Part shown: one piece after another, positions 1 through 64,000 of the stretch
How the letters are laid out: every line of letters starts with the position of its first letter
How positions within the stretch are numbered: position 1 is the first letter of the stretch
NCBI RefSeq assembly: GCF_044324875.1
Contig: NZ_CP172185.1
Strand: one strand, 5' to 3'
Origin: Escherichia coli
GTDB taxonomy: Bacteria; Pseudomonadota; Gammaproteobacteria; Enterobacterales; Enterobacteriaceae
Length of the DNA stretch: 64,000 nucleotides
Notes under the pieces: generated by a model
What the model saw: only the letters and a program-made list of their open reading frames with translations
Database searches by the model: none
Told to the model about the DNA's origin: nothing
Translations under genes and position numbers: made by a program

Positions 1-942
1 GTTAACGCAGAAGAACATAGAAACGGTCGGCTCATCAACGGAGAGTGCCGGCAGCGCTTCAACGTTTTGCGTGTCGCAAACGGTGTCAGAAATGTTCAGT
101 TCGCCCAGGCCCGTGATCGCCACGATATCGCCAGCTTCCGCCAGATCGGTTTCGATACGTTCCAGACCGAGGTGGCCCAGCACTTTACCGACTTTCGCGT
201 TGCGGGTTTTGCCTTCGCTATCGATGATAGTAACCTGCTGGTTCGGCTTCACTTTACCGCGCTTGATGCGGCCAATGCCGATAACGCCAACATAGCTGTT
301 GTAATCGAGCTGAGAAATCTGCATCTGGAACGGACCGTCAAGGTCAACGTCCGGCGCAGGAACGTGGTCAACAATCGCCTGATACAGCGGGGTCATGTCT
401 TCCGCCATATCTTCGTGGTCCAGACCCGCGATACCGTTCAGCGCAGAAGCGTAAACGATCGGGAAGTCCAGCTGCTCGTCGGTCGCGTCGAGGTTAACGA
501 ACAGATCGAATACCTGATCCACAACCCAATCAGGACGCGCGCCAGGGCGGTCAACTTTGTTGATAACAACAATCGGCTTCAGGCCGTAAGCAAACGCTTT
601 TTTGGTTACGAAGCGCGTTTGCGGCATCGGGCCGTCAAATGCGTCAACCACCAGCAGCACTGAGTCTACCATGGACATTACACGTTCAACTTCACCACCG
701 AAGTCGGCGTGCCCCGGGGTATCAACGATGTTGATACGGTAATCATTCCATTTGATAGCGGTGTTTTTCGCGAGGATGGTAATCCCACGCTCTTTCTCCA
801 AATCGTTGGAGTCCATCACGCGCTCTTGGGTTTCGGCACGAGAGTCGAACGTACCGGATTGTTGGAGCAGCTTGTCTACCAGGGTGGTTTTACCATGGTC
901 TACGTGCGCGATGATGGCGATATTACGCAATTTTTCGATCAC
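1..942 (-). CDS. typA: Translational GTPase TypA/BipA, N-terminal part (gene runs off the window start)
   Basis: Reverse complement of 900-942 encodes [20 protein letters not shown] (G1 P-loop motif) from a GTG at 940-942; the + strand ORFs at 67-663 and 709-990 are antisense shadows. Confidence 0.85.
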
Positions 943-1093
943 AACTTTGCCTCAGGCATTAGAAATAGCGCGTTATTGTACACGGATTAATCGCACTACA
1001 AAACAGGATCACAAACATCCTCCGCAAACAAGTATTGCAGAGTCCCTTTGTGATCGCTTTCACGGAGCATAAAAAGGGTTATCCAAAGGTCAT

Positions 1094-1142
1094 TGCACCA
1101 ATATAGTGCTTAATGTTTCCATTGAAGCACTATATTGGTGCA
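1094..1142 (+). promoter_or_regulatory. Paired NtrC (NRI) enhancer sites upstream of glnA
   Basis: Two TGCACCA-N-GGTGCA-like dyads (tgcaccaatatagtgct / gcactatattggtgca) about 100 bp upstream of the sigma54 promoter. Confidence 0.6.
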
Positions 1143-1213
1143 ACATTCACATCATGGTGCAGCCCTTTTGCACGATGTTAAGCATGATAACGCCTTTTAG
1201 GGGCAATTTAAAA

Positions 1214-1232
1214 GTTGGCACAGTTTTCGCTT
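1214..1232 (+). promoter_or_regulatory. sigma54 promoter glnAp2
   Basis: ttggcacagttttcgct fits the -24 GG / -12 GC consensus, about 85 bp upstream of the glnA ATG. Confidence 0.7.
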
Positions 1233-1314
1233 TATCTTTTTTACGGCGACACGGCCAAAATAATTGCAGATTTCGTTACCACGACGACCATGACCAATCC
1301 AGGAGAGTTAAAGT

Positions 1315-2724
1315 ATGTCCGCTGAACACGTACTGACGATGCTGAACGAGCACGAAGTGAAGTTTGTTGATTTGCGCTTCACCGATACCAAAGGTAAAGA
1401 ACAGCACGTCACTATCCCTGCTCATCAGGTGAATGCTGAATTCTTCGAAGAAGGCAAAATGTTTGACGGCTCCTCGATTGGCGGCTGGAAAGGCATTAAC
1501 GAATCCGATATGGTGCTGATGCCAGACGCATCCACCGCAGTGATTGACCCGTTCTTCGCCGATTCTACCCTGATTATCCGTTGCGACATCCTTGAACCTG
1601 GCACCCTGCAAGGCTATGACCGTGACCCGCGCTCTATTGCGAAGCGCGCTGAAGATTACCTGCGTTCCACTGGCATTGCCGACACCGTACTGTTCGGGCC
1701 AGAACCTGAATTCTTCCTGTTCGATGACATCCGTTTCGGATCTTCTATCTCCGGTTCCCACGTTGCTATCGACGATATCGAAGGCGCATGGAACTCCTCC
1801 ACCCAATACGAAGGTGGTAACAAAGGTCACCGTCCGGCAGTGAAAGGCGGTTACTTCCCGGTTCCGCCGGTAGACTCTGCTCAGGATATTCGTTCTGAAA
1901 TGTGTCTGGTGATGGAACAGATGGGTCTGGTGGTTGAAGCCCATCACCACGAAGTAGCGACTGCTGGTCAGAACGAAGTGGCTACCCGCTTCAATACCAT
2001 GACCAAAAAAGCTGACGAAATTCAGATCTACAAATATGTTGTGCACAACGTAGCGCACCGCTTCGGTAAAACCGCGACCTTTATGCCAAAACCGATGTTC
2101 GGTGATAACGGCTCCGGTATGCACTGCCACATGTCGCTGTCTAAAAACGGCGTTAACCTGTTCGCAGGCGACAAATACGCAGGTCTGTCTGAGCAGGCGC
2201 TGTACTACATTGGCGGCGTAATCAAACACGCTAAAGCGATTAACGCCCTGGCAAACCCGACCACCAACTCTTACAAGCGTCTGGTCCCGGGCTACGAAGC
2301 ACCGGTAATGCTGGCTTACTCTGCGCGTAACCGTTCTGCGTCTATCCGTATTCCGGTGGTTTCTTCTCCGAAAGCACGTCGTATCGAAGTACGTTTCCCG
2401 GATCCGGCGGCTAACCCGTACCTGTGCTTTGCTGCCCTGCTGATGGCCGGTCTTGATGGTATCAAGAACAAGATCCATCCGGGCGAAGCCATGGACAAAA
2501 ACCTGTATGACCTGCCGCCGGAAGAAGCGAAAGAGATCCCACAGGTTGCTGGTTCTCTGGAAGAAGCACTGAACGAACTGGATCTGGACCGCGAGTTCCT
2601 GAAAGCCGGTGGCGTGTTCACTGATGAAGCGATCGATGCGTACATCGCTCTGCGTCGCGAAGAAGATGACCGCGTACGTATGACTCCGCATCCGGTAGAG
2701 TTTGAGCTGTACTACAGCGTCTAA
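1315..2724 (+). CDS. glnA: Glutamine synthetase
   Basis: 469-aa [34 protein letters not shown]...; recognised as GlnA. Confidence 0.97.
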
Positions 2725-2784
2725 TAGTTGAAGTTGTACTACCCGGCGCAACAACGCCGGGATTTAGTTGCCGTGGAAACTTTC

Positions 2785-2810
2785 AGCCCATCTCTGCATG
2801 GGCTTTTTTC
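2785..2810 (+). terminator. Intrinsic terminator after glnA
   Basis: GC stem gcccat/atgggc followed by tttttt. Confidence 0.55.
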
Positions 2811-2854
2811 TCCGTCAATTCTCTGATGCTTCGCGCTTTTTATCCGTAAAAAGC

Positions 2855-2876
2855 TATAATGCACTAAAATGGTGCA
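2855..2876 (+). promoter_or_regulatory. glnL promoter with overlapping NtrC operator
   Basis: tataat -10 hexamer abutting the dyad tgcactaaaatggtgca, 20 bp upstream of glnL. Confidence 0.5.
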
Positions 2877-2897
2877 ACCTGTTCAGGAGACTGCTTT

Positions 2898-3947
2898 ATG
2901 GCAACAGGCACGCAGCCCGATGCTGGGCAGATCCTCAACTCGCTGATTAACAGTATTTTGTTAATCGATGACAACCTGGCGATCCATTACGCCAACCCCG
3001 CCGCGCAACAACTGCTCGCCCAAAGCTCCCGCAAATTGTTTGGTACGCCGTTACCGGAACTGTTGAGCTACTTCTCATTAAATATCGAGCTGATGCAAGA
3101 AAGTCTGGAGGCGGGGCAAGGCTTTACCGATAACGAAGTGACGCTGGTCATCGACGGGCGCTCGCATATCCTTTCTGTGACGGCCCAGCGTATGCCGGAC
3201 GGCATGATCCTGCTGGAGATGGCTCCGATGGATAACCAGCGCCGCTTAAGTCAGGAACAGCTACAGCACGCCCAGCAGGTTGCTGCCCGTGATTTAGTGC
3301 GCGGCCTGGCACATGAGATTAAAAATCCGCTTGGCGGTTTACGGGGCGCGGCGCAGCTGCTCAGCAAAGCATTACCTGACCCGTCACTACTCGAATATAC
3401 CAAAGTGATTATCGAACAGGCGGACCGGCTGCGAAATCTGGTCGACCGTCTGTTGGGGCCGCAGCTGCCCGGTACGCGCGTTACCGAAAGTATTCATAAA
3501 GTGGCTGAACGCGTGGTGACGCTGGTGTCGATGGAACTGCCGGACAACGTGCGGTTGATTCGTGATTACGACCCCAGCCTGCCGGAACTGGCGCACGACC
3601 CGGATCAAATTGAGCAAGTGCTCCTGAATATTGTGCGCAATGCGCTACAGGCGCTGGGGCCAGAGGGTGGTGAAATCATTCTGCGTACCCGCACAGCTTT
3701 CCAACTGACCTTACACGGCGAGCGTTATCGGCTGGCGGCGCGAATTGATGTGGAAGATAACGGGCCAGGTATTCCGCCTCATTTGCAGGATACGCTGTTT
3801 TACCCGATGGTCAGCGGCCGCGAAGGTGGCACCGGGCTTGGCTTATCCATCGCCCGTAATTTGATTGATCAGCATTCAGGCAAAATTGAATTTACCAGTT
3901 GGCCAGGTCATACCGAGTTCTCGGTTTACCTGCCTATCAGGAAATAA
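2898..3947 (+). CDS. glnL: Nitrogen regulation sensor histidine kinase NtrB (NRII)
   Basis: 349-aa ORF with H-box [11 protein letters not shown] and ATPase G-box GTGLGL. Confidence 0.96.
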
Positions 3948-3958
3948 AGGTGACGTTT

Positions 3959-5368
3959 ATGCAACGAGGGATAGTCTGGGTAGTCGATGACGATAGTTCC
4001 ATCCGTTGGGTGCTTGAACGTGCGCTCGCTGGAGCGGGTTTAACCTGTACGACATTTGAGAACGGCGCGGAGGTACTGGAGGCGCTGGCGAGCAAAACGC
4101 CGGATGTGCTGCTTTCAGATATCCGTATGCCGGGAATGGACGGGCTGGCGCTGCTCAAGCAGATTAAACAGCGCCATCCGATGCTTCCGGTCATCATTAT
4201 GACCGCACATTCCGATCTGGATGCTGCCGTCAGCGCCTATCAACAAGGGGCGTTTGATTATCTGCCCAAACCGTTTGATATCGACGAAGCCGTGGCGCTG
4301 GTTGAGCGCGCCATCAGCCATTATCAGGAACAGCAGCAGCCGCGTAATGTTCAGCTTAACGGCCCAACGACCGATATCATCGGCGAAGCGCCAGCCATGC
4401 AGGACGTGTTCCGGATTATCGGTCGGCTTTCGCGTTCTTCTATTAGCGTGCTGATTAACGGCGAGTCCGGCACCGGTAAAGAACTGGTCGCTCATGCCCT
4501 TCATCGCCACAGCCCGCGAGCCAAAGCGCCATTTATCGCGCTCAATATGGCGGCTATCCCGAAGGATTTGATCGAATCCGAACTGTTTGGTCACGAGAAA
4601 GGCGCGTTTACCGGCGCGAATACCATTCGTCAGGGGCGTTTTGAACAGGCTGATGGTGGCACATTATTCCTCGATGAAATTGGCGATATGCCGCTGGATG
4701 TGCAGACGCGTTTGCTGCGCGTGCTGGCAGACGGTCAGTTTTATCGCGTTGGCGGCTATGCGCCGGTGAAAGTGGATGTGCGGATTATCGCTGCCACTCA
4801 CCAGAATCTTGAACAGCGGGTGCAGGAAGGTAAGTTCCGTGAGGATCTGTTCCACCGCCTGAACGTTATCCGCGTTCATCTGCCGCCGCTGCGTGAGCGT
4901 CGGGAAGATATTCCCCGCCTGGCGCGCCATTTTTTACAGGTTGCCGCGCGCGAACTGGGCGTAGAAGCGAAGTTGCTGCATCCGGAAACCGAAGCCGCGC
5001 TGACGCGTCTGGCGTGGCCAGGCAACGTGCGCCAGCTGGAAAACACCTGTCGCTGGCTAACGGTGATGGCCGCCGGGCAGGAAGTGTTGATTCAGGATTT
5101 GCCCGGTGAACTGTTTGAATCAAACGTACCGGAAAGCACTTCACACATGCAGCCGGACAGTTGGGCAACACTGTTAGCACAGTGGGCAGATCGGGCGCTG
5201 CGTTCCGGTCATCAAAACCTGCTTTCCGAAGCACAGCCAGAGCTGGAACGGACGTTACTGACCACCGCGCTGCGACATACGCAGGGGCATAAACAGGAAG
5301 CGGCGCGGCTACTCGGCTGGGGGCGTAACACTCTGACGCGGAAGTTAAAAGAGCTGGGGATGGAGTGA
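3959..5368 (+). CDS. glnG: sigma54-dependent response regulator NtrC (NRI)
   Basis: Start placed at [12 protein letters not shown] (receiver domain) inside the longer track ORF; AAA+ motif GESGTGKE and C-terminal HTH present. Confidence 0.95.
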
Positions 5369-5479
5369 TTCACGGCTTGTGTGTAAAGATTGATTATTGA
5401 GCGCAAATTGCTGGTATTTTGCGCTTTACTGTTCCGATAAGTTCAGTATGATCTTGCCCGGAAAACGGGGAGAGTCATT

Positions 5480-5590
5480 ATGCTGGAATCAATAATTAAT
5501 CTGGTATCGAGTGGCGCAGTTGACAGCCACACACCGCAAACTGCCGTTGCTGCCGTGCTGTGTGCCGCAATGATTGGGCTGTTTAGTTGA
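5480..5590 (+). CDS. yshB: Small protein YshB (36 aa)
   Basis: Short ORF MLESIINLVSSGAVDSHTPQTAVAAVLCAAMIGLFS recalled as the small K-12 gene between glnG and hemN. Confidence 0.5.
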   Translation: MLESIINLVSSGAVDSHTPQTAVAAVLCAAMIGLFS

Positions 5591-5622
5591 GTTTCAGATT
5601 GCTGATGAAGTGCTCTTTGTTC

Positions 5623-5713
5623 ATGCCGGATGCGGCGTGAACGCCTTATCCGGCCTACAAAAGCAATATTTTCAACAGGTTTTGTAGGCCTGATAAGCGT
5701 AGCGCATCAGGCA
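5623..5713. repeat. REP/BIME palindromic elements
   Basis: gccggatgcggcgtgaacgccttatccggcctac ... gtaggcctgataagcgtagcgcatcaggc. Confidence 0.75.
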
Positions 5714-5779
5714 ATCTTGTTCTCAGCACATTGATGGCGCTTTCGTTTTCTACTTTGTAAACGAAGCGCCATTCACTAT

Positions 5780-7153
5780 TTAAATCACCCGTGAGAACTG
5801 CTGCATCCGCGCTTTCTGGCGCAGATAGGTATCAAAGCACATGCAAATGTTGCGGATCAGCAAGCGACCTTTCGCCGTCACCTGAATCCCCTTCTCATCC
5901 ACATCCACCAGCCCATCTTTTGCTAACGGGGCGAGCAGCTTGAGATCTTCCGCAAAGTAATCAGCGAAGTGCAAATCCCACTGTTGCTCAATGGGAGCGT
6001 AATCCAGACGGAAGTTGCAGATGAGCGACTTAATCACATCGCGGCGAATACAGTCATCACGCGTTAGCGCAATACCACGCCACAGCGCATTGCCTTGTTC
6101 ATCCACTTGCTGATAGTACTGCTTCAACTCTTTCTGGTTCTGCGCGTAGCAGTCGCCAATCATGCTGATGGCGGAAACGCCCATCCCCAGCAGATCGGTA
6201 TCGCCCTGAGTGGTGTAGCCCTGGAAGTTACGGTGCAGCACGCCTTCACGCTGGGCCACCGCCAGCTCGTCATCCGGACGGGCAAAGTGATCCATACCGA
6301 TAAACTGATAGCCCGATTGCGTCAGGAAGGCGATGGTTTCCTGCAGGATATCGAGTTTTTGCTGCGGACTCGGCAGGTCAGCATCTTTGATTTTGCGCTG
6401 AGCAGCAAAAATGGTCGGCAGATGCGCGTAGTTAAAGACACTCAGACGATCGGGGTTCAGCTCCGCCACACGTTTCAGGGTAAAAGCGAAACTCTCCGGC
6501 GTTTGTTTCGGCAGGCCGTAAATCAGGTCGATGTTGGTGGAGGTAAAGCCAATCTCACGCGCATGGTTAAGCAGTGCAAAGATGAATTCTTCATCCTGCT
6601 CGCGGTTAACCAGACGTTGCACTTCTTTGTTGAAGTCCTGCACGCCCATGCTCAGGCGATTAAAGCCCTCGGCGCGTAAATGATCGAGTACATCCAGTTC
6701 GATTTCGCGCGGATCGACTTCGATCGAAATCTCCGCATCGGCATTGAACTGGAAGTTTTCGCGCAGCAGCTTCATCAGACGGCTGATTTGCGCTTTGTTC
6801 AGATACGTCGGCGTACCACCGCCCCAGTGCAGCTGGCTCACCTTGCGCCCGGCAAAAAGCGGTGCACGATGGACGATTTCTTGCTCCAGCGCGTCCAGAT
6901 ACTGATCGGCCTTGTGCTGCTGGCGAGTAACAATCTTATTGCAACCGCAGAAGTAACAAAGCTTATGGCAGAACGGGATATGTACGTAGAGAGATAATGG
7001 ACGCTCAGGATAGCGCGCCACGGCTTGTAAAAACGCCTGTTCGCCGAAGTCTTCTGAAAACTCCAGCGCGGTCGGGTACGAGGTGTATCGTGGCCCGGAA
7101 TAGTTATATTTCTGGATCAGGGCCAGATCCCAGTCGATTTGCTGTACAGACAT
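5780..7153 (-). CDS. hemN: Oxygen-independent coproporphyrinogen III oxidase (radical SAM)
   Basis: ORF ...MSVQQIDWDLALIQKYNYSGPRYTSYPTALEF... with CxxxCxxC radical-SAM motif (HIPFCHKLCYFCGC); start taken at the second Met. Confidence 0.95.
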   Translation of the reverse strand: MSVQQIDWDLALIQKYNYSGPRYTSYPTALEFSEDFGEQAFLQAVARYPERPLSLYVHIPFCHKLCYFCGCNKIVTRQQHKADQYLDALEQEIVHRAPLFAGRKVSQLHWGGGTPTYLNKAQISRLMKLLRENFQFNADAEISIEVDPREIELDVLDHLRAEGFNRLSMGVQDFNKEVQRLVNREQDEEFIFALLNHAREIGFTSTNIDLIYGLPKQTPESFAFTLKRVAELNPDRLSVFNYAHLPTIFAAQRKIKDADLPSPQQKLDILQETIAFLTQSGYQFIGMDHFARPDDELAVAQREGVLHRNFQGYTTQGDTDLLGMGVSAISMIGDCYAQNQKELKQYYQQVDEQGNALWRGIALTRDDCIRRDVIKSLICNFRLDYAPIEQQWDLHFADYFAEDLKLLAPLAKDGLVDVDEKGIQVTAKGRLLIRNICMCFDTYLRQKARMQQFSRVI

Positions 7154-7341
7154 GCTCACTCCTTCCGATGGCGTCTCTGGCGGCTACGGCGTACCGGCGG
7201 ATGCCCGTTTCGGGTCATCAGCCGGTTGCGCAGCCACTTTTGTCGCCGCGACAACCGCTGTAGTTTAACGAATAACCACACCAGATAACATATAACCGGA
7301 AGGGTTATCAGCAGAACGGGAAGGCCCACGGCGGCAATCCG

Positions 7342-7851
7342 TTAGTTGCCCCGCAGCAGACGCATCATGTCTTCTTGCTTCTCGTCTTCTTCCTCTTCTT
7401 CGTCATCGTCATAAGAGAGGCCGAGTTTCTGCATCAACTCATCAATACGATCCAGTTTGGCATCCACCCAGGATTGCTCTTCGGCGCTCAGGGTTTCGCC
7501 TGCCTCCAGACGTTCCAGCAGCGCATCCAGACGCTCATCCGTTTCCAGTAACTCCAACTCCGCCTGCGGTGAAAGCATAGGTTTCTCACTCTTCGGTTTG
7601 TGCTGTTTGGTGACTTTTTCAGTCACGCCCAATGGAATAGGGGTTTTACTGCCAATACGTGGATCTTTCGGTGCGTTCTGGCCTTTACTGCCTGACGTGG
7701 TGTTACCGCCCGCTGCGCGGCTGCCCGGCGCATGACCACGACGTTTTTTCTGACGCTTACGGTCACGAGCTTCCTGATCCAGCTCCTCGCGTGTTTTTCG
7801 ACGCGCTTTTGCATGACCTTTGCTGCGTGAGTTTGAAGATGATGGTTTCAT
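7342..7851 (-). CDS. yihI: Der GTPase-activating protein YihI
   Basis: [19 protein letters not shown]... basic N-terminus and acidic C-terminus ([12 protein letters not shown]); start placed at MKPSS inside the longer track ORF. Confidence 0.9.
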
Positions 7852-7917
7852 AATGGTTCGTCTTTTAGCCGTTTTATTCAGTATAGATTTGCGGCGGAAT
7901 CTAACAGAAAGCAAGCA

Positions 7918-8162
7918 AAGAAAAAAGGCGACAGATTACTCTGTCGCCTTTTTTCCTGACTCATAACCCTTAACGGGTCTTACAATCCTTGCAGGCCGCC
8001 AACACACCCTGTTTTTCCATTAGCCGGAACAATCCGTGTTGATTCCATTTCCGTTTAATTACGTCTCCGGACGTTTGTCTTCCTGACAATCCTCTGTCTT
8101 CGCCTCCTGGCGCTCCTGACCCTCATCCTGAGTCATTGTTCCTGTTAGCGTCCTCGCTCTAT
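7918..8162 (-). ncRNA. csrC: CsrC small RNA (CsrA-sequestering)
   Basis: Reverse complement matches remembered CsrC, with repeated GGA-containing motifs and a terminal hairpin (aggcgacag...ctgtcgcct) plus U-run; lies in the yihI-engB intergenic region as in K-12. Confidence 0.85.
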
Positions 8163-8432
8163 GGGTGCTACTTTACGCCTTTGCTTTAAACAAACAATCA
8201 ACCGCCATCAGTATTTGCACATTTTCAGAGTTTTATATAAAAGCAATTAACTGATTTATATAGCTTATTTGACATGCATCGCAGAATTTTCTCTGCTATT
8301 TCGCATAAAGACTATCGGCAATGTCTCACAAAGCGTATGGCTTTTACTTACAACGCTCACGCCGAAAAATCCGCCTTTTATTATGGTTCAGGTATAATCG
8401 CCGCAAAGCTTTGACTGACGGAGACGACCGCT

Positions 8433-9065
8433 TTGACTAATTTGAATTATCAACAGACGCATTTTGTGATGAGTGCGCCTGATATTCGCCACCTACCTTC
8501 CGATACCGGAATTGAAGTGGCTTTTGCAGGCCGTTCCAACGCAGGTAAATCCAGCGCGCTGAACACGCTGACTAACCAGAAAAGCCTGGCGCGGACCTCA
8601 AAAACCCCAGGGCGCACCCAGCTTATCAACCTGTTTGAAGTGGCTGACGGCAAGCGTCTGGTTGACCTGCCCGGCTATGGCTACGCGGAAGTCCCGGAAG
8701 AGATGAAGCGCAAATGGCAACGCGCGCTCGGCGAATACCTCGAAAAACGTCAGAGCCTGCAAGGTCTGGTGGTGCTAATGGATATTCGCCATCCGCTGAA
8801 AGATTTGGATCAGCAGATGATTGAGTGGGCGGTAGACAGCAATATCGCCGTGCTGGTGCTGCTGACCAAAGCGGACAAACTGGCAAGCGGCGCACGTAAA
8901 GCGCAATTGAATATGGTGCGTGAAGCGGTGCTGGCGTTTAACGGTGATGTGCAGGTTGAAACGTTCTCTTCACTGAAGAAACAAGGCGTGGACAAGCTGC
9001 GGCAGAAACTGGATACCTGGTTTAGCGAGATGCAGCCTGTAGAAGAAACGCAGGACGGCGAATAA
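8433..9065 (+). CDS. engB: Ribosome biogenesis GTPase EngB/YihA
   Basis: 210-aa ORF from a TTG start, with P-loop GRSNAGKSS and TKADK motif. Confidence 0.93.
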
Positions 9066-9084
9066 TTTTCTTGCCTTAATGCTT

Positions 9085-9168
9085 GTGCCGGATGTGGCGT
9101 ATCCGGCCCGTAAATTCAATAGATTACACTTCTACCGTTGGCCTGATAAACAGGGCGCATCAGGCATT
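9085..9168. repeat. REP palindromic elements
   Basis: gccggatgtggcgtatccggc ... gcctgataaacagggcgcatcaggc. Confidence 0.7.
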
Positions 9169-9187
9169 ACGGATCTTTTCTTTCGCC

Positions 9188-9299
9188 CAATAAAAAACGC
9201 CCCAGTCATTACTGACTGGGGCGGCTAAAATATTCAGCCAAATCCGATTACGTGAAGTAAAAGGTCTGAAAGATAGAACATCTTACCTCTGTACCCTAC
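9188..9299 (-). ncRNA. spf: Spot 42 small RNA
   Basis: Reverse complement reads GTAGGGTACAGAGGTAAGATGTTCTATCTTTCAGACCTTTTACTTCACG...GCCCCAGTCAGTAATGACTGGGGCGTTTTTT, matching Spot 42 and its intrinsic terminator. Confidence 0.9.
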
Positions 9300-9446
9300 G
9301 CGACTAACTTTACTCTTTTTTGTTCAGTTCAGAAAGCATTTTTTGTAATTTTTTTTCAGTTGTTGCATAGGAATTTCTAATAGCCATCACAAAACGTGAC
9401 AGCTTATGTTGCTTACTTACGAAAAAAGGGCATGTTCAGGCGAATC

Positions 9447-12233
9447 TTAGTGCGCCTGATCCCAGTTTTCGCCACTCCCCACTTCCACCAGCAACGGCAC
9501 ATCCAGACGGGTACAGTTTTCCATCAGTTGATGAATCTGCTTCGCGACGGCATCGACATCATCTTTATGAACTTCAAATACCAGTTCATCGTGTACCTGC
9601 ATGATCATACGCACACGCGGTTGCTCAGCCTGTAGCCACGTATCAACGGCAATCATTGCCCGTTTGATAATGTCGGCGGCGGTTCCCTGCATTGGCGCGT
9701 TAATGGCTGCACGTTCAGCCGCTGCACGACGAGCACCATTGCTGGATTTGATATCCGGCAGATACAGACGGCGTCCGTCCAGCGTTTCAACGTAGCCCTG
9801 CTCTTTCGCCTGAGCACGGGTGCGTTCCATATACTCCAGCACGCCAGGGTAGCGTTCGAAGTAAAGGTCCATGTACTTCTGCGCTTCTTTACGTGGAATG
9901 TTCAATTGCCGCGCCAGACCGAAAGCACTCATGCCATAAATCAGACCAAAGTTGATCGCTTTCGCGCTACGGCGTTGCTCGCTGGTGACGGTTTCCAGTG
10001 GCAAACCAAACACTTCTGCCGCCGTTGCCCGGTGGATATCTTTTCCTTCCGCGAATGCGGTCAGCAAGCCTTTGTCACGCGAGAGATGCGCCATAATGCG
10101 CAGTTCAATCTGCGAGTAGTCCGCTGAGACAATCACATAATCCTCTGGCGCAATAAACGCCTGGCGGATACGACGACCTTCTTCGTTACGCACCGGAATG
10201 TTTTGCAGGTTAGGATCGGTTGACGATAAACGTCCCGTTGCAGTTACTGCCTGGTGATAAGAGGTATGCACACGCCCGGTTTTCGGGTTGATCATCAGCG
10301 GCAGCTTGTCGGTGTAAGTCGATTTCAGCTTCGCCAGACCACGATACTCCAGAATCACTTTTGGCAACGGATAGTCCAGCGCCAGTTCTTCCAGTACCTC
10401 TTCCGACGTTGACGGCGCGCCACCTGGCGTTTTCTTCAGCGGTTTAATGCCCTGTTTTTCAAACAGAATGGTTTGTAACTGCTTGGTGGAAGAAAGATTA
10501 AACTCCTCACCTGCAATTTCATGCGCTTTCTTTTCCAGCTCAACCAGACGAAGAGTGAGCTCTTCAGAATGATTGTGCAGCACTTTCGGATCGATCTTCA
10601 CACCGTTACGTTCAATGCGTGAAAGCACCGGCACTAGCGGCATTTCGATATTCTCGAAGACGTTCAACGGCCCTTTGTGTTTTTGCAGATCCGGCCACAT
10701 TTTCAGATGCAGCTGCAAGGTGACATCTGCATCTTCGGCGGCGTAACGTCCGGCCTCTTCCAGGGCAATCTGGTTAAAGGTCAGTTGATTTTTACCTTTA
10801 CCAGCAATCTCTTCAAAAGTGATGGTTTTGTGCTTCAACCAACGTTCCGCGAGGCTGTCCATATCGTGACGCCCGGCAACGCTATTGAGAATGTAGGACT
10901 CCAGCATGGTATCAAATGCAATCCCACGCAGCTCAATGCCGTAATTCGCCAGAATACCGCGATCGTATTTCAGGTTTTGCCCGACCTTCAGCGCCTTTTC
11001 ATCTTCCAGCAGCGGTTTTAGCAACTCGAGTGCACGCTCGCGAGAGATTTGATCGGGCGCATCAAGATAATCATGAGCAACCGGAATATATGCCGCTACG
11101 CCTGGCTCGATAGCAAAAGAAAGCCCGACCAGGTTAGCAGAGATGTTATCAAGGCTGTCGGTTTCGGTATCAAATGCAAATACCGGCGCTTTTTCCAGCT
11201 TCGCAATCCACGCTTTCAGTGTTTCTTCATCAAGGATGGTGACGTAGTTGTCATAAGAAATCACCGTTGCCGTCACTTCTGGTGCTTCGTCTGCAACACT
11301 GGTTTCCTGTGGCTTCGCGGCTGGTTTTGCCCCTTTGGCCTGTAACCATTTGCCCGCTTCGACATCAGCAGTCCAGCGTTTGAACTCATACTTTTTGAAC
11401 AGCCCCAACAACTCTTCCGCTGCCGGTTGCTGCACTTCCAGTTGTTCGCAGGTCAGCTCCAGTTCAACGTCGGTTTTAATCGTCGCCAGCTGGTATGAGA
11501 GATAAGCAACTTCTTTGTTTTGCTCGAGCTTCGCTGCCATTGTTTTCGCGCCACGGAAGCTCAACCCGGCAATTTTTTCTGGCTCGGCATACAGCGTATC
11601 CAGTCCGCCAAGACCTTGCAGCAATGCCTGTGCGGTTTTTTCACCGACGCCCGGTACGCCTGGAATGTTATCAGAGGAGTCACCCATCAGCGCCAGGAAG
11701 TCGATGATCAATTCTGGCGGCACGCCGTACTTATTCACCACCTCTTCCGGTCCGAGGATGGTATTCGTCATAGTGTTGATAAGCGTAATATTTGGCGTCA
11801 CCAGCTGCGCCATATCTTTATCGCCAGTGCTGATCAGCACCGGACGCCCGGCTTTTTCGGCTTCGCGCGCCAGAGTACCGATAACGTCGTCCGCTTCTAC
11901 GCCAGAAACCGCCAGCAGCGGCAGTCCCATCGCTTTAACCATCGCGTGCAAAGGTTCGATTTGTGCACGCAGATCGTCCGGCATTGGCGGGCGATGTGAT
12001 TTGTAATGTTCAAACAGTTCATCACGAAAGGTTTTTCCCTTGGCGTCAAAGACCACCGCTGCATGCGTCGGTTTATATTGCATGATCAGACTGCGCAGCA
12101 TGTTGAGGACACCATACATCGCACCGGTCGGCTCGCCTGCGCTGTTAGTCAGCGGGGGAAACGCGTGATATGCGCGATAAAGATAAGATGAACCATCTAC
12201 AAGGATAAGTGGATTTTGGGGGATCTGAACCAT
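9447..12233 (-). CDS. polA: DNA polymerase I
   Basis: 928-aa ORF with 5'-3' exonuclease, 3'-5' exonuclease and polymerase domains (e.g. [23 protein letters not shown]). Confidence 0.98.
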
Positions 12234-12596
12234 AATGTCCGTGCCTGTTTATCAGATTATGGGTAAAGGATGCCACAGACAGGATGAAAACATGAGTTTT
12301 TCACCGCTTTTCGTGAAAATCTTTTGTAGATCTTCTGGATCGCTCGCAAATCGTCATGTGGATAACTTTGTGCATAAATTATTTACATCGCTTTTAATTT
12401 ATTATCATGCTTTTTACAGCATGATGTTTGTCTTTGTTTTTCATGAAGTTAAAAATAAGACCATCCCTAATGATTGAGATAATGGGATTTTTTCTAATGT
12501 GGATAGATATGAATTATTTTTCTCCTTAAGGATCATCCGTTATTTGGGTCGTTTTCTGCTAAAATCTGCGCCTTGCGCTTCTTTAGCGCACTGTCT

Positions 12597-13529
12597 ATGG
12601 CTAACTTTTTGAATAAATTCATTATGACGAGAATACTCGCTGCGATAACCCTTTTGCTGAGTATCGTATTGACCATTTTGGTCACTATTTTTTGCTCCGT
12701 CCCGATCATCATTGCCGGGATTGTAAAACTATTGCTTCCTGTGCCAGTCATTTGGCGAAAGGTTTCGCGTTTTTGTGATTTTATGATGTATTGCTGGTGC
12801 GAAGGTCTGGCGGTATTACTGCATCTGAACCCACACCTGCAATGGGAAGTTCACGGGCTGGAAGGGTTAAGTAAGAAGAACTGGTATCTGCTTATTTGTA
12901 ACCACCGTAGTTGGGCAGATATTGTCGTACTGTGCGTGCTGTTTCGTAAGCACATTCCGATGAATAAATATTTCCTCAAGCAGCAACTGGCCTGGGTGCC
13001 TTTTCTTGGCCTGGCGTGCTGGGCGCTGGATATGCCGTTCATGAAGCGTTATTCCCGCGCTTATTTATTACGTCATCCGGAGCGACGTGGTAAAGATGTC
13101 GAAACCACTCGGCGTTCTTGTGAAAAGTTTCGCCTGCATCCCACCACCATTGTCAATTTCGTTGAAGGCTCCCGTTTCACGCAAGAAAAACATCAGCAAA
13201 CCCACTCCACTTTTCAAAACTTGTTGCCACCAAAGGCGGCAGGCATTGCGATGGCGCTAAATGTACTGGGTAAACAATTCGATAAACTGCTTAATGTTAC
13301 GCTGTGTTATCCGGACAATAACCGTCAGCCGTTCTTCGATATGTTAAGCGGTAAACTGACGCGAATTGTCGTACATGTGGATTTGCAGTCTATTTCCGAT
13401 GAGTTACATGGCGACTACATCAATGACAAAAGCTTTAAGCGCCATTTTCAGCAATGGCTGAACTCACTGTGGCAGGAAAAAGACCGGCTTCTGACGTCGT
13501 TGATGTCATCACAGCGGCAGGACAAGTAA
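12597..13529 (+). CDS. yihG: Putative acyltransferase (PlsC-like)
   Basis: ORF with N-terminal membrane segment and the acyltransferase NHRSWADI motif; start chosen at MANFLNKF. Confidence 0.85.
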
Positions 13530-13535
13530 ATTTTG

Positions 13536-13561
13536 CTCGCCTCTGAATGAGCAGAGGCGAG
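13536..13561. terminator. Hairpin between convergent yihG and yihF
   Basis: ctcgcctctg / cagaggcgag inverted repeat; no strong U-run. Confidence 0.35.
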
Positions 13562-13569
13562 TGAGTATT

Positions 13570-15000
13570 TTAATGAACAAAACGTCCGGCACGAGACATA
13601 AATTCTTCTTCGCTCATCTCCTGTCCGTTAAAAGCAACTTTACCCGGTGTATAACGCAGTTGCAGCGAGGCGGTATTGTTGTCAATCGTGATTAACTGAA
13701 ACATCTGACCTAAGGTCATCATCCCGCTGATTTGTTTATCAGCCTGCTTTTGCGCTTTTTCCGCATCCATTCCTTCAGATAAATTAAGCTGTTTTGCGAT
13801 TTCTGTGGCGACATTAAGCGGTAATTTCACATCAAAATTGAGCGATTTAATATCTTTGTTTGTGGATGATGAAGATTTGGCTGGGTCGGCAATACTGATA
13901 TCCAGATTGGCATTTAGTTCGCCGAGTGCGTTCTTCCATCTTACCGGTTGTTTAATGGTCGGCTCACTTTTTTGTAATAACGGTAAATACTCTTTGAACA
14001 ATGCAGCATTCACTTCTTGCAGAGCAACTTCATCGTTTGCTAACTCAGGGTGTGCAGCAAGCTGCTTCTGCATCGCAATGTTATACTGGATGATAAATTG
14101 GCGCACCGCTGAGGGATCAATAGATTCAGCAATCAATGACCACTCACCACTACCGAGTTGCTGATTCCCTTTTGTTAACTTATCAAGTTCGTAGGTCAGA
14201 TTGACATTGATATAATCTTTGTCTTTAACGCGATCCAGCCTGGTTTTTGCAACGAAAGCATCGATTTGGGCAACGTCTTCCCCGTGATTGATAATGTTAA
14301 TCTGATTAAATTTCGACTCGCTTTCACCAACCGGAAATTTCTTTTCTTCTAATCGCGCCAGAGAATCAATGGTAAAACTTTTCGCCGTTACTTTGTTCAT
14401 TGGTGATAATTGCAGAACAATATCTTCGACTTTGCCTTCAATATCCAGGTTAGACAATGAACTACCATCACCATTAAAAGTAAACTGGCCCTTACCAAAG
14501 GAAAACTTTCCATACTCTGCAGGGGCAACATCTAATGTCGTGGAGAATGAGCTACCAAACGCGAACCTCAATGTCGCTTCCACGGGCGATTTATTTTTCG
14601 CGGCGATAAATAGCGGTTGTGTCAGTTCATTATTCACTAAGTTCACTTTTACCGCTGCCAGTACTGGGATGACATTACCATGCATTAACATTGTGATGGG
14701 CAACGGACCGTGCTCAACATCCACATCAAATGCAACTTTCTGGCCTGGCTTGATATTGAGATCGGGTGTACCGTTATCAAATGTCATTTGCATTTGAAAA
14801 CGAGAATTAAAAAAGCCTTTGTCAAAATTTTTATAACTTAACGTCATATCGTAGGCATGTTCACCTTTCTTTTTAGCATCGTTAAAATCTTTAATAAATT
14901 TTTCGACACCAGGCTGAATTTGCGTACCTGTGTACCATGTGCCACCGCCCCAGATTACGGCTAACGCAACAATAACACCTGTAGCTGACTTACGTATCAT
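13570..15000 (-). CDS. yihF: DUF945-family protein YihF
   Basis: ORF with N-terminal membrane/signal segment; start chosen at MIRKSATGVIVALAV (476 aa). Confidence 0.85.
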   Translation of the reverse strand: MIRKSATGVIVALAVIWGGGTWYTGTQIQPGVEKFIKDFNDAKKKGEHAYDMTLSYKNFDKGFFNSRFQMQMTFDNGTPDLNIKPGQKVAFDVDVEHGPLPITMLMHGNVIPVLAAVKVNLVNNELTQPLFIAAKNKSPVEATLRFAFGSSFSTTLDVAPAEYGKFSFGKGQFTFNGDGSSLSNLDIEGKVEDIVLQLSPMNKVTAKSFTIDSLARLEEKKFPVGESESKFNQINIINHGEDVAQIDAFVAKTRLDRVKDKDYINVNLTYELDKLTKGNQQLGSGEWSLIAESIDPSAVRQFIIQYNIAMQKQLAAHPELANDEVALQEVNAALFKEYLPLLQKSEPTIKQPVRWKNALGELNANLDISIADPAKSSSSTNKDIKSLNFDVKLPLNVATEIAKQLNLSEGMDAEKAQKQADKQISGMMTLGQMFQLITIDNNTASLQLRYTPGKVAFNGQEMSEEEFMSRAGRFVH

Positions 15001-15107
15001 ATAAATATTCCCTGATAAAACAGCAAAACTTTGAATATCCACTTATGCTGAAATAATGTCCAGCGGCAGGATGCATTATCAGAATGTATTTATATTTATT
15101 AAATAAT

Positions 15108-15134
15108 AAAAAAAGCCCGTGAATATTCACGGGC
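15108..15134 (-). terminator. Intrinsic terminator downstream of dsbA
   Basis: gcccgtgaatattcacgggc hairpin with a U-run on the minus strand. Confidence 0.6.
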
Positions 15135-15154
15135 TTTATGTAATTTACATTGAA

Positions 15155-15781
15155 TTATTTTTTCTCGGACAGATATTTTACTGTATCAGCATACTGCTGC
15201 ACAAAAACATCCATATTGCTGGTATCCATACCCTGCGGATTCAGCTGATATTTACCGTTAACAAACATCGCCGGAACACCACGCAATTGCACGTCAGCTG
15301 CAGCTTTTTCCTGCTGAGCGACCAGGGATTTCACCACGAAGCTGTTCCATGCCGCGTCGTACTCTTCACCTTTAATACCTGCGTTGATAAATACATCGCG
15401 GATATCAGATGCTGAACGAATAGTCTGGGTTTTCTGTACGCCTTCAAACAGCGGAACAGTGACTTTGTCTTCCACGCCCAGTGCCATCGCCACAGCCCAT
15501 GCCTGAGTCAGATCTTTGCCCAGGTCACCACCCATGAAGTTGACGTGGTATTTAGTCATCTTCACGCCTTCCGGCAGTTTTTTCTTCACGTTATCAGAAA
15601 TATGCAGAACTTCTTCAAACTGATAGCAGTGCGGGCAGAAGAAAGAGAAAAACTCCAGCACTTGCGGCGCGCCAGCAACTGGTTTTTCCAGGGTAGTGTA
15701 CTGTTTACCATCTTCATACTGCGCCGCCGATGCGCTAAACGCTAAAACTAAACCAGCCAGCGCCAGCCAAATCTTTTTCAT
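15155..15781 (-). CDS. dsbA: Periplasmic thiol:disulfide oxidoreductase DsbA
   Basis: 208-aa ORF with signal peptide and the CPHC active site ([13 protein letters not shown]). Confidence 0.97.
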
Positions 15782-15797
15782 GATCTACTCTCTCCGA

Positions 15798-16784
15798 TTA
15801 ATACATAGGTGTTAATTGCAAAGGGGGTTCTTGTAGAACTTTTGCCTGTTCTATAAAAGTCGCCGTCTGTCGCAGCCAGTAATCTTCCCCGGTTAACCAC
15901 GGGAAATTTTTCGGGAACGCGGGATCAGCCCAACGCCGCATTAGCCAGGCAAGATAATAAACCAAACGCATGGCGCGTAAAGGTTCAATCAGTCCGATTT
16001 CAGCGGTGTCGAACTCGCTAAATTCTTCATAAGCTTCAATAATAGTTTCCAGTTGCATCCGCTGCTCGGCTTTATCGCCATTGAGCAACATCCACAAATC
16101 CTGAATAGCCGGACCATTACGTGCATCATCCAGATCAACAAACATTGGACCATCGCGCCAGAGAATATTCCCAGCGTGGCAGTCTCCATGTAGCCGCAGA
16201 ACGGTGAAATCTTCCCGCCAGTGTGCTGTAACGGCGGCGATCAGCTCATCTGTCGCTTTCAGGAATGCCGCTTTCAACCCGGAAGGTATCAGTGTAGCGT
16301 CCTCAAACAGCTTGCGAGGCTCAATGAGATATTCATTCAGACCGATGGTCGGGCGATGGATAAAAAGCTGTTTGCGCCCCGTCTGGTGCATACGCCCTAA
16401 ATAACGCCCAACCGCTTCCATCTGATCGATATTATCAGCTTCAAACTGGCGACCACCAACGCTTGGAAAAACAGCGAAATAAAATCCCTGATGATTCAAT
16501 AAAGTCTGACCGTTAAAGGCCACAGGTGCTGCGACCGGAACTTCATCATTTACCAGCTGCAACGCAAACTGATGTTCTTCGAGGATTTGGTCGGCTGTCC
16601 AACGTTCAGGGCGATAAAATTTGACGACAAAACGTCGACGATCTTCGTCCTGAAATTGATAGACACGGTTTTCATAGCTGTTAAGCGGGGTAAGACCGGA
16701 ATCCACCCGGATCCCTTGCTCAAATAGAGCATCCATGATGGTATCCGGGTGTAGTGTCTGGAAAGTAAAAGCGCTGTTGTTCAT
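15798..16784 (-). CDS. srkA: Stress response kinase A (YihE)
   Basis: 328-aa ORF recognised as YihE/SrkA protein-kinase-like fold (LHGDCHAGNILW, VDLDD). Confidence 0.93.
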   Translation of the reverse strand: MNNSAFTFQTLHPDTIMDALFEQGIRVDSGLTPLNSYENRVYQFQDEDRRRFVVKFYRPERWTADQILEEHQFALQLVNDEVPVAAPVAFNGQTLLNHQGFYFAVFPSVGGRQFEADNIDQMEAVGRYLGRMHQTGRKQLFIHRPTIGLNEYLIEPRKLFEDATLIPSGLKAAFLKATDELIAAVTAHWREDFTVLRLHGDCHAGNILWRDGPMFVDLDDARNGPAIQDLWMLLNGDKAEQRMQLETIIEAYEEFSEFDTAEIGLIEPLRAMRLVYYLAWLMRRWADPAFPKNFPWLTGEDYWLRQTATFIEQAKVLQEPPLQLTPMY

Positions 16785-16860
16785 CCCATCATCCGGAAAA
16801 CATTACGAATGATGAAGGATATCATTTCACGATGATTTTGGTGGCACCGCTTACAAGCTT

Positions 16861-17130
16861 TTACTCTTTAATTACGCCGCGAGCGCGTAACAGCGCCGTT
16901 TTGAAGTCTTCTTCATAATCTTTCTGCAAACCCGGGATCACCGCATCTTTCGCGGAATCACGCATTTTCAGATGATAGATCAGAATGTCATCCGTCAAAT
17001 CCGCCAGTTCGCCGTCAAAACCTGACTCTTTCGCCAGTTTCTGCAAAAATTGCAGCAGGTTAAGGTCTGGCTCTTTTTGCCAGGCTGGCTGGAGGAGTTC
17101 AATAACTTCATTCAGACGTTTACATTTCAT
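16861..17130 (-). CDS. yihD: Small protein YihD (DUF1040)
   Basis: Start chosen at [13 protein letters not shown] within the longer track ORF. Confidence 0.85.
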
Positions 17131-17199
17131 AGTAATGCTCCTTACTCTTGAGACAGACACGTTAGCAGGGTCAATCCCACAATAAAAGAGGCGATATCG

Positions 17200-17784
17200 G
17201 TGAATCTGATGACGACGATAACAGGCGTTGTGCTGGCGGGCGGTAAAGCCAGACGAATGGGCGGCGTAGATAAAGGATTGCTTGAATTAAACGGCAAACC
17301 GCTGTGGCAACATGTCGCTGACGCGCTTATGACGCAGCTCTCTCACGTCGTGGTTAATGCTAATCGTCATCAGGAAATCTATCAGGCAAGCGGTCTGAAA
17401 GTGATTGAAGATTCACTGGCGGATTACCCAGGCCCTCTGGCAGGAATGCTTTCAGTAATGCAGCAGGAAACGGGGGAGTGGTTTTTGTTTTGTCCGTGCG
17501 ATACGCCTTACATTCCCCCTGATTTAGCCGCCCGGCTTAATCATCAGCGCAAAGAGGCACCTGTCGTGTGGGTCCACGACGGTGAACGCGATCACCCGAC
17601 TATTGCTCTGGTAAACCGCGCAATTGAGCCTTTATTACTGGAATATCTGCAAGCAGGAGAACGCCGGGTAATGGCATTTATGCGTCTGGCTGGCGGTCAT
17701 GCGGTTGATTTCAGCGATAATAAAGATGCATTTATTAACGTGAATACGCCAGAGGAGCTTGCCCGATGGCAGGAAAAACGATGA
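17200..17784 (+). CDS. mobA: Molybdenum cofactor guanylyltransferase
   Basis: 194-aa ORF from a GTG start, N-terminal [11 protein letters not shown] motif. Confidence 0.95.
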
Positions 17785-18293
17785 TACCGTTACTCGCCTT
17801 TGCCGCGTGGAGCGGCACTGGAAAAACTACGCTTTTGAAAAAACTGATCCCGGCATTATGCGCCAGAGGGATCCGTCCAGGACTGATTAAGCATACGCAC
17901 CATGATATGGATGTTGATAAACCGGGCAAAGATAGCTATGAGCTGCGCAAAGCTGGCGCGGCACAAACCATCGTTGCCAGCCAGCAGCGATGGGCCTTGA
18001 TGACGGAAACACCAGACGAAGAAGAGCTGGATCTACATTTTCTCGCAAGTCGAATGGATACCTCAAAGCTGGATTTGATTCTGGTCGAAGGGTTTAAGCA
18101 TGAAGAGATCGCAAAGATTGTGCTGTTTCGCGATAGAGCCGGACATCGACCGGAAGAATTAGTGATAGACAGACATGTTATTGCTGTAGCCAGTGATGTG
18201 CCGCTTAATCTTGATGTCGCGTTACTGGATATTAATGATGTTGGGGGGCTGGCTGATTTTGTGGTGGAGTGGATGCAAAATCAGGACGGATAA
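17766..18293 (+). CDS. mobB: Molybdopterin-guanine dinucleotide biosynthesis adapter MobB
   Basis: ORF with P-loop GTGKTT; overlaps the 3' end of mobA; exact start uncertain. Confidence 0.9.
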
Positions 18294-18352
18294 GCAAGAG
18301 TAGGCTGGATCAGACGCAGCCAGCGTCGCATCCGGCCTTCTTCTGCTCCAGC

Positions 18353-18382
18353 GCAAAAAGGCCATCCTGACGGATGGCCTTC
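18353..18382 (-). terminator. rrn operon terminator
   Basis: ggccatccgtcaggatggcc hairpin followed by a U-run on the minus strand, just 3' of the 5S gene. Confidence 0.7.
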
Positions 18383-18393
18383 TGCTTAATTTG

Positions 18394-18513
18394 ATGCCTG
18401 GCAGTTCCCTACTCTCGCATGGGGAGACCCCACACTACCATCGGCGCTACGGCGTTTCACTTCTGAGTTCGGCATGGGGTCAGGTGGGACCACCGCGCTA
18501 CGGCCGCCAGGCA
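18394..18513 (-). rRNA. rrfA: 5S ribosomal RNA
   Basis: Reverse complement reads TGCCTGGCGGCCGTAGCGCGGTGGTCCCACCTGACCCCATGCCGAACTCAG...GGAACTGCCAGGCAT. Confidence 0.97.
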
Positions 18514-18605
18514 AATTCTGTTTATCAGACCGCTTCTGCGTTCTGATTTAATCTGTATCAGGCTGAAAATCTTTCTCTCATCCGCCAAAACATCTTCGGC
18601 GTTGT

Positions 18606-21510
<2,905 letters not shown>

Positions 21511-21684
21511 TCACAACCCGAAGATGTTTCACTTCAGAGTTGCGAAAATTTGAGAGACTCACGAACAACTTTCGTTGTTCAGTGTTTCAATTTTCAGCTT
21601 GATCCAGATTTTTAAAGAGCAAAACTTCGCAGTGAACCTTTGCAGGTACACTCTGAAGTATTTTTTATTTAATCACTACAGAGA

Positions 21685-21760
21685 TGGTGGAGCTATGCGG
21701 GATCGAACCGCAGACCTCCTGCGTGCAAAGCAGGCGCTCTCCCAGCTGAGCTATAGCCCC
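21685..21760 (-). tRNA. alaT: tRNA-Ala (UGC), 16S-23S spacer
   Basis: Reverse complement GGGGCTATAGCTCAGCTGGGAGAGCGCCTGCTTTGCACGCAGGAGGTCTGCGGTTCGATCCCGCATAGCTCCACCA. Confidence 0.97.
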
Positions 21761-21802
21761 ATAACATGTAGTTAAAACCTCTTCAAATTTGCGGTGCAAA
21801 TT

Positions 21803-21879
<77 letters not shown>

Positions 21880-21947
21880 GTAGAGGTTTTACTGCTCATT
21901 TTCATCAGACAATCTGTGTGAGCACTGCAAAGCACAGTTCTTTAAGG

Positions 21948-23489
<1,542 letters not shown>

Positions 23490-23669
23490 AAAAGTTTGAT
23501 GCTCAAAGAATTAAACTTCGTAATAAATTACGTGTTCACTCTTGAGACTTGGTATTCATTTTTCGTCTTGCGACGTTAAGAATCCGTATCTTCGAGTGCC
23601 CACACAGATTGTCTGATAAATTGTTAAAGAGCAGTGCCGCTTCGCTTTTTCTCAGCGGCGCGGGGTGTG

Positions 23670-23845
23670 CATGATACGCTTTCCCGCTACAGAGTCAAGC
23701 ATTTTTTTCTTTTCCCTGTTGAGATTCTCAGGAGAACCCCGCTGACCCGGCGGCGTGTTTGCCGTTGTTCCGTGTCAGTGGTGGCGCATTATAGGGAGTT
23801 ATTCCGGCCTGACAAGAGGAAATTTAAAATAATTTTCTGACCGCG
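23670..23845 (-). promoter_or_regulatory. rrn P1/P2 promoter region with AT-rich UP element
   Basis: Minus strand carries TTGTCAGGCCGGAATAACTCCCTATAATGCGCC (P1) and downstream TTGACTCTGTAGCGGGAAAGCGTATCATGC (P2); AT-rich tract upstream. Confidence 0.75.
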
Positions 23846-23864
23846 CATTTTTTATTCTTTATGC

Positions 23865-24410
23865 TTATTTCAGCGTCGGTTTGTCGGTTAAATGGGCGAT
23901 TTCTCGGGCGAAATTCGCCACCTGCTCCCAATCGGTATAGACAACTTCTTTGCGCGTATCCGTTTCACCGCCTGACATCTTCATAATCAGCTTGATCATA
24001 AAACGGTCGTACCAGCGATAACGTGGGTAACGCAGCGCCCCGGCAATGACCGCGCAGCGATCGGGACGCCATTGCGAGTTCATCAGAAACTTCCGCGCGT
24101 AGCTGTTGGTCTGTGGAGTACGCTTCTCCGGTTTGCGCGCCACCAGGTTTACGGAGTAAAAGGCGCTCGGCATCGAATTCAGCCGCGTCGCATGCTTTTT
24201 AACAAATTCCTGGAACGCAGAGTGGTAGTGACCATAGCGAATAGAAGCACCAATGACCACACGGTCATAGTTTTCCCATTGTGGTTCTTCAATGCGGTGC
24301 ACATTGGCGACATCCGCCTGGATCCCCAGTTCTTTCAGTTCCGAAGCCAGGTAGGAGGCAATCTCGCGCGTTTGTCCGTCCCTTGTTGAGAAAAGAATTA
24401 ATGTTTTCAC
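23865..24410 (-). CDS. hemG: Protoporphyrinogen oxidase (flavodoxin-like)
   Basis: 181-aa [25 protein letters not shown]... Confidence 0.95.
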
Positions 24411-24421
24411 GTATTACTCCA

Positions 24422-25873
24422 TCATTCACGCCAGAAGGTCGGGGTAAAGAGCACCAGCAATGTAAAGACCTCGAGACGACCAAACAGCATGTTAGCAATC
24501 AGGATCCATTTAGCCACCGGGTTCATACTGGTAAAGTTATCAGCAACCACGCCAAGCCCTGGCCCCAGGTTATTCAATGTCGCAACAACTGAGGCAAAGG
24601 CAGAAAAGTCATCCACGCCCGTGGCGATAATCGCCAGCATACTGACAATAAACACCAATGCATAGGCGGAGAAAAATCCCCAAACGGCTTCGAGGATACG
24701 TTCCGGCAGTGCGCGATTCCCCAGCTTAATGCTATAGACGGCGTTCGGATGCACCAGTCGTTTCAGCTCACGGTTCCCCTGCTTAAACAGCAGCAGGATG
24801 CGGATCACTTTCAGGCCACCGCCCGTTGACCCGGCGCAACCGCCGATAAAAGCTGAACATAAAAGCAGTACCGGCAAAAAGAGCGGCCAGCGGGCAATGC
24901 TGTCAGTCGTAAACCCGGCGGTTGTCGCCATCGACACCACCTGGAAAAACGCCTGGTTAATTGTCATCAGCGCCGAACTGTAGACATTATGAAACCACAG
25001 TACGAGTGTACAAATAACCACCAGCGTAAACTGTACGCCGATAAACATGCGAAATTCCGGATCGCGCCAATAAACCTTCAGACTACGCCCACTTAACAGT
25101 GAAAAGTGCAGACCGTAGTTACAGCCGGAGATCAGCAGGAAGATAGCAATGATAGTGTTAATAGTCGGGCTGTCGAAATAACCGATACTGGCATCATGTG
25201 TCGAGAAGCCGCCAATAGCGATAGTCGCAAAGCTATGGCCGATGGCATCAAAGGCATCCATTCCGGCAAACCACAGCGCCAGTGCACAGGCGACGGTCAG
25301 CAAGACATAAATCAACCACAGGGTTTTCGCCGTTTCCGCAATTCGCGGACGCATTTTGTTATCTTTCAGTGGGCCGGGCATTTCCGCGCGATAGAGCTGC
25401 ATCCCACCCACGCCGAGGATAGGCAGTATCGCAACCGCCAACACGATGATCCCCATCCCGCCAAACCATTGCAGCATCTGGCGATAAAAGAGGATGGCAT
25501 GAGGGAGTGAATCCAGCCCCACCAGCGTAGTGGCTCCCGTGGTGGTCAGGCCAGAGAAAGATTCAAAAAACGCATCGGTAATCGTGAGGTTCGGGCTTTC
25601 CGAGAAGATAAAAGGGAGCGCACCGACACTACCCAGCACGGTCCAGAACAGCACCACTATCAGAAACCCCTCACGGGATTTAAGTTCGCCTTTCTCTTTG
25701 CGGTTCGGCCACCACAGCATAGAGCCAATGGCGAGGGCGACAAAAAAGGTCTGGGTAAAAGCGCGGCCCGCTCCATCCCGGTAGATGAGTGCTACCAGCC
25801 CAGGGATAATCATGGTCCCTGAAAATAAGATGACCAGTAGTCCAACGATTCGGGTAATGGCGCGAAAATGCAT
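24422..25873 (-). CDS. trkH: Trk-system potassium uptake protein
   Basis: 483-aa polytopic membrane ORF recognised as TrkH. Confidence 0.96.
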   Translation of the reverse strand: MHFRAITRIVGLLVILFSGTMIIPGLVALIYRDGAGRAFTQTFFVALAIGSMLWWPNRKEKGELKSREGFLIVVLFWTVLGSVGALPFIFSESPNLTITDAFFESFSGLTTTGATTLVGLDSLPHAILFYRQMLQWFGGMGIIVLAVAILPILGVGGMQLYRAEMPGPLKDNKMRPRIAETAKTLWLIYVLLTVACALALWFAGMDAFDAIGHSFATIAIGGFSTHDASIGYFDSPTINTIIAIFLLISGCNYGLHFSLLSGRSLKVYWRDPEFRMFIGVQFTLVVICTLVLWFHNVYSSALMTINQAFFQVVSMATTAGFTTDSIARWPLFLPVLLLCSAFIGGCAGSTGGGLKVIRILLLFKQGNRELKRLVHPNAVYSIKLGNRALPERILEAVWGFFSAYALVFIVSMLAIIATGVDDFSAFASVVATLNNLGPGLGVVADNFTSMNPVAKWILIANMLFGRLEVFTLLVLFTPTFWRE

Positions 25874-25911
25874 CTCTGCCGCTTCCTTAGTTCTGCAAAA
25901 CGAAGTGGGGA

Positions 25912-26526
25912 TTATTCTTCAATCGCTAACAATTGCAATGAACCACGGCTAAAATCCGCCAGCTTTGCGGAAAATTCAGCCACTTTCGCCGCCGGAAGCG
26001 CCACCCGCAGCAGAACGAATGCCTGATAATCACTGTTGATAATTTTGCCGTCACACTGCCCCAGCAACGCTTCAATGCCGGTTAACTGACTATATTCACA
26101 TTGCAAAGTATATTCGGTTAATGGCGTCTTGCGTTGGGTCGTTAGCTGGCGCAGCGCCTGATTCACTCCGCCACCATACGCTTTCACTAACCCACCGGTA
26201 CCAAGCAATATGCCGCCGTAGTAGCGCACCACCACAGCGGTAATTTCCCCGACGCCGCTGCCCATTAGTTGGGCGAGCATCGGTTTACCGGCCGTTCCCG
26301 CCGGTTCCCCGTCGTCAGAGAAACCGAGCTGTTGAGAATCATCCGGCGCACCCGCCACCCACGCCACGCAATGGTGGCGGGCATCGGGGTGTTCTGCCCG
26401 CACCGATTCAACAAACGCTTTCGCCGCCTCAACGCCATCGGTATGCGCCAACATCGTTATGAAGCGGCTCTTTTTGATCTCTTCAACGACCGCGACTGGT
26501 GCCGCAGGAATTAACCAGCTTTCCAT
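25912..26526 (-). CDS. yigZ: IMPACT-family protein YigZ
   Basis: [22 protein letters not shown]...; start/stop overlap with pepQ. Confidence 0.9.
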   Translation of the reverse strand: MESWLIPAAPVAVVEEIKKSRFITMLAHTDGVEAAKAFVESVRAEHPDARHHCVAWVAGAPDDSQQLGFSDDGEPAGTAGKPMLAQLMGSGVGEITAVVVRYYGGILLGTGGLVKAYGGGVNQALRQLTTQRKTPLTEYTLQCEYSQLTGIEALLGQCDGKIINSDYQAFVLLRVALPAAKVAEFSAKLADFSRGSLQLLAIEE

Positions 26527-27857
26527 CACGCCAGTTTCAGATCCCGGGTCATGTTTTCCACGTTGTTTTCGTGGATCACCACGTTGTCTTCGATACGAAT
26601 GCCACCGAACGGTTTCAGTGCTTCAATTTTCTGCCAGTTAAAGTGTTTACTGAACTGCCCTTCACGCCACGGTGCCAGCAGCGATTCAATGAAGTAAATA
26701 CCCGGTTCGATGGTTAACACCATGCCCGGCTGGAGAATACGGGTGCAGCGCAGGTACGGATATTTTGCCGGTGCCGCGAGGTGCGTACCGCTATCATCCT
26801 GCATAAAACCGGCTACGTCATGCACCTGCAGGCCCAGCGGATGGCCGATACCGTGCGGCATAAACGGTCCGGTGAGATCGTTTTCGACCATCGCTTCTTC
26901 ACTCATATCGGTGATGATTTGATGTTTACGCAGCAGTTTGGCGATGCGCTGATGGAACTGGAGGTGGTAATCCACATAGCTGACGCCTGCTTTCATGGTG
27001 GCGATCAGCGCCAGTTGTTCATCATTTACGTCTTTCACCAGCTGTGCGTAGTCGTTATCGCTTTTTGCCGACCAGGTACGGGTCAGGTCAGCCGCATAGC
27101 CGTTATATTCGGCCCCGGCATCCAGCAGGAAGCTGCGCATCTCTTCCGGTGCCTGGTGGTCCAGTTTGGTGTAATGCAACACCGCAGCGTGTTCGTTAAG
27201 CGCCACAATGTTGCTGTAAGGTACGTCGGTATCACGATGACCGGTCGCGGTCAGATAGGCAATATTGATATCGAACTCGCTCATGCCAGAACGGAACGCT
27301 TCTTCTGCCGCGCGATGACCGTTGACCGCCATTTTCTGCGCTTCACGCATACAGGCCAGTTCGTACTCGGTTTTGAAGGAGCGGTAGTAATGCAGGTAGT
27401 CGATCACCCCTTTCGGGTTGATATTGCTGGCCTCAATACCCAGTTGCAGCGCACGCTCCGGCACCGGACCGATATAACCGATATTCCCGCGCGCAGCAGG
27501 CAGCAGGCTACCAATGCCATCGGCTTTCGGCAGCGCGATCACTTCTACATCTTCAGTCCAGAAGGAGGTCGGCAGCGGTTCGACGTTGTGCCAGTAATCA
27601 ACCGGCAGATAAAACCACAGTTTCGGCTTGTTCACGCCATCCACCAACAGCCAGCAGTTTGGCACCTGAGTTACCGGCACCCACGCTTTGAATTGCGGAT
27701 TCACTTTAAACGGATAGGGATGATCGTCGAGAAAAACGTTGAACAGTTCGCCGGAGTGAATAAGTAACGCATCCAGCTTGAAGCGCGCCAGCGCATCGCG
27801 AGTCCGTTCTTGTAAGGTAGCTATATGATTTTTATAGAGTGAGGCCAGTGATTCCAT
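26526..27857 (-). CDS. pepQ: Xaa-Pro dipeptidase (prolidase)
   Basis: 443-aa ORF with M24 metallopeptidase motifs ([13 protein letters not shown]). Confidence 0.96.
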
Positions 27858-28004
27858 TTTTTACCCTTCTGTTTTTTTGACCTTAAGTCTCCGCATCTTA
27901 GCACATCGTTCATCCAGAGCGTGATTTCTGCCGAGCGTGATCAGATTGGCATTTCTTTAATCTTTTATTTGCATATTTTTAACACAAAATACACACTTCG
28001 ATGC

Positions 28005-28021
28005 ATCTGGTACGACCAGAT
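28005..28021 (+). promoter_or_regulatory. FadR operator in the fadBA promoter
   Basis: atctggtacgaccagat, a palindrome matching the FadR consensus, 25 bp upstream of the fadB ATG. Confidence 0.7.
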
Positions 28022-28046
28022 CACCTTGCGGATTCAGGAGACTGAC

Positions 28047-30236
28047 ATGCTTTACAAAGGCGACACCCTGTACCTTGACTGGCTGGAAGATGGCATTGCC
28101 GAACTGGTATTTGATGCCCCAGGTTCAGTTAATAAACTCGACACTGCGACCGTCGCCAGCCTCGGCGAGGCCATCGGCGTGCTGGAACAGCAATCAGATC
28201 TAAAAGGGCTACTGCTGCGTTCGAACAAAGCAGCCTTTATCGTCGGTGCTGATATCACCGAATTTTTGTCCCTGTTCCTCGTTCCTGAAGAACAGTTAAG
28301 CCAGTGGCTACATTTTGCCAATAGCGTGTTTAATCGCCTGGAAGATCTGCCGGTGCCGACCATTGCTGCCGTCAACGGCTATGCGCTGGGCGGTGGCTGC
28401 GAATGCGTGCTGGCGACCGATTATCGTCTGGCGACGCCGGATCTGCGCATCGGTCTGCCGGAAACCAAACTGGGCATCATGCCGGGCTTTGGCGGTTCTG
28501 TACGTATGCCACGTATGCTGGGCGCTGACAGTGCGCTGGAGATCATTGCCGCCGGTAAAGATGTCGGCGCGGATCAGGCGCTGAAAATCGGTTTGGTGGA
28601 TGGCGTAGTCAAAGCAGAAAAACTGGTTGAAGGCGCGAAGGCGATTTTACGTCAGGCTATTAACGGCGACCTCGACTGGAAAGCGAAACGTCAGCCGAAG
28701 CTGGAACCGCTAAAACTGAGCAAGATTGAAGCCACCATGAGCTTCACCATCGCTAAAGGGATGGTCGCACAAACAGCGGGGAAACATTATCCGGCCCCCA
28801 TCACCGCAGTAAAAACCATTGAAGCGGCGGCCCGTTTTGGTCGTGAAGAAGCCTTAAATCTGGAAAACAAAAGTTTTGTCCCGCTGGCGCATACCAACGA
28901 AGCCCGCGCACTGGTCGGCATTTTCCTTAACGATCAATATGTAAAAGGCAAAGCGAAGAAACTCACCAAAGACGTTGAAACCCCGAAACAGGCCGCGGTT
29001 CTGGGCGCAGGCATCATGGGCGGCGGCATCGCTTACCAGTCTGCGTGGAAAGGCGTGCCGGTTGTTATGAAAGATATTAACGACAAGTCGTTAGCCCTCG
29101 GCATGACCGAAGCCGCGAAACTGCTGAACAAGCAGCTTGAGCGCGGCAAGATCGATGGTCTGAAACTGGCTGGCGTGATCTCCACGATCCACCCAACGCT
29201 CGACTACGCCGGGTTTGACCGCGTGGATATTGTGGTAGAAGCGGTTGTTGAAAACCCGAAAGTGAAAAAAGCCGTACTGGCAGAAACCGAACAAAAAGTA
29301 CGCCCGGATACCGTGCTGGCGTCTAACACTTCAACCATTCCTATCAGCGAACTGGCCAACGCGCTTGAACGCCCGGAAAACTTCTGCGGGATGCACTTCT
29401 TTAACCCGGTGCACCGGATGCCGTTGGTAGAAATTATTCGCGGCGAGAAAAGCTCCGACGAAACCATCGCGAAAGTCGTCGCATGGGCGAGCAAGATGGG
29501 AAAGACGCCGATTGTGGTCAACGACTGCCCCGGCTTCTTCGTTAACCGTGTACTGTTCCCCTACTTCGCCGGATTCAGCCAGTTGCTGCGCGACGGCGCA
29601 GACTTCCGCAAGATCGACAAAGTGATGGAAAAACAGTTTGGCTGGCCGATGGGTCCGGCATATCTGCTGGACGTTGTGGGGATTGATACCGCGCATCATG
29701 CCCAGGCTGTCATGGCAGCAGGCTTCCCGCAGCGGATGCAGAAAGATTATCGCGATGCCATCGACGCGCTGTTTGATGCCAACCGCTTTGGTCAGAAGAA
29801 CGGCCTCGGTTTCTGGCGTTATAAAGAAGACAGCAAAGGTAAGCCGAAGAAAGAAGAAGACGCCGCTGTTGACGACCTGCTGGCAGAAGTGAGCCAGCCG
29901 AAGCGCGATTTCAGCGAAGAAGAGATTATCGCCCGCATGATGATCCCGATGGTCAACGAAGTGGTGCGCTGTCTGGAAGAAGGCATTATCGCCACTCCGG
30001 CAGAAGCGGATATGGCGCTGGTCTACGGCCTGGGCTTCCCTCCGTTCCACGGTGGTGCGTTCCGCTGGCTGGACACCCTCGGTAGCGCAAAATACCTCGA
30101 TATGGCACAGCAATATCAGCACCTCGGCCCGCTGTATGAAGTGCCGGAAGGTCTGCGTAATAAAGCGCGTCATAACGAACCGTACTATCCCCCGGTTGAG
30201 CCAGCCCGTCCGGTTGGCGACCTGAAAACGGCTTAA
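28047..30236 (+). CDS. fadB: Fatty acid oxidation complex alpha subunit (enoyl-CoA hydratase / 3-hydroxyacyl-CoA dehydrogenase)
   Basis: Start chosen at [12 protein letters not shown] (729 aa) behind an aggag RBS; the track ORF is extended upstream. Confidence 0.96.
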
Positions 30237-31409
<1,173 letters not shown>

Positions 31410-31414
31410 CCACT

Positions 31415-31528
31415 TGCCGGATGCGGCGTGAACGCCTTATCCGGTCTACCGATCCTGCACCAATGTAGGCCTGATAAGACGCGCCAGCGTCGCATCAGGC
31501 ATCGTGTGCCGAATGCCGGATGCGACAT
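31415..31528. repeat. BIME/REP cluster
   Basis: Several gccggatgcg...cgcatcaggc type REP units between convergent fadA and fre. Confidence 0.75.
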
Positions 31529-31569
31529 AGATCTAAATGCCACTGTATAAAGTTTTAGTTGCCGTTCTT

Positions 31570-31594
31570 CCCGCCTGTCAGGGGCGGGTTTTTT
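31570..31594 (+). terminator. Intrinsic terminator
   Basis: cccgcc tgtcagg ggcggg hairpin followed by tttttt. Confidence 0.6.
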
Positions 31595-31599
31595 ATATC

Positions 31600-32301
31600 T
31601 CAGATAAATGCAAACGCATCGCCAAACAGGCGATCTTCCCGCGCATTACGCTCACTGCAAAACAGATCACGGGCGATTTTCGCCATCTCAAAACGTCCGG
31701 CAATATAGATATCATGCTCTGCCAGCGTACCGTGATCCTGCAATACCGCCGTTAACACAGTGCCAGTACGCCCACGCCAGCCCGCTTCCGGTTGTTCAAC
31801 CACCGGCACCACTTGCAACCCTGGATGCTTAAGCGAAAGCGCCTCAAGCTCGGAGAGATCATAAAGATGCTGCTCTTCACGCCCGCCCCAGTAAATGGTG
31901 ATATCACGGTTTGGGTTACGCGCCAGCGCCGTCAGCAAAATCGAGCGCGCATAAGAGAACCCGGTGCCGCCCGCAATCAAAATCATCGGACGCTCTTCAT
32001 CATCGCGCAGCCACGCTTCTCCGTGGGGAATATCGACCACGATTTGATGATCTTTGAGGATGCGGTCCATGACTGCTTTCGCGTAAAGGTTGATTTCAGA
32101 AGCGCCAATATGCAGCTCGATGAAACCTTTTTCATCCGGCGTCGAAGCCATTGAGAACGGACGTTTGTCGCGCTCATCCATCACTACCATCAAATACTGA
32201 CCAGCACGAAAAGAAAAGGCCGCGTCTGGTACGATTCGGACACGATATACGGTATCCGTGATAGCTTCTACCGAGGTCACTTTACAGCTTAAGGTTGTCA
32301 T
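31600..32301 (-). CDS. fre: NAD(P)H-flavin reductase
   Basis: Start chosen at [21 protein letters not shown] (233 aa). Confidence 0.93.
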
Positions 32302-32346
32302 GCGCTTTCTCTGTCGGATCGATAAATAGGGCAAAACAAACGCGCA

Positions 32347-33840
32347 TCAGGCGCTTTTACCGTTGTTAAAAATAGCCAGTTCATCCCAGATGGCGTCAAT
32401 ATGCGCGACAACATCCGGATCTTTTTTGATGGGACGTCCCCATTCACGCTGGGTTTCCCCTGGCCATTTATTCGTGGCATCCAGCCCCATTTTTGAACCC
32501 AGCCCGGACACAGGCGAGGCAAAATCCAGATAATCAATAGGCGTATTTTCGACCAGCACCGTGTCCCGCGCCGGGTCCATACGGGTGGTAATCGCCCAAA
32601 TCACATCGTTCCAGTCGCGTGCGTTGACGTCATCATCGCAAACGATCACAAATTTAGTGTACATAAACTGGCGTAAGAACGACCAGACGCCCATCATGAC
32701 GCGCTTCGCGTGTCCGGCGTACTGTTTTTTGATCGTCACTACCGCCAGGCGATAAGAGCAGCCTTCCGGCGGCAGGTAAAAATCGACAATTTCCGGGAAC
32801 TGTTTTTGCAGAATCGGCACAAACACTTCGTTCAGTGCGACACCCAGCACCGCAGGTTCATCCGGCGGACGCCCGGTATAGGTGGAATGATAAATCGCAT
32901 CTTCACGCTGGGTAATATGCGTCACAGTAAATACCGGGAAACTATCGACTTCGTTATAGTAACCGGTGTGGTCGCCATACGGCCCTTCCGGCGCAGTTTC
33001 GCCTTGTTCGATATACCCTTCCAGCACAATCTCCGCACTGGCGGGCACTTCAAGGTCATTGGAAATACACTTTACTACTTCGGTTTTGGTGCCGCGTAGC
33101 AATCCGGCAAACGCATACTCTGAAAGCGTATCCGGAACGGGGGTGACTGCACCGAGAATCGTGGCGGGATCGGCACCCAGCGCCACAGAAACCGGGAAAC
33201 GTTCGCCCGGATGCGCCACACACCACTCCTGATAATCCAGCGCGCCGCCGCGATGCGACAGCCAGCGCATAATCAGTTTGTTTTTACCAATCAGCTGCTG
33301 GCGATAAATGCCCAGATTCTGCCGCTCTTTATGCGGGCCGCGCGTCACTGTCAGCCCCCAGGTAATCAGCGGCGCGGCATCTTCCGGCCAGCAGGTCATA
33401 ATGGGGATACGGTGAAGATCGACGTCATCGCCGGAGATAATTTTTTGCTGACACGGCGCACCACGCAGTCGCTTTGTCGGCATGTTCAATACTTGCTTGA
33501 ACTGCGGCAGTTTATCAAACAGGTCGCGGAAACCTTTTGGCGGCTCCGGCTCTTTCAGAAACGCCAATAATTTACCAACTTCACGCAGCGCCGAAACATC
33601 TTCCTGCCCCATGCCCATCGCCACGCGCTTTGGCGTACCGAACAGGTTGCACAGCACCGGCATTGAGTAGCCTTTAGGGTTTTCGAACAACAGCGCAGGC
33701 CCACCGGCACGCAAAGTGCGGTCAGCAATTTCAGTGATTTCCAGATGCGGATCCACCGGGAGCGTGATACGTTTTAGCTCACCCTGCTGTTCAAGCAGCG
33801 TCAGGAAGTCGCGTAAATCGTTATATTTCATGGCGTCCAT
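32347..33840 (-). CDS. ubiD: 3-octaprenyl-4-hydroxybenzoate decarboxylase
   Basis: 497-aa [28 protein letters not shown]... Confidence 0.96.
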
Positions 33841-33961
33841 TGTAGCCTCTTAATCTGCGCCCATTATACGGCGTTCATCTTTGCGATTCTGTAAATTTGT
33901 TAAATTAGCGTGAACTCTGACGGTATAACGCAAACTGGGGAATATAATTAACTTAGCGTAA

Positions 33962-35274
<1,313 letters not shown>

Positions 35275-35315
35275 CCTGTACTCCATATGACAACCGCCCT
35301 GACGGGCGGTTGAGT

Positions 35316-36092
35316 TTATTCTTTAGTTTTTTCGCTTTCTGCTTCAGCGTCGTTTTCTTCTTCCCGGTTTCGGCCCTTACCAACGTAAAAGCGTGAGAAG
35401 AAGACACCGATTTCAAACAGACAGTACATCGGGATCGCCAACAGCGTTTGCGAGAAGACATCCGGCGGCGTCAGCAGCATCCCGACAACAAATGCGCCAA
35501 CCAGCACATACGGACGTTTTTTGCGTAAGTCTTCTGGCGAGGTAATTCCCATCCAGCACAGCAGCACAATTGCCACCGGCACTTCAAAGGAGACACCAAA
35601 CGCCATAAACAGCGCCATAACGAAGCTTAAATAGCTGGCGATGTCGGTGGATACCTGTACCCCTTCCGGCGCGGTATTGGCAAGGAAGCCAAATGCCAGC
35701 GGAAAGACCACAAAGTAGGCGAACGCCATGCCGATATAAAACAACAGAGAGCTGGAAACCAGCAGCGGCACCACCAGGCGACGTTCATGCTTATACAGCG
35801 CTGGGGCGATAAACGCCCACACCTGATAGAGAATCACCGGCGCTGACAGAATCAGCGACACCATAAAGGTCAGCTTGATCGGCGTAAAGAACGGCGAGGC
35901 CACGTCGGTGGCGATCATCGTTGAACCTTGCGGCAACTGCTTGATCAATGGAGCGGATACCAGGTGATAGATGTCATTGGCGAAATAGACCAGACACAGG
36001 AATATCACGATCACCGCGATAATGCAGTTCAGCAGACGCTTACGCAGCTCAATCAGATGCGTGATAAGCGGTTGAGTATCTTCTACAGACAT
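35316..36092 (-). CDS. tatC: Twin-arginine translocase subunit TatC
   Basis: 258-aa polytopic membrane ORF. Confidence 0.96.
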
Positions 36093-36094
36093 GT

Positions 36095-36610
36095 TTACGG
36101 TTTATCACTCGACGAAGGGGAAGGTGCAGCGGTTTTCGGTTCAGCGTCCGCAGCAGGTTTTACCACCGGCTCTGGCGTGGTTTCTGGCTTCTGTTCCGGC
36201 GAACTGGCCTGCGTTTGTGCAGCAGCAGGCGTTACGCCTTCATGCGCAGCTTCATTGTCTTTCACCACCGGGTTGTGGATGGTGTGCGCTTCATCACTCG
36301 CCTTTTCAGGATCGTTTGCAACGTAGGAACGCTTCATCGACTCCGCGGCCTGGCGTAGTTCATCCATCGACGCTTTCAGTTCGGGCGTCAGGTTAGTGAG
36401 GCTCGCCTTTTCAACCTTTTTCAGACTGTCCTGAAACTCCTGGAGTTTTAACTCCTGGGTCAGTTCGTTCTGCACCGTTGTCGCCAGTGAACGCAACGCG
36501 CGAATCCAGCCCGCGACCGTTTTTACCGCCACAGGCAGTCGTTGCGGCCCCAGAACGACGAGGCCGATGATGAATACCAATAGCAGTTCGCTAAAACCGA
36601 TATCAAACAC
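36095..36610 (-). CDS. tatB: Twin-arginine translocase subunit TatB
   Basis: 171-aa [29 protein letters not shown]... Confidence 0.96.
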
Positions 36611-36613
36611 GGA

Positions 36614-36883
36614 TTACACCTGCTCTTTATCGTGGCGCTTCGCGTCTTCTGTTTTAGCCTGTTCCTGATTCGTATCCGCCTGCTTATCGGCGATAGTTTT
36701 CGCAGTAAAATCAGCATCCTGACTGGTTTTATCCTGCTTTGGTTCATCATCGCTCATTGCTTTTTTAAAGCCTTTGATCGACGCACCAAGATCGGAACCG
36801 ATGGAGCCGAGCTTTTTGGTGCCAAAAAGCAGTACAACGATGACGGCAATAATCAATAACTGCCAAATACTGATACCACCCAT
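36614..36883 (-). CDS. tatA: Twin-arginine translocase subunit TatA
   Basis: Start chosen at [27 protein letters not shown] (89 aa). Confidence 0.95.
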
Positions 36884-36961
36884 ACATGTTCCTCTGTGGT
36901 AGATGATGATTAAACAAGGCCGCATTATACGTTACACGGCCCGCCTTGAGCGATGAAAAAA

Positions 36962-39204
<2,243 letters not shown>

Positions 39205-39217
39205 TTCCGGTCTCCTG

Positions 39218-39973
39218 TCAGAACTTATAACCACGATGCAACGCCACAACCCCTGCCGTCAGATTGTAGTAGTCGACACTTTCGAATCCGGCATCCTGCA
39301 TCATGGCTTTCAGGGTATCCTGATCGGGATGCATACGGATGGATTCTGCCAGATAACGATAGCTGTCGGCGTCGTTCGCGACCAGTGAGCCAATACGCGG
39401 CAGCACATGGAAGGAGTATGCATCATAGGCTTTGCTCAGCGGCTCGATAATTGGCTTCGAGAACTCAAGCACCAGCAGGCGGCCGCCGGGTTTCAGCACG
39501 CGATACATTGAACGCAGTGCTTTATCTTTGTCGGTGACGTTACGCAGACCAAACGAAATGGTGATGCAATCAAAGGTGTTATCCGGGAACGGCAGCGCCT
39601 CAGCGTTCGCTTGAACATACTCAACGTTGCCAATCACACCGATATTACGCAGCTTCTCGCGTCCCATTTTGAGCATGGATTCATTGATATCAGCAAGGAC
39701 CACTTTGCCAGTTTCTCCGACCAGGCGGGAGAATTTCGCTGTCAGGTCGCCGGTGCCACCAGCCAGATCCAGCACGGTCTGCCCACGGCGTACGCCGCTG
39801 CAATCAATCGTGAATCGCTTCCACAAACGATGAATACCAAATGACATCAAATCATTCATGACATCGTATTTTGATGCCACGGAATGGAAAACGTGGGCGA
39901 CCATATCCGCTTTTTGTTCCTTCGCGACGGTCTGAAAACCAAAGTGCGTCGTTTCTTGTGACTTATCCACCAT
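39218..39973 (-). CDS. ubiE: Ubiquinone/menaquinone C-methyltransferase
   Basis: 251-aa ORF with SAM-binding motif [10 protein letters not shown]. Confidence 0.96.
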
Positions 39974-40067
39974 CTCAATGCCTGCTCATCAAAAAATTGT
40001 TCCAGAAGTGTAACAGATTGGGCGTCGATGCCCTAGATTTCTACCCGGCTTAACTACCCCCAATGGG

Positions 40068-41495
40068 CTAGCGCGACTGCTGATTATATTCATCATCGCG
40101 TTGATAAGCTTCATCATTCGGCTGCCCAGGAACCGACCGAAGTCGATACTCTTCATCCTGGCTCACCGCCTGTTCAGCCAAATCCGGGTTAATCTCGCGT
40201 TTAATTTCTACCCCTAAACCGCGAAACGCTTCTGCCTGCGCCAGCACATTTCCGCGACCTGAAGAGAGTTTTTTCATCGCCTGGCGATAGTTATCCTGCG
40301 CTTTGTCCAGACTTTGACCAATCGCGGACATATCATCAATAAACAGACGCATCTTGTCGTACAGCTTGCTGGCGCGATCGGCGATTTGCTGGGCGTTACG
40401 GCTTTGATGCTCATAACGCCAAAGGTTGGCGATAGTACGCAACGCCACCAGCAGCGTGGTGGGGCTAACCAGCATTATGTTGTTCTTTAATGCTTCGGTG
40501 ATCAGCTCCGGCTGGCGATCAAGCGCCAGTAAAAAAGCGGGTTCCACAGGGATAAACATCAGCACGTAATCCAGCGTTCGTAGCCCCGGCAGCTGTTGAT
40601 AGTCTTTGCGCCCAAGCAAGCGGATGTGATTACGTACCGAAGCAATATGCTCCTGCAATGCGCTTTCGCGTGTGTAGTCGTCTTCCGCGTTGAAGTAGCG
40701 TTCATAGGCGACCAGCGTCATTTTGGCATCGATCACCACATCTTTCCCCTGCGGTAGCCGCACGATGACATCCGGCTGCATCCGCGAGCGAGCGTCATTT
40801 TCGATGCTGACCTGGGTTTCGTATTCATACCCTTCACGCAGTCCGGAAGCCTCCAGCACCCGCGTCAGTACCACTTCGCCCCAGTTCCCCTGGGTTTTGT
40901 TATCGCCTTTCAGCGCGCGGGTCAGGTTGATCGCTTCCTGGGCCATTTGCGCGTTGAGCTGCTGGAGATTGCGAATTTCGTGGGTCAGGGTATGGCGTTC
41001 TTGTGCTTCTTTACCAAAGCTGTCCTGAACCTGACGGCGGAAACCGTCCAGTTGTTCACGTAGCGGCGACAACAGGCTGTTCAGACTCTGACGGTTTTGC
41101 TCATCAACCCGGCGATTGCTGTGCTCAAAAATACGGTTGGCGAGGTTTTCAAACTGCTCACTGAGGCGCTGCTCGCTGTTAATCATCTGGCGAATTTTAT
41201 CGTCAGCATGTTGCTGTGCGGCTTCCATCCGCGTGGTTACTTCACGCAGATCGGCCTCCAGAGAGGTGTTAATACTTTGCAGGCTGCGCACTTCGTTATT
41301 GAGTAACTCGCACTCAGCGCGCCAGTGCTCGCTTTGGGTAATTTGTTGTTTTGCCGCGCTTAACTCCGCGACCATCTCTTCACGTTCAGCTAATTGCTCG
41401 GCTTTTTGCTGCGCATGTTGATAACTGGCAAACAGCCAGCCAATTGCCACACCCACCAACGCAATAACTGCGTAAACCATGATTGAGAAATCCAC
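40068..41495 (-). CDS. rmuC: DNA recombination protein RmuC
   Basis: 475-aa ORF with N-terminal TM segment and long coiled-coil region. Confidence 0.93.
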   Translation of the reverse strand: MDFSIMVYAVIALVGVAIGWLFASYQHAQQKAEQLAEREEMVAELSAAKQQITQSEHWRAECELLNNEVRSLQSINTSLEADLREVTTRMEAAQQHADDKIRQMINSEQRLSEQFENLANRIFEHSNRRVDEQNRQSLNSLLSPLREQLDGFRRQVQDSFGKEAQERHTLTHEIRNLQQLNAQMAQEAINLTRALKGDNKTQGNWGEVVLTRVLEASGLREGYEYETQVSIENDARSRMQPDVIVRLPQGKDVVIDAKMTLVAYERYFNAEDDYTRESALQEHIASVRNHIRLLGRKDYQQLPGLRTLDYVLMFIPVEPAFLLALDRQPELITEALKNNIMLVSPTTLLVALRTIANLWRYEHQSRNAQQIADRASKLYDKMRLFIDDMSAIGQSLDKAQDNYRQAMKKLSSGRGNVLAQAEAFRGLGVEIKREINPDLAEQAVSQDEEYRLRSVPGQPNDEAYQRDDEYNQQSR

Positions 41496-41586
41496 AACGC
41501 CTCCTGACGCAACAACTTACCCGCACAAAATAGAATTGTGCTGTACAAACGTCCAGTTGGAAAGGCATTTCCTGCGAGGCGCTACG

Positions 41587-41618
41587 CAAAAATACAAAAG
41601 GCCGAACGCGTCGGCCTT
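41587..41618 (-). terminator. Intrinsic terminator downstream of udp
   Basis: aggccgacgcgttcggcct hairpin followed by a TTTTGTATTTTT run on the minus strand. Confidence 0.6.
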
Positions 41619-41635
41619 CAGACAGGAGAAGAGGA

Positions 41636-42397
41636 TTACAGCAGACGACGCGCCGCTTCCACCACGATTTTCACCGCTTGGCTTTCAGTTTGTTTCATCG
41701 TCTCAGCATTCGGGATCTCTTGCTGGGTGCGGTTAACGATAACGCCCGCCACCATACCCGCACGCAGGCCCTGACTTGCACACATGGTCAGCAGGGTTGC
41801 AGATTCCATTTCATAGTTCATTACGCCCATCGCCTGCCACTCTTCCATAGAACCTTTAAAGTGACGAACTACGCGACCAGAGTAAGTATCGTAACGTTCC
41901 TGGCCTGGGTAGAAGGTATCAGAAGAAGCCGTCACGCCAACGTGAGTCGTCGCGCCAATGGATTTCGCCGCTTCAACCAGCGCAGTCGTACATTCGAAAT
42001 CAGCGACAGCCGGGAATTCCAGCGGTGCGAAGTGCAAGCTCGCGCCATCCAGACGAACAGACGCCGTGGTAACCAGAACATCGCCAACATTAATATGCGG
42101 CTGAATAGCGCCCGTTGTACCGATACGCAGGAAGGTGCGAATGCCCAGCTGTGCCAGCTCTTCAACAGCAATAGAGGTAGACGGGCCGCCGATACCGGTA
42201 GAGCAGACGATAACAGGTTTACCATCCAGCTCTGCACGCCAGGTGGCGAATTCGCGGTGAGATGCCAGCTTAACCGGCTTATCCATCAGCGCGGCGATCT
42301 TTTCCACACGATCCGGGTCGCCAGGGACGATGGCAAGCGTAGCCCCTTGTAAATCGTTTTTAGTGAGGCCGAGATGAAAAACATCAGACTTGGACAT
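41636..42397 (-). CDS. udp: Uridine phosphorylase
   Basis: Start chosen at [31 protein letters not shown] (253 aa). Confidence 0.96.
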
Positions 42398-42522
42398 ATA
42401 CAACTCCTCTGTGAATCGGTTTAGTCAGAAGAAGCAAAAAGACACTTTACCGAAGGGTTTAACATTTTTTCGTGACACTCATCACCATGACGCAAATGCG
42501 TTGCATAAATTTACCCAGCAAA

Positions 42523-42540
42523 AGTGATGCAAATCACATA
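42523..42540 (-). promoter_or_regulatory. Candidate CRP site in the udp promoter
   Basis: Minus-strand aTGTGAtttgcaTCACt fits TGTGA-N6-TCACA; udp is known to be CRP/CytR controlled. Confidence 0.45.
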
Positions 42541-42658
42541 AATCACTCTTCATTCTGCAGGACTGCATAAAAGATGAGCCGATTCAGGCAATGTGATTTG
42601 TTGCATGCTGACTATAGTTAACATTGCGCAACATTTTTATAAGGGTACGGAGAATACC

Positions 42659-43471
42659 ATGGCAACAACACAACAATCTGGATTTGCACCTGCTGCATCG
42701 CCTCTCGCTTCGACCATCGTTCAGACCCCGGACGACGCGATTGCGGCGGGCTTCACCTCTATCCCCTCACAAGGGGATAACATGCCTGCTTACCATGCCA
42801 GACCAAAGCAGAGCGATGGCCCACTGCCAGTGGTCATTGTAGTGCAGGAAATTTTTGGCGTGCATGAACATATCCGCGACATTTGTCGCCGTCTGGCGCT
42901 GGAGGGGTATCTGGCTATCGCACCTGAACTTTACTTCCGCGAAGGCGATCCGAATGATTTTGCCGATATCCCCACGTTACTTAGCGGTCTGGTAGCAAAA
43001 GTGCCTGACTCGCAGGTGCTGGCCGATCTCGATCATGTCGCCAGTTGGGCTTCCCGCAACGGCGGCGATGTACATCGTTTAATGATCACCGGATTCTGCT
43101 GGGGGGGACGTATCACCTGGCTGTATGCTGCGCATAACCCGCAACTGAAAGCGGCGGTGGCATGGTACGGCAAACTGACAGGCGATAAGTCGCTGAATTC
43201 ACCGAAACAACCTGTTGATATCGCAACCGATCTTAACGCGCCGGTTCTCGGCTTATATGGTGGTCAGGATAACAGCATTCCGCAGGAGAGCGTTGAAACC
43301 ATGCGCCAGGCGCTGCGGGCTGCTAATGCGAAAGCAGAGATTATCGTCTACCCGGATGCCGGGCATGCATTCAACGCCGATTATCGCCCGAGCTATCATG
43401 CCGAATCTGCGAAAGATGGCTGGCAGCGTATGCTGGAGTGGTTTAAGCAGTATGGTGGGAAGCGGAATTAG
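42659..43471 (+). CDS. ysgA: Putative dienelactone hydrolase family protein
   Basis: Start chosen at MATTQQSGFAPAAS (271 aa); alpha/beta hydrolase motifs (GFCWGG). Confidence 0.9.
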   Translation: MATTQQSGFAPAASPLASTIVQTPDDAIAAGFTSIPSQGDNMPAYHARPKQSDGPLPVVIVVQEIFGVHEHIRDICRRLALEGYLAIAPELYFREGDPNDFADIPTLLSGLVAKVPDSQVLADLDHVASWASRNGGDVHRLMITGFCWGGRITWLYAAHNPQLKAAVAWYGKLTGDKSLNSPKQPVDIATDLNAPVLGLYGGQDNSIPQESVETMRQALRAANAKAEIIVYPDAGHAFNADYRPSYHAESAKDGWQRMLEWFKQYGGKRN

Positions 43472-43862
43472 TTTCCTCTTAGTCTATATTTGAGATGGTG
43501 AGTGAACGAGTGCGTTTTGCTGCCATCTCTGTCCCCCAAAAAATAATCAGTATGAATTGATTGGAGAGCACGACTCCGCTATTTGACCTTAAGAAAGTCG
43601 GCAAGTAATAGTCATAAGTGAGTCTCTTCACTGGCAGACACCTTAGAGATTTACCATCAACTCCCATTCTCAAACAAACATTAATTATTATCAACACATT
43701 CACATTAATTATAAATTATCTCAGACCTTCCTGATAAAAAGATATTAAAGTGAAACATTTTGTTTTTCACATTTTAGTTCATCCCTTTTAGGCGTAAATA
43801 AAGGTAAAAAATAACAATACTATTTTTCTTTCACAAAAGAATTAACAAAAGGTTTTTCAAGG

Positions 43863-44996
43863 ATGAGTGATATTATTTACCTGAACATAACCGGAGAACA
43901 ACAAGGATGTATTTCCTCTCGTTGTGGAACGAGCGCATCAATAGGTAATCGCTGGCAGATTGGCCATGAAGATGAAATCTTCGCGTTCTCGCTCTCTAAT
44001 AGTATTACGAATACAGGCAAAGGGTCACAATTGCATGGCCTTAGTTTCTGTAAATTGATTGACAAAAGCTCCCCGTTACTTATTAACGCTATTAACAATA
44101 ACGAGCAGTTGTTCATGGAGTTTGACTTCTATCGGATCAATAGATTTGGTCGATGGGAGAAATATTACAACATTCAACTTCGCGGCGCGCTCTTATCAGC
44201 AATCAATCACCTGTTTACTGAGAACAATCTGGATACAGAAACCATCACTGTCAGTTATGAATATATACTCTCCAGGCATCTGATTGCTAATACTGAATTT
44301 AGTTATTTGGCATTTCCCGATAACTACAACCGTCTGTTTATACCACGGCCAAAAACTAAAGATGATAATGGCCTCAAAACACTCAATAGTAAAGCGGTTG
44401 GCAGACTGCTTGCTGCTGGCGGCATATACAATGGGAATATCGAAGGATTCAGGGAAACAGCAAACAAGTTGGGAGGAGATGCACCTGCTGGTTACGATCA
44501 AGTTATGGATAACAAAGGGTTACTCATCGCTGGTGCTTCAATAGTTGCTGGAGTTGTTCTGGGAAGAATGAGATTCCCTGATTTGGAATCACTTGAGCAT
44601 TTCGGAGCCAGAGGAGCAGTATCAGGAAGACCATTTAATCCCGACCTTGCCGGTGGTCCAATTGAAAACCTGACGATAGATGGCGTAACAATCAACAGGG
44701 AAGGTATCGCTATTGTTGAAAAGCATATCTCCAGATTTGATCATGATCCAGCTAATGATGTAATGATTTCAAGGCTAAAGAAAATAGCAAATAAAGAATT
44801 GCTTCCTGAAAAATACGATCTGAACTACTATACTCATGAATGTCGCGAGTATCAGCGTTATTGTAATTTAGGATGGGAAACAGGTGAACCGAAAGGTTTA
44901 GATGGATATGAATTATGGAATAATGTACATACTGCAACTCTAGAAGACTTTAAAATTAAAGATACTGACTTATTTCATCCGGATGCAAAAAAATGA
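43863..44996 (+). CDS. Hcp-domain protein with C-terminal extension (candidate Hcp-fused type VI secretion effector toxin)
   Basis: 377-aa ORF in AT-rich DNA. N-terminal ~155 aa follow the Hcp family pattern (YLNITGE...LHGLSFCKLIDKSSPLL...YYNIQL), alignable by eye with E. coli Hcp. The C-terminal ~220 aa have no family I can assign. Family call is by recall, not by search. Confidence 0.7.
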   Translation: MSDIIYLNITGEQQGCISSRCGTSASIGNRWQIGHEDEIFAFSLSNSITNTGKGSQLHGLSFCKLIDKSSPLLINAINNNEQLFMEFDFYRINRFGRWEKYYNIQLRGALLSAINHLFTENNLDTETITVSYEYILSRHLIANTEFSYLAFPDNYNRLFIPRPKTKDDNGLKTLNSKAVGRLLAAGGIYNGNIEGFRETANKLGGDAPAGYDQVMDNKGLLIAGASIVAGVVLGRMRFPDLESLEHFGARGAVSGRPFNPDLAGGPIENLTIDGVTINREGIAIVEKHISRFDHDPANDVMISRLKKIANKELLPEKYDLNYYTHECREYQRYCNLGWETGEPKGLDGYELWNNVHTATLEDFKIKDTDLFHPDAKK

Positions 44997-45250
44997 CGAT
45001 TACGATAGTTGAATTTAACGTGCTGAAAGTTATGGCTGAGAAAGATATTGACTGGAGCTGGATGGTGCTGGATCGTACTTTAGCTATACGAAATATTCCA
45101 GGATTTGGCAACGTAGCGAATATCGTAACAAAGCTGGTTAATCATGGGTTGGTTGATATCGTAAATGGTGAGGGCAACTCTAGACCACGCTACAGAGTTT
45201 CTCAATATGGATTGAATCTTATCAAAGAACAACAAGACAACCTCTTCTGA
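44993..45250 (+). CDS. Small hypothetical protein, candidate cognate immunity protein
   Basis: 85-aa ORF whose ATG overlaps the upstream stop (ATGA at 44993-44996); paralogue of the next ORF; conserved LDRTL-IR-IPGFGNV-NIV-KL--GLV block. Confidence 0.6.
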   Translation: MTITIVEFNVLKVMAEKDIDWSWMVLDRTLAIRNIPGFGNVANIVTKLVNHGLVDIVNGEGNSRPRYRVSQYGLNLIKEQQDNLF

Positions 45251-45309
45251 TCCAGCCATTACAGGAGCATGATTTACATTGTGATCTTTCAATAAGATAC
45301 TCATCAATT

Positions 45310-45570
45310 TTGGTACAGAATATCGTGATCACTAAAAATGAACTTAACGTGCTGAACGTTATGACTGAGAAAGATATAAACTGGAACTGGATGAATCTCG
45401 ATCGCACACTATCCATAAGGCAAATTCCAGGATTCGGGAATGTTGTTAACATTGTTAACAAATTAGCTAACGAAGGTTTGGTTATTATTGAGGATAGCGG
45501 GAATAAGTCTATGCCTCACTACCACGTTAGTGAAAAGGGATACAATCTCGTGCAACGTGAGAATAAATAA
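45310..45570 (+). CDS. Small hypothetical protein, paralogue of the preceding gene (candidate second or orphan immunity protein)
   Basis: 86-aa ORF with roughly 60% identity by eye to the 44993-45250 product, plus clear nucleotide similarity; track start is TTG at 45310, and an in-frame GTG at 45325 is an alternative start. Confidence 0.5.
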   Translation: MVQNIVITKNELNVLNVMTEKDINWNWMNLDRTLSIRQIPGFGNVVNIVNKLANEGLVIIEDSGNKSMPHYHVSEKGYNLVQRENK

Positions 45571-45676
45571 CGTAGCGTTGATTACTGAACGGAATCACTC
45601 AAAACTGTGTTTTGCGAAAAAAACGATTCGGTTATTTCTGCTCCTGAAGATCAGCTTCAATCTGGCACTCATGCAA

Positions 45677-45702
45677 AATGGCTTCCAGTGCTGGAAGCCA
45701 TT
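45677..45702. repeat. 26-bp near-perfect palindrome between the insertion and the metE 3' end
   Basis: aatggcttccag tg ctggaagccatt; possible bidirectional terminator. Confidence 0.5.
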
Positions 45703-45738
45703 ATCGTACTGCAATTTACAGTGACTCGTTAATATTCG

Positions 45739-48000
45739 TCATCCCCGACGCAAATTCTGCGCCGCCTGCACCATGTTCGCCAGTGCCGCGCGGGTTTCTG
45801 GCCAGCCGCGCGTTTTCAGGCCACAGTCCGGGTTGACCCACAGACGCTCTGCCGGAATGCGTTTTGCCGCTTTCTTCAGCAAGGCTTCAATCCATTCCAC
45901 GCTCGGTACGTTTGGCGAGTGAATGTCATAGACGCCAGGACCGATTTCATTTGGATAATCAAACTCTTCAAACGACTCCAGCAACTCCATGTCGGAACGC
46001 GAGGTTTCGATGGTGATGACGTCTGCGTCCAGCGCCGCAATCGAATCCATGATGTCGTTGAACTCGCAGTAACACATGTGAGTGTGGATTTGTGTGTCAT
46101 CTTTCGCCACGGCGGCGTTGATACGGAAAGCCTCCACGCCCCACTGGAGATAGGCATCCCAGTCGCCGCGACGCAGCGGTAAACCTTCGCGCAGTGCCGG
46201 TTCATCAATCTGGATGATGCCAATTCCAGCGGCTTCCAGGTCCGCCACTTCATCACGCAGCGCCAGCGCAATTTGTTTGGCGATGGTTTCACGGCTGACA
46301 TCTTCACGCGGGAACGACCAGCAGAGAATGGTCACCGGGCCGGTCAGCATCCCTTTCACCGGTTTGTCAGTCAGCGATTGCGCATACTTCGCCCACTCAA
46401 TGGTAATCGGTGCCGGGCGGCTAACGTCACCAATGACAATCGGCGGCTTCACGCAGCGGGAACCGTAGCTCTGTACCCAACCGTTTTGCGTAAAGACAAA
46501 ACCGTCGAGATGCTCGCCAAAGTATTCCACCATGTCATTACGCTCGGCCTCGCCATGCACCAGCACATCCAGACCTAAACGTTCCTGCTCAACAATGGCC
46601 TGCTTGATATGTTCCGCAATGCCCGTGCGGTAGTTGTTGGCGTCGAGATTACCCTTTTTGAAATCCAGACGCAGGGTACGAATTTCCGTGGTTTGCGGGA
46701 AGGAACCAATCGTGGTGGTCGGCCACGCGGGCAGTTTAAAACGCGCACGCTGGGCTTCAGCACGCACTTCATAGACATTCGCACGCTGACTGTCCTGAGC
46801 GGTGATCGCCGCCAGACGCTTTTCTACTGCCGGATTATGTACGCGGGTTGAGTGACGACGCGCCTGAATCGGAGCGCTCCACTCTGCCAGAGCAGCCGTG
46901 TCACCACTGTTCAGCGCATCGCGCAGCAGTGCCAGTTCATGACATTTTTGCAGGGCGAAGGCAAACCAGCTTTTCACTTCTGCATCAAGACGCGTTTCCA
47001 CGCTCAGGTCGATGGGGCTGTGCAGCAGTGAGCAGGAAGATGCCACCCACAAATCGCGTTTGCCGACAATGTCCTTAATTTGCGCATACTTCTCGGTAAG
47101 ATCGGCGCGCCAGACGTTACGACCATTGATCAGACCCGCAGACAGCAGCCAGTCAGAAGGCAGACGCTTGTGCAGTTCAGCAACGTCATCTTTACCATGT
47201 ACAAGATCGACATGCAGACCCTGAACAGGCAGCGCAGTAATCGTGTCGAGATTTGGCGTTACGCCTTCAAAATAGGTGGTCAGCAGCAGTTTCACCTGTC
47301 CCTGGAGCGCGTCGTAAGCGGGTTTGTATGCGTCCAGCCACGCCTGCGGTAGTTCCAGTACCAGCGCTGGTTCGTCGATCTGTACCCACTCAATACCGCG
47401 TTTTGCCAGTTCTGCCAGCACTTGCTGATAAATCGGAAGAATGTCGTTCAGCAGGCTCAGGCGATCAAACTGTTCACCTTTCACTTTACCCAGCCACAGG
47501 TAGGTAACCGGCCCCAGCAGCACAGGTTTCACCTTGTGGCCCAGCGCCAGCGCCTCGTCCACTTCCTCCAGCAGCTGCGTCCAGGTCAGTTTGAACTGTT
47601 GGCCTTTAACGAACTCCGGCACCATGTAGTGATAGTTGGTGTTAAACCATTTGGTCATTTCCGCTGCCGCCGCAGGTTCACCAGTCGGCGCACGTCCACG
47701 ACCAATACGGAACAGGGTGTCGATATCTACCGAACCATCTTTGTTCTGATGACGTGGCGGAACATTACCCAGCAGCAGACTGGTGGTCAGTACATGATCG
47801 TACCAGGCAAAATCGCCCACCGGCAGCAGGTCGATACCCGCCTGCTTTTGTTGATCCCAGTGACGGGCACGTAATTCACGCCCAACCGCCAGCAGTTCTT
47901 CACGCGTGGAGTTCCCCGCCCAATAACTTTCTTGCGCTTTTTTCAGCTCGCGACGCAGGCCAACGCGAGGGAAACCGAGGGTGTGATTCAATATTGTCAT
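45739..48000 (-). CDS. metE: Cobalamin-independent methionine synthase
   Basis: 753-aa [32 protein letters not shown]... Confidence 0.97.
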
Positions 48001-48235
48001 TTTTCTTCCTCTAATTATATGTAAATCCTATGGATTTTGAATTTAGGGAAGGCGGCAAGTTTATTCATCCCCGGGAGCTTACTGAAGTAAGTGACCGGGG
48101 TGAAGAAACGCAGCCAACGCACCATAAATTTAAAAGACGAAGGATTTTAGCCGTCCAGATGTTTACACATCCATAATTGGCGGTTACTGTATATTCCTCA
48201 AGCGCAAATTATTCATGCCGAAGTGAAGGACTTTC
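48001..48235. promoter_or_regulatory. Divergent metE/metR control region (expected MetR and MetJ sites)
   Basis: Intergenic region between divergent metE and metR; met-box-like agacg/gtccagatgtttacacatcc sequences; sites not mapped precisely. Confidence 0.4.
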
Positions 48236-49189
48236 ATGATCGAAGTAAAACATCTGAAAACGCTACAAGCGTTGCGGAACTGCGGCTCGCTCGCAGCCGC
48301 TGCGGCGACGTTGCATCAGACGCAATCCGCCCTGTCTCACCAGTTTAGCGATCTGGAACAACGCCTTGGCTTCCGGCTATTTGTGCGTAAGAGCCAGCCG
48401 CTTCGCTTTACACCGCAGGGAGAAATCCTGTTGCAACTGGCAAATCAGGTGCTGCCGCAAATCAGCCAGGCACTGCAAGCCTGCAATGAACCGCAGCAGA
48501 CGCGTCTGCGCATTGCCATCGAGTGCCATAGCTGTATTCAGTGGCTGACGCCCGCGTTAGAAAATTTCCATAAGAACTGGCCGCAGGTCGAGATGGACTT
48601 TAAATCGGGCGTGACGTTTGACCCGCAGCCTGCGTTGCAACAGGGCGAGCTGGATCTGGTGATGACGTCAGATATTCTGCCGCGCAGTGGCCTGCATTAT
48701 TCGCCGATGTTCGATTATGAAGTGCGTCTGGTGTTGGCACCTGACCATCCGCTGGCGGCGAAAACGCGTATTACACCGGAAGATCTCGCCAGCGAGACGC
48801 TGTTGATTTATCCGGTGCAGCGTAGTCGACTGGATGTCTGGCGGCATTTTCTTCAGCCAGCAGGCGTCAGCCCGTCACTGAAAAGCGTCGATAACACCTT
48901 ATTGTTGATTCAGATGGTTGCCGCGCGGATGGGTATTGCCGCACTACCGCATTGGGTGGTGGAGAGTTTTGAACGCCAGGGTCTGGTGGTGACCAAAACC
49001 CTGGGCGAAGGCTTGTGGAGCCGACTGTACGCCGCCGTGCGCGATGGCGAGCAGCGTCAGCCGATTACAGAAGCGTTTATTCGCTCAGCGCGCAATCACG
49101 CCTGCGATCATCTGCCGTTTGTGAAGAGCGCGGAGCGACCCACTTACGATGCACCCACAGTGAGGCCAGGATCACCAGCGCGCCTGTAA
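48236..49189 (+). CDS. metR: LysR-family transcriptional activator MetR
   Basis: 317-aa ORF with N-terminal HTH ([24 protein letters not shown]). Confidence 0.96.
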
Positions 49190-49976
49190 TAAACGTTGGC
49201 CAGTGCGGCTGTTGGTGCCAGATAGCCAGGTTTACCAGCAGCCCTGCCGGAACGTGCATATTATTCATAATGCCCAGCGTTCCGGCGTCCACCTGCGTCG
49301 CGCCGTAGTTCCACATAAAGTAGCCAATCCCGGAAGCCACCACGCCAAGAAACACCAGAATGCCCCATTGCAACGTGGTTTGCGGCATTTTCTGCGCATT
49401 TCCCAGCAAGAACCATGCAATCACCGCCACCAGGAACGCGCCAAGATAGAACCACGCAAAGGCGTTATGCTGCGGCATCGGGCGAGTTTCCATCAGACGT
49501 TTGTAACCCACCATGCCGATGGCAAAAGTGATATTGGAGAGCTGCACCAGCAGCAGGCCAGTCCAGAAGTGGTCGGTGACCTGATCATAGCGAATAATCC
49601 CGGCACCAATCACCGCCAACAAGGCGCTAAAAGCATAGCCCCAGCGCAGACGGCGCTGACTCATGATGTCATAAATCAACGTGATGTAGAGCGGCGTCAG
49701 TACGGTGAACAGCAGCAGCTCGGAGACCGTCAGGTAGAGATAGGCGCGGAAACTCAGCATATACATCACGCCGAGCTGCATCGCGCCTACCAGCATATAC
49801 AGGCCGACCGTTTTCAGGCTATTGCCACGGGTACGCAGAAACGGCAGAAAAACCAGTGCCGCCAGGCCAACGCGCACCAGCACTGCAAAATAGCTATCGA
49901 CGTGCCCCGCAAGGTACTCGCCATAAAAGCTAAAGGAGAAGGCCCACAGAATCGTGGTGATGATAAGTAGCGCCAC
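49077..49976 (-). CDS. yigM: EamA/DMT-family transporter YigM (biotin transporter BioP)
   Basis: 299-aa polytopic membrane ORF; its 3' end overlaps the metR 3' end. Confidence 0.9.
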
Positions 49977-50051
49977 AATGGAAAACTCTTTGATTAACGA
50001 GTATCCATTGTAGCGAAGTATCAGGTTGACAACTGACCAAATAAAGAACGA

Positions 50052-50852
50052 TTACGATAAATAGAGCTTACGCAGATAATGCGGCACTGCGTCCTCGGCG
50101 TTAGTACCAATCACTTCCAGTTCCGGATGCAGATCTTTCAGACGCTGGTGCGCACTGCCCATAATGCAGCCTTTCCCCGCCATCGACAGCATTTCGGCGT
50201 CGTTCATCCCGTCACCAAACGCAATACAATCTTGCAGGCTGTAGCCCAGTTTCTTCGCCACCGCTTCCAGCGCATGACCTTTCGACACGCCGCCCGCCAT
50301 CACTTCCAGACAGGTTAAGGTAGAGAAACTGACGTTGACGCGATCGCCCCAGCGAGCGTTGATCGCCTGCTCCAGCGGCAGAAGTTGTTCATGGGAATCG
50401 CAGGTGAAGAACACTTTGCTGACGCCTTCCGGCTCCAGTAATCCCGGCTCATACAGCGCATATTTGAACACCGCTTCTTTAAAAAAGCGCATCTCTTCCG
50501 GGCGATGGCGATTCATAAACCATTCGTCGTCGCGATAAACGTTAGTAATGATGTCCGGATTGTCGTTGACTACGCCAAACAGATCGCTGGCAATGTCGCG
50601 ATCCAGGTTATGAGCAAAAATCAGATTGCCATCCAGATCGTGAACGCGCGCGCCATTGGAGGTAATCATGTAAGACTTAATCTCCAGATTATCGCGAATT
50701 TGCCCCACATCAACGTGGTGACGACCGGTCGCAAACACAAAGTTGATGCCGCGCGCGGTGAGCAGCTTCAGAGTTTCTTTGGCGTAAGGGGATAACGTAT
50801 GGTCGGGAGAAAGTAACGTGCCATCTAAATCAGACGCAACAACCTGGTACAT
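50052..50852 (-). CDS. yigL: HAD-family sugar phosphatase YigL
   Basis: Start chosen at MYQVVASDLDGTLL (HAD motif I DxDGT), 266 aa; the track ORF extends upstream into pldB. Confidence 0.92.
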   Translation of the reverse strand: MYQVVASDLDGTLLSPDHTLSPYAKETLKLLTARGINFVFATGRHHVDVGQIRDNLEIKSYMITSNGARVHDLDGNLIFAHNLDRDIASDLFGVVNDNPDIITNVYRDDEWFMNRHRPEEMRFFKEAVFKYALYEPGLLEPEGVSKVFFTCDSHEQLLPLEQAINARWGDRVNVSFSTLTCLEVMAGGVSKGHALEAVAKKLGYSLQDCIAFGDGMNDAEMLSMAGKGCIMGSAHQRLKDLHPELEVIGTNAEDAVPHYLRKLYLS

Positions 50853-50859
50853 AAGAAAT

Positions 50860-51882
50860 TTAAACCTCTGTAGAGCGGTTTCCGCTGGGTGAGTTATGCC
50901 TGTTGAAAAAATCAACGATGGCGTGGAGCGCGACTGAGCGCATTGCGTCCTTTTCAAAAAGGATCTCATGGTACGCACCTTTAATTACCAACGGCCGTCC
51001 TCCTTCGACAGGATGGCCCGCGGCAGTGCGGAGTTCACAAAAACGGTCGTGCATGCGGTTATCCACCACGCGTTCCTCTTCAGCTTGTAAGAGAAGCGTT
51101 GGCGTGGTGTCATCACCCGCACCGGCTAACACCTGTTCGCCAGCCAGAATACTTTCGCGTACCCAATGGTAGGTCGGCCCACCGACGCGAATCGTTGGGT
51201 CATCAGCATAGAAGCGTAAGTTACGTCGATATCGCTGTCTGCTGTGGGTCAGTACGTTGATAGCAAACGGCAACGCGCGCCAGCGCCCGGTGCCTATTGC
51301 ATAGCCATCACGGAAACGTGGATGCGCTTCGGCCCAGTTGAGGATCTGCCGTGCCATAAATGACGGCATACGAATCACGATCCCAAACATTGGCGCAGTT
51401 AGCGCAATGGCGTCACATACACCTGGATGGCGTTGCAGAAATAATGTGGAGATCGCACCGCCCATTGAATGTGCCAGTATATAGCGTTTACGCCACGGAC
51501 CGGGCTGAACCTCCTGTTGCCAGAATGCCGCCAGATCATCAACATAATCATTAAAGCGATTAACATGCCCGAGATGCGGATCGGCTAACAGGCGACCGGA
51601 ACGTCCCTGCCCGCGATGGTCGATGATTAAGACATCAAACCCCAAATGGAACAGGTCATAGGCCAGTTCCGCATATTTTACGTAGCTCTCAATACGCCCC
51701 GGGCAGATGACTACCACCCGGTCATGGTGCTGTGCGCGAAAACGGACAAAGCGCACCGGAATGTCATCCACACCAGTAAATTCTGCTTCATCACGCTGAC
51801 GCCAGAAATCAGTCAGCGGTCCCATGGTAAAAGCAGCAAACGCGTTTTCTCTTGTTTCCCAGTCTTTTTGCTGCTGAAACAT
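50860..51882 (-). CDS. pldB: Lysophospholipase L2
   Basis: 340-aa ORF with alpha/beta hydrolase motif AHSMGG. Confidence 0.95.
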   Translation of the reverse strand: MFQQQKDWETRENAFAAFTMGPLTDFWRQRDEAEFTGVDDIPVRFVRFRAQHHDRVVVICPGRIESYVKYAELAYDLFHLGFDVLIIDHRGQGRSGRLLADPHLGHVNRFNDYVDDLAAFWQQEVQPGPWRKRYILAHSMGGAISTLFLQRHPGVCDAIALTAPMFGIVIRMPSFMARQILNWAEAHPRFRDGYAIGTGRWRALPFAINVLTHSRQRYRRNLRFYADDPTIRVGGPTYHWVRESILAGEQVLAGAGDDTTPTLLLQAEEERVVDNRMHDRFCELRTAAGHPVEGGRPLVIKGAYHEILFEKDAMRSVALHAIVDFFNRHNSPSGNRSTEV

Positions 51883-51992
51883 CGGGTAATCTGCCTCTTA
51901 AACCACGTAAAATCGTTTTTTTAAGCGTGCCTGACACAACGCTGCGACAGTAGCGTATTGTGGCACAAAAATAGACACACCGGGAGTTCATC

Positions 51993-52613
51993 ATGACCTT
52001 AGAATGGTGGTTTGCCTACCTGCTGACATCGATCATTTTAAGCCTGTCGCCAGGCTCTGGCGCAATCAACACCATGACCACCTCGCTCAACCACGGTTAT
52101 CGCGGCGCGGTGGCGTCTATTGCTGGGCTTCAGACCGGACTGGCGATTCATATTGTGCTGGTTGGCGTGGGGTTGGGGACGCTATTTTCCCGCTCAGTGA
52201 TTGCGTTTGAAGTGTTGAAGTGGGCAGGCGCAGCTTACTTGATTTGGCTGGGAATACAGCAATGGCGCGCCGCTGGTGCAATTGACCTTAAATCGCTAGC
52301 CTCTACTCAATCGCGCCGACATTTGTTCCAGCGCGCAGTGTTTGTGAATCTTACCAATCCCAAAAGTATTGTGTTTCTGGCAGCGCTATTTCCGCAATTC
52401 ATCATGCCGCAGCAACCACAACTGATGCAGTATATCGTGCTCGGCGTCACCACTATTGTGGTCGATATTATTGTGATGATCGGTTACGCCACCCTTGCTC
52501 AACGGATTGCTCTATGGATTAAAGGACCAAAGCAGATGAAGGCGCTGAATAAGATTTTCGGCTCGTTGTTTATGCTGGTGGGAGCGCTGTTAGCATCGGC
52601 GAGGCATGCGTGA
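51993..52613 (+). CDS. rhtB: LysE-family homoserine/homoserine lactone exporter
   Basis: 206-aa membrane [30 protein letters not shown]... Confidence 0.93.
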
Positions 52614-52621
52614 AAAATAAT

Positions 52622-52651
52622 GTCGGATGCGGCGTAAACGCCTTATCCGAC
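52622..52651. repeat. REP element
   Basis: gtcggatgcggcgtaaacgccttatccgac. Confidence 0.7.
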
Positions 52652-52674
52652 TTACTCTGATGACGCGTCTGGCA

Positions 52675-53295
52675 TCAACGCGAAATAATCAAATGAATGC
52701 CAAATCCGGCAAATAACGCCCCGGCAAAACCATCAATCCACTTCGCCAGACGCTGATAACCACGGCGCATTTGCGGCAAAGCAAACAGGCTGGCAACGAC
52801 GGTAAACCACGCCAGTGTTTCGATAATAATCAACGCGAAAATGCCCCAGCGCTCAGTGGTGCCGACGTTATCGCCGACAAACAGCGAGAATACCGAACCA
52901 AAGTAGATAATCGCTTTCGGATTGGCGAGATTGGTCAGTAAGCCTTTCAGGAAACTGCGCCCGCTTTTTGCCAGCTCAACCTGTGGTGCAGGCGCAGAAA
53001 CCGCCTCTTTTTTCAGTGCACCGCGTAGCATCTGGTAACCCATCCAGCAGAGATACAGGCCTCCGCCCACCATAATCAGCGTATGCAGCCAGGCCATTTT
53101 TTCGATAATCAAATGCAGGCCAAGCAACGCAATCCCAGCCCAAACCATTACGCCGCAGGTAATGCCCAGCACGCCCATCATCGCTTCTTTACGGGAACGA
53201 CTGACAGCGGTCTGAGAGACAAAAAAGAAATCGGGACCGGGGCTCATAAGCGCCACAATGTGCACCATGGCGACGGTGAGGAATAACATCAACAT
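52675..53295 (-). CDS. rhtC: LysE-family threonine exporter
   Basis: 206-aa membrane ORF MLMLFLTVAMVHIVALMSPGPDFFFV... Confidence 0.93.
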   Translation of the reverse strand: MLMLFLTVAMVHIVALMSPGPDFFFVSQTAVSRSRKEAMMGVLGITCGVMVWAGIALLGLHLIIEKMAWLHTLIMVGGGLYLCWMGYQMLRGALKKEAVSAPAPQVELAKSGRSFLKGLLTNLANPKAIIYFGSVFSLFVGDNVGTTERWGIFALIIIETLAWFTVVASLFALPQMRRGYQRLAKWIDGFAGALFAGFGIHLIISR

Positions 53296-53358
53296 ACATT
53301 AGACTCGCGGGGGAAACGTTTACGGAGTCTTCATCCTGGCACTTTTTTATCCTGCTGA

Positions 53359-55188
53359 CTACTCTTCGTCATCGCCATCAACATGCGCACGAATCAGCGC
53401 CATGAACGGTTTGCCAAAGCGTTCCAGCTTGCGCATCCCAACGCCGTTAACGCTGAGCATTTCGCTGGCAGTGATCGGCATCTGTTCAGCCATCTCAATC
53501 AAGGTCGCGTCGTTAAACACCACGTACGGCGGGACATTGCTTTCATCGGCAATCGATTTACGCAGTTTGCGTAATTTGGCGAACAGTTTGCGATCGTAGT
53601 TGCCGCCGAAGGATTTCTGCATCGCTTTCGGTTTGAGCGCCACGATACGCGGCACGGCAAGTTGCAAAGAGGATTCGCTGCGCAGCACCGGACGCGCAGC
53701 CTCTGTCAGTTGTAGGGCAGAATGCTGGGCAATATTTTGCGTCACCAGGCCGAGGTGAATCAGCTGGCGGATCACGCTCACCCAATGTTCATGGCTTTTA
53801 TCACGGCCCATGCCATAGACTTTCAGTTTGTCATGACCATAGTCGCGGATACGCTGGTTATTAGCGCCACGAATCACTTCCACCACATAACCCATCCCAA
53901 ACCGCTGATTCACACGACCAATGGTGGAAAGGGCAATCTGAGCATCGGTTGAACCATCGTATTGTTTCGGCGGATCGAGGCAGATATCGCAGTTCCCGCA
54001 CGGCTCCTGCCGCCCTTCGCCAAAGTAGTTCAGCAGCACCAGACGACGGCAAGTTTGCGCTTCGGCAAACGCGCCCATCGCATTGAGTTTATGACGTTCG
54101 ATATCCTGTAACTGCCCCTGCGGTTTCTCTTCCAGACAACGACGCAGCCACGCCATATCCGCCGGATCGTAAAACAGCATCGCTTCCGCGGGCAGGCCAT
54201 CACGCCCGGCGCGTCCGGTTTCCTGATAATAGGATTCAATGTTGCGCGGAATATCAAAATGCACCACGAAGCGAACGTTTGGTTTATTGATGCCCATGCC
54301 GAACGCCACCGTCGCCACCACAATTTGCAGGTCATCGCGCTGGAATTTCTCCTGCACATCAGCGCGAACATTATTTTCCAGCCCGGCATGATAGGCCGCC
54401 GCGCTAATTCCCTTGCTTTGCAGGCGCGCAGCGGTGTCTTCTACTTTCGCACGACTATTACAGTAAATAATCCCCGACTTACCGCGTTGTTCCTGTACAT
54501 AACGCATCAACTGATCGAGCGGTTTGAATTTCTCCATCAGCATGTAGCGAATATTCGGACGGTCAAAACTGCTGATTTGAATCAGCGGATCGTTCAGCCC
54601 CAGCAGGCGCACGATATCCTGGCGCGTGGTGTCATCGGCTGTGGCAGTCAGCGCCATAAACGGCAGCGTCGGAAAACGCTGACGCAGCTGACCGAGGGCA
54701 GCGTATTCCGGGCGGAAATCGTGACCCCATTGGGAGATACAGTGCGCTTCATCAACGGCTAATAACACCGGATTCCAGTGCGCCAGATGCTCAAGAAAGT
54801 TATCCAGCATCAGACGTTCCGGCGCGATATAAAGCAGGCGGATTTGCCCGGTGCGACAGCCTGTCATAACTTCAAGTTGCTGCTCGCGGGTTTGCGTCGA
54901 GTTAAGGCACGCCGCCGCCACGCCGTTGGCTTGCAGTTGATCCACCTGATCTTTCATCAACGAAATCAGCGGTGAAACAACCACGGTAAGGCCGTTTAGC
55001 AATAAGGCAGGGATTTGATAGCAAAGGGATTTTCCGCCACCAGTGGGCATGACGACGAGGCAATCGCGGCCGGAAAGCACAGTGTCGATAATTTCTTCCT
55101 GGCCGGGGCGAAACTGTTGGTAGCCAAAGGTTTCTTGTAAAACCTGTTTAGCTCCGGACTCCAGATTCAACACTTCCGCCTGCGCCAC
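53359..55188 (-). CDS. recQ: ATP-dependent DNA helicase RecQ
   Basis: ORF with helicase motifs ([15 protein letters not shown]), zinc-binding and HRDC regions; start taken at the GTG giving MAQAEVLN. Confidence 0.96.
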
Positions 55189-55204
55189 ATTCACCCCGAT
55201 TGCC

Positions 55205-55237
55205 TGAAATAAAAACAGGCGCTATTTTCAGCGCCTG
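55205..55237 (-). terminator. Intrinsic terminator downstream of pldA
   Basis: caggcgc...gcgcctg hairpin followed by a TTTTTATTT run on the minus strand. Confidence 0.6.
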
Positions 55238-55320
55238 CGCGAGAAACTGCAATGCTTTTAGTCTCTGAGAGGGTAATCCTGGATACTGGATTCCAGATTT
55301 GCCAACCACTCAACCGTTCA

Positions 55321-56190
55321 TCAAAACAAGTCGTTTAGCATAACCCCTACACCAACGCGGGTCTGGTTGAAGTTATAGTCGATGAGCGATTCGCCGTAAC
55401 CGCTGTAAACCTGAGTATAAAGGCGCACATGTTTGGTGATCGGGTAACTTAAGCCTAACTCCGCGCCGCCGTAGCCCGTGTTCCAGTTGTACTGTCCTTT
55501 CGCACTCAACACCGCATCACCGAGGTGATAGCCAATTTTAAGCTGGTAGTAACCCATATATTTGGTGATATCCGGGTTATCGTCAGTATTACCCACCACA
55601 TACCACGGCTTCACTTCTACCAGCCAGTTACCGTTTTCTGCCATCAGGCGAGTATAAAGGCGGTTCCAGCTGCGGGAGGTCGGGTCTGAACGCCCGTTAG
55701 AGTCGTGGTTATACCCCATCTCCACATCGCGCAGCGTCCAACCTGCAAAACGGTAATCGGTGGCAAAACCGAGGAACAATTGCGGTTCGTAGTTGGTTTC
55801 ACGAAACGGTGAAGACTCTTCGCTATTGGACAGTTGCCACCAGGATTTTTGCGTATAAGACGCACCCAATACCGAGTTCGGGCCTAAAATCCCACGCCAC
55901 AGCGGAAATGCCAGGCTCAACTGAAACTTTACTTCATCCTTACGCGCATTTTCCGCCCAGTCGTAACTGGCAATCGCTTCTTTATTCAGATCGCTGGTTT
56001 GGGTGTAGATGAGGTAGTTGGTGTCATAAGGATAGAGCGTGAACGGATTGTCATGCTCCTGCAGCATATTGGCGATAATACTGCCACGCACCGCTGGCGC
56101 GTCATGCACCTCTTTCACCGTTGCCTCTTGTGCATATACTGCCATAGGCAACATAAACACCGGCAACAACCAGCCCTGCAGAGTCCGCAT
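55321..56190 (-). CDS. pldA: Outer membrane phospholipase A
   Basis: 289-aa ORF with signal peptide; recognised as OMPLA. Confidence 0.96.
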   Translation of the reverse strand: MRTLQGWLLPVFMLPMAVYAQEATVKEVHDAPAVRGSIIANMLQEHDNPFTLYPYDTNYLIYTQTSDLNKEAIASYDWAENARKDEVKFQLSLAFPLWRGILGPNSVLGASYTQKSWWQLSNSEESSPFRETNYEPQLFLGFATDYRFAGWTLRDVEMGYNHDSNGRSDPTSRSWNRLYTRLMAENGNWLVEVKPWYVVGNTDDNPDITKYMGYYQLKIGYHLGDAVLSAKGQYNWNTGYGGAELGLSYPITKHVRLYTQVYSGYGESLIDYNFNQTRVGVGVMLNDLF

Positions 56191-56354
56191 CGGTCGTGTT
56201 CTCCGTAACGAATTATTGATAAGGTGAATATTTTTCTGCGGGCTATTTTACATACTTAACTCCATAGCCGTTAGTTATCCCTTCCTAAAGTAGAAACCAA
56301 CAACAAAGAAGCATAAAATCAACATTTCATTAACCAATGAAGTGTAAGGATGAT

Positions 56355-56822
56355 ATGTCTGCCGTACTGACCGCTGAACAAGCCCTGAAATTAGTGGGTG
56401 AGATGTTTGTTTATCACATGCCATTTAACCGCGCATTGGGGATGGAACTGGAGCGTTACGAAAAAGAGTTCGCACAGCTGGCCTTTAAAAATCAGCCAAT
56501 GATGGTGGGTAACTGGGCGCAAAGCATTTTGCACGGCGGAGTCATTGCGTCGGCGCTGGATGTCGCCGCCGGTCTGGTGTGCGTGGGAAGTACCTTAACC
56601 CGCCACGAAACCATCAGTGAAGATGAACTACGCCAGCGGCTATCGCGGATGGGGACCATTGATCTTCGCGTTGATTATCTGCGCCCAGGCAGGGGCGAGC
56701 GTTTTACTGCTACCAGTAGTCTGTTGCGTGCAGGCAATAAAGTCGCCGTCGCCCGCGTTGAATTACACAATGAAGAACAGCTTTATATTGCCAGCGCTAC
56801 AGCCACCTATATGGTAGGTTGA
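56355..56822 (+). CDS. yigI: Hotdog-fold acyl-CoA thioesterase YigI
   Basis: Start chosen at [18 protein letters not shown] (155 aa). Confidence 0.9.
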
Positions 56823-56873
56823 TAACGTAAAAGCAGGTAAACTGCTGTTACCAATTAAAAATGAGTATTCCCG

Positions 56874-57764
56874 ATGGATGCAAAACAAACGCGGCAGGGC
56901 GTATTACTCGCTCTTGCCGCTTATTTTATTTGGGGTATTGCGCCAGCGTACTTCAAGCTGATTTACTACGTGCCCGCCGATGAGATCCTGACGCATCGCG
57001 TGATCTGGTCGTTTTTCTTTATGGTGGTGCTGATGAGCATTTGCCGCCAGTGGTCCTATTTAAAAACGCTGATTCAGACGCCACAGAAAATTTTTATGCT
57101 GGCAGTCTCTGCCGTGCTGATTGGTGGCAACTGGCTACTGTTTATCTGGGCGGTGAACAATCACCATATGCTGGAAGCGAGCCTTGGTTACTTTATTAAC
57201 CCGCTGGTGAACATTGTGCTGGGGATGATTTTCCTCGGCGAGCGATTCCGCCGGATGCAATGGCTGGCGGTGATTCTGGCGATATGTGGCGTGTTGGTTC
57301 AGTTGTGGACTTTTGGTTCACTGCCGATTATCGCGCTGGGGCTGGCGTTTAGTTTTGCCTTCTACGGCCTGGTACGCAAGAAGATTGCTGTTGAAGCGCA
57401 AACCGGCATGTTAATCGAAACTATGTGGTTGCTGCCCGTGGCGGCGATTTACCTGTTTGCTATTGCCGACAGCGCAACCAGCCATATGGGGCAAAACCCG
57501 ATGTCGCTGAATTTACTGCTGATCGCCGCCGGTATTGTCACTACCGTACCGCTGTTGTGTTTTACTGCGGCTGCGACACGCCTGCGTCTCTCAACGTTAG
57601 GCTTTTTTCAGTACATTGGCCCGACGCTGATGTTCCTGCTGGCTGTGACGTTTTATGGCGAAAAACCGGGTGCCGATAAGATGGTGACCTTCGCCTTTAT
57701 TTGGGTGGCGCTGGCAATTTTTGTGATGGATGCGATTTATACGCAGCGTAGAACGTCCAAATAA
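56874..57764 (+). CDS. rarD: EamA/DMT-family transporter RarD
   Basis: 296-aa polytopic membrane ORF. Confidence 0.93.
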   Translation: MDAKQTRQGVLLALAAYFIWGIAPAYFKLIYYVPADEILTHRVIWSFFFMVVLMSICRQWSYLKTLIQTPQKIFMLAVSAVLIGGNWLLFIWAVNNHHMLEASLGYFINPLVNIVLGMIFLGERFRRMQWLAVILAICGVLVQLWTFGSLPIIALGLAFSFAFYGLVRKKIAVEAQTGMLIETMWLLPVAAIYLFAIADSATSHMGQNPMSLNLLLIAAGIVTTVPLLCFTAAATRLRLSTLGFFQYIGPTLMFLLAVTFYGEKPGADKMVTFAFIWVALAIFVMDAIYTQRRTSK

Positions 57765-57858
57765 AAAATAAATATATTCTGAAAAAATATGCCGACTCTT
57801 GCATGAGAGTGGGCATATTGCCATGCTGACAGGAGACTCACACAAGGATGTAAAATTT

Positions 57859-58239
57859 ATGTTGCGTATATTTATCCCAACATCTAACGGTAAGATTTCC
57901 AGACGCCGTTATATATTTTCATTTATTTTAATAAATTTCATTTTTGCCTTTCTTATTATCTTTTTTAACGATGGGGACGCAGGTTTTCTTGTTATTGTCT
58001 CTACCATCGCACTCCATTATCTCGTCATCAACATAAATTGCCAACGACTCCGTGATAGTGGTTTCATATATATAAAAACTTATGTTTTTGGTACATTAGC
58101 AGTATATATCATCTCTATCATCACAATGATAGCCGAACATTTTGATTGTTCAGGCAATGGTTCGATGATTTTTTTGATTTGTTATTTTTCCACTTTCAGT
58201 ATGCTAATGCTTGCACCTACTGATTCATCAAAACAATAG
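57859..58239 (+). CDS. yigG: Inner membrane protein YigG
   Basis: Start chosen at [18 protein letters not shown]; AT-rich; three predicted TM segments. Confidence 0.75.
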
Positions 58240-58252
58240 TTATGGAGTATTT

Positions 58253-58633
58253 ATGAGTAAGGAGTATATGAACGATGGTTCATTAAGTGAAAAATGGAAA
58301 TACCGATTTAACTTTTATGATCAACATGGCTTTCCTGGATTCTGGGGGGCAACACCAGAATATAAAGCAGCATTTAAAACATTAAAAGTAAGACAACGAT
58401 TAACTATTCAAATGAATTTCATTGCTTTCTTCTGTTCCTGGATCTATTTATTTGTTCTGGGATTATGGAAAAAAGCAATTATAGTTCTATTACTTGGCAT
58501 TCTATCTCTATTTGTTGGTGCACTAATTGGCGTTAACATTCTGGGAATTGCCGTAGCAGCCTATGTTGCTGTTAACACGAACAAATGGTTTTATGAGAAA
58601 GAGGTAAAAGGGTTAAATACCTGGAGCCTTTGA
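58253..58633 (+). CDS. yigF: Inner membrane protein YigF (DUF2628)
   Basis: Start chosen at MSKEYMNDGSLSEKWKYRF; AT-rich; two TM segments. Confidence 0.75.
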   Translation: MSKEYMNDGSLSEKWKYRFNFYDQHGFPGFWGATPEYKAAFKTLKVRQRLTIQMNFIAFFCSWIYLFVLGLWKKAIIVLLLGILSLFVGALIGVNILGIAVAAYVAVNTNKWFYEKEVKGLNTWSL

Positions 58634-58640
58634 ATAACAG

Positions 58641-58678
58641 GTGGCTTAGCCAGGCTAAGCCACCGCTCTCGTTTTTTA
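58641..58678 (+). terminator. Intrinsic terminator after yigF
   Basis: ggtggcttagcc / ggctaagccacc hairpin followed by gctctcgtttttt. Confidence 0.6.
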
Positions 58679-59626
58679 CAACCAGTTCTTCCGCTTAAAG
58701 TACAAATACGGTGCCAGGCCCGCGAGGATCATAAAGATAATCGCGCCAGGGTAGCCGAAACTCCACTTCAGTTCCGGCATAAACTCAAAGTTCATCCCGT
58801 AGCTGGAAGCAACCAGTGTTGGCGGCAGGAACACGACGGATACCACCGAGAAGATTTTGATGATGCGGTTCTGCTCGATATTGATAAAGCCCATCGCCGC
58901 CTGCATCAGGAAGTTCACCTTCTGGAACAGAGATTCGTTATGCGGCAGCAGGGATTCGATATCTCGCAGGATTTCACGCGCCTGCTCCAGTTGACCACCC
59001 GGTAAACGCGCCTTGCGTACCAGGAAGTTGAGCGCGCGCTGGGTATCCATCAGACACAGGCGAACTTTCCAGCCGATATCTTCCAGTTCCGCCAGCGTGG
59101 AGAGCGCCTCGTCGTACTCATCGCCCTGATGCCCTTCCATAATTACCCGGCTCAACTGCTCCAGGTCGCTGTAGATATTTTCAATTTCATCTGCCAACTG
59201 TTCGATTTTGGTTTCGAACAGATCCAGCAGCAGCTCGTAGGCGTTACCGTCCACCATTGACTGGCTACGGGCACGCATACGATACAGACGGAATGCAGGC
59301 AGTTCACGCTCACGCAGAGTAAACAGACGACCATCACGGATGGTAAATGCCACAGTGGAGTTACCGGCGTGATCTTCCGCATCTTCAAAGAAGAAGAAGG
59401 AGTGAATATGCAGGCCGTCATCGTCTTCAAAGAAACGTGCCGATGCTTCGATGTCTTCCAGTTCCGGGCGGGTTGCCAGGCTCTGGCCAAGTTCAGATTG
59501 TACGCGCAGTCGCTCGTCGTCGTCCGGTTCGACAAGATCAATCCATACTGCATTTACAAGGGGTTGTGACTCTTCGACTTCCAGCCGGGTCAGTCGGTTA
59601 TTTTCCAGTTGAAATGCGCTCAGCAT
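58676..59626 (-). CDS. corA: Magnesium/cobalt transporter CorA
   Basis: Start chosen at [17 protein letters not shown] (316 aa); GMN motif (YGMNF) and C-terminal TM segments. Confidence 0.96.
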
Positions 59627-59995
59627 GACCGGGACTCCCAATGCTTAAAATATCGGACAGTTCGGTGGGCACACAGAAACAAATTGGGTTTCAGACCATT
59701 AAACAGCCTGACTCAGCGCGACGGGAAAAATTGAGGTCGCTGACAACCGCTAAGGCTATCAGCAAAAAGGGATAGCCTTAGGAGTTGATCCTGGATGACA
59801 GGATAGTGAGCCAGTATCTACTGGGTGTGTCCAAGGCGAATGTCCTCTTAGAGTGATCGTGCGCGCATGTTACGCCAGCAAAATTTTGCCGTCAACACGC
59901 AACAGAACACCACAGAACAATAGTTGAACTTCGCGCTTTTTGGTACTCGTCAAGGTCGCTAACAGGATAAAAAAATCCCACATCCAGGACCTATA

Positions 59996-60760
<765 letters not shown>

Positions 60761-60842
60761 GCATTGTACACTCGAGGAGGCCAGACAAACTGGGACTGGC
60801 TACACAGCTGGAAAATCATCAGATAAATGAAGGGAAACAAAA

Positions 60843-61745
60843 ATGAAAAAAACGCTCGCAACGTTATTTTTATTAACGTGTCTGGGATCATCATCCGCCT
60901 ATGCGGATAACGCTCTGATTTTACAAACTGATTTTAGCCTGAAAGATGGTGCCGTCTCGGCGATGAAAGGGGTCGCATTCGGCGTTGACCATAATCTTAA
61001 AATCTTTGATTTAACACACGAAATTCCACCGTATAACATCTGGGAAGGCGCTTATCGTCTGTATCAGACTGCCAGTTACTGGCCGCAAGGTTCGGTGTTT
61101 GTTAGCGTGGTCGATCCGGGCGTAGGCACTGACCGTAAATCGGTAGTGCTGAAAACCAAAAACGGTCAATACTTCGTTTCACCAGATAACGGTACGCTCA
61201 CTTTGGTGGCACAAACTCTGGGTATTGATAGCGTCCGGGAAATCGACGAAAAAGCTAACCGCCTGAAAGGTTCTGAAAAGTCATATACCTTCCACGGTCG
61301 TGATGTGTATGCCTACACCGGTGCGCGTCTGGCTTCCGGGGCGATTACGTTCGAACAGGTGGGGCCAGAGCTTCCTGCAAAAGTTGTCGAACTTTCTTAT
61401 CAGAAAGCCAAAGCAACAAAAGGTGAAGTGAAGGGCAATATCCCGATTCTCGATATTCAGTACGGCAACGTCTGGAGCAATATCAGCGACGAGTTGCTGA
61501 ATCAGGCAGGAATCAAACTCAACGACACGTTGTGTGTGACCATTTCCGAAGGTTCCCAGCAAAAATACGCAGGGAAAATGCCGTATGTCGCAAGCTTCGG
61601 CGATGTGCCGGAAGGCCAGCCGATGGTGTATCTGAACAGCTTGTTGAATGTTTCCGTGGCGCTGAATATGGATAATTTCGCGCAGAAACATCAGGTTACG
61701 TCTGGTGCTGACTGGAATATTGATGTGAAGAAGTGCGCTAAGTAA
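60843..61745 (+). CDS. SAM hydroxide adenosyltransferase (DUF62)-like protein with N-terminal signal peptide
   Basis: 300-aa ORF; MKKTLATLFLLTCLGSSSAYA looks like a Sec signal peptide; the mature part fits the DUF62 pattern (LQTDFSLKDGAVSAMKGV...VVDPGVGTDRK...SPDNGTL). Confidence 0.7.
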   Translation: MKKTLATLFLLTCLGSSSAYADNALILQTDFSLKDGAVSAMKGVAFGVDHNLKIFDLTHEIPPYNIWEGAYRLYQTASYWPQGSVFVSVVDPGVGTDRKSVVLKTKNGQYFVSPDNGTLTLVAQTLGIDSVREIDEKANRLKGSEKSYTFHGRDVYAYTGARLASGAITFEQVGPELPAKVVELSYQKAKATKGEVKGNIPILDIQYGNVWSNISDELLNQAGIKLNDTLCVTISEGSQQKYAGKMPYVASFGDVPEGQPMVYLNSLLNVSVALNMDNFAQKHQVTSGADWNIDVKKCAK

Positions 61746-61756
61746 GGTGCTGATGC

Positions 61757-61787
61757 GGGATGCGGTGTGGCGCACCGCATCCCGCAA
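61757..61787. repeat. REP-like palindrome / bidirectional terminator
   Basis: gcgggatgcggtg tggcg caccgcatcccgc between the convergent DUF62 gene and uvrD. Confidence 0.6.
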
Positions 61788-61789
61788 CG

Positions 61790-63952
61790 TCACACCGTCT
61801 CCAACCGGGCGTAAGCCGCCACCAGCCATTTAATACCCTGGCCCTGGAATGCCACCTGCAAACGGCTATGCTCACCGCTGCCTTCCATATTGACGATGGT
61901 GCCTTCACCAAACTTAGCGTGGCGTACGCGCTGGCCGAGCTTGTAGCCGCTGTCGTTCTCGACCATCGGCGTACCCATCCGTTGATGGCTGACCGGGCGG
62001 CTTACCGTGGCGCGCAGGCGCACCTCTTCCACACACTCTTCCGGCAGCTCGCCGATAAAGCGCGACGGGCGATGGTAAACCTCTTTGCCATACAGACGGC
62101 GGGTTTCCGCGTAGGTCAGCGTCAGTTTCTGCATCGCGCGGGTTACGCCAACGTAGGCCAGACGGCGTTCTTCTTCCAGACGTCCGCCTTCATCCAGCGA
62201 CATCTGGCTTGGGAACATGCCCTCTTCCATACCGACGATAAACACCTGCGGGAACTCCAGACCTTTCGCCGAGTGTAGCGTCATCAACTGCACCGCATCC
62301 TGCCAGGTATCCGCCTGCCCTTCACCTGCTTCCAGTGCCGCATGGGAGAGGAACGCCTGCAGCGGCATTAAATCTTCGTCTTCTTCGTTGTAGCTGAACT
62401 GGCGCGTCGCCGTCACCAGTTCCTCTAAGTTTTCGATACGCGTCTGGCCTTTTTCGCCCTTCTCCTGCTCGTACATGGTGCGCAGGCCGGAGTCTTTAAT
62501 GACCCGGTCAGTCTGTACATGCAGCGGCATATCGGCAGTTTCCTGCGCTAAGGCGTCGATCAGTTCCATAAACCGTTGCAAGGCACTGGCAGCACGTCCG
62601 GCGAGGGCTTTTTCCTGCAACAGTTCACGACATGCCTGCCAGAGTGTTAACTGGCGATCGCGCGATGTCTGACGTACCACGTCCAGCGTCCGGTCACCAA
62701 TACCCCGCGTTGGCGTATTCACCACGCGCTCAAAGGCCGCGTCGTCGTTGCGGTTGGCAATCAGGCGCAGATATGAGAGCGCGTCTTTGATTTCCTGGCG
62801 TTCGAAGAAGCGCATCCCGCCGTAAATACGGTACGGCATACTCGCCTGCAACAGTGCTTCTTCCAGCACGCGCGACTGGGCGTTGCTGCGGTAGAGAATG
62901 GCGCACTCGGCGAGCGCCCCGCCGTTATCCTGCCAGGTCTTGATACGGTTAACCACAAAACGCGCTTCGTCGAGTTCGTTAAAAGCGCAATAGAGGGAAA
63001 TCGGCTCACCGTCCGCGCCATCGGTCCACAGTTTTTTACCCAGACGCCCGTTGTTGTTTTCAATCAGGGCGTTCGCGGCGCTCAGAATATTGCTGGTAGA
63101 GCGGTAGTTCTGCTCCAGACGGATAGTTTCAGCACCGGGGAAATCATTGAGAAAACGCTGAATATTCTCGACCTGCGCCCCACGCCAGCCGTAGATTGAC
63201 TGGTCGTCATCACCGACGATCATCACTTTGCCGGTGTCGCCCGCCAGCAGGCGGATCCACGCGTACTGAATGTTGTTGGTATCCTGGAATTCGTCCACCA
63301 GGATGTTGGTAAAACGTTCGCGGTAGTGTTGCAGGATATGCGGCTTGTTAAGCCACAACTCGTGAGCGCGCAGCAGCAGCTCGGCGAAGTCCACCAGGCC
63401 CGCACGATCGCACGCTTCCTGATACGCCTGATACACCTTCTGCCAGGTCTGCTCCACCGGGTTACCGTAGCTTTGAATATGATGCGGACGCAGGCCTTCA
63501 TCTTTCTGGCTGTTGATGTACCACATTGCCTGGCGCGGCGGCCACTGCTTCTCGTCGAGGTTCATAGCTTTGATCAGACGCTTAAGCAGGCGTAGCTGGT
63601 CTTCACTGTCGAGGATCTGGAAATCCTGCGGCAGATTGGCGTCCATATGGTGCGCACGCAGCAAACGGTGCGCCAGCCCGTGGAAGGTGCCGACCCACAT
63701 GCCGCCCTGGCTGGTGCCCATCAGTTGCCCGATACGATGACGCATCTCCGCCGCCGCTTTGTTGGTAAACGTCACAGCCATAATCGAGTATGGCGAGCAG
63801 TTTTCCACGCTCATCAGCCAGGCGATACGATGCACCAGTACGCGCGTCTTACCACTGCCCGCGCCCGCCAGCACCAGAAGGTTGCTGCGTGGCGCGGCCA
63901 CCGCTTCGCGCTGTTTGTCATTAAGGCTGTCGAGCAGGTAAGAAACGTCCAT
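61790..63952 (-). CDS. uvrD: DNA helicase II
   Basis: ORF with UvrD/Rep helicase motifs (AGAGSGKTRVL, VDEFQDTN); start chosen at MDVSYLLDSLNDKQREAV (720 aa). Confidence 0.97.
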   Translation of the reverse strand: MDVSYLLDSLNDKQREAVAAPRSNLLVLAGAGSGKTRVLVHRIAWLMSVENCSPYSIMAVTFTNKAAAEMRHRIGQLMGTSQGGMWVGTFHGLAHRLLRAHHMDANLPQDFQILDSEDQLRLLKRLIKAMNLDEKQWPPRQAMWYINSQKDEGLRPHHIQSYGNPVEQTWQKVYQAYQEACDRAGLVDFAELLLRAHELWLNKPHILQHYRERFTNILVDEFQDTNNIQYAWIRLLAGDTGKVMIVGDDDQSIYGWRGAQVENIQRFLNDFPGAETIRLEQNYRSTSNILSAANALIENNNGRLGKKLWTDGADGEPISLYCAFNELDEARFVVNRIKTWQDNGGALAECAILYRSNAQSRVLEEALLQASMPYRIYGGMRFFERQEIKDALSYLRLIANRNDDAAFERVVNTPTRGIGDRTLDVVRQTSRDRQLTLWQACRELLQEKALAGRAASALQRFMELIDALAQETADMPLHVQTDRVIKDSGLRTMYEQEKGEKGQTRIENLEELVTATRQFSYNEEDEDLMPLQAFLSHAALEAGEGQADTWQDAVQLMTLHSAKGLEFPQVFIVGMEEGMFPSQMSLDEGGRLEEERRLAYVGVTRAMQKLTLTYAETRRLYGKEVYHRPSRFIGELPEECVEEVRLRATVSRPVSHQRMGTPMVENDSGYKLGQRVRHAKFGEGTIVNMEGSGEHSRLQVAFQGQGIKWLVAAYARLETV

Positions 63953-64000
63953 TGGCACCGCCGCGTAAAAATAGGTTGGGCGGAGAAGCGCAACGCCCTC

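Follow-up and report, generated by a model that had tools for sequence, protein, structure and literature searches.

A csrC gene nearly identical to that of K-12 between yihA and yihI in an Escherichia coli genome

The locus described here lies in a 64,000-nucleotide stretch of Escherichia coli DNA (contig NZ_CP172185.1 of assembly GCF_044324875.1) that was analysed as a whole and is called the window below. It is bounded by two protein-coding genes. Downstream and co-oriented with the locus, yihI (Der GTPase-activating protein) occupies 7342..7851 on the minus strand and was recognized by a match to NF003560 (169 bits); upstream and divergent, yihA, also called engB (ribosome-biogenesis GTPase), runs from 8433 to 9065 on the plus strand and matched TIGR03598 (YihA/YsxC; 252 bits). 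Both assignments agree with the K-12 annotation and with a preliminary description of this DNA, which had named yihI and engB as the flanking genes. The HemN ORF is found at 5780..7159, minus strand. The same arrangement, with yihA divergent and yihI co-oriented, is the published context of csrC (PMC1488887). The preliminary description had also pointed to a gap of 500 bp that the ORF track leaves unexplained. ORFs indeed do not account for the gap, but measured from start codon to start codon it is 581 bp long.

An Rfam 15 scan of the whole window assigned 7909..8162 on the minus strand to RF00084 (CsrC) with 277.9 bits (E=1.2×10−87), which is 4.5 times the gathering score of the family (61 bits). 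The match was full length, extending over model positions 1-255 of 255, and was repeated in a focused scan. CsrC was the top-scoring member of clan CL00106 at the locus, and overlapping weaker matches of the clan were dropped. In K-12, the curated record gives csrC as b4457, 'small regulatory RNA CsrC', 246 nt long, at NC_000913.3 4051036..4051281 between yihA and yihI. By alignment of the intergenic regions this gene maps to 8162..7917 of the window, with 245 of 246 nucleotides identical (99.6%). From the full-length RF00084 match and the mapping of b4457 we place csrC (CsrC sRNA, 246 nt) at 7917..8162 on the minus strand, with +1 at 8162. The preliminary description had put CsrC at 7918-8162 on this strand and had named an Rfam scan for the family as the check; the scan returned a match over the whole family model on the same strand and at the same coordinates, and only the 3' end differs, by 1 nt, from the K-12 mapping. 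Its remark that the RNA is well known is equally sound, given the near-identity to b4457. CsrC has been characterized since 2003.

The only substitution relative to K-12 csrC is at window position 8019 (RNA position 144), where U replaces the A of K-12. It sits directly 5' of a GGA and changes AAGGA to AUGGA, so that the A(N)GGA form is retained, and we expect no functional consequence. The complete yihA-yihI intergenic region of 581 bp differs from K-12 at 3 positions and is 100% identical in many strains, O157:H7 among them.

The gene is almost universal in the species. It was present in 5,424 of 5,426 complete E. coli genomes, with at least 99% identity over its 246 nt in 5,359 genomes and 95-99% in the remaining 65. 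A record of 169 kb labelled 'plasmid unnamed02' (NZ_CP170376.1) carries yihF-polA-spf-yihA-csrC-yihI-hemN-glnGLA. We considered and rejected a mobile csrC copy in this case, as the segment is the ordinary chromosomal polA-glnA region; the record is probably a mislabelled chromosomal fragment from a hybrid assembly, or else a large excised segment.

For the 245-nt CsrC RNA the minimum free energy was -87.4 kcal/mol, with z = -6.8 against shuffled sequences. A terminator scan identified a Rho-independent terminator at 7918..7957 (minus strand), whose stem of 18 pairs, including 7 G-C, precedes a U-tract. Its A-tract/GGCGACAGA stem leads into the loop GUAA, which is followed by UCUGUCGCC and a final U6CUU. 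The terminator claimed in the preliminary description is therefore present, at 7957..7918. Several other matches proved to be this hairpin again. On the plus strand, a CsrC match at 7911-7955 with a score below the threshold (42.9 bits) is the palindromic terminator seen from the other strand, and further sub-threshold Rfam matches there (Thr_leader, STnc40 and others) were dismissed as the same element.

To follow the locus outside E. coli, relatives were retrieved from bacterial contigs, one genome per species, by a conserved-core pattern with 25 specified exact bases. The search recovered 40 loci in Citrobacter, Enterobacter, Salmonella, Escherichia, Leclercia, Lelliottia, Pseudocitrobacter, Superficieibacter and Huaxiibacter. 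Because the pattern demanded 25 exact bases, only fairly close relatives were returned, with no Klebsiella, Serratia or similar. Downstream and co-oriented yihI was found at 40 of 40 loci, and yihA was divergent upstream at all 36 loci whose contig data extend that far, the other 4 contigs falling short.

When the Rfam structure was laid on the alignment of 41 sequences, 90.4% of cells were paired, compared with 39-47% when the partners were slid. In the terminator helix, which has 16 pairs in Rfam, the figure was 99.1%. Helix 2 fell to 68.7%, as MAFFT misplaces it by one base in the Enterobacter clade. Compensatory change was seen in 3 pairs only, for example in helix 1 (A-U/G-C split 21/20) and helix 5 (U-A/C-G, 26/14), and a covariation test on the 41 sequences found no excess of compensatory pairs or of pair types over shuffles. 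This thin support is attributable to the high similarity of the homologs; the covariation is weakly consistent with the Rfam structure.

The RNA is rich in GGA triplets. Within its 246 nt it has 14, compared with 2 in the reverse complement, so that the repeated GGA motifs mentioned in the preliminary description are real and show a strong strand asymmetry. They are candidate CsrA-binding sites by motif count and extend over 7954..8153 on the minus strand, with the first G at 8153, 8142, 8128, 8116, 8107, 8092, 8083, 8068, 8052, 8046, 8035, 8018, 7988 and 7956. Thirteen of the 14 have the form AGGA or ANGGA. The total equals the 14 CsrA-binding sites given for CsrC in PMC8151843. A count of GGA in predicted loops had been proposed as a further check: on the Rfam consensus structure, 6 triplets fall in hairpin loops and 5 in single-stranded linkers (together 11 of 14), and the other three are located at a bulge or stem edge, in a stem and at the terminator base.

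Could GGA richness simply be a chance trait of a purine-rich intergenic region without function? Base composition does contribute. In shuffles preserving mono- or dinucleotide content, the mean was 7.6-8.9 GGA, about half the observed count, and 14 were reached in about 0.8-0.9% of trials. The excess over shuffles is only moderate because CsrC RNA is purine-rich overall; about half of the GGA excess comes from purine richness and the remainder from motif arrangement. Against the minus-strand background of the window, however, with a mean of 3.5 GGA per 246 nt (sd 1.9), csrC is the maximum in 64 kb, and its triplets are confined almost entirely to one strand. The second GGA-densest 246-nt stretch in the window, 44434-44679 on the plus strand with 12 GGA, is probably coding sequence.

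The alignment also speaks against chance. The 40 loci had 13-16 GGA each, and 13 of the 14 sites were kept in at least 39 of the 41 sequences, whereas neighbouring unpaired bases drift. Outside the stretch covered by the search pattern, column identity in the 41 sequences was 97.9% for GGA, 89.2% for paired positions and 78.7% for other unpaired positions; three further GGA sites, whose conservation is imposed by the pattern itself, were left out of this comparison. Judging from these alignments, selection acts on the GGA motifs themselves. With a full-length match to a curated family in addition, we give no credence to an origin of the motifs by chance.

RefSeq records annotated by PGAP offer another account of the region. 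In these, a csrC ncRNA feature is absent and a pseudo-CDS ('hypothetical protein; frameshifted; internal stop') is placed inside csrC, equivalent to window positions 7970-8136 on the minus strand. It was seen in 40 of 40 evenly spaced ranked records and in the three regions inspected more closely (L001, 2797-2963; L043, 727-893; L044, from NZ_CP170376.1, 6027-6193), O157:H7 and a K-12 derivative included. Taken literally, this annotation would make 8136..7970 the remains of a degraded protein-coding gene, and the fact that all inspected PGAP-annotated records have it at csrC, like the short ORFs of 22-39 aa on the RNA strand, could be cited in favour. Yet no reading frame is conserved among the 41 sequences: only 6 of them have the ATG of the 25-aa ORF, the TTG-initiated frame can be as short as 3 aa or as long as 63 aa, and the frame and position of the longest ORF differ between genera. 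Conservation tracks GGA motifs and stems rather than codons, and the curated K-12 record is an ncRNA. Open frames are found in csrC because purine-rich sequence has few T-containing stop codons. We regard a decayed gene as vanishingly improbable, and the pseudo-CDS looks like a systematic pipeline artefact from stop-poor, purine-rich sequence. With SpfP in the neighbouring Spot 42 in mind (see below), we also considered a small ORF or a dual function of the RNA and rejected it, as neither a start codon nor a frame is conserved.

This has consequences for users of the annotation. An ORF-only track leaves the 581-bp gap, and PGAP partly fills it with a spurious pseudogene while the sRNA goes uncalled. 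Flagging CsrC at this locus corrects a real and systematic weakness of annotation and averts its reading as an unexplained region. The biology contains nothing new, since csrC is here already known, intact and ordinary; the systematic PGAP mis-annotation is the sole useful by-product.

Upstream of csrC, the sequence predicts a binding site for phosphorylated UvrY (UvrY-P), the imperfect inverted repeat TGTGAGACATTGCCGATA at 8313..8330 on the minus strand (-168 to -151). It has one exact match in the whole window and equals the csrC site that was footprinted and cross-linked to UvrY in E. coli (PMC4682653). A TGTAAG half-site is located 16 bp further upstream, at 8347..8352 on the minus strand (-190 to -185), with the spacing to the csrC inverted repeat reported in the same study. 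In the upstream alignment, TGTAAG and the left half of the repeat, TGTGAGA-AT, stand out as conserved islands across genera.

A scan of 7700-8600 on both strands with a strict sigma-70 consensus found no promoter. For csrC this would be expected of an activator-dependent promoter, and the promoter elements proposed here for csrC, yihI and yihA were placed by position and cross-genus conservation. From the position relative to +1, the putative -10 element of csrC is TAAAGT at 8170..8175 on the minus strand (-13 to -8), and the putative -35 element, separated by a 16-nt spacer, is TTGTTT at 8192..8197 (-35 to -30). In 38 sequences, GTAAAGT around the former was near-invariant and TTGT of the latter invariant. 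A perfect TATAAT is present on the plus strand at 8393-8398, 35 nt upstream of the TTG start of yihA/engB and inside the cross-genus conserved block GGTATAATC; it is likely the -10 element of yihA. Its distance to the UvrY sites of csrC, which are on the opposite strand, is only about 60 bp.

On the other side of the gene, the proximity of yihI raises the question whether the stretch mainly serves yihI, as the 5' leader or upstream regulatory part of its transcript, and is not an sRNA gene in its own right. The two are co-oriented, the start codon of yihI follows the terminator after only 65 nt, and their linkage was invariant in the 40 loci. Between them, however, stands a strong terminator with 18 pairs and a U-tract, and the 65-nt spacer behind it contains TATACT (7880..7885, minus strand), a putative -10 element of yihI that was invariant in 41 of 41 sequences and suggests a separate promoter. 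Both the K-12 annotation and the literature moreover treat csrC as a discrete RNA of 245-246 nt. A role as yihI leader is in our view extremely unlikely, and we retain the independent sRNA gene, although partial read-through of the CsrC terminator into yihI could occur.

The 40 nt past the CsrC U-tract, 7880-7920 on the minus strand (CTTTGCTTGCTTTCTGYTAGATT...TATACT), varied hardly at all over the nine genera, less than much of CsrC does, and are probably the yihI promoter. The linkage of csrC to yihA and yihI, together with this invariant post-terminator sequence, might instead reflect functional coupling, for example regulated read-through. BarA-UvrY/Csr signalling would in that event feed directly into ribosome-assembly control. 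We consider such coupling very unlikely, and the conserved spacer is more simply accounted for by a promoter of yihI's own.

Matches to other RNAs lie elsewhere in the window. Spot 42 (spf; RF00021, 122.8 bits) is at 9191-9309 on the minus strand, between polA and yihA, and the current K-12 annotation has spfP, a 15-codon ORF, inside it. Weak UvrY cross-linking near spf has been reported (PMC4682653). An Rfam match to the 'Erse' sRNA (315 bits) at 38599-38850 on the minus strand covers precisely the final 252 nt of a 216-aa ORF (38599..39249, minus strand), and the stop of this ORF overlaps with the start of another, of 546 aa (36962..38602). The match probably falls on the 3' terminus of ubiJ (yigP), which lies upstream of ubiB; the EsrE sRNA reported there is disputed as simply coding sequence. 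The ES222 sRNA matched at 1024-1131 on the minus strand (129.9 bits), in an intergenic position upstream of a 469-aa ORF (1315..2724, plus strand) that by map position is probably glnA. A complete rRNA operon extends over 18396-23489 on the minus strand, with 16S, two tRNAs (21688-21879), 23S and 5S, and a StyR-44 match (21518-21617) just upstream of 23S; from its position relative to polA it is probably rrnA.

Taken together, we are close to certain that 8162..7917 on the minus strand is E. coli csrC, which by its sequence would specify a CsrA-sequestering decoy RNA activated by UvrY-P and ended by a terminator. Its product would be a discrete RNA of about 245 nt, with ends placed by the K-12 annotation and the terminator, and the lack of a conserved ORF agrees with its being untranslated. 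In the proposed mechanism, the csrC promoter would be weak and would be activated by phosphorylated UvrY bound some 160 bp upstream at the imperfect inverted repeat, with transcription ending at the strong intrinsic terminator. The 246-nt untranslated RNA would then show its approximately 14 GGA, mostly in short hairpin loops or single-stranded linkers. One CsrA dimer can bind two GGA, so that each CsrC molecule would sequester several dimers. CsrA would be titrated off its lower-affinity mRNA targets, so relieving the control that it exerts over glycogen metabolism, biofilm, motility and other functions. Binding of multiple CsrA dimers and antagonism in vivo by the CsrC of the window are assumed from its 99.6% identity to K-12 CsrC. 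For the latter, PMC7652899 cites Weilbacher et al. 2003 for high-affinity CsrA binding and antagonism. More generally, CsrC is described as a CsrA-sequestering RNA that is activated by BarA-UvrY and whose loss is compensated by CsrB (PMC7652899, PMC4682653, PMC8151843), and its turnover as rapid and dependent on CsrD and RNase E (PMC7652899, PMC8151843).

Among known systems, the closest is K-12 CsrC itself (b4457, RF00084), which has the same neighbours, 14 GGA, terminator, UvrY repeat and half-site as csrC of the window. CsrB of E. coli (RF00018, also in clan CL00106) has a length of about 369 nt. It resembles CsrC as a multi-site CsrA decoy with a GGA-in-loop layout and in its UvrY-dependent activation through a far-upstream inverted repeat (PMC7652899, PMC4682653). 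For CsrB, 22 GGA sequences (PMC7652899) or 18 CsrA-binding sites (PMC8151843) have been counted. In contrast to CsrC, CsrB adjoins syd and requires IHF, and its palindrome is near-perfect, whereas the repeat in the window is imperfect. An assignment of the locus to CsrB (RF00018) was rejected, as CsrC scores highest within the clan at this place, the neighbours are yihA and yihI and not syd, and there are 14 GGA and not 22. Beyond the enterobacteria, RsmY, RsmZ and RsmX of Pseudomonas and CsrB1-4 of Vibrio are, like CsrC, GGA-loop sRNAs that are activated by GacA/UvrY and sequester CsrA/RsmA (PMC1488887); they have other genomic contexts and share no detectable sequence homology with CsrC.

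Follow-up and report, generated by a model that had tools for sequence, protein, structure and literature searches.

The systems closest to the locus described here are the Hcp-ETs, or "evolved Hcps", of Enterobacteriaceae, which are summarised (PMC6730261, PMC6099711, citing Ma et al. 2017) as antibacterial effectors delivered by the T6SS. In these systems, as in our window (the whole 64,000-nucleotide stretch of Escherichia coli DNA that was analysed), an N-terminal Hcp domain is joined to a C-terminal toxin, the gene is an orphan that belongs to no T6SS cluster and sits in a short AT-rich insert separating core genes, and one or more immunity genes, often duplicated, follow it. Each Hcp ring holds at most one Hcp-ET (PMC13323088). 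Orphan "evolved Hcps" have also been argued to act perhaps independently of the T6SS (Blondel et al. 2009, PMC2907695), and the Pyocin_S (inner membrane translocation) domain is typical of bacteriocins and T6SS effectors acting in the cytoplasm (PMC9040868). Our analysis of the ysgA-metE junction led to the conclusion that the block inserted there is very probably an orphan T6SS effector-immunity cassette of this Hcp-ET class.

The first-pass annotation of the window had described an AT-rich insertion between ysgA and metE, of 35-40% G+C by eye, extending over 43472..45738. The insertion itself was recovered while its extent proved slightly too narrow: BLAST against empty sites (K-12-type genomes and E. 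coli 55989) placed the boundaries at 43462/43463 and 45742/45743. The replaced segment (43463..45742, without strand), delimited by this alignment and by composition, is a 2,280-bp block standing in for 55 bp of the K-12 junction, which comprise the final 12 nt of ysgA, a spacer of 39 nt that contains a hairpin, and the region of the metE stop. At the empty sites the stop codons of ysgA and metE are 39 nt apart, in agreement with the first-pass statement that the two genes nearly abut in K-12, and the block is absent from K-12 at this locus, as had been proposed. Because the boundaries fall where they do, both flanking core genes are altered at their ends. The C-terminus of ysgA (dienelactone hydrolase family; 42659..43471, + strand) changes from GGKKSL-stop to GGKRN-stop, the gene being annotated with 813 nt where the island is present and with 816 nt in K-12, and the stop codon of metE (45739..48000, − strand) is TGA in the window and TAA in K-12.

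The computed G+C content of the block was 38.5%, within the range first judged by eye, against 51.2% for the whole window, and was the lowest of all 2,280-bp intervals across the 64 kb, which averaged 51.1% (sd 3.5%). The G+C profile was 30-45% over 43450-45700 and 50-58% in the flanks. GC3 was 0.34-0.45 in the three island ORFs and 0.56-0.63 in udp, ysgA, metE and metR, while a CAI-like index, for which these four flanking genes were the reference set, ranged from 0.48 to 0.50 in the island ORFs and from 0.64 to 0.72 in the reference genes themselves. The low G+C and atypical codon use indicate a foreign origin of the block. The other low-G+C stretch of the window, at 12.2-13.7 kb, consists of the core genes yihG and yihF.

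The non-coding leader located 5' of the Hcp-toxin gene (43463..43862, + strand, about 30-37% G+C) is presumed to be its promoter region, with promoter-like matches at the consensus level only. The part from 43463 to 43669 is restricted to the ysgA-adjacent version of the block; from 43670 on, the sequence is common to B2-type genomes, in which the left neighbour is hxlB. Near the right end, the K-12 intergenic terminator is replaced by a perfect hairpin with a 12-bp stem (45677..45702, without strand; fold −25.5 kcal/mol, z −3.0), which on the − strand has UUUUG directly after it and is situated about 37 nt beyond the metE stop. The final ~100 bp of the block (45635-45742) are common to Hcp-less island variants, and L003 shares 45635-45900.

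The block was found in 857 of 5,426 complete E. coli genomes (about 16%), with at least 80% of it present in 841 genomes, and the carriers include the ExPEC strains UTI89 and APEC O1. The exact 377-aa sequence of the fusion protein is present on 272 contigs, and its 90%-identity cluster has 1,511 member sequences. Some genomes have IS1 or IS3 insertions in the block, or frameshifted copies of it. Alternative cargo at this locus, a prospect raised by the first-pass annotation, does occur: the ysgA-metE site is a multi-cargo hotspot, with different cargo in other lineages.

The foreign composition and the IS elements lying within the block in some strains could suggest that it was brought by a site-specific mobile element (an integrase island, a transposon or a phage remnant) that has since lost its mobility genes, an origin that we hold to be highly improbable. 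The first-pass annotation had seen no integrase, transposase, tRNA or obvious flanking repeats, and our scans were likewise empty: the block holds no integrase- or transposase-sized ORF and no Rfam match, no tRNA was detected in 40-50 kb, and no convincing direct or inverted repeat, att-like or terminal, flanks the block, which therefore lacks the features of an integrase- or tRNA-linked island. All 862 matching places are chromosomal and none is on a plasmid. The left boundary varies by lineage (43463 versus 43670) and the right ~100 bp are common to unrelated cargo, a combination that fits modular hotspot recombination rather than an element with fixed ends. At yhhX-ggt, the core-gene junction that holds the orthologous toxin cassette in Salmonella and Citrobacter, mobility genes are also lacking. 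We favour a scheme in which the cassette probably reached the ysgA-metE spacer once, by illegitimate insertion, and was later spread or lost via homologous recombination through the flanking core genes, which would explain both its patchy distribution and the alternative cargo.

The three codirectional ORFs reported at first, an Hcp-toxin fusion and two small genes, were all found intact on the + strand of the window. The fusion (377 aa; 43863..44996, + strand), already auto-annotated as tssD, begins with an Hcp (TssD) domain at aa 1-147 (43863..44303, + strand). The assignment to Hcp is supported by TIGR03344 over these residues (E 2.8e-36, 124.9 bits with a cut-off of 58.9), by PF05638 (E 4.8e-14), by the PDB Hcp chains 6a2v and 3he1 (E 8.5e-15) and by YhhZ; no Pfam domain besides Hcp was obtained at E ≤ 10. 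Beyond the first-pass annotation, we observed that K-12 itself encodes YhhZ, a paralogous Hcp-toxin fusion, at another locus. The linker (aa 148-240; 44304..44582, + strand), delimited by a low-confidence helical model and by conservation in YhhZ to about aa 230, has predicted helices at aa 177-232 with a hydrophobic Gly/Ala-rich segment, GLLIAGASIVAGVVLG, at their end. It is also conserved in DUF8093-toxin proteins, non-Hcp proteins being matched with 95-100% query coverage, and toxin modules diverge at a junction located at its end. The AlphaFold model of the entire protein, of low global confidence (pTM 0.39), shows only that the three modules are predicted to fold independently.

The extension of the fusion beyond Hcp is 230 aa long, where an Hcp-ET is expected to have at least ~120 aa, and its last ~135 aa form an independent predicted toxin domain (aa 241-377; with the stop codon, 44583..44996, + strand). 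In a confident AlphaFold model this domain is mainly helical, with a short N-terminal β-hairpin followed by four long helices. Twelve of its residues are invariant (G264, G265, H288, R304, D319, H325, E326, E329, R332, W352, H356 and A358), and eight of these (H, D, E, R) have polar or charged side chains. No match was found in Pfam, NCBIfam or PDB, and a literature search by sequence motif or by "DUF8093" returned nothing relevant. The same C-terminal domain is carried by S-type pyocins and by PAAR, Rhs, WXG100/LXG, eCIS-core and DUF8093 proteins, and Pyocin_S is present in 7 of the 40 full-length relatives scanned. These comparisons support reading the domain as a polymorphic-toxin module.

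NCBI records name truncated forms of the fusion "HNH endonuclease" or "colicin", and its first 230 aa are 73% identical to those of the HNH-bearing YhhZ (PMC5714182), so that the C-terminal domain could be taken for an HNH (His-Me finger) DNase and the protein for another copy of Hcp-ET1/YhhZ. We consider this very improbable. The similarity to YhhZ does not extend past about aa 230, and no alignment of the two C-terminal domains is obtained; 35 diverse members of the toxin domain gave no Pfam match to HNH, Colicin-DNase or any other family, and NCBIfam gave none either. The confident model consists mainly of four long helices and has no ββα-metal finger or PDB nuclease match, and no H-N-H motif appears in the alignment. 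The database names most likely come from resemblance to the linker, which is shared, or to relatives of the pyocin type. Identity with Hcp-ET1 was ruled out, since YhhZ shares aa 1-230 only and E. coli 55989, which is said to carry Hcp-ET1, is empty at ysgA-metE. T6EC4 from Citrobacter koseri, in which Hcp is joined to a domain without annotation (PMC11148199), was also rejected as a counterpart; its domain is Tox-REase-5-like, unlike the mainly helical one of the window. It is possible, at somewhat less than even likelihood, that the window toxin domain represents a structurally new enzymatic fold shared across T6SS effectors, S-type pyocins, Rhs, T7SS-LXG and eCIS proteins, and that its target is a translation component, as reported for pyocin SX2, rather than DNA, the latter being conditional on pyocin SX2 being a true relative of the window toxin. 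If so, a new catalytic class would be defined by the constellation of H288, D319, H325, E326, E329, R332 and H356.

The first small gene, imm1 (85 aa; 44993..45250, + strand), overlaps the toxin stop codon with its start codon (ATGA) and is predicted to encode the cognate immunity protein. Its paralogue imm2 (45310..45570, + strand; 59-62% identity to imm1), a predicted orphan immunity gene, encodes 86 aa from a TTG at 45310 or 81 aa from the RefSeq-style GTG at 45325. In Salmonella, Citrobacter and Pantoea, the sequence directly 3' of this toxin domain holds homologues of imm1 (39-58% identity), and an equivalent stands beside a PAAR-type relative (hhalign 94.9%, E 4e-8). The pairing of toxin and small gene is conserved regardless of the delivery domain, homologues following the toxin in four other contexts. 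The gene 3' of the pyocin-like relative L019 gave only a weak alignment to the imm family (hhalign E 0.0065, probability 5.8%) and the Pseudomonas immunity family has no detectable relation to the E. coli family, so the toxin domain pairs with at least two immunity families.

Many NCBI records give these small genes as "MarR family transcriptional regulator", the only Pfam hit was a weak EarA-like winged-helix match (E 0.21), and the sequence pattern fits a small helix-turn-helix fold. These observations could point to MarR-like winged-helix regulators of the cassette instead of immunity proteins, which we consider very unlikely. No MarR-type or other Pfam or NCBIfam family matched the small ORFs at E ≤ 0.1. 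MarR proteins are typically around 140-150 aa long and need extra helices to dimerise, a length far above the 81-86 aa found here. The small gene tracks the toxin domain and not Hcp, being found directly downstream of the same toxin in DUF8093 and PAAR proteins of other genera; its translation is coupled to that of the toxin gene, and it co-varies with the toxin tip between the two alleles described below. A winged-helix-like fold would also be compatible with an immunity function. From this overlap and co-variation, imm1 is best read as the cognate immunity gene, placed immediately downstream of the toxin as in Hcp-ETs.

Comparison of the window (allele A) with a second allele at the same site (allele B, L017), made as identity in 100-bp blocks, showed that the toxin tip of allele B is diverged and that only one immunity gene accompanies it. 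Identity was 71-76% across 44700-45000, and 45000-45320 is lacking in allele B, whereas on both sides of this module the DNA was 87-100% identical. The allele-specific module (44700..45320, + strand) consists of the toxin tip and imm1, a gene that allele B does not have. The one immunity gene of B showed 87.7% identity to imm2 and 60.5% to imm1. Because it matches imm2 rather than imm1, imm2 is best interpreted as an orphan immunity gene that a cassette displacement left behind, and its predicted immunity role rests on this identity to the gene adjoining the toxin of the other allele. Displacement from B to A is the parsimonious direction, the alternative being deletion and divergence. The diversification of toxin tip and immunity and the retention of an orphan would be signatures of continuing selection for antagonism. 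If this is true, the locus would be a kin-discrimination locus with two incompatible alleles, in which A strains are immune to B and not the reverse, and the structure predicts asymmetric compatibility among E. coli lineages in the gut.

We infer the secretion, toxicity and neutralisation steps of the cassette as follows. As described in the literature, one Hcp-toxin copy would join five ordinary Hcp per T6SS tube ring with the toxin in the lumen, and the loaded tube would be fired into neighbouring bacteria, delivering the fusion. The helical linker with its hydrophobic end, which joins the Hcp domain to the ~135-aa toxin, may speculatively aid passage across the inner membrane, and the target of the toxin would most likely be nucleic acid or the translation apparatus in the cytoplasm of the prey. 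The 85-aa product of imm1, whose translation is coupled to that of the toxin, would protect the producing cell and its kin. imm2 would have stayed in place when the older allele gave way to a new module of toxin tip plus immunity, and it should protect against strains firing the older allele B toxin.

We consider it unlikely that the cassette is a remnant, either decaying or independent of the T6SS, which is unsecreted, silenced or in another role, as once proposed for YhhZ and Usp. K-12 keeps yhhZ without any T6SS, T6SS-independent roles have been put forward (Blondel et al. 2009, PMC2907695), the AT-rich leader may suggest H-NS silencing, and some genomes have the IS1/IS3 insertions or frameshifts mentioned above. 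The Hcp domain is also diverged from structural Hcps. It shares just 30-38% identity with the Hcps that the T6SS cluster of strain 7/2 encodes, so its compatibility with that T6SS is presumptive. However, strain 7/2, whose island is 100% identical, has a complete T6SS (tssA-M, clpV, two hcp, vgrG and an Rhs gene) alongside it. The three ORFs are intact in the window, the large cluster, the 272 contigs with the exact sequence and the 841 genomes with most of the block speak against decay, and the co-diversification of tip and immunity with a kept orphan would signal continuing selection. Hcp-ET1, ET3 and ET4 are reported, in the summary of PMC6730261, to be T6SS-delivered and antibacterial.

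The cassette is present in roughly a sixth of complete E. coli genomes, yet its toxin is without a family or structural relative and bears misleading database names. Identification of the toxin target would annotate several hundred related toxin clusters (pyocin, PAAR, Rhs, LXG and eCIS). For genome annotation, the ysgA-metE junction is shown to be a recombination hotspot with modular cargo.

The class of the cassette is already known, while its predicted toxin type and its locus fall outside the described Hcp-ETs that we found. The window toxin differs from the five types named in the summaries of Hcp-ETs (HNH-DNase, DUF2235/Tle1, Pyocin_S, Colicin-DNase and papain-like peptidase), and in the literature searched, with Ma et al. 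2017 represented by its summaries, no description of the ysgA-metE locus was found for any Hcp-ET. YhhZ of K-12 (Hcp-HNH, Hcp-ET1 type, yhhY-ggt) has the same layout as the window, its immunity gene yrhA overlapping the toxin stop, but its C-terminal ~150 aa and its YrhA-family immunity protein are unrelated to those of the window and its chromosomal site differs. In Salmonella and Citrobacter, it is the toxin type of the window that occupies the YhhZ-YrhA locus. Usp (Hcp-ET3-4, aroP-pdhR) is likewise an orphan Hcp-toxin fusion with tandem small immunity genes and without mobility genes, and its Hcp domain is about 67% identical to that of the window at the DNA level. Unlike the window protein, in which neither Pyocin_S (PF06958) nor Colicin-DNase follows Hcp, Usp has Pyocin_S, a colicin-type HNH DNase and Colicin_Pyocin-type immunity proteins.

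Relatives of the window toxin also form the ~150-aa C-terminus of S-type pyocins, after Pyocin_S, an architecture like that of pyocin G/SX2 and carocin D/S3 (PMC7322526, PMC10422930). In these relatives Pyocin_S is accompanied by a downstream, overlapping immunity gene of 85-88 aa (~10 kDa product), the 88- and 86-aa genes of L021 and L022 overlapping the stop of the pyocin gene; the window protein has Hcp instead. The SX2 cytotoxic domain is reported to resemble no bacteriocin cytotoxic domain of known structure (PMC7322526, PMC10422930), and it is like the window toxin in being without a match to known structures. The primer-deduced termini of ImSX2 (87 aa; MLDLEG…, …EKKYGIV) fit the Pseudomonas immunity family (M-x-x-V/I-E…, …E-K-K/R-Y-x). 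No P. aeruginosa or Pectobacterium protein with the Pseudomonas-type toxin tip or its immunity family appeared in our searches. The link to the cytotoxic domain carried by pyocin G/SX2/carocin D (ETV05907.1, EHF11209.1, ADH95192.1) is a lead drawn from architecture and these primer-deduced termini; if it holds, it could help to resolve the conflicting reports of DNase activity and translation inhibition for this group. The two differ in delivery, which is by Hcp fusion for the window toxin and by TonB/FtsH-dependent import for the pyocins.

Sequential displacement of T6SS effector-immunity modules that leaves orphan immunity genes is known from the auxiliary clusters of Vibrio cholerae and from Rhs/CdiA orphan arrays. 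Unlike those arrays, the window has one orphan only and no toxin-gene fragment between imm1 and imm2. As in them, a new toxin tip and its predicted cognate immunity gene lie upstream of the retained immunity gene.

The results of our BLAST comparisons showed that homology to a K-12-type genome and to E. coli 55989 stops at 43462 and resumes at 45743, so that the foreign segment between ysgA and metE is 43463..45742 (2,280 bp). Sliding G+C was 30-45% across 43450-45700 and 50-58% on both sides, and the 38.5% G+C of the segment was the lowest among all equal-sized windows of the 64 kb (mean 51.1%, standard deviation 3.5%). The block contains three codirectional ORFs, as described in the first-pass annotation, encoding 377 aa (43863..44996), 85 aa (imm1, 44993..45250) and 86 or 81 aa (imm2, 45310/45325..45570). 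Their GC3 was 0.34-0.45 versus 0.56-0.63 for udp, ysgA, metE and metR, and their codon-adaptation index, calculated with these four flanking genes as the reference set, was 0.48-0.50 versus 0.64-0.72. These values support the reality of the AT-rich block and back the earlier interpretation of it as an insertion. A second stretch, 12200-13700, which adjoins polA and has the second-lowest G+C of the window (about 42%), was rejected as an island since all it holds is ordinary core genes, yihG (acyltransferase) and the first part of yihF.

The 3' ends of ysgA and metE were said to nearly abut in K-12; their stop codons are 39 nt apart in that strain, with a GC-rich hairpin in between, and the site is empty. 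The insertion replaced 55 bp; ysgA now ends in …GGKRN* and not in …GGKKSL*, and the stop codon of metE is TGA where K-12 has TAA. At 45677-45702 lies a hairpin with a perfect 12-bp stem, which is followed by UUUUG on the metE strand and takes the place of the K-12 terminator. Scans for ORFs, tRNAs and Rfam families detected no integrase- or transposase-like ORF, no tRNA and no Rfam family in the block, and no meaningful flanking repeats were found.

The distribution of the block was then determined among 5,426 complete E. coli genomes. It was found in 857 of them, 841 of which carry at least 80% of it, while none of the 862 matching places was on a plasmid. The site is empty in K-12, HS and 55989. 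In B2-type genomes (APEC O1, the K-12/K1 hybrid EV36 and others) homology starts only at 43670, and a larger island, the 16-kb "tkt1" island entered as GR 29 metE..ysgA in PMC12928451, adjoins on the left with its hxlB-ptsG-tkt end; this larger type of island also occurs without the Hcp cassette in other genomes. Still other genomes carry an fdrA/arcC/permease/LysR island that is common to the block only over its last ~100 bp (45635-45742). The left ends vary, the cargo differs and the last ~100 bp are common to unrelated cargo; the ysgA-metE junction is therefore a hotspot for modular cargo and not the attachment site of one element.

At this junction (window site; loci L002, L003 and L004), different genomes have an empty site, the Hcp cassette alone, the 16-kb island (tkt1/ptsG/hxlB/MurR/LysR/permease/arcC/fdrA) with or without the cassette, and shorter versions; the ~100 bp beside metE that these otherwise unrelated cargoes have in common include the terminator hairpin. 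In several lineages the cassette is broken by IS1 (H1/H2) or IS3 (H67/H68, O145:H28), and in some, such as L018, the Hcp-toxin gene is frameshifted and the immunity gene intact. Such copies fit a scenario in which the toxin was lost and immunity was kept. A small insertion adjoining corA in E. coli 55989 (L006, 4825-6494), which carries one gene each of the DUF943 and YPO3983 families together with a duplicate of a 3' corA fragment, looks to be a further compact module acquired in this part of the chromosome.

Amino acids 1-147 of the 377-aa protein are an Hcp/TssD domain (TIGR03344, 124.9 bits for a cut-off of 58.9; PF05638; Hcp structures of the PDB) and its C-terminal domain also ends pyocins, PAAR and Rhs proteins, which supports the proposed Hcp-toxin fusion. 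When the Hcp part was used for a distant search at the DNA level, most E. coli genomes, among them K-12, proved to have a paralogue with 75% identity. This paralogue is yhhZ, located at yhhY-ggt and followed by yrhA, whose product is an Hcp-HNH protein (PMC5714182, PMC2907695); YhhZ is 73% identical to the window protein over aa 1-230 and unrelated beyond. A third paralogous locus, aroP-pdhR, carries Usp (Hcp-ET3-4) and four annotated bacteriocin immunity genes. Because the Hcp part is paralogous at the yhhZ, Usp and window loci, E. coli has a family of orphan evolved-Hcp cassettes, with a common Hcp-plus-linker chassis and exchangeable C-terminal toxins. This family is the Hcp-ET class (Ma et al. 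2017, as presented in PMC6730261 and PMC6099711), and by its sequence the window cassette is a member of this class, with a predicted orphan effector and its immunity gene. The five named Hcp-ET types were rejected for the window protein because Pfam finds nothing past its Hcp domain. Many E. coli carry the cassette, and automatic annotation already names it tssD, which makes it less surprising than it first seemed.

In Citrobacter europaeus (L008, 3016-7403), the interval from a yhhY-like acetyltransferase gene to ggt contains Hcp-toxin cassettes in tandem: a 370-aa Hcp fusion accompanied by two genes of 84 aa, followed by a gene of the Imm35 family and by a 379-aa orthologue of the window toxin with an 89-aa immunity gene. 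These are exchangeable Hcp-ET modules arrayed where K-12 has yhhZ.

The full-length model of the window protein had a low global confidence (pTM 0.39) and showed three separate modules. In this low-confidence model aa 177-232 form a helical linker whose last helix is hydrophobic and rich in Gly and Ala. The linker is conserved in YhhZ and in DUF8093 fusions, and one may speculate that it has a role in inner-membrane crossing.

With aa 241-377 as the query, 462 clusters were recovered at E <= 0.001 from 1.84 billion representative proteins. The domain nearly always forms the C-terminus, in host proteins of about 100 to 5,214 aa, and 35 diverse copies align without major gaps, with G264, G265, H288, R304, D319, H325, E326, E329, R332, W352, H356 and A358 (full-length numbering) invariant. 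None of the 35 aligned copies matched any Pfam family, and the domain had no NCBIfam match and no PDB match by sequence profile. AlphaFold on the 35-copy alignment gave a confident model (pLDDT 91.2, pTM 0.82) of a short β-hairpin then four long helices. Foldseek against AFDB50 showed the same domain at the C-terminal end of S-type pyocins, of colicin/klebicin-like, PAAR, Rhs and DUF8093 proteins and of one LXG protein, and Pfam on 40 full-length relatives identified Pyocin_S in 7 and PAAR in 2, as well as Rhs, eCIS core, WXG100 and LysM. The domain is very widely distributed and, as modelled, appears to be a new fold. The RefSeq names "HNH endonuclease" and "colicin", given to truncated copies (hits H64 and H69), have no support from Pfam, NCBIfam or structure.

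Pyocin_S is an inner-membrane translocation domain typical for bacteriocins and T6SS effectors acting in the cytoplasm (PMC9040868). From the relatives with Pyocin_S and from the small neighbouring proteins, which by inspection have no signal peptide, our best inference is that the target lies in the cytoplasm and is probably nucleic acid or part of the translation machinery.

The two small genes are paralogues (59% identity by BLASTP, 61.7% by global alignment) and the start of imm1 overlaps the stop codon of the toxin gene (ATGA). Hcp fusions of Salmonella and Citrobacter, at yhhX-ggt and not at metE, carry the same toxin domain, and directly 3' of it lie homologous 89-90-aa genes (39-58% identity). 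A homologous gene also directly follows the toxin domain of a Pantoea DUF8093 fusion, and another follows a PAAR-type relative (hhalign 94.9%, E 4e-8). Since these homologues sit after the toxin domain in Hcp, DUF8093 and PAAR fusions, the small gene tracks the toxin and not the delivery domain, as expected of an immunity gene. The database name "MarR family transcriptional regulator" for the small genes was supported neither by Pfam or NCBIfam nor by structure. In the Pantoea locus (L013, 4001-5316), flanked by a type I restriction hsdR gene on one side and a reverse-transcriptase gene on the other, the same linker and toxin are on a DUF8093 N-terminal domain instead of Hcp and the homologous immunity gene encodes 90 aa.

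About 127 genomes matched the block at 80-95% identity only, and two of those (L017 and L018) were used to describe a second allele, B. Its 382-aa protein, frameshifted in L018, is 96.7% identical to that of the window over aa 1-240 and only 75.9% over aa 241-377, and its toxin gene is followed by one immunity gene, 87.7% identical to imm2 and 60.5% to imm1. The DNA identity of the window to allele B was 95-100% up to ~44700 and 71-76% over 44700-45000; 45000-45320, with imm1, is absent from allele B, and imm2 is 87-98% identical. In the protein, the residues that differ between the alleles fall at about aa 280-377. Most parsimoniously, a new toxin tip together with its own immunity gene would have recombined in 5' of an older immunity gene, which would have been left as an orphan. 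This reading predicts one-way cross-protection, in which strains with the window allele should be resistant to attack by allele B strains.

We infer toxicity, immunity, secretion and target from sequence and models. A complete aspV-linked T6SS is present in strain 7/2, whose island is 100% identical. The Hcp domain of the fusion is only 30-38% identical to the Hcps of that system, so that this T6SS is no more than a candidate for firing it. It has been argued from structure that a ring contains at most one Hcp-ET subunit beside five ordinary Hcps (PMC13323088). The points of interest of the cassette are its unassigned toxin domain, its existence as two alleles with an orphan immunity gene, the junction's character as a hotspot and the misleading database names.

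Pyocin G, pyocin SX2, carocin D and carocin S3 have a common cytotoxic domain and an immunity protein of ~10 kDa; the SX2 domain is, as predicted by its authors, unlike any bacteriocin cytotoxic domain of known structure, and carocin D was reported to be a DNase, whereas SX2 was without DNase activity and blocked in vitro transcription-translation (PMC7322526, PMC10422930). The Pseudomonas relatives of the window toxin domain have the same architecture: pyocins of 694 and 631 aa with Pyocin_S, each followed by an overlapping gene of 88 or 86 aa. In the two Pseudomonas pyocin loci, L021 (3582-3848) and L022 (3393-3653), these relatives pair with an 85-88-aa immunity family of about 74 clusters, nearly all from Pseudomonas. 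This family is not detectably related to that of E. coli, so that at least two families would neutralise the one predicted toxin fold. Searches with the Pseudomonas-type toxin tip or its immunity family yielded no P. aeruginosa members. The termini of ImSX2 read from published primers (MLDLEG…, …EKKYGIV; 87 aa) fit those of the Pseudomonas immunity family. Architecture and primer-read termini together provide a lead, which we favour by a modest degree, that the window toxin domain is related to the cytotoxic domain found in pyocin G, pyocin SX2 and carocin D.

Follow-up and report, generated by a model that had tools for sequence, protein, structure and literature searches.

An AT-rich, two-part spacer with a conserved 20-nt element precedes an acquired orphan hcp-toxin gene between ysgA and metE of Escherichia coli and probably holds its silenced promoter

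In this Escherichia coli chromosome, the 391 bp between ysgA and a downstream hcp-toxin fusion gene are AT-rich, acquired and built of two parts, and the part next to the toxin gene carries a 20-nt element that is conserved, at a nearly fixed distance from the start codon, in related loci. We think it reasonably probable that this spacer is the non-coding front of an acquired hcp-toxin/immunity cassette, and that its proximal part is the cassette's own promoter region, a weak one of the sigma-70 type that H-NS would occupy and keep silent.

The window, by which we mean the whole 64,000-nt stretch of chromosome that was analysed, has the gene order udp, ysgA, islet, metE, metR. RefSeq annotation was taken from an essentially identical locus (99.9% over a 2.6-kb query), and the features needed to follow the argument are these:

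42659 to 43471, plus strand: ysgA, the core gene on the upstream side (dienelactone hydrolase family), placed from the RefSeq annotation of the near-identical locus and a comparison of its 3' end with K-12.
43463 to 45742, plus strand: acquired islet of ~2.3 kb, 38% GC (38.4%), delimited by comparison of its junctions with K-12, where it replaces the ysgA-metE spacer and hairpin.
43472 to 43862, plus strand: untranslated spacer of 391 bp, 33% GC, from the ysgA stop codon to the hcp-toxin ATG.
43863 to 44996, plus strand: hcp-toxin fusion gene (annotated tssD, Hcp-ET type), 377 aa, from RefSeq and from matches in Pfam, NCBIfam and to Hcp in PDB.
44993 to 45250, plus strand: 85-aa ORF overlapping the toxin stop codon, presumed from its position to be the immunity gene.
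45325 to 45570, plus strand: 81-aa paralogue of the 85-aa ORF (60% identity), probably an orphan immunity gene.

The TAG that ends ysgA occupies 43469-43471, and the 377-aa Hcp fusion ORF opens with an ATG at 43863. The product begins with an Hcp domain (aa 1-147), recognised by Pfam T6SS_HCP (PF05638, aa 6-135, 3e-14), by TIGR03344 (aa 1-147, 2.8e-36) and by Hcp matches in PDB, and continues into a C-terminal extension of ~230 aa that matches no toxin family in Pfam or NCBIfam. In Pantoea, Lonsdalea and Enterobacter the same extension is joined to different N-terminal regions, as would fit a polymorphic toxin. The 85-aa ORF has no match in Pfam or NCBIfam either. An Hcp domain with a C-terminal extension is what defines an orphan Hcp-ET cassette, and the 377-aa gene with its small downstream ORFs appears to have the layout of such a toxin/immunity cassette, toxicity and neutralisation both being putative.

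The acquired nature of this DNA is seen most directly by comparison with K-12 MG1655, where the ysgA-metE spacer is only 39 bp, as short as the original prediction had supposed, and consists of a GC-rich hairpin (gaccgggtggtattaccacccggt). This hairpin is a bidirectional terminator, and the insertion of the cassette removed it: relative to K-12, ysgA has altered final codons, metE has an altered stop codon, and the native hairpin is gone. The islet is absent from K-12 and was found in 841 of the 5426 complete E. coli genomes, so the spacer does lie in acquired DNA, as had been claimed. Neither direct nor inverted repeats, as marks of a mobile element, flank the islet ends. The window, O145:H28 and CFT073 have the same right junction, between islet and metE, but differ at the left one; the shared junction points to one ancestral insertion beside metE. 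On that side the islet probably brought a replacement terminator for metE:

45677 to 45702, minus strand: perfect 12-bp hairpin, followed by UUUUG on the metE strand.

In CFT073 the hcp-toxin gene at ysgA-metE is a pseudogene, and a metabolic island of ~14 kb separates ysgA from the cassette, so that the immediate upstream neighbour of the cassette is hxlB, which is divergent.

The spacer was originally described as an AT-rich untranslated region of about 390 bp ahead of the Hcp fusion gene, with long AT-rich tracts before the ORF, and this description holds in all its parts. Its GC content is 33.0%, against 51.2% for the whole window, a value as low as this being reached by just 0.7% of 391-bp windows. 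The two AT-rich strings that had been quoted, cattaattataaattatctcag and aaaggtaaaaaataacaatactattttt, are present at 43703-43724 and 43800-43827, within a few bases of where they had been placed. GATC (Dam) sites are missing from the spacer, and RefSeq annotates no feature within it. Its sole ORF, of 74 aa on the minus strand (43479-43703), was rejected as a coding sequence: it has a premature in-frame stop in the O145 allele, its changes are mostly non-synonymous, and it has no Pfam match. The spacer combines marked AT-richness relative to its host with a presence that varies among strains, two of the features expected of an H-NS-silenced xenogeneic promoter region.

The spacer should not be treated as a single unit, however, since its two parts differ in both composition and distribution:

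43472 to 43671, no strand assigned: distal segment, 200 bp, 42% GC, confined to one lineage; B2 strains, Citrobacter, Salmonella and plasmids have no homologue of it.
43672 to 43862, plus strand: proximal segment, 191 bp, 23.6% GC, passed on together with the hcp-toxin gene and predicted to hold the promoter and to be bound by H-NS.

A sensitive search of complete E. coli genomes with the spacer alone recovered it at full length in 385 genomes, whereas in another 461, the B2 strains CFT073 and UTI89 among them, no more than positions 202-360 of it are retained (72% identity). The distal 200 bp have no counterpart downstream of ysgA in CFT073, were not found in plasmids, do not occur in any locus examined from another genus, and are present as a single copy per E. 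coli genome. The proximal segment has the lowest GC content of all 191-bp stretches in the 64-kb window, and its 10 A/T tracts of at least 4 nt are the maximum for the window (background mean 1.9). Because the distal part has no counterpart elsewhere and the proximal part is kept beside different neighbours, the distal 200 bp are lineage-specific junction filler, and the proximal ~190 bp the part that is inherited with the toxin gene. The proposal that the spacer is regulatory therefore stands for the proximal ~190 bp, which are conserved and extremely AT-rich, and falls for the distal 200 bp, at 42% GC and confined to one lineage.

To compare the regions upstream of hcp-toxin genes, loci were collected from a genome scan, from a protein search with contig look-ups, and from the second hcp-toxin islet of CFT073. 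The ten closest loci have Hcp domains at least 74% identical, except for CFT073 c0132 (67%); they lie at ysgA-metE and yhhY-ggt in E. coli, Citrobacter and Salmonella, and at aroP-pdhR in the case of c0132. In nine of the ten, AAGTGAAACATTTT is present with 0-2 mismatches at 112-120 nt before the start codon, and a match of equal quality arose in only 0-2 of 500 shuffles. Around it, the alignments mark out three features:

43746 to 43765, plus strand: conserved 20-nt element TAAAGTGAAACATTTTGTTT, identical at 17-19 of 20 positions in eight diverged loci.
43722 to 43740, plus strand: partly conserved upstream patch CAGAccTTCCTGAtAAAAA (CAGA..TTCCT.A.AAAA), a candidate UP-like element or regulator contact, seen in alignments including that of ten sequences.
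43792 to 43802, plus strand: second conserved patch GCGTAAATAAA, directly past the proposed transcription start, likewise seen in alignments including that of ten sequences.

Whereas the 20-mer is conserved at 85-95%, the rest of the 200 nt upstream is only 46-64% identical, and third codon positions only 44-73% (ranges that exclude O145, nearly identical throughout, and the frameshifted gene of Citrobacter FP75). An identity of 17-19 of 20 positions amid neighbouring sequence and third codon positions that are near saturation indicates that the 20-mer is under purifying selection. It is unique within the 64-kb window. The copy upstream of c0132 is degenerate and contains an indel (CTAAGTGAAAACGTT, also given as AAGTGAAAAC), at -114. 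The element is missing from six more distant hcp-toxin loci (57-68% identity, at six further chromosomal sites), whose upstream regions are still AT-rich at 29-35% GC, and the T6SS main cluster of CFT073 gave no meaningful match either, with three matches of three mismatches against 4.5 expected by chance. We did not find the element described in the literature searched. The suggestion that the spacer might hold the islet's own regulatory sites is upheld by this element and its patches, which keep a fixed distance from the start codon despite differing upstream neighbours.

What, then, might the element be? A sigma-70 weight-matrix (PWM) scan was run on all ten upstream regions, and the only candidate conserved in position was a (G/A/T)TGAAA hexamer at -110 to -116, separated by 16-18 nt from a -10-like hexamer at -88 to -93. 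This pair ranks among the top five candidates in seven of the ten sequences, with low scores of 3.4-7.1 bits. The promoter-like sites of the window locus that deserve mention are the following:

43750 to 43755, plus strand: proposed -35 hexamer GTGAAA, within the 20-mer; TTGAAA in one Salmonella locus and ATGAAA in two Citrobacter loci.
43773 to 43778, plus strand: proposed -10 hexamer TTTAGT after a 17-nt spacer, a prediction from the PWM scan.
43583 to 43612, plus strand: distal sigma-70-like site TTGACC-18-AATAGT, the best-scoring in this strain and lineage-specific.
43708 to 43737, minus strand: sigma-70-like site TTATCA-18-TATAAT, 10 of 12 matches, not conserved in the alignments and probably a spurious promoter.

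The pair GTGAAA-17-TTTAGT would place the transcription start near 43785 and give a 5' untranslated region (UTR) of ~78 nt. Both hexamers are weak (4/6 and 4/6 consensus matches, the -10 lacking the A at position 2), which tells against our preferred reading, as does the higher score of TTGACC-18-AATAGT in this strain, although CFT073 and Citrobacter have no such site upstream of their genes. Low promoter scores are expected if the promoter is silent or depends on an activator. The region contains 15 promoter-like sites against 7.0 ± 2.8 expected, more than chance would give, and sites of this kind are characteristic of the spurious promoters that AT-rich DNA contains and H-NS keeps down.

A 20-mer far longer than a -35 hexamer may mainly be the site of a transcription factor, with the core promoter elsewhere in the proximal segment. 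We regard this as possible but clearly the less probable reading; the regulator might be of the LacI family or Cra-like, as the TGAAAC half-site would suggest, or the site might contain an OmpR-like half-site. Conservation over ~20 nt with patches on both sides does exceed what a hexamer needs. The Cra consensus RSTGAAWCSNTHHW (quoted in PMC5829826) is matched with 1-2 mismatches at the same conserved position in eight of the ten loci. Yet the window site has two mismatches, and in shuffled 300-nt sequences a match with at most two mismatches turned up in 60% (at most one, in 7.7%); the 'S' positions of the consensus differ between loci, there is no conserved second half-site, and the motif was not found in the T6SS main cluster. 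The Cra match, then, is consistent in position and no better than chance, and is perhaps best kept as a lead rather than a result. On the OmpR side, TGAAACATTT may resemble the C1 OmpR half-site of ompC, TGAAACATCT, a putative likeness that would speak for the operator reading. Consensus scans for Fur, CRP, FNR, IHF, Fis, sigma-54 and the high-affinity H-NS motif returned only weak, non-conserved matches; an FNR-like site with one mismatch, TTAATTATTATCAA, was set aside as it is not conserved in CFT073 or Citrobacter. A more specific version strikes us as rather doubtful: here the 20-mer and its patches form an operator through which a regulator or counter-silencer, itself uncharacterised, activates in concert one clade of orphan hcp-toxin cassettes, placed at different chromosomal sites in E. 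coli, Citrobacter and Salmonella. If it were true, the unit that spreads would be a 'promoter-operator-toxin-immunity' cassette, and not a bare gene pair.

Against our reading of the 20-mer as the site of the -35 hexamer, it must also be said that the element is absent from the six distant hcp-toxin loci and from the CFT073 T6SS main cluster, and that no canonical terminator follows ysgA, so that read-through may contribute here. Could read-through from ysgA be the only source of toxin transcripts, with the spacer holding no functional promoter and its AT-richness reflecting nothing other than donor composition? The two genes are co-directional, the native terminator has been deleted, the hairpin that remains lacks a U tract, and all candidate promoters are weak. 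The same proximal region, though, follows the divergent hxlB in CFT073, where read-through is impossible and an own promoter would be required; in the sister islet, c0132 too comes after a divergently transcribed gene, aroP, and the 20-mer is under purifying selection. We therefore consider expression by read-through alone quite improbable.

The hairpin just mentioned had been described as weak and as possibly insulating ysgA from read-through:

43492 to 43529, plus strand: imperfect but stable hairpin, 21 nt past the ysgA stop codon, -17.3 kcal/mol, z = -4.8.

Its arms are gagatgg (43492-43498) and ccatctc (43523-43529), and with that energy, which none of 200 shuffles equalled, 'weak' understates it. 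The insulating role fares less well. The hairpin has the GC-rich stem-loop of a terminator, but UGUCCCCCAAAAAA follows it in place of a U-rich tract, and it was not picked up by the terminator scan. That it terminates or insulates ysgA transcription is accordingly an unlikely option in our view: its stability and its place just past the stop codon speak for it, while the imperfect stem, the silence of the scan and the UGUCCCCCAAAAAAUAAUC that follows where a U tract would be needed speak against it. Stabilisation of the ysgA transcript at its 3' end is another role that the hairpin might have. The islet thus removed the native terminator and supplied no canonical one on the ysgA side.

The same hairpin, the length of the spacer and the 74-aa minus-strand ORF might together hint that a small RNA, a cis-regulatory leader or a small protein is encoded there. 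An Rfam scan of 42000-48500 gave no match in the spacer at E ≤1, and the proximal 123 nt show no excess of RNA structure, folding no better than shuffles (z = +0.48); on these two results a leader RNA is unlikely. The hairpin region, moreover, is restricted to one E. coli lineage, and the ORF has the defects listed above, namely the premature stop in O145, the mostly non-synonymous changes and the lack of a Pfam match. We give this alternative very little credence.

Returning to the promoter reading, H-NS binding at the spacer is likely, as judged from composition, from chromatin immunoprecipitation sequencing (ChIP-seq) at a sister islet and from a calibration against GC content. Hustmyer et al. 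2022 (PMC9765446) mapped H-NS, StpA, RNA polymerase (RNAP) and sigma-70 in CFT073 by ChIP-seq. In the part of their data drawn on here, hcp c0132 has an H-NS IP/input of 20.6 and the immunity-type genes downstream of it 18.6-51.9, while RNAP is near background across c0132-c0137 and the class given is 'H-NS bound, Class III'. Among the 125 genes of their table that served for calibration, nine of the ten with a GC content of at most 42% are H-NS-bound, versus 6 of the 115 above it; the lone unbound gene at or below 42% is a 45-nt ORF, and the correlation of GC content with H-NS signal is negative (Spearman rho -0.63, same 125 genes). With islet genes at 38-40% GC and a spacer at 33%, coating of the islet by H-NS would be expected from this calibration.

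Putting these pieces in order, we propose the following. An acquired 'orphan' hcp-toxin/immunity cassette of ~2.3 kb would have replaced the 39-bp ysgA-metE spacer together with its bidirectional terminator. The distal 200 bp would be junction filler, with the hairpin that lacks a U tract and a single promoter-like site peculiar to this strain; the proximal 191 bp would be the cassette's own control region, inherited along with the gene. The 20-mer may hold the -35 (GTGAAA) of a weak sigma-70 promoter with TTTAGT as its -10, a start near 43785 and a 5' UTR of ~78 nt that is predicted to be unstructured; a regulator site probably overlaps or adjoins the 20-mer. H-NS/StpA would coat the AT-rich segment, and probably the whole islet, under laboratory conditions, and the weak promoter would then be held off until some counter-silencing signal relieves it.

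Orphan Hcp-toxin cassettes serve as weapons between bacteria, most of them seemingly silent under laboratory conditions. Recognising the proximal ~190 bp as the inherited control region, with the 20-mer at about -115, gives a precise target for experiment. The locus is otherwise a textbook case, an AT-rich acquired islet in E. coli with the ordinary arrangement for foreign DNA. Its pieces are all of known kinds (an orphan Hcp-ET cassette, the GR29 hotspot, and an AT-rich acquired control region of the H-NS-silenced type), and what the analysis adds to these is the two-part anatomy of the spacer and the 20-nt element at its fixed position.

Among these known systems, the orphan Hcp-ET modules of Enterobacteriaceae (PMC6730261) share with the window locus the N-terminal Hcp tube domain with a C-terminal extension, the small immunity-type ORFs downstream, duplicated, and a location between core genes, outside the T6SS cluster. 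Whereas ET1-ET4 carry HNH, DUF2235, pyocin S3 or colicin DNase domains, the extension in the window has no such match. The upstream control region is not described in the reviews of these modules that were consulted (PMC6730261).

The site itself belongs to a known genomic region, 'GR29' (metE..ysgA), of B2 extraintestinal pathogenic E. coli (ExPEC; PMC12928451). It is the same chromosomal hotspot, with the same hcp-toxin cassette abutting metE, but in the B2 strains the metabolic island of ~14 kb lies between ysgA and the cassette and the distal 200 bp of the window are absent.

The closest parallel for control is the CFT073 aroP-pdhR islet (c0132-c0137, Hcp-ET3-4 type), which likewise has an orphan hcp-toxin gene (Hcp domain 67% identical to that of the window), a long AT-rich upstream spacer (527 bp, 30% GC), immunity repeats downstream and the degenerate AAGTGAAAAC at -114. 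It differs in its chromosomal site and its toxin, and the 20-mer is only partly conserved. H-NS occupancy was measured at c0132-c0137 in the portion of PMC9765446 cited above, while at the window locus it is an expectation. Similarly, the orphan hcp2B-vgrG2 operon of avian pathogenic E. coli is repressed by H-NS (Ma et al. 2018, PMC5874247), and the Salmonella SPI-6 T6SS is silenced by it (Brunet et al. 2015, cited in PMC5874247). Both are AT-rich acquired T6SS accessory loci whose silence in rich medium is relieved by mutation of hns; their silencing rests on expression data, whereas that of the window locus is suggested by its composition and by analogy with them.

The Hcp fusion (43863–44996) has a C-terminal extension, amino acids 140–377, that is also found joined to other N-terminal regions, with 41–82% identity, in Lonsdalea, Pantoea, Enterobacter, Kluyvera, Kosakonia, Mixta and Rahnella (comparison loci L010–L013 and L018–L024), and the identity is 67–82% in every such locus except Rahnella. 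Such attachment to varied N-terminal regions fits a polymorphic toxin domain without an assigned family. Two small ORFs follow the toxin gene:

44993–45250, ORF of 85 aa
45325–45570, ORF of 81 aa, paralogous to the first (60% identical)

Neither small ORF matched any family in Pfam or NCBIfam. The presence of two paralogs behind a toxin gene suggests a pair consisting of one cognate and one orphan immunity gene.

The hcp-toxin copy of CFT073 (tssD, NC_004431.1 4520357–4521490; L003/L033) carries the annotation of a pseudogene, interrupted by an internal stop, while both immunity-type ORFs are intact. The Hcp domain in the window (43863–44312) is 98% identical to that of CFT073 (L003) as a protein, but the third positions of conserved codons are only 73% identical; these are old, diverged alleles whose protein is under strong purifying selection. 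In O145:H28 (L004), the set of immunity genes between the toxin gene and metE differs, and REP-like sequence (gccggatgcggcgtgaacgccttgtccagcc) lies between the same two genes, at about 4870–4930 of that locus.

Many complete genomes match the islet (compared as window 43300–45900) at 99.9% identity, whereas the best of them reach only 98.4–98.9% over the surrounding 20 kb (36000–56000); islet and flanks may differ in their recombination histories. Some strains have IS insertions within or close to the spacer between ysgA and the toxin gene: 21AH126 carries an IS3-family element approximately 30 bp past the ysgA stop codon (L005, 1681–2909), and the islet of strain EC21Z-144 (H1) contains IS1. 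Very low-GC 191-bp stretches comparable to the proximal spacer, the part nearest the toxin gene, occur in the window at about 12200, 14800–15200 and 57800–58400.

On its metE side, the islet supplies a hairpin downstream of the metE stop (45739):

45677–45702, minus strand, perfect 12-bp hairpin, then UUUUG on the metE strand

This hairpin probably serves metE as a replacement terminator, the native bidirectional hairpin of the ysgA–metE spacer having been deleted. The metE–metR intergenic region (48026–48144) gave a weak Rfam match to the Vibrio antisense RNA V_AS5. It scores 28.7 bits, where the gathering score is 96 (E = 0.006), and is probably due to chance.

Related hcp-toxin cassettes are found at at least eight further chromosomal sites, namely yhhY–ggt (the yhhY/yhhX–ggt loci L027–L032, L008 and L009), aroP–pdhR, tamB/ytfP, yncE, kdpF/ybfA, marR–RND, pta-like and proP (L037–L042 are also among the loci), and each of these cassettes is preceded by an AT-rich upstream spacer of 200–530 bp.

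Follow-up and report, generated by a model that had tools for sequence, protein, structure and literature searches.

Our analysis of a 64,000-nucleotide stretch of the Escherichia coli contig NZ_CP172185.1 (the window) shows that a single gene joins an Hcp tube-protein domain to a C-terminal cassette which is found in many other toxin-like proteins and is regularly followed by a small gene of one of two immunity families. The locus is probably an orphan 'evolved Hcp' antibacterial effector of the Hcp-ET type that works by the mechanism proposed below. The features discussed here are as follows.

42659..43471, plus strand: ysgA (dienelactone hydrolase family), left flank
43463..45742, no strand: acquired island between ysgA and metE (breaks in K-12 homology, GC)
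43863..44996, plus strand: hcp-ET gene, a single ORF with an ATG start, 377 aa
43863..44303, plus strand: Hcp/TssD tube-protein domain, residues 1-147 (TIGR03344, Pfam and PDB matches; strands in the AF2 model)
44310..44570, plus strand: linker or pre-toxin module, residues ~150-236 (fused elsewhere to other toxins)
44517..44564, plus strand: hydrophobic Gly/Ala-rich segment GLLIAGASIVAGVVLG, residues 219-234 (Kyte-Doolittle)
44571..44993, plus strand: putative toxin domain, residues 237-377, conserved core ~245-377 (544 clusters; alignment A1; AF2)
44993..45250, plus strand: imm1, 85 aa, probably the cognate immunity gene (start and hcp-ET stop overlap in ATGA)
45325..45570, plus strand: imm2, second immunity-family gene, 81 aa (GTG start in RefSeq; longest ORF from 45310)
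45739..48000, minus strand: metE, right flank

The hcp-ET gene and its Hcp domain

An intact ORF with exactly the predicted boundaries (43863-44996) was confirmed. The original prediction had held that its first ~155 residues follow the Hcp family pattern and was to be abandoned if the N-terminal domain lacked a significant Hcp-family match; residues 1-147 matched TIGR03344 (type VI tube protein TssD) with E=2.8e-36 and a score of 124.9 bits, where the curated threshold is 58.9 bits, and the N-terminal domain also matched Pfam T6SS_HCP (PF05638; E=4.8e-14) and the solved Hcp 6a2v in the PDB (E=8.5e-15). Both motifs that had been pointed out are present, the YYNI-L block as YYNIQL (residues 101-106) and the DKSSP core as CKLIDKSSPLL (residues 63-73), although the spacing of the latter is strictly K-x-x-DKSSP-L and not K-x-DKSSP-L, a minor slip. 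Structure prediction of the full protein with AF2 returned beta-strands between residues 4 and 139, but the model reached a pLDDT of only 61.6, did not resolve the linker and was too poor to show where the toxin lies with respect to the Hcp ring.

Canonical Hcp/TssD proteins have ~160 aa and no added domain, whereas this one has 377 aa, with residues 148-377 lying outside the Hcp models. The continuation had been put at ~220 residues, close to the ~222 found beyond the ~155-residue Hcp portion, and it consists of two parts, a linker (~150-236) followed by a ~130-aa toxin domain (~245-377). In RefSeq the product is WP_001521777.1 (from a genome with an identical locus), for which 'tube protein TssD' is the sole label. 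The exact 377-aa sequence was found on 272 contigs, 1511 sequences fall into its cluster at 90% identity, and orthologues of 379-382 aa exist in Salmonella and Citrobacter. At the DNA level the Hcp domain is closest to that of yhhZ (75% identical).

An acquired island between ysgA and metE

Homology to K-12 stops at 43462 and restarts at 45743, and the 2.28 kb in between have a GC content of 30-42% against 54-57% in the flanks; judged from these breaks and from its composition, the island is horizontally acquired. It stands in place of ~55 bp at the K-12 ysgA/metE junction, where the gap between the two genes is only 39 bp. No direct or inverted repeats mark its ends, no RNA elements were found in it with Rfam, and promoter scans gave weak consensus matches only. 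The locus, counted at >=80% of its length, is held by 841 of 5426 complete E. coli genomes (~15%), with Nissle 1917, O6:K2:H1 and APEC O2:K1:H4 strains among the carriers, and truncated versions of hcp-ET occur in UTI89, APEC O1, Shigella and some O145.

Neither vgrG nor a chaperone nor any other T6SS gene adjoins hcp-ET, and the locus and the T6SS cluster lie ~950 kb apart. The T6SS is complete in NZ_AP022049.1, a genome that carries a 100% identical locus: tssA, B, C, E, F, G, H, J, K, L and M are present, and the cluster, located at tRNA-Asp, also has Hcp, VgrG and Rhs.

The putative C-terminal toxin domain

The last ~130 residues of the protein match 544 clusters at 50% identity from many phyla, and in these relatives, which are 993-5214 aa long, the domain forms the very C-terminal end. 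Its carriers include a PAAR protein in a VgrG-DcrB(DUF1795)-PAAR setting, a 5157-aa protein with Rhs/YD-shell matches, an SpvB/TcdB Tc-type protein, and WXG100 (T7SS) and RHS-repeat proteins. In 19 of 43 full-length relatives a Pyocin_S domain lies directly before it, and Foldseek against AFDB50 matched it, with E 1e-13 to 1e-25, to proteins of the S-type pyocin and PAAR kinds and to ones named 'colicin D' and 'klebicin D'. The E. coli plasmid pS19_141-d codes for a 747-aa protein that ends in this domain; a 90-aa gene, which overlaps it by 4 nt, comes next and then a gene for colicin lysis, and Klebsiella plasmids of 5.8 kb share the same operon layout. By this homology to PAAR, Rhs, Tc and pyocin/colicin cassettes, the extension would be a toxin domain, as expected of an Hcp-ET.

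The AF2 model of the domain alone (pLDDT 92.4) is mostly alpha-helical. The alignment of relatives has eight invariant residues (H288, F292, R304, D319, H325, E326, E329 and H356) in addition to several conserved arginines. The extension had no match in Pfam even at E<=10; 53 relatives had no toxin family in Pfam-A at E<=0.001, and no Pfam-A family covers the domain in the 43 full-length ones. Likewise, no model of NCBIfam, PADLOC or PHROG matched the domain, no PDB entry matched it by sequence or by fold, and it did not match the models or structures of HNH/Colicin-DNase, E3 'Cytotoxic', Colicin_D or Colicin_E5. No experiments on the hcp-ET protein or on the toxin domain were found in the searchable literature.

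Several candidate identities were considered and rejected. The motifs of HEPN (Rx4-6H) and Fic/Doc are absent from the sequence by eye, and Carocin S2 is a colicin-D-type RNase with its site at K692/H696/S762/W764. The motifs of Ntox28 and of other all-alpha toxins, as given in the searched passages of Zhang et al. 2012 (PMC3482391), do not fit. For Ntox28, with its '[DN]HxxE' motif, this is because the spacing in the toxin domain is H-E-x-x-E, and Pfam, whose library should include an Ntox28 model, gave no match either. The toxin families in the table passages searched in the same work (PMC3482391) also gave no match.

The linker

The conserved core of the linker begins at KTLNSKAVGRLLAAGG (residue 172). 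In relatives this module joins other toxins (Colicin_D, DUF6883 and DUF4258) and is also attached to non-Hcp N-termini; in one relative it carries a Colicin_D tRNase. The linker is predicted by AF2 to be helical, with low confidence, and no Pfam model matches it. The Pfam search found no Pyocin_S domain in the window protein itself. The segment GLLIAGASIVAGVVLG has the highest 19-residue Kyte-Doolittle mean of the protein (1.69), and its hydrophobic nature is kept in relatives; it may serve in membrane insertion.

The putative immunity genes

A translationally coupled small gene had been predicted downstream, and indeed the start codon of an 85-aa ORF and the hcp-ET stop overlap in ATGA. At 74 of 82 loci a gene of ~76-161 aa lies directly 3' of the toxin and is a member of one or the other of two immunity families. 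A homologue of imm1 (jackhmmer seeded with imm1) comes directly after the toxin in 48 of the 82 loci, from many phyla, and starts between ~-19 and +148 nt from the toxin stop, at <=25 nt in most of the 48. A further 26 loci have the second family, which is possibly related to that of imm1. In an hhalign comparison the two gave a probability of 45% with E=2e-4, which is only suggestive of homology.

The profile of the imm1 family matched the PadR-type winged helix 2esh with E=8.8e-6 and 3l7w with 7.6e-5. With Imm1 alone, no Pfam match falls below E=0.2; among 29 family members, a single one has a PadR Pfam match at E<=0.001. The 81-85 aa of Imm2 and Imm1 compare with 108-207 residues in the matched PadR/MarR chains, and neither protein has a signal peptide or a membrane segment.

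The two genes of the window probably differ in which toxin allele they go with. Imm2 is 59% identical to Imm1, and the O145:H28 allele of the locus, which has a single immunity gene, codes for a product 87.7% identical to Imm2 and 60.5% to Imm1. Between that allele and the one in the window, identity is 98.7% in the Hcp domain, 93% in the linker and 77% in the toxin domain; thus the cassette has been swapped between alleles, and the sequence of the immunity gene co-varies with that of the toxin. The overlap, the 48 of 82 loci and this co-variation suggest an immunity gene immediately downstream, as in Hcp-ETs, and imm1 is likely the cognate one. Since imm2 matches the immunity gene of the O145:H28 allele, it is probably an immunity gene left as an orphan, whose partner would be the alternative toxin allele. 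The proposal of an Hcp-ET effector/immunity pair is therefore supported both by the homology of the extension to C-terminal toxin cassettes and by the downstream family.

Proposed mechanism and alternative explanations

We propose that the N-terminal Hcp domain would be built into the inner tube of the T6SS, so that secretion of the protein would take place with the tube and the toxin would be fired with it into neighbouring bacteria. The mostly helical C-terminal domain of ~130 residues would be the killing domain, with a target in the cytoplasm of the attacked cell. It would be a hydrolase, most likely a nuclease and probably metal-dependent, whose catalytic chemistry may centre on the invariant H288, D319, H325-E326-x-x-E329 and H356 together with the conserved arginines. 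Cytoplasmic action is suggested because relatives have Pyocin_S, because Colicin_D is found on the same linker, and because Imm1 and Imm2 have neither a signal peptide nor a membrane segment. Pyocin_S is an inner-membrane translocation domain that has been reported exclusively with toxins bringing nucleases into the cytoplasm (PMC9040868). The ~85-residue linker with its hydrophobic Gly/Ala-rich helix would be a reusable pre-toxin module, and it may aid the toxin in crossing or engaging the inner membrane of the target. Imm1, as a putative winged-helix protein of 85 aa, would bind the toxin and neutralise it in the producer and its kin, and Imm2 would protect against strains with the alternative toxin allele.

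A broader joint reading is possible, and we hold it tentatively, at slightly less than an even chance for the whole. Under it, the C-terminal ~130 residues would represent an uncharacterised killing-domain family with a fold that has no solved relative and an H...D...H-E-x-x-E...H site, and a new PadR-like winged-helix immunity family would neutralise it. The domain would then be a further cytotoxic class, shared by colicin/pyocin bacteriocins and by toxins of the T6SS, Rhs, Tc and T7SS types in bacteria ranging from Proteobacteria to Cyanobacteria. Its biochemical activity, or the target that it acts on, may be unlike those of the known classes (DNase, rRNase, tRNase, pore-forming and lipid II), and the linker with its hydrophobic helix would provide a second route to the cytoplasm, independent of Pyocin_S.

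The same architecture and delivery could serve a killing domain that is not a nuclease, for instance an enzyme that resembles a metallopeptidase, one that hydrolyses nucleotides or NAD(P), or a domain that blocks an essential cytoplasmic protein without any enzymatic action. We consider this unlikely, though well worth weighing: the domain has no similarity in sequence or fold to any known nuclease, its invariant His/Glu/Asp set suits many metal-dependent hydrolases, the H-E-x-x-E plus H arrangement resembles a permuted gluzincin site, and the domain occurs in Tc-type (SpvB/TcdB) and T7SS WXG100 proteins, systems with many toxin chemistries. A nuclease is nevertheless favoured by the several conserved arginines, which would suit phosphate binding, by the size of the immunity proteins, as ~85 aa is typical of those of nuclease colicins, and by the position directly after Pyocin_S in 19 of the 43 relatives, given the exclusive company of that domain. 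It is also conceivable, with a low probability, that the T6SS has ceased to fire this protein and that the orphan locus is decaying or has been domesticated. The toxin-immunity pair would then persist in the manner of an addiction module of the toxin-antitoxin type, or selection would act on the immunity genes alone, as a defence against attackers. YhhZ, an evolved Hcp of this type, persists in K-12, which has no T6SS, and fused Hcps can therefore outlive the machine; Blondel et al. (PMC2907695) proposed that some evolved Hcps are unlinked to a T6SS, our locus has no T6SS neighbours, and several lineages have truncated toxin genes with retained immunity genes. Against this stand the many contigs and cluster members with an intact sequence, the complete T6SS of a genome that carries the identical island, and Hcp-ET1, which is likewise an orphan and yet is delivered by T6SS2; moreover, the alleles differ in their toxin cassette but hardly at all in the Hcp domain, a pattern that points to selection for a delivery domain that still works.

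That the downstream small genes are MarR/PadR-type regulators and the extension is non-toxic seems very improbable to us. Some RefSeq and UniRef records do say 'MarR family transcriptional regulator', and the family profile does resemble PadR/MarR winged helices, but the proteins are shorter than the matched chains, the imm1 homologues directly follow the toxin stop across many phyla, the small-gene sequences co-vary with the toxin allele, and the colicin operon has an equivalent small gene between the activity gene and the lysis gene. Finally, a sequencing or assembly artefact, or a frameshift fusion of two genes, which the original prediction had itself named as a risk, is refuted, since hundreds of complete genomes, independent of one another, share the uninterrupted 377-aa ORF, which other genera have too.

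Significance

Hcp-toxin fusions as a kind were already described in 2009 and 2017 (Blondel et al., PMC2907695; Ma et al., as reported in passages of PMC6730261). The killing domain of this copy has no curated model or similar solved structure and yet is common: it is also present on colicin-type and klebicin-type plasmids and uses at least four other delivery routes in several phyla. Because hcp-ET is labelled as a tube protein only, and the antidotes are labelled 'hypothetical' or 'MarR regulator' in the sources, genome surveys of bacterial weaponry miss the system. The list of cytotoxic mechanisms of colicins and pyocins is short, and knowing the activity of the toxin would extend it by one class and would explain part of the strain-on-strain competition in gut E. 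coli, a probiotic strain included. The two-allele locus with its retained orphan immunity gene is also a tidy natural system for the study of toxin-immunity specificity.

Comparison with known systems

According to the portions of the reviews consulted (PMC6730261, PMC6099711), Hcp-ET1 to ET4 are antibacterial toxins that the T6SS delivers, and their immunity genes, in some cases duplicated, lie downstream (Ma et al. 2017 via PMC6730261), Hcp-ET3-4 has three immunity gene copies (Ma et al. 2017 via both reviews), and the five published Hcp-ET clans have HNH DNase, DUF2235/Tle1, Pyocin_S, Colicin-DNase as well as papain-like peptidase domains. As far as these sources and the consulted parts of Blondel et al. 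2009 (PMC2907695) describe them, Hcp-ET1-ET5 and the 'evolved Hcps' resemble the window protein in having an N-terminal Hcp and a C-terminal toxin at a locus that can be an orphan, in having the immunity gene directly downstream and sometimes duplicated, and in being found in E. coli, Salmonella and Citrobacter. Unlike them, the toxin domain of the window matches no Pfam family behind the five clans as listed there, and a different, unmodelled linker with a hydrophobic helix stands where Pyocin_S would be. Hcp-ET1, with its HNH and colicin E7/E9 domains, was rejected as an identity. YhhZ and Usp, evolved Hcps of E. coli, share the overall architecture, but their extensions are recognisable HNH or Pyocin_S domains, from which the linker and toxin of the window differ.

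In nuclease colicins and S-type pyocins (ColE2-E9, ColE3, ColD, ColE5, S1-S4, S6 and G), the killing domain follows Pyocin_S, the position that relatives of the toxin domain fill in 19 of 43 cases and in colicin-type operons, where a small, apparently cytoplasmic immunity protein of 84-96 aa comes next, with a lysis gene on ColE1-type plasmids. The mostly alpha-helical domain is nevertheless unlike the HNH DNase, E3 rRNase, ColD and ColE5 tRNase domains in sequence and structure, the imm1-family profile resembles a PadR-type winged helix, unlike Im7/Im9, ImE3 and ImD, and delivery in the window would be by fusion to Hcp and not by receptor and translocation domains. The PAAR/Rhs/Tc polymorphic toxins, in the passages of Zhang et al. 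2012 (PMC3482391) searched, share with the window a swappable C-terminal cassette, a linked immunity gene and an orphan immunity gene kept after cassette displacement. T6EC4 of Citrobacter koseri (Geller et al. 2024, PMC11148199) was rejected as an identity, since its Tox-REase-5-like fold is unrelated to the helical fold that AF2 gives for the window domain. In its design it is similar to the window protein, an Hcp with a toxin that has no Pfam annotation in an orphan operon, and it was toxic in experiment and neutralised by the product of the downstream gene (PMC11148199).

Results

The original prediction held that the ORF at 43863-44996 begins as an Hcp-family protein and continues for about 220 residues past it, and both parts of this description were borne out. 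Residues 1-147 are covered by TIGR03344, the NCBIfam model of the TssD/Hcp tube protein, with 124.9 bits (E=2.8e-36) against a curated cut-off of 58.9 bits, and the same residues match Pfam T6SS_HCP (E=4.8e-14) and, among solved Hcp structures, 6a2v (E=8.5e-15). The Hcp core motif and the YYNI-L block that had been named are present as KLIDKSSPL (residues 64-72) and YYNIQL (residues 101-106), and the ORF extends ~222 residues beyond the Hcp part. The fusion is real rather than an artefact joining separate ORFs, with hcp-ET being one ORF whose exact 377-aa product is found on 272 contigs, and the coupled small gene noted downstream overlaps the hcp-ET stop codon as ATGA at 44993. The 90%-identity cluster of the protein holds 1511 member sequences, Salmonella and Citrobacter have orthologues 379-382 aa long, and RefSeq names the product 'type VI secretion system tube protein TssD'.

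Features of the locus and of related loci
43463-45742: island of 2.28 kb; K-12 homology ends at 43462 and restarts at 45743
43863..44996, + strand: hcp-ET, single ORF of 377 codons with ATG start
44376-44570 (residues ~172-236): conserved linker module, also in proteins P0168, P0207, P0263, P0257 and P0260
44993..45250, + strand: imm1, in ATGA overlap with the hcp-ET stop codon
45325..45570, + strand: imm2, 59% identical to imm1
L087 1-29771: type VI secretion (T6SS) cluster of NZ_AP022049.1, at 3.949-3.980 Mb
L085 2637-5385: colicin-type operon of E. coli plasmid pS19_141-d
L086 2407-5725: klebicin-type operon of Klebsiella plasmid NZ_AP024178.1

The island contains hcp-ET and the two small genes on the same strand and nothing else, and its GC content is 30-42% against 54-57% in the flanks. 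It lies within the E. coli chromosomal gene order rmuC-udp-ysgA-[island]-metE-metR, where the ysgA-metE gap of K-12 is 39 bp. At least 80% of the locus is present in 841 of 5426 complete E. coli genomes, with carriers including Nissle 1917, O6:K2:H1, APEC O2:K1:H4 and an ST38 strain, while O145:H28 carries a different allele. Since no T6SS genes adjoin hcp-ET or occur elsewhere in the 64-kb window, the locus is an orphan.

Some details of the setting were also recorded. The K-12 spacer (L002 5312-5366) includes a hairpin rich in GC, GACCGGGTGGTATTACCACCCGGTTT, that probably serves as a bidirectional terminator and that the island replaces, and the final ysgA codons in the window are unlike those of K-12. 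The AT-rich left end of the island carries, upstream of hcp-ET, an opposite-strand ORF of 74 aa (43479-43703, -) that RefSeq leaves unannotated in the matching genome and that is probably not a gene. In many genomes with a 100% identical locus an IS1 or IS3 lies between ysgA and hcp-ET (for example L001 3445-4142 in NZ_AP022049.1; the window copy has none there), and as this interval is likely the hcp-ET promoter region, expression of the gene could be affected. Unrelated to hcp-ET, adjacent tRNA-Ala(tgc) and tRNA-Ile(gat) genes at 21685-21879 (-) mark an rRNA operon spacer in an ORF-poor stretch at ~18300-23860.

When residues 151-377 were searched against 1.84 billion representative proteins, the extension fell into two parts, a linker (~150-245) and a C-terminal domain (~245-377). 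After the linker core, KTLNSKAVGRLLAAGGIYNGN...GGDAPAGY, comes a hydrophobic stretch rich in Gly and Ala (residues 219-234), the hydropathy peak of the whole protein; no Pfam model matches the module, and the linker is poorly defined in the full-length structural model (pLDDT 61.6). It is common to Hcp fusions and to proteins with other N-termini, namely PF26362 (probably DUF8093) in Cronobacter, Atlantibacter and Citrobacter, and an unrelated stretch of ~130 aa in Pantoea and Lonsdalea. Some relatives carry different toxins behind it (Colicin_D, DUF6883 or DUF4258), and its role may be that of a pre-toxin module or one for membrane entry.

The C-terminal domain is autonomous, forming 544 clusters at 50% identity, and is nearly always found at the extreme C-terminus, sometimes of proteins of 993-5214 aa. 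Relatives end a PAAR protein in a VgrG-DcrB(DUF1795)-PAAR operon, a 5157-aa protein with Rhs/YD-shell matches, an SpvB/TcdB Tc-type protein, and WXG100 and RHS-repeat proteins; a Pyocin_S domain is present in 19 of 43 full-length relatives. Its AlphaFold2 model is mostly helical (pLDDT 92.4) and matches the C-termini of AFDB50 proteins (E 1e-13 to 1e-25, TM 0.8-0.97) named S-type pyocin, pyosin/cloacin translocation domain protein, 'colicin D', 'klebicin D' and PAAR protein, together with a ferredoxin-domain protein of Pectobacterium. Scanning one genome per species gave 163 relatives in Gamma-, Beta- and Alphaproteobacteria, Cyanobacteria, Planctomycetes, Bacteroidota, Acidobacteria and Actinobacteria. 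On all comparative criteria the domain is a predicted polymorphic-toxin and bacteriocin killing domain. Cyanobacterial copies are mostly stand-alone proteins (~131-159 aa, typically ~135 aa; L028-L046, L049, L063, L076), and the immunity-family gene behind them is in many cases longer (84-161 aa).

The domain also ends plasmid-borne proteins. The ColE1-like pS19_141-d (NZ_CP075644.1, 6995 bp) has an operon of a 747-aa protein ending in the toxin domain, a 90-aa gene that shares 4 nt with it and a lysis gene for colicin release, and Klebsiella plasmids of 5783 bp are arranged alike, so that both types combine an activity gene of 747-780 aa, a small gene of 87-90 aa and a lysis gene. NZ_AP024178.1 has an additional 'bacteriocin immunity protein' gene. 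We found no name for a colicin carrying this domain.

Downstream genes were surveyed at 82 loci, 79 from the one-genome-per-species scan and three others, and at nearly every one an ORF on the same strand, usually 76-96 aa long, starts within ~25 nt of the toxin stop. A jackhmmer search seeded with imm1 recovered this ORF in 48 of the loci. A second family (motifs VKNESVEDVL...LDRM...KGPNWKEPKF) takes this place in another 26, mostly pyocin/colicin-type loci of Pseudomonas, Serratia, Pantoea, Klebsiella and Erwinia. Most others have a frameshifted toxin or lack an ORF that qualified within the searched range. Alignment of the two families by hhalign (probability 45%, E=2e-4) is only suggestive of a relationship.

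Discussion

Both small genes are labelled 'hypothetical' in RefSeq and 'MarR family transcriptional regulator' in other sources. The latter label is explained by the resemblance of the imm1 family to PadR-like winged-helix proteins (2esh, E=8.8e-6; 3l7w, E=7.6e-5) and by weak Pfam matches to PadR, HxlR and MarR. We nevertheless mark imm1 and imm2 as putative immunity proteins rather than regulators, because of their gene position, short length and co-variation with the toxin. Neither has a signal peptide or membrane segment in its sequence, which points to the cytoplasm as the toxin's site of action.

The presence of two such genes is best read against O145:H28 strain RM13516, whose 382-aa Hcp-ET lies at the same chromosomal site (L088 1501-2884). 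Protein identity to the window is 98.7% in the Hcp part and 93% in the linker but only 77% in the toxin domain, with DNA identity dropping from 98-100% to 68-73% past about nucleotide 800 of hcp-ET, and the one immunity gene of that strain shares 87.7% identity with imm2 but 60.5% with imm1. The window locus thus reads as toxin allele A with its putative cognate immunity gene, imm1, and a retained, orphan allele B immunity gene, imm2, the pattern classically left where a C-terminal cassette has been displaced in a polymorphic toxin locus. About 119 of 848 carrier genomes fall within 80-95% identity bands, and those sampled have allele B with one immunity gene. Toxin-cassette homology and the linked immunity-family gene support the predicted Hcp-ET-type effector/immunity pair.

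Delivery of the protein by a T6SS would be expected from published fusions, as Hcp-ET1 to ET4 undergo T6SS-dependent delivery (PMC6730261), and published work finds this for orphan fusions too. NZ_AP022049.1, whose hcp-ET locus is 100% identical to the window, carries a full set of T6SS genes clustered at tRNA-Asp (tssA, B, C, E, F, G, H, J, K, L(icmH), M, tagH, vasI and VasL, with two canonical hcp, vgrG and a Rhs gene coding for a frameshifted Rhs core protein). Two observations call for caution. The Hcp-domain DNA is nearest to that of YhhZ (75%), a fusion that, according to PMC6730261, persists in K-12, which is without a T6SS. In addition, truncated copies (P0002, P0098, P0105 and P0118 among them) are common in some lineages, such as UTI89 (Q1R4A0, 229 aa) and APEC O1 (A0A0H2Z4D2, 163 aa, named 'colicin'), with fragments also in Shigella and some O145. 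The C-terminal fragments have 142-229 aa and are variously named 'colicin' or 'HNH endonuclease', and one fragment of 286 aa retains the Hcp Pfam match. The toxin gene seems to decay repeatedly, and immunity genes are retained in the truncated or partial records sampled.

As to mechanism, residues H288, F292, R304, D319, H325, E326, E329 and H356 are invariant across the family, R256, R291, R332, Y333, W352-N353 and the T359-L-E361 motif are nearly so, and in the model the conserved residues fall on four consecutive helices. E329 lies one turn of helix after H325, with E326 alongside, a layout that would be characteristic of a metal site having a general base. Pyocin_S is an inner-membrane translocation domain whose reported partners are exclusively toxins carrying nucleases into the cytoplasm (PMC9040868). 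Its position before the toxin in the 19 relatives, and the fact that the linker can also carry a colicin D tRNase, led us to propose a cytoplasm-acting, probably metal-dependent nuclease or phosphodiesterase, in which the hydrophobic linker helix may, speculatively, stand in for Pyocin_S in cytoplasmic entry. The chemistry is the weakest link of this proposal, its chances being even at best, with a peptidase-like or nucleotide-hydrolase activity as the leading alternative.

The hcp-ET locus is a candidate of a familiar kind, an Hcp-fused T6SS effector accompanied by its immunity gene; the architecture was already established, the gene was already in RefSeq, and current understanding is not overturned. 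The novelty lies in the payload: a predicted killing domain that is widespread but lacks both a family model and a structural assignment, paired with a putative immunity family resembling winged helices. The locus itself is neatly organised, with two alleles and a probable orphan immunity gene. Colicin-like plasmids use the same domain as Hcp-ET, and this payload is a tangible lead, open to testing, towards a new class of toxin.

Follow-up and report, generated by a model that had tools for sequence, protein, structure and literature searches.

A probable orphan Hcp-borne effector locus of Escherichia coli with a predicted toxin domain of unclassified family and very wide distribution

The islet between ysgA and metE

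The window analysed here, a 64-kb stretch of E. coli DNA, has the chromosomal gene order rmuC-udp-ysgA ... metE, with a low-GC islet of 2.3 kb and three genes lying between ysgA and metE (Table 1). In E. coli 55989, ysgA adjoins metE with a terminator hairpin alone between them, and the islet therefore represents an insertion, which took the place of this hairpin together with the final codons of ysgA. Of 5426 complete E. coli genomes, 857 carry it on the chromosome (841 with coverage of at least 80%), or about one in six, and many clinical isolates are among them. Truncated copies are present in many E. coli, which indicates that the locus is often decaying.

Table 1. Coordinates of the genes and protein modules at the ysgA-metE locus, in positions of the window.
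Feature	Coordinates	Strand	Basis or remarks
ysgA	42593-43471		convergent with metE
Low-GC islet	43466..45738	.	38.5% GC vs 51% in the window; between convergent ysgA and metE
hcp-ET gene, 377 aa	43863..44996	+	ORF; Hcp + pre-toxin module + toxin domain; RefSeq name tssD
Hcp/TssD tube-protein domain, aa 1-155	43863..44327	+	TIGR03344, PF05638
Pre-toxin module, aa 172-245	44376..44597	+	invariant NSKxxGRLLAAGGxYNGN block, then hydrophobic helix
Glycine-zipper-like hydrophobic stretch, aa 219-234	44517..44564	+	hydropathy, conservation
Toxin domain, aa 246-377, ~132 aa	44598..44993	+	small beta hairpin and four main helices
Putative cognate immunity gene, 85 aa	44993..45250	+	start overlaps toxin stop (ATGA)
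Second immunity paralog, 57% identical	45310..45570	+	86 aa from TTG 45310; RefSeq GTG 45325, 81 aa
metE	45739-48000	minus	

The exact 377-aa product of hcp-ET is a member of a cluster of 1511 sequences. Its N-terminal part is an Hcp tube-protein domain (NCBIfam TIGR03344, E 2.8e-36, aa 1-147; Pfam PF05638, E 4.8e-14), and past residue ~150-155 neither single-sequence nor profile searches gave any match in Pfam (even at E<=10), NCBIfam or the PDB sequences. The initial annotation, made from the letters of the DNA, had found no recognisable family for this extension and could assign it neither to HNH, colicin-DNase and pyocin S3 nor to DUF2235 domains; the database searches bear this out, the Pfam search being empty for 39 homologs as well as for the extension of the window protein. 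The same annotation had treated the extension as one unit of ~220 aa, which proved not to be so. It consists of two modules, for which we use the terms pre-toxin module and toxin domain. The protein thus combines an N-terminal Hcp domain, a C-terminal toxin domain that is known on other carriers and a putative immunity gene directly downstream, which are the marks of the Hcp-ET class. Judged by its sequence, it is an Hcp-ET effector with an unclassified and very widespread toxin tip of predicted novel fold.

The pre-toxin module

The modularity of the extension is directly visible in its relatives, of which more than 500 were matched when the extension was used as a query. A unit of ~205 aa starting with KTLNSKAVGRLLAAGG (aa 172) is joined to at least three unrelated N-termini in Enterobacterales, namely Hcp (Escherichia, Salmonella and Citrobacter), DUF8093 (Cronobacter, Atlantibacter and Enterobacter) and an unnamed N-terminal region of ~145 aa (Pantoea, Klebsiella and Lonsdalea). 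The pre-toxin module itself is matched by two PHROG phage-protein families without an assigned function (phrog_31266 and phrog_14497, E ~1e-15), and its first ~55 residues (to about aa 228) are shared with the E. coli protein YhhZ. AlphaFold confidence is low across the whole module (pLDDT 28-60).

The most conspicuous element of the module is the glycine-zipper-like stretch GLLIAGASIVAGVVLG, which contains the motif S226xxxG230xxxG234. The stretch had been noted initially at aa 218-234; it is indeed present, but its limits are aa 219-234 (nt 44517-44564). Taken alone it is not significant, since 4% of composition-preserving shuffles match its 16-residue hydropathy and 43% have [GAS]xxxGxxxG somewhere. 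We nevertheless count it as real because its key positions are conserved, with G219, I222, A225, S226 and G234 invariant in 16 homologs of 63-81% identity. The 19-residue Kyte-Doolittle maximum is 1.69 for the window protein and ~1.0-1.3 for most homologs, values that are borderline for a classical transmembrane helix.

The initial annotation regarded the stretch as typical of membrane-inserting toxins, an interpretation that is not supported by the comparison with YhhZ, where the same module precedes a toxin of HNH type. For this reason we consider the glycine-rich stretch to be a feature of a portable delivery linker, lying outside the toxin. In the window protein this linker occupies the place that the Pyocin_S domain has in bacteriocins. 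A precedent is given by Tde1, in which permeabilisation of the membrane and prey entry, though not catalysis, depend on a glycine zipper that is no part of the DNase domain (PMC10240207). Following this precedent, translocation is the best reading, and the stretch may help the toxin to cross the inner membrane, although it is short, only moderately hydrophobic in most homologs and poorly modelled by AlphaFold. The module would then suggest a testable route by which T6SS effectors, once they are in the periplasm, get into the cytoplasm, with one linker serving unrelated toxins and carriers.

The toxin domain

In an exhaustive profile search, relatives from outside the Enterobacterales align solely to the last ~130 residues, and the toxin domain proper is therefore placed at aa ~246-377. 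An alignment of 39 homologs (40-60% identity) has invariant residues at G251, G264, H288, R304, D319, H325, E326, E329, R332, W352, H356 and A358, and nearly invariant ones at S254, R256, R291, N298, N353 and E361. The initial annotation had picked out candidate catalytic residues in three motifs: HECREYQRYC (aa 325-334), WNNVH (aa 352-356) and LFHPD (aa 370-374). Most of this selection holds, since H325, E326, E329, R332, W352 and H356 are all invariant, but C327 and C334 are unconserved, and the histidine of LFHPD is common yet variable. H288, R304 and D319, which had not been listed, are also invariant.

The AlphaFold2 model of the domain, built with the 39-homolog alignment, has a pLDDT of 95.5 and a pTM of 0.89; its small hairpin is N-terminal, and conserved polar residues occur on each of its four main helices. 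Hydrophobic segments are absent from the domain. A Foldseek search with an AlphaFold model, as had been proposed initially, returned no known fold: the first, poor model of the whole module had no match in the PDB, and the search of AFDB50 recovered family members only. The domain is likewise unmatched in Pfam, NCBIfam, PHROGs and PADLOC, and against the PDB sequences neither a single-sequence query nor two profiles gave more than chance matches. Its isoelectric point is 5.65 in the window protein, with a median of 5.6 over the 39 homologs; it is acidic in 32 of these and above 7.5 in seven.

A number of specific identities were considered and rejected. An HNH or colicin-type DNase (Hcp-ET1, Hcp-ET4) gives no Pfam match at E<=10 and none in the 39 homologs, and the region of the conserved histidines is helical and lacks the beta-beta-alpha-metal motif (HH..N..H); the 'HNH endonuclease' labels on fragments of the domain are names taken from the source databases. 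The DUF2235/Tle1 phospholipases (Hcp-ET2, alpha/beta-hydrolase domain PF09994) are excluded by the empty Pfam search and by the size and helical nature of the domain (132 aa). The Pyocin_S/IMT clan ('Pyocin S3', Hcp-ET3) is excluded by the Pfam search of the window protein, from which PF06958 is missing. The R-x4-6-H motif of HEPN RNases is not conserved in the 39-homolog alignment, which also has no invariant tyrosine and so leaves no place for a tyrosine-recombinase or topoisomerase-like mechanism. Three further candidates were dismissed: T6EC4 from Citrobacter koseri, with its likeness to Tox-REase-5; the colicin D-like carocin S2; and PT1/PT7 of Nachmias et al. For the Lipocone superfamily (TelC, Min-Wnt), the characteristic four-helix cone with His on H2, Glu on H3 and Asp on H4 was not recovered, and the immunity proteins here are soluble.

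Distribution and carriers

The toxin domain is very widely distributed. The exhaustive profile search found 690 protein clusters at E<=1e-3, of which 153 reach E<=1e-30, and a scan of one representative genome per species found it encoded in 210 species, among them Enterobacterales, Pseudomonas, Burkholderiales, many cyanobacteria, Planctomycetes, Bacteroidota, Actinobacteria (Acidimicrobiia) and Acidobacteria (Acidobacteriota). It is always C-terminal. The carriers of 38 full-length distant homologs include Pyocin_S (7), PAAR (3), RHS (2-3) and LysM (2), together with eCIS_core, WXG100 and Peptidase_S8. In the Rhs carriers the domain follows the Rhs core, and one PAAR locus has vgrG and a gene for a DcrB/Eag-type chaperone upstream. 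With such diverse trafficking modules and a linked immunity gene, the domain is a polymorphic toxin tip in the sense of Zhang et al. 2012.

In many bacteriocin homologs, the toxin domain directly follows a Pyocin_S domain. In one sequence (P0233), the D-x4-FP-x8-Y motif of the Pyocin_S domain, as defined in PMC5536347, lies ~12 residues upstream of the toxin domain.

Immunity genes

Two small open reading frames follow the toxin gene, of 85 aa and 81-86 aa, and the suggestion that immunity-like genes lie here is well founded. Homologs of the 85-aa protein stand downstream of the toxin domain in Pantoea, in Cronobacter and in the PAAR locus. More generally, 76 of 79 species-representative loci have a small ORF whose start lies only a few bases from the toxin stop and in many cases overlaps it, and its product is mostly 76-96 aa in length. 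With the 85-aa protein as its starting point, a jackhmmer search recovered the downstream ORF at 48 of the 79 loci, in all phyla (46 at E <= 1e-9), and a second, unrelated immunity family of ~88 aa accounts for 21 pyocin-type loci. There is no overlap between these families, which together cover 69 of the 79 loci; in addition, three downstream ORFs of Bacteroidota resemble divergent members of the first family. The linkage between toxin and immunity gene is thus tight, whichever carrier is used.

Members of the first family weakly resemble the winged helix of PadR/MarR (E 0.05-0.6), which is probably the source of the database name 'MarR family transcriptional regulator'. The 85-aa protein is better read as a putative immunity protein, because it is small and travels with the toxin domain on any carrier. 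This name, as well as 'HNH endonuclease' and 'colicin', is likely to mislead. On inspection of the sequences, neither a signal peptide nor a transmembrane segment is seen in the putative immunity proteins, and the isoelectric point of the immunity protein is near neutral. Cyanobacteria show a different arrangement, in which the toxin domain stands alone and its partner is a 160-aa protein in which the winged-helix part is joined to a HicB-like domain; this resembles a toxin-antitoxin pair.

Proposed function

We consider that the islet is probably an orphan T6SS effector-immunity locus, encoding an Hcp-borne enzyme that acts in the cytoplasm, a glycine-rich helix for crossing the inner membrane and an 85-aa immunity protein. 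How the protein is secreted, how it crosses the membrane, where it acts and by what chemistry we infer as follows. By analogy with the Hcp-ET class, the Hcp domain would place the protein in the T6SS tube, from which it would be fired into a neighbouring bacterium. Once in the periplasm, the basic, Gly/Ala-rich helix of the pre-toxin module may help the C-terminal domain across the inner membrane, as the Tde1 example suggests. The ~132-aa domain would then kill as an enzyme inside the cytoplasm, with an active site formed by His, Asp and Glu residues; its conserved arginines might serve to hold phosphate. The producer and its relatives would be protected by the 85-aa winged-helix-like protein, which would bind the toxin and block it, and the second paralog may guard against a variant toxin.

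A cytoplasmic target is indicated by the soluble immunity proteins, by the toxin-antitoxin-like pair of the cyanobacteria and by the adjacency of Pyocin_S in the bacteriocin homologs. The Pyocin_S domain has been reported exclusively with toxins that are delivered to the cytoplasm (PMC9040868; PMC5536347). From the pattern of invariant His/Asp/Glu and Arg residues, the domain would most likely be a metal-dependent phosphoesterase, either a nuclease specific for some RNA or DNA or an enzyme that hydrolyses nucleotides. Its context suggests a nuclease, a reading that we hold loosely because the toxin is acidic and the immunity protein near neutral, the reverse of the charge pattern of classical nuclease bacteriocins. 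The acidic isoelectric point argues against a non-specific DNase.

A wider proposal, which we offer tentatively and as somewhat short of probable, is that this is a novel-fold killing domain with an activity unlike that of the known bacteriocin nucleases, directed at translation or the nucleotide pool, and used by T6SS, WXG100/T7SS-type, eCIS and S-type pyocin systems as well as by cyanobacterial TA-like pairs. The pre-toxin module would, in the same proposal, be a portable device for inner-membrane crossing that replaces Pyocin_S/IMT in Hcp-borne and other enterobacterial effectors. Once defined, the fold and activity of the domain would add a new class of toxin.

Alternative readings

The suggestion that this is an undescribed toxin domain is largely right, as no known family or fold was matched, but the domain may be the same as the killing domain that pyocin G and carocin D carry. 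The comparison set, likened to the window family by published description only, consists of PyoG (ETV05907.1, residues 486-640), pyocin SX2 (EHF11209.1), carocin D (ADH95192.1) and carocin S3. Membership in this family, as a DNase or an inhibitor of protein synthesis, is a real possibility that falls a little below an even chance, and if true, the domain would be known in practice, though unclassified. The killing domain of PyoG, of ~155 aa, comes directly after Pyocin_S/IMT, a position that the window family also has in many S-type pyocins, and its predicted structure is unlike any known bacteriocin cytotoxic domain. The pyocin G-like immunity proteins are 87-90 aa in length, comparable to the 85-90 aa of the window family with its overlapping stop codon, and in carocin S3 the killer gene and the immunity gene share an ATGA overlap. 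The database entry nearest to carocin S3 is named 'HNH endonuclease domain protein', and fragments of the window family carry stray names of this kind. Two points weigh on the other side: no protein of P. aeruginosa or Pectobacterium is among the matches listed, a listing that is itself biased, and PyoG was found by a pipeline of Pfam cytotoxic profiles, whereas the window domain matches no Pfam profile. The activities published for this group conflict, carocin D and S3 being described as DNases and SX2 as an inhibitor of in-vitro transcription-translation without DNase activity. If the families are the same, work on the present domain could resolve this conflict. Related domains occur in pyocins that are under development as narrow-spectrum antibiotics.

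The SX2 result, should the two be related, also bears on the idea that the enzyme leaves nucleic acid uncut and attacks NTPs, NAD(P), an alarmone or a protein of the translation machinery. The acidity of the domain in 32 of the 39 homologs and the invariant arginines beside the His/Glu/Asp cluster are consistent with such a substrate, but all cytotoxic domains described after Pyocin_S/IMT are nucleases (PMC9040868), and we regard the idea as rather doubtful. The view of the initial annotation, that the protein forms pores in or depolarises the inner membrane through its glycine-zipper helix, seems to us highly improbable. It could appeal to the conserved SxxxGxxxG, to charged flanks and a Kyte-Doolittle 19-residue value of 1.69, and to glycine zippers being a typical feature of effectors that form pores (PMC10240207). 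The helix is, however, a single short one of 16 residues, neither a hairpin nor a bundle; it is not within the conserved toxin domain and stands in front of an HNH toxin in YhhZ, and the part that is conserved and widespread is a soluble C-terminal domain devoid of hydrophobic segments. Pore-formers normally have membrane proteins for immunity. The immunity proteins encoded here are soluble by sequence inspection, with neither a signal peptide nor a membrane segment, which likewise argues against a pore-former, and the hairpin or multiple transmembrane segments and the membrane-located immunity of Tse4, VasX, Tme, Ssp6 and the colicin pore domains are absent. Action in the periplasm, with lipid II or lipid head groups as targets, as for Lipocone/TelC or colicin M, we take to be extremely improbable. 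The four-helix domain with His, Glu and Asp on different helices has a superficial likeness to the Lipocone active site (PMC12419801), but Lipocone immunity proteins are all membrane proteins or lipoproteins, and the link to Pyocin_S/IMT points to the cytoplasm.

Comparison with known systems

The cytoplasmic enzyme that we favour has its nearest architectural relative in YhhZ, a protein of 392 aa encoded in K-12 and O104:H4 at the locus yhhY-yhhZ-yrhA. The yhhZ and hcp-ET genes are 75% identical over nt 1-621 and then diverge completely. YhhZ has weak Pfam matches to HNH and Col-Pyo_DNase, and Hcp-ET1 of Ma et al. 2017 was reported from O104:H4 C227-11 and 55989 with HNH/colicin-DNase signatures. 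From the strain occurrence, these weak matches and the length of YrhA (164 aa, which fits the reported ETI1 identity of 99.4% as one mismatch in 164), we infer that YhhZ is Hcp-ET1 of that study and YrhA its immunity protein. The window protein and YhhZ have in common the Hcp domain, the pre-toxin module as far as aa ~228, an orphan position on the chromosome and an immunity gene that overlaps the toxin stop. They differ in the toxin, which is unrelated (weakly HNH/Col-Pyo_DNase in YhhZ; unmatched and predicted to be helical in the window protein), in the immunity protein (164 aa in YrhA; 85 aa and winged-helix-like here) and in the locus (yhhY-yrhB; ysgA-metE). The toxin and immunity protein of the window belong to none of the five Hcp-ET clans that have been published.

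Tde1 of Agrobacterium tumefaciens, an Ntox15 DNase, is similarly a T6SS effector with a glycine zipper outside its catalytic domain (PMC10240207). Its zipper is N-terminal and binds the adaptor Tap1, whereas the stretch in the window protein lies between Hcp and toxin, and the two toxin domains are unrelated.

Among the bacteriocins, colicin E9, colicin D and pyocin S2 have the same order of Pyocin_S/IMT and then killing domain that is seen in the distant homologs of the toxin domain. The window protein itself differs from these nuclease bacteriocins in having the hydrophobic pre-toxin module instead of Pyocin_S, and its killing domain falls outside the five known nuclease types. The pyocin G group resembles the toxin domain, as far as the likeness can be drawn from published descriptions, with a position after Pyocin_S/IMT, a length of ~130-155 aa, a novel predicted fold and an immunity gene for ~87-90 aa; its members are diffusible bacteriocins, in contrast to the T6SS tube fusion encoded here.

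Carrier and immunity partners of the toxin domain

At the pyocin-type loci (L060, L066, L069-L092 and L010), the toxin domain (aa 246-377 of the window protein) is paired with a second, unrelated immunity family of ∼88 aa, which shows no overlap with the winged-helix immunity family. The pyocin-borne copies use this separate family, and thus immunity type partitions with either the carrier type (i.e., the N-terminal part joined to the toxin) or the toxin sub-clade. Within cyanobacteria (L039-L047, L052 and L080), the domain is a stand-alone protein of ∼140 aa with no carrier, and in the adjoining partner (120-161 aa) the winged-helix immunity domain is joined to a HicB-like one. The cyanobacterial pair looks like a toxin-antitoxin module made from the same toxin/immunity pair.

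The second immunity paralog of the window has no toxin of its own beside it. It is probably an orphan that confers immunity to a variant of the toxin. The C-terminal tails differ among E. coli toxin variants, ending in ...LFHPDAKK in the window protein and in ...LYHQDALDYDN in the homolog P0105. The remaining features (Table) include ordinary RNA genes, among them a complete rRNA operon that includes tRNA-Ile and tRNA-Ala; these genes have no relation to the hcp-ET finding. The AT-rich stretch presumably contains the promoter.

Table. Positions of further features in the window
Feature	Window position	Remark
ES222	1024-1131	ordinary RNA gene
CsrC	7909-8162	ordinary RNA gene
Spot 42	9191-9309	ordinary RNA gene
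rRNA operon	18396-23489	ordinary RNA genes
Erse sRNA	38599-38850	ordinary RNA gene
AT-rich stretch	43472-43862	390 bp, upstream of the hcp-ET start
Second immunity paralog	45310-45570	57% identical to the first, 60 nt downstream of it

Decay, possible carrier swapping and database names

The islet is often in decay, with the immunity genes persisting. In many strains the copies are interrupted or have no Hcp part, e.g., in E. coli UTI89 (Q1R4A0, 229 aa), in APEC O1 (A0A0H2Z4D2, 163 aa) and, as fragments, in Shigella; one Shigella sonnei fragment carries the name “IS1 orfB”. In the databases, copies with a truncated N-terminus bear the name “HNH endonuclease” or “colicin”, and the immunity proteins are listed as “MarR family transcriptional regulator”. 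Profile searches support none of these names for the window proteins, and they look like annotation that was transferred on the basis of shared linkers or of a weak similarity in fold.

In Pantoea agglomerans (L001-L003, positions 1-9316), a homolog with an unnamed N-terminal carrier adjoins two Tlde1-domain genes and a 45-aa DUF8093 fragment, and a LuxI/LuxR pair also adjoins the locus. The arrangement resembles an orphan T6SS effector islet that still holds traces of carrier swapping.

Relation of the pre-toxin module to phage families and YhhZ

The 75-aa pre-toxin module (window 44376-44600) matches phrog_31266 and phrog_14497, two families of phage proteins of unknown function, at E ∼1e-15, which places this linker also in prophage-encoded proteins with other C-termini. 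The Hcp-fused protein YhhZ (L008, K-12; L009, O104:H4; locus positions 2501-3679) has in common with the window protein its Hcp domain and also the initial ∼55 residues of the module, but its C-terminal end is an HNH-type toxin, unlike that of the window protein. Such a shared N-terminal part followed by different toxins points to recombination between effectors, at a site inside the hydrophobic stretch or immediately behind it. In K-12, yrhA is shortened and is followed by an IS1 element.

Follow-up and report, generated by a model that had tools for sequence, protein, structure and literature searches.

A probable orphan Hcp-ET effector-immunity island with an unstudied toxin domain between ysgA and metE of Escherichia coli

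According to our analysis, the locus described here is probably an orphan Hcp-ET (specialized Hcp) effector-immunity island that was acquired horizontally, and its effector probably joins an Hcp domain to a 142-aa polymorphic toxin domain by way of a conserved helical linker. Because this effector family normally sits far from the secretion machinery, the locus is an ordinary small E. coli island except for its unstudied toxin domain. The extent of 43863-45570 given in an earlier note on this DNA agrees with a three-gene unit, formed by hcp-ET and the open reading frames 44993-45250 and 45310-45570, in the window (the whole 64-kb stretch that was analyzed). The features of the island are as follows:

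43463..45742, no strand: whole island, 2,280 bp, in place of the 55-bp ysgA/metE intergenic terminator hairpin of K-12
43463..43862, + strand: upstream non-coding region, AT-rich in sequence, presumed promoter region
43863..44996, + strand: hcp-ET gene, intact 377-aa ORF, specialized Hcp effector (ORF and domain searches)
43863..44303, + strand: Hcp (TssD) tube-protein domain, aa 1-147 (TIGR03344, PF05638, PDB Hcp 6a2v)
44304..44567, + strand: helical linker or pre-toxin region, aa 148-235, conserved (identity to YhhZ)
44568..44993, + strand: putative C-terminal polymorphic toxin domain, aa 236-377 (conserved residues)
44993..45250, + strand: putative cognate immunity gene 1, 85 aa (homologous small ORFs 3' of the toxin elsewhere)
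45310..45570, + strand: putative second immunity paralog, 86 aa from TTG 45310 (59% identity to immunity 1)

Homology to K-12 ends at 43462 and restarts at 45743, and EAEC 042 has an empty site with identical break points. At about 0.40-0.45, the GC content of the island is below that of the flanks (about 0.52). The window is a mosaic in which the right flank is 99.7-99.8% identical to EAEC 042 and the island resembles those of strains 7/2 and KE55; the best complete-genome match over 25 kb reaches 98.6-98.7%. The island differs from that of strain 7/2 by 2 mismatches, and the flanks differ by 1-2.6%. There are at least three orphan Hcp-ET slots in E. coli, namely ysgA-metE, yhhY-ggt and aroP-pdhR.

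The N-terminal Hcp (TssD) domain was recognized by TIGR03344 (124.9 bits, cut-off 58.9) and PF05638 (53.9 bits, cut-off 23.5), and residues 2-145 match solved Hcp structures (PDB 6a2v, E=8.5e-15). Specialized Hcps are distinguished by a C-terminal extension of more than 60 aa past the core of about 160 aa (Howard et al., 2021), and the 230-aa extension that follows the Hcp domain places the window protein among them. The comparison with cluster-encoded Hcp proposed in the earlier note was carried out: the domain is 38-41% identical to the 159/160-aa Hcp, whose gene closes the T6SS2 main operon, and about 30% identical to the 172-aa Hcp, whose gene adjoins vgrG. Identity is much higher to the N-terminal domain of K-12 YhhZ (77%) and to the Hcp-ET of the aroP-pdhR slot (68%); the three orphan Hcp-ET N-domains are 61-77% identical to one another, far closer than to the cluster Hcps.

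The linker (aa 148-235) holds NSKAVGRLLAAGGIYNGNIEGF and the hydrophobic stretch GLLIAGASIVAGVVLG. Identity of 73% to YhhZ runs through it up to aa 230, where similarity is abruptly lost, and many columns between aa 173 and 213 are invariant in the alignment of homologs. This linker also stands in front of the toxin in non-Hcp carriers, DUF8093 among them, and full-length Hcp-fused homologs from Salmonella and Citrobacter are 74-77% identical over query aa 151-377. The AF2 model of the full-length protein places helices at 176-232 with low confidence; it was used for the rough domain layout only, because its mean pLDDT is 60 and its pTM 0.37. The hydrophobic helix of the linker, common to YhhZ, could be a device for entry through the inner membrane.

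The toxin domain retains six invariant residues (H288, F292, D319, H325, E329, and W352) and the nearly invariant H356. Its carriers include Hcp, TssD (PF17642), PAAR, Rhs, SpvB/TcB, Pyocin_S, PT-TG, EspC-like, DUF8093, and LysM/He_PIG proteins. One domain thus occurs on several unrelated delivery N-termini, which is the behavior of a polymorphic toxin. The Pfam search of the domain gave no match at E<=10, PF01844 included, and therefore none to the domains of other Hcp-ET clans (DUF2235/Tle1, pyocin S3, colicin DNase, papain-like peptidase). The AF2 model of the isolated domain is confident and all-alpha and lacks any strand of at least three residues, and the structural search with this model returned no structural neighbor. 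Some homologs bear the database names 'HNH endonuclease' or 'colicin'; an identity as an HNH or colicin nuclease was dropped because of the missing Pfam match, the lack of similarity to the YhhZ C-terminus and the all-alpha model, and by the same three comparisons the effector does not end in an HNH or His-Me finger (beta-beta-alpha-metal) nuclease domain, the mark of the Hcp-ET1 (HNH-DNase) clan.

We tentatively propose, at somewhat under even confidence, that the 142-aa domain is an unnamed all-alpha toxin fold, probably with a cytoplasmic target, which is paired with a winged-helix immunity protein of about 85 aa and is distributed over Hcp, PAAR, Rhs, Tc-like, S-pyocin, and T7SS-type (PT-TG, EspC-like) carriers as well as phage-like contigs. 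If this is true, E. coli strains such as 7/2 deploy a weapon with uncharacterized biochemistry. Since the domain is widespread and confidently modeled while having no structural relative, it is a tractable target in the search for a new antibacterial activity.

The start of immunity gene 1 overlaps the stop codon of the toxin gene (ATGA), and by this overlap it is translationally coupled to hcp-ET. Its product has no signal peptide and a winged-helix-like fold, with weak but consistent similarity to the winged helices of MarR, PadR, and RIO2. A homologous small ORF lies directly 3' of the toxin in six other contexts, including Pantoea, Cronobacter, Citrobacter, phage-like, and Rhs loci; identities across contexts are 27-70%, both Rhs cases being marginal (E=0.003-0.005). 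Judging from these arrangements, the toxin and its putative immunity gene travel as a pair under many unrelated delivery domains. Immunity 2 begins in RefSeq at GTG 45325, giving 81 aa, versus 86 aa from TTG 45310. It is 59% identical to immunity 1, and its closest relative among those compared, the Cronobacter-type immunity, is also at 59%; it probably serves as an additional or orphan immunity directed at a variant toxin. Duplicated or orphan arrays of such small ORFs were found in Citrobacter (locus L011).

The earlier note had claimed that the 64 kb contain no T6SS structural genes, and our searches bear this out. The tblastn queries comprised all proteins of the T6SS2 cluster of strain 7/2 and of the T6SS1 (Sci-1) cluster of EAEC 042, together with UTI89 VgrG, DUF2169, and PAAR-like proteins; T6SS3-type components were left out of the query set. 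Across the whole window, matches were confined to the Hcp domain (43863-44294), and none of the T6SS core genes tssA-tssM, clpV, vgrG, or PAAR was detected at the locus with the T6SS1 and T6SS2 protein sets. Annotation transferred from the collinear genome KE55 gives housekeeping genes only between about 17.5 and 64 kb, and the first 17.5 kb presumably also hold housekeeping genes, as assigned from ORF sizes and K-12 gene order only. The absence of T6SS genes is statistically unremarkable, because only about 2% of random 64-kb windows would overlap a cluster of about 30 kb in a genome of about 5 Mb. The orphan position requires no special explanation, and a false lead is averted.

The earlier note had further posed the alternatives that the protein is secreted by a T6SS encoded elsewhere, or that the island is a remnant or confers only immunity, and each of these is realized in a different strain. 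Strain 7/2 has the intact gene and, about 1 Mb away at aspV, a complete T6SS2 with tssA-M, clpV, two hcp, and vgrG. K376T is the sole difference between the window protein and WP_001521777.1, the protein of strains 7/2 and KE55. In KE55 the gene is intact as well, and its T6SS2 has lost vgrG, hcp, tssB, tssC, tssE, tssF, tssG, and part of tagH to an ISEc31-associated deletion. UTI89 carries a nonsense allele, W98*, which makes hcp-ET a pseudogene, beside two intact immunity genes. Across E. coli, the island is in some genomes probably a working weapon, in others an immunity-only remnant, and in others again an intact toxin gene with no firing apparatus. It illustrates clearly that effector islands and the firing apparatus decay separately, by lineage.

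By megablast, the island is carried by 848 of 5426 complete E. coli genomes (about 16%), including UTI89, Nissle 1917, NC101, and the type strain ATCC 11775. The W98* stop is present in UTI89, NC101, and ATCC 11775, and immunity-only carriage may consequently shape who kills whom in gut and urinary communities. The allele occurs in about 257-282 genomes; the 53-mer search found 818 genomes, and the two 40-mer allele probes sum to 843, a difference of 25. Co-occurrence was derived by set arithmetic on the megablast counts for the 5426 complete genomes; the counts are raw, with kinship ignored, and the presence of tssC does not equal a working system. Either of two variants of T6SS2 tssC was present in 2809 genomes, and its union with the island covered 2977. 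On these raw counts, T6SS2 tssC accompanies the island in 680 of 848 genomes (80%), compared with 2129 of 4578 island-less genomes (46.5%). The corresponding raw figures, again with kinship ignored, are 487 of 561 (87%) for the W98-intact allele and 191 of 282 (68%) for W98*. T6SS1 was considered as an alternative apparatus: the Sci-1 tssC probe from EAEC 042 added 36 T6SS-positive genomes, 0 of them island-bearing, in a search that used one probe, may miss divergent T6SS1 clusters, and left T6SS3 out.

We propose that, by its Hcp domain, the protein would be loaded into the Hcp tube of a T6SS from another part of the genome, most likely the T6SS2 at the aspV tRNA locus, which H-NS represses. 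Once fired into neighboring bacteria, the toxin would act in their cytoplasm, while immunity 1 would shield the producer and its kin and the divergent immunity 2 may guard against a related toxin variant. Both the T6SS-dependent export and the antibacterial toxicity of the window Hcp-ET are what we infer from sequence, and operation in the source strain depends on a T6SS2 lying outside the window. For the related orphan Hcp-ET1, a review and a preprint describe delivery in trans by T6SS2 and not by T6SS1 (PMC6730261; bioRxiv 10.1101/2024.03.05.583533). T6SS2 consists of a vipA2...hcp2A operon and a divergent hcp2B-vgrG2 operon and is repressed by H-NS (PMC5874247). Three observations were counted against the delivery model: the identity of the Hcp domain to any cluster-encoded Hcp is only 38-41%, the closest genome over 25 kb (KE55) has a broken T6SS2, and T6SS2 tssC was undetected in 74 of 561 intact-allele genomes.

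An unlikely competitor is that the island of the source strain is an immunity cassette or a stranded remnant, whose intact toxin gene cannot be delivered in the absence of a working T6SS and whose two immunity genes are kept by selection because they protect from attack by T6SS2-positive relatives. The same intact protein next to T6SS2 gene losses in KE55, the closest complete genome over 25 kb, is consistent with it, and so are the 168 of 848 island genomes lacking tssC of T6SS1 or T6SS2, the genomes of UTI89 type that retain both immunity genes beside a W98* toxin gene, and K-12, which is described as having no T6SS at all (PMC6730261) and still retains the paralogous yhhZ-yrhA module. However, the window ORF is full length and every invariant toxin residue is kept, and T6SS2 tssC accompanies the intact allele in 87% of genomes. 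Moreover, the right flank resembles at 99.7-99.8% that of EAEC 042, a T6SS1 carrier that a review calls T6SS2-positive (PMC6730261). An effector island served by a T6SS encoded elsewhere remains our preferred reading.

Two further explanations were given very little weight. In one, highly improbable in our estimation, the module is a T6SS-independent chromosomal unit resembling toxin-antitoxin or addiction systems, in which a free 142-aa toxin starts internally at M236 and is checked by the small proteins. M236 is conserved in at least 90%, and the codons before it, for Gly-Arg or Gly-Thr, are purine-rich (GGA AGA, GGA AGG, or GGG ACA ATG); the Arg codons used by the window, Pantoea, and Citrobacter copies are rare ones. 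In many assemblies, gene callers predict a product of 142 aa (P0098, 171 member sequences). Yet the Rhs and phage-context homologs have no Met at this position, the spacing between the SD-like motif and the ATG is very short, and the toxin always lies C-terminal to secretion or delivery domains, which is the signature of an exported polymorphic toxin and not of a toxin-antitoxin system. It is just as improbable that the two small ORFs encode MarR-type transcription regulators of the island and not immunity proteins, even though some homologs are named 'MarR family transcriptional regulator' in databases and the winged helices of MarR, PadR, and HxlR are matched consistently, though weakly. The 85-aa protein is a single winged-helix domain, while the matched MarR and PadR chains have 98-207 aa, and the PDB profile matches (1e-3 to 1) cover the recognition-helix and wing region only. 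In the scan of members, no Pfam model matched the window protein at E<=0.1; its sole Pfam match was EarA (E=0.16, 12.2 bits, cut-off 22), and the best in homologs was PadR at 6.1e-05, in 2 of 34. Whichever carrier bears the toxin domain, the small ORFs also trail it with start-stop overlap, and the duplicated or orphan Citrobacter arrays reflect the behavior of immunity genes.

Among known systems, YhhZ-YrhA of K-12 (yhhY-ggt) shares with the window locus an orphan location and an immunity gene that overlaps the stop codon, and YhhZ is 73% identical over aa 1-230 in the Hcp domain and linker (77% over the first 156 aa). In Citrobacter europaeus, the yhhY-ggt slot holds the toxin type of the window. 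The chromosomal slot of YhhZ-YrhA differs, however, and YrhA (138 aa) is unrelated to the window immunity; YhhZ matches the HNH model weakly (PF01844, E=0.0051) and is placed among the His-Me finger nucleases, whereas the window toxin is unrelated and predicted to be all-alpha. Hcp-ET1 of STEC004 and O104:H4, from the 2017 work of Ma et al., is reportedly linked to the YhhZ-type HNH effector, a link that comes from the literature and not from sequence here.

Hcp-ET3-4 of UPEC (UTI89_C0121, aroP-pdhR) is likewise an orphan with repeated immunity genes. Identity in the Hcp domain is 68% (62% over aa 1-188), and the LAFPxxYNxLFIP junction is common to both proteins. It differs in its length of 593 aa, in the four 'bacteriocin immunity protein' genes located 3', and in its linker, which diverges after about aa 170; according to a review, it carries pyocin S3 and colicin DNase domains (PMC6730261). 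T6EC4 of Citrobacter koseri, which is toxic in the cytoplasm and neutralized by the downstream gene T6IC4 (Mol Syst Biol 2024, PMC11148199), is similar in that Hcp is fused to a C-terminal domain lacking Pfam annotation in an orphan or auxiliary operon. Because the structure of T6EC4 reportedly resembles that of Tox-REase-5 nucleases, TseT for example (PMC11148199), whereas the window model is all-alpha with no structural neighbor, it is unlikely that the window toxin is the published T6EC4; the two are set apart by description. Hcp2A and Hcp2B of the E. coli T6SS2 (aspV) have the same Hcp fold, the 159/160-aa Hcp being the nearest canonical one, but they lack a C-terminal extension and are encoded inside the cluster.

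The sole Rfam match in 43000-48400 was an ERIC-like element outside the island. Across 43300-45900, 15 promoter-like sites were found, against 7.1 +/- 2.9 expected, which is weak evidence. In WP4-S17-ESBL-08 and WP2-W18-ESBL-10, the region upstream of hcp-ET contains copies of IS1 and IS3, and the ORF is still intact.

The window is part of the E. coli chromosome, and at the ysgA/metE junction it carries an intact orphan Hcp-ET effector-immunity island. Based on ORF sizes and K-12 gene order, 1-17.5 kb is read as glnALG, hemN, polA and their neighbours, with an rrn operon after them. The gene order across the annotated part is hemG, trkH, fadBA, ubiD, tatABCD, ubiEJB, rmuC, udp, ysgA, the island, metE, metR, recQ, pldA, corA and uvrD, which run in reverse to the K-12 orientation. 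The K-12 homology ends at 43462 and restarts at 45743; therefore, a 2,280-bp segment stands in place of the 55-bp ysgA/metE terminator hairpin. Its GC content is ~0.40-0.45, compared to ~0.52 in the flanks, and it includes three genes:

43863-44996, + strand: hcp-ET ORF, 377 aa, first of the three island genes
44993-45250, + strand: small ORF 1, 85 aa, with an ATGA overlap between its start codon and the stop of hcp-ET
45310-45570, + strand: small ORF 2, 86 aa, a paralog 59% identical to small ORF 1

The earlier note had reported no T6SS structural genes in the 64 kb, and our analysis confirms this, as tblastn with the T6SS1 and T6SS2 protein sets matched the Hcp domain alone. The queries comprised all proteins of the complete T6SS2 cluster of strain 7/2 and of the EAEC 042 T6SS1 cluster, together with the UTI89 VgrG, DUF2169 and PAAR-like proteins. 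When annotation was transferred from KE55, a collinear genome, housekeeping genes accounted for ~17.5-64 kb. This absence is statistically unsurprising, because a ~30-kb cluster seldom lands in a given 64-kb window. Moreover, orphan status is not unusual and belongs to known biology; a DNA search with the Hcp-domain query revealed three orphan Hcp-ET slots in E. coli:

ysgA-metE slot: the window locus
yhhY-ggt slot: yhhZ-yrhA, occupied even in K-12
aroP-pdhR slot: a 593-aa Hcp fusion, then four immunity genes

K-12 has been described as lacking a T6SS (PMC6730261), and the aroP-pdhR fusion fits the account of Hcp-ET3-4 in the same review (PMC6730261). The Hcp domains of the three slots share 61-77% mutual identity. 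In the comparison that the earlier note had proposed, they were only 38-41% identical to the small Hcp ending the T6SS2 main operon; identity to the Hcp adjoining vgrG was ~30%. According to reviews and a preprint, T6SS2, but not T6SS1, delivers the orphan Hcp-ET1 (PMC6730261; bioRxiv 10.1101/2024.03.05.583533); T6SS2 itself is repressed by H-NS and induced by serum (PMC5874247).

The three alternatives raised for the orphan locus, namely a T6SS elsewhere, a remnant or immunity only, all occur within the species, in strain 7/2, UTI89 and KE55. The island of strain 7/2 has 2 mismatches to the window, with K376T as the sole protein difference, and the strain has a complete T6SS2 at aspV, ~1 Mb from the island. 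UTI89 carries a nonsense allele, W98* (TGG to TAG), within the Hcp domain, but intact copies of both immunity genes; the exact stop-containing sequence is found in ~257-282 genomes, ATCC 11775, clone D i14 and NC101 among them. KE55, the best match to the window over 25 kb, encodes an intact Hcp-ET protein, and its T6SS2 lacks vgrG, hcp, tssB, tssC, tssE, tssF, tssG and part of tagH, a loss adjoining an ISEc31 copy. For the source strain of the window, an immunity-only or stranded state is a real, though rather unlikely, alternative. Set arithmetic on megablast counts with chimeric queries, ignoring kinship, found the island segment in 848 of 5426 complete genomes, the T6SS2 tssC (either of two ~72%-identical variants) in 2809 of 5426, and their union in 2977. 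The T6SS2 tssC is thus present in 680/848 genomes with the island (80%) vs 2129/4578 without it (46.5%), an odds ratio of ~4.7 with phylogeny ignored. With allele-specific 40-mers, tssC accompanied the W98-intact allele in 487/561 genomes (87%) and W98* in 191/282 (68%). A single T6SS1 tssC probe, which divergent clusters may escape, added a T6SS to 0 of the 168 tssC-negative island genomes. These counts cover T6SS1 and T6SS2, with tssC serving only as a proxy for a working system; as a population frequency, ~0.8-0.87 of genomes like that of the window have the T6SS2 tssC. Most likely, Hcp-ET would be delivered in trans by T6SS2 wherever T6SS2 is intact.

The Hcp domain of the large ORF (aa 1-147) is genuine, with 124.9 bits for TIGR03344 (cut-off 58.9), 3e-14 for PF05638 and a match to solved Hcp structures. 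K-12 YhhZ is 73% identical to the window protein over aa 1-230, and similarity is abruptly lost beyond; therefore, the protein is divided into the Hcp domain, a conserved linker (148-235) containing NSKAVGRLLAAGGIYNGNIEGF and the hydrophobic stretch GLLIAGASIVAGVVLG, and a variable toxin domain (236-377). The latter gave no Pfam match, even at E<=10. In an exhaustive HMMER search, a threshold of E<=1e-3 yielded 462 cluster representatives, and almost all of the 150 listed among them, proteins of 105-5214 aa, have the domain at the extreme C-terminus. Among its carriers are Rhs, SpvB/TcB-like, LysM/He_PIG, PT-TG, S-type pyocin, PAAR, a second Hcp family, an EspC-like domain and DUF8093. Such placement on many carriers is the signature of a polymorphic toxin domain. 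The HNH type (Hcp-ET1/YhhZ) was rejected for this toxin, given the lack of both a Pfam match and YhhZ similarity past aa 230. Neither the toxin domain nor its winged-helix immunity appears to have been characterised; our literature search revealed no paper describing them.

The toxin domain starts at a methionine (M236) that is >=90% conserved. The G234-R235-M236 codons (44553-44570) form a purine-rich GGA AGA ATG with a rare Arg codon; comparable GGA AGA, GGA AGG or GGG ACA ATG occur in Pantoea, Citrobacter and Cronobacter copies, and in many assemblies the gene calls include a free protein of 142 aa. M236 may be an internal translation start, although this Met is missing from Rhs and phage homologs.

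In every context examined, i.e., Pantoea (unknown N-terminus), Cronobacter (DUF8093), Citrobacter (Hcp), one phage-like contig and two Rhs loci, a homologous ORF of 81-95 aa lies directly 3' of the toxin domain, frequently with a stop overlap. The small ORF proteins have no signal peptide and show a weak but consistent winged-helix similarity, which explains the name "MarR family" in some sources; they measure 85 aa vs 98-207 aa for the weakly matching MarR and PadR chains, and a Pfam member scan of the window protein gave nothing at E<=0.1. We read them as putative cytoplasmic immunity proteins, which would imply a cytoplasmic toxin target.

At the yhhY-ggt slot of Citrobacter europaeus (L011, 8112-9660), four small ORFs precede the Hcp-ET gene; two are extra orphan homologs of the window immunity protein (67-70% identical) and one belongs to the Imm35 family. 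The set looks like an orphan-immunity array. Two metagenome contigs (L016 and L017) encode a 354-aa toxin-domain protein and an 81-aa immunity homolog alongside genes for a phage capsid and an LPD3 domain protein, suggesting phage carriage of the pair. In Pantoea agglomerans (L007, 604-2108; 9197-9724), the non-Hcp toxin carrier shares its region with a 161-aa Hcp, two Tlde1-domain genes, a luxI/luxR-type pair and a McrBC system; the region resembles an island in which T6SS effectors are mixed with defence genes.

Within E. coli, a 13-kb metabolic block that is not in the window precedes the hcp-ET pseudogene of UTI89 (L020, 3384-16811), with genes for a cysteine hydrolase, FdrA, carbamate kinase, cytosine permease, transketolase, a PTS IIBC component and 6-phospho-3-hexuloisomerase; a 16-kb genomic region, metE..ysgA, appears in a published BEN2908 comparison. 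An IS1 or IS3-family insertion occupies the ysgA/hcp-ET non-coding region in two other strains (L018, 745-1442; L019, 415-1643). Apart from the insertion, several of the listed genomes match the island over its full length at 100.0% identity. The ORF remains intact; the IS1 transposase gene ends ~100 bp upstream of the hcp-ET start, so expression could be altered.

No complete genome exceeds ~98.7% identity to the window over 25 kb. Identity to EAEC 042, whose ysgA/metE site is empty, reaches 99.7-99.8% in the right flank (45743-64000) and only 98.25% in the left, and the island is nearly identical to the type found in 7/2 and KE55; this makes the window a recombination mosaic, the breakpoint of which coincides with the right edge of the island. 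The metE-metR intergenic region (48026-48144) contains a ~120-bp ERIC-like repeat, an imperfect palindrome (...CCCCGGGAGCTTAC...GTAAGTGACCGGGG...) scoring 28.7 bits, below threshold, with Rfam V_AS5; strain 7/2 lacks ~118 bp here. The yigE/uvrD interval holds an accessory gene (60843-61745, +) for a SAM hydroxide adenosyltransferase of the SAM hydrolase/halogenase family (PF01887 and PF20257), present in UTI89 and not in KE55. In the rarD/corA interval, the low-GC segment 57799-58633 (+) has two small ORFs of 146 and 140 aa, the second carrying DUF2628 and presumably resembling K-12 yigF; KE55 and UTI89 have a different pair there, a YPO3983-family protein and a DUF943 protein, and the segment looks like a second replaceable slot. 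Finally, 40000-41000 in rmuC is hyper-divergent, with 67-69 mismatches per kb vs both EAEC 042 and KE55 and 18 vs strain 7/2 (2-15 in adjacent kilobases), and looks like a local recombination patch.
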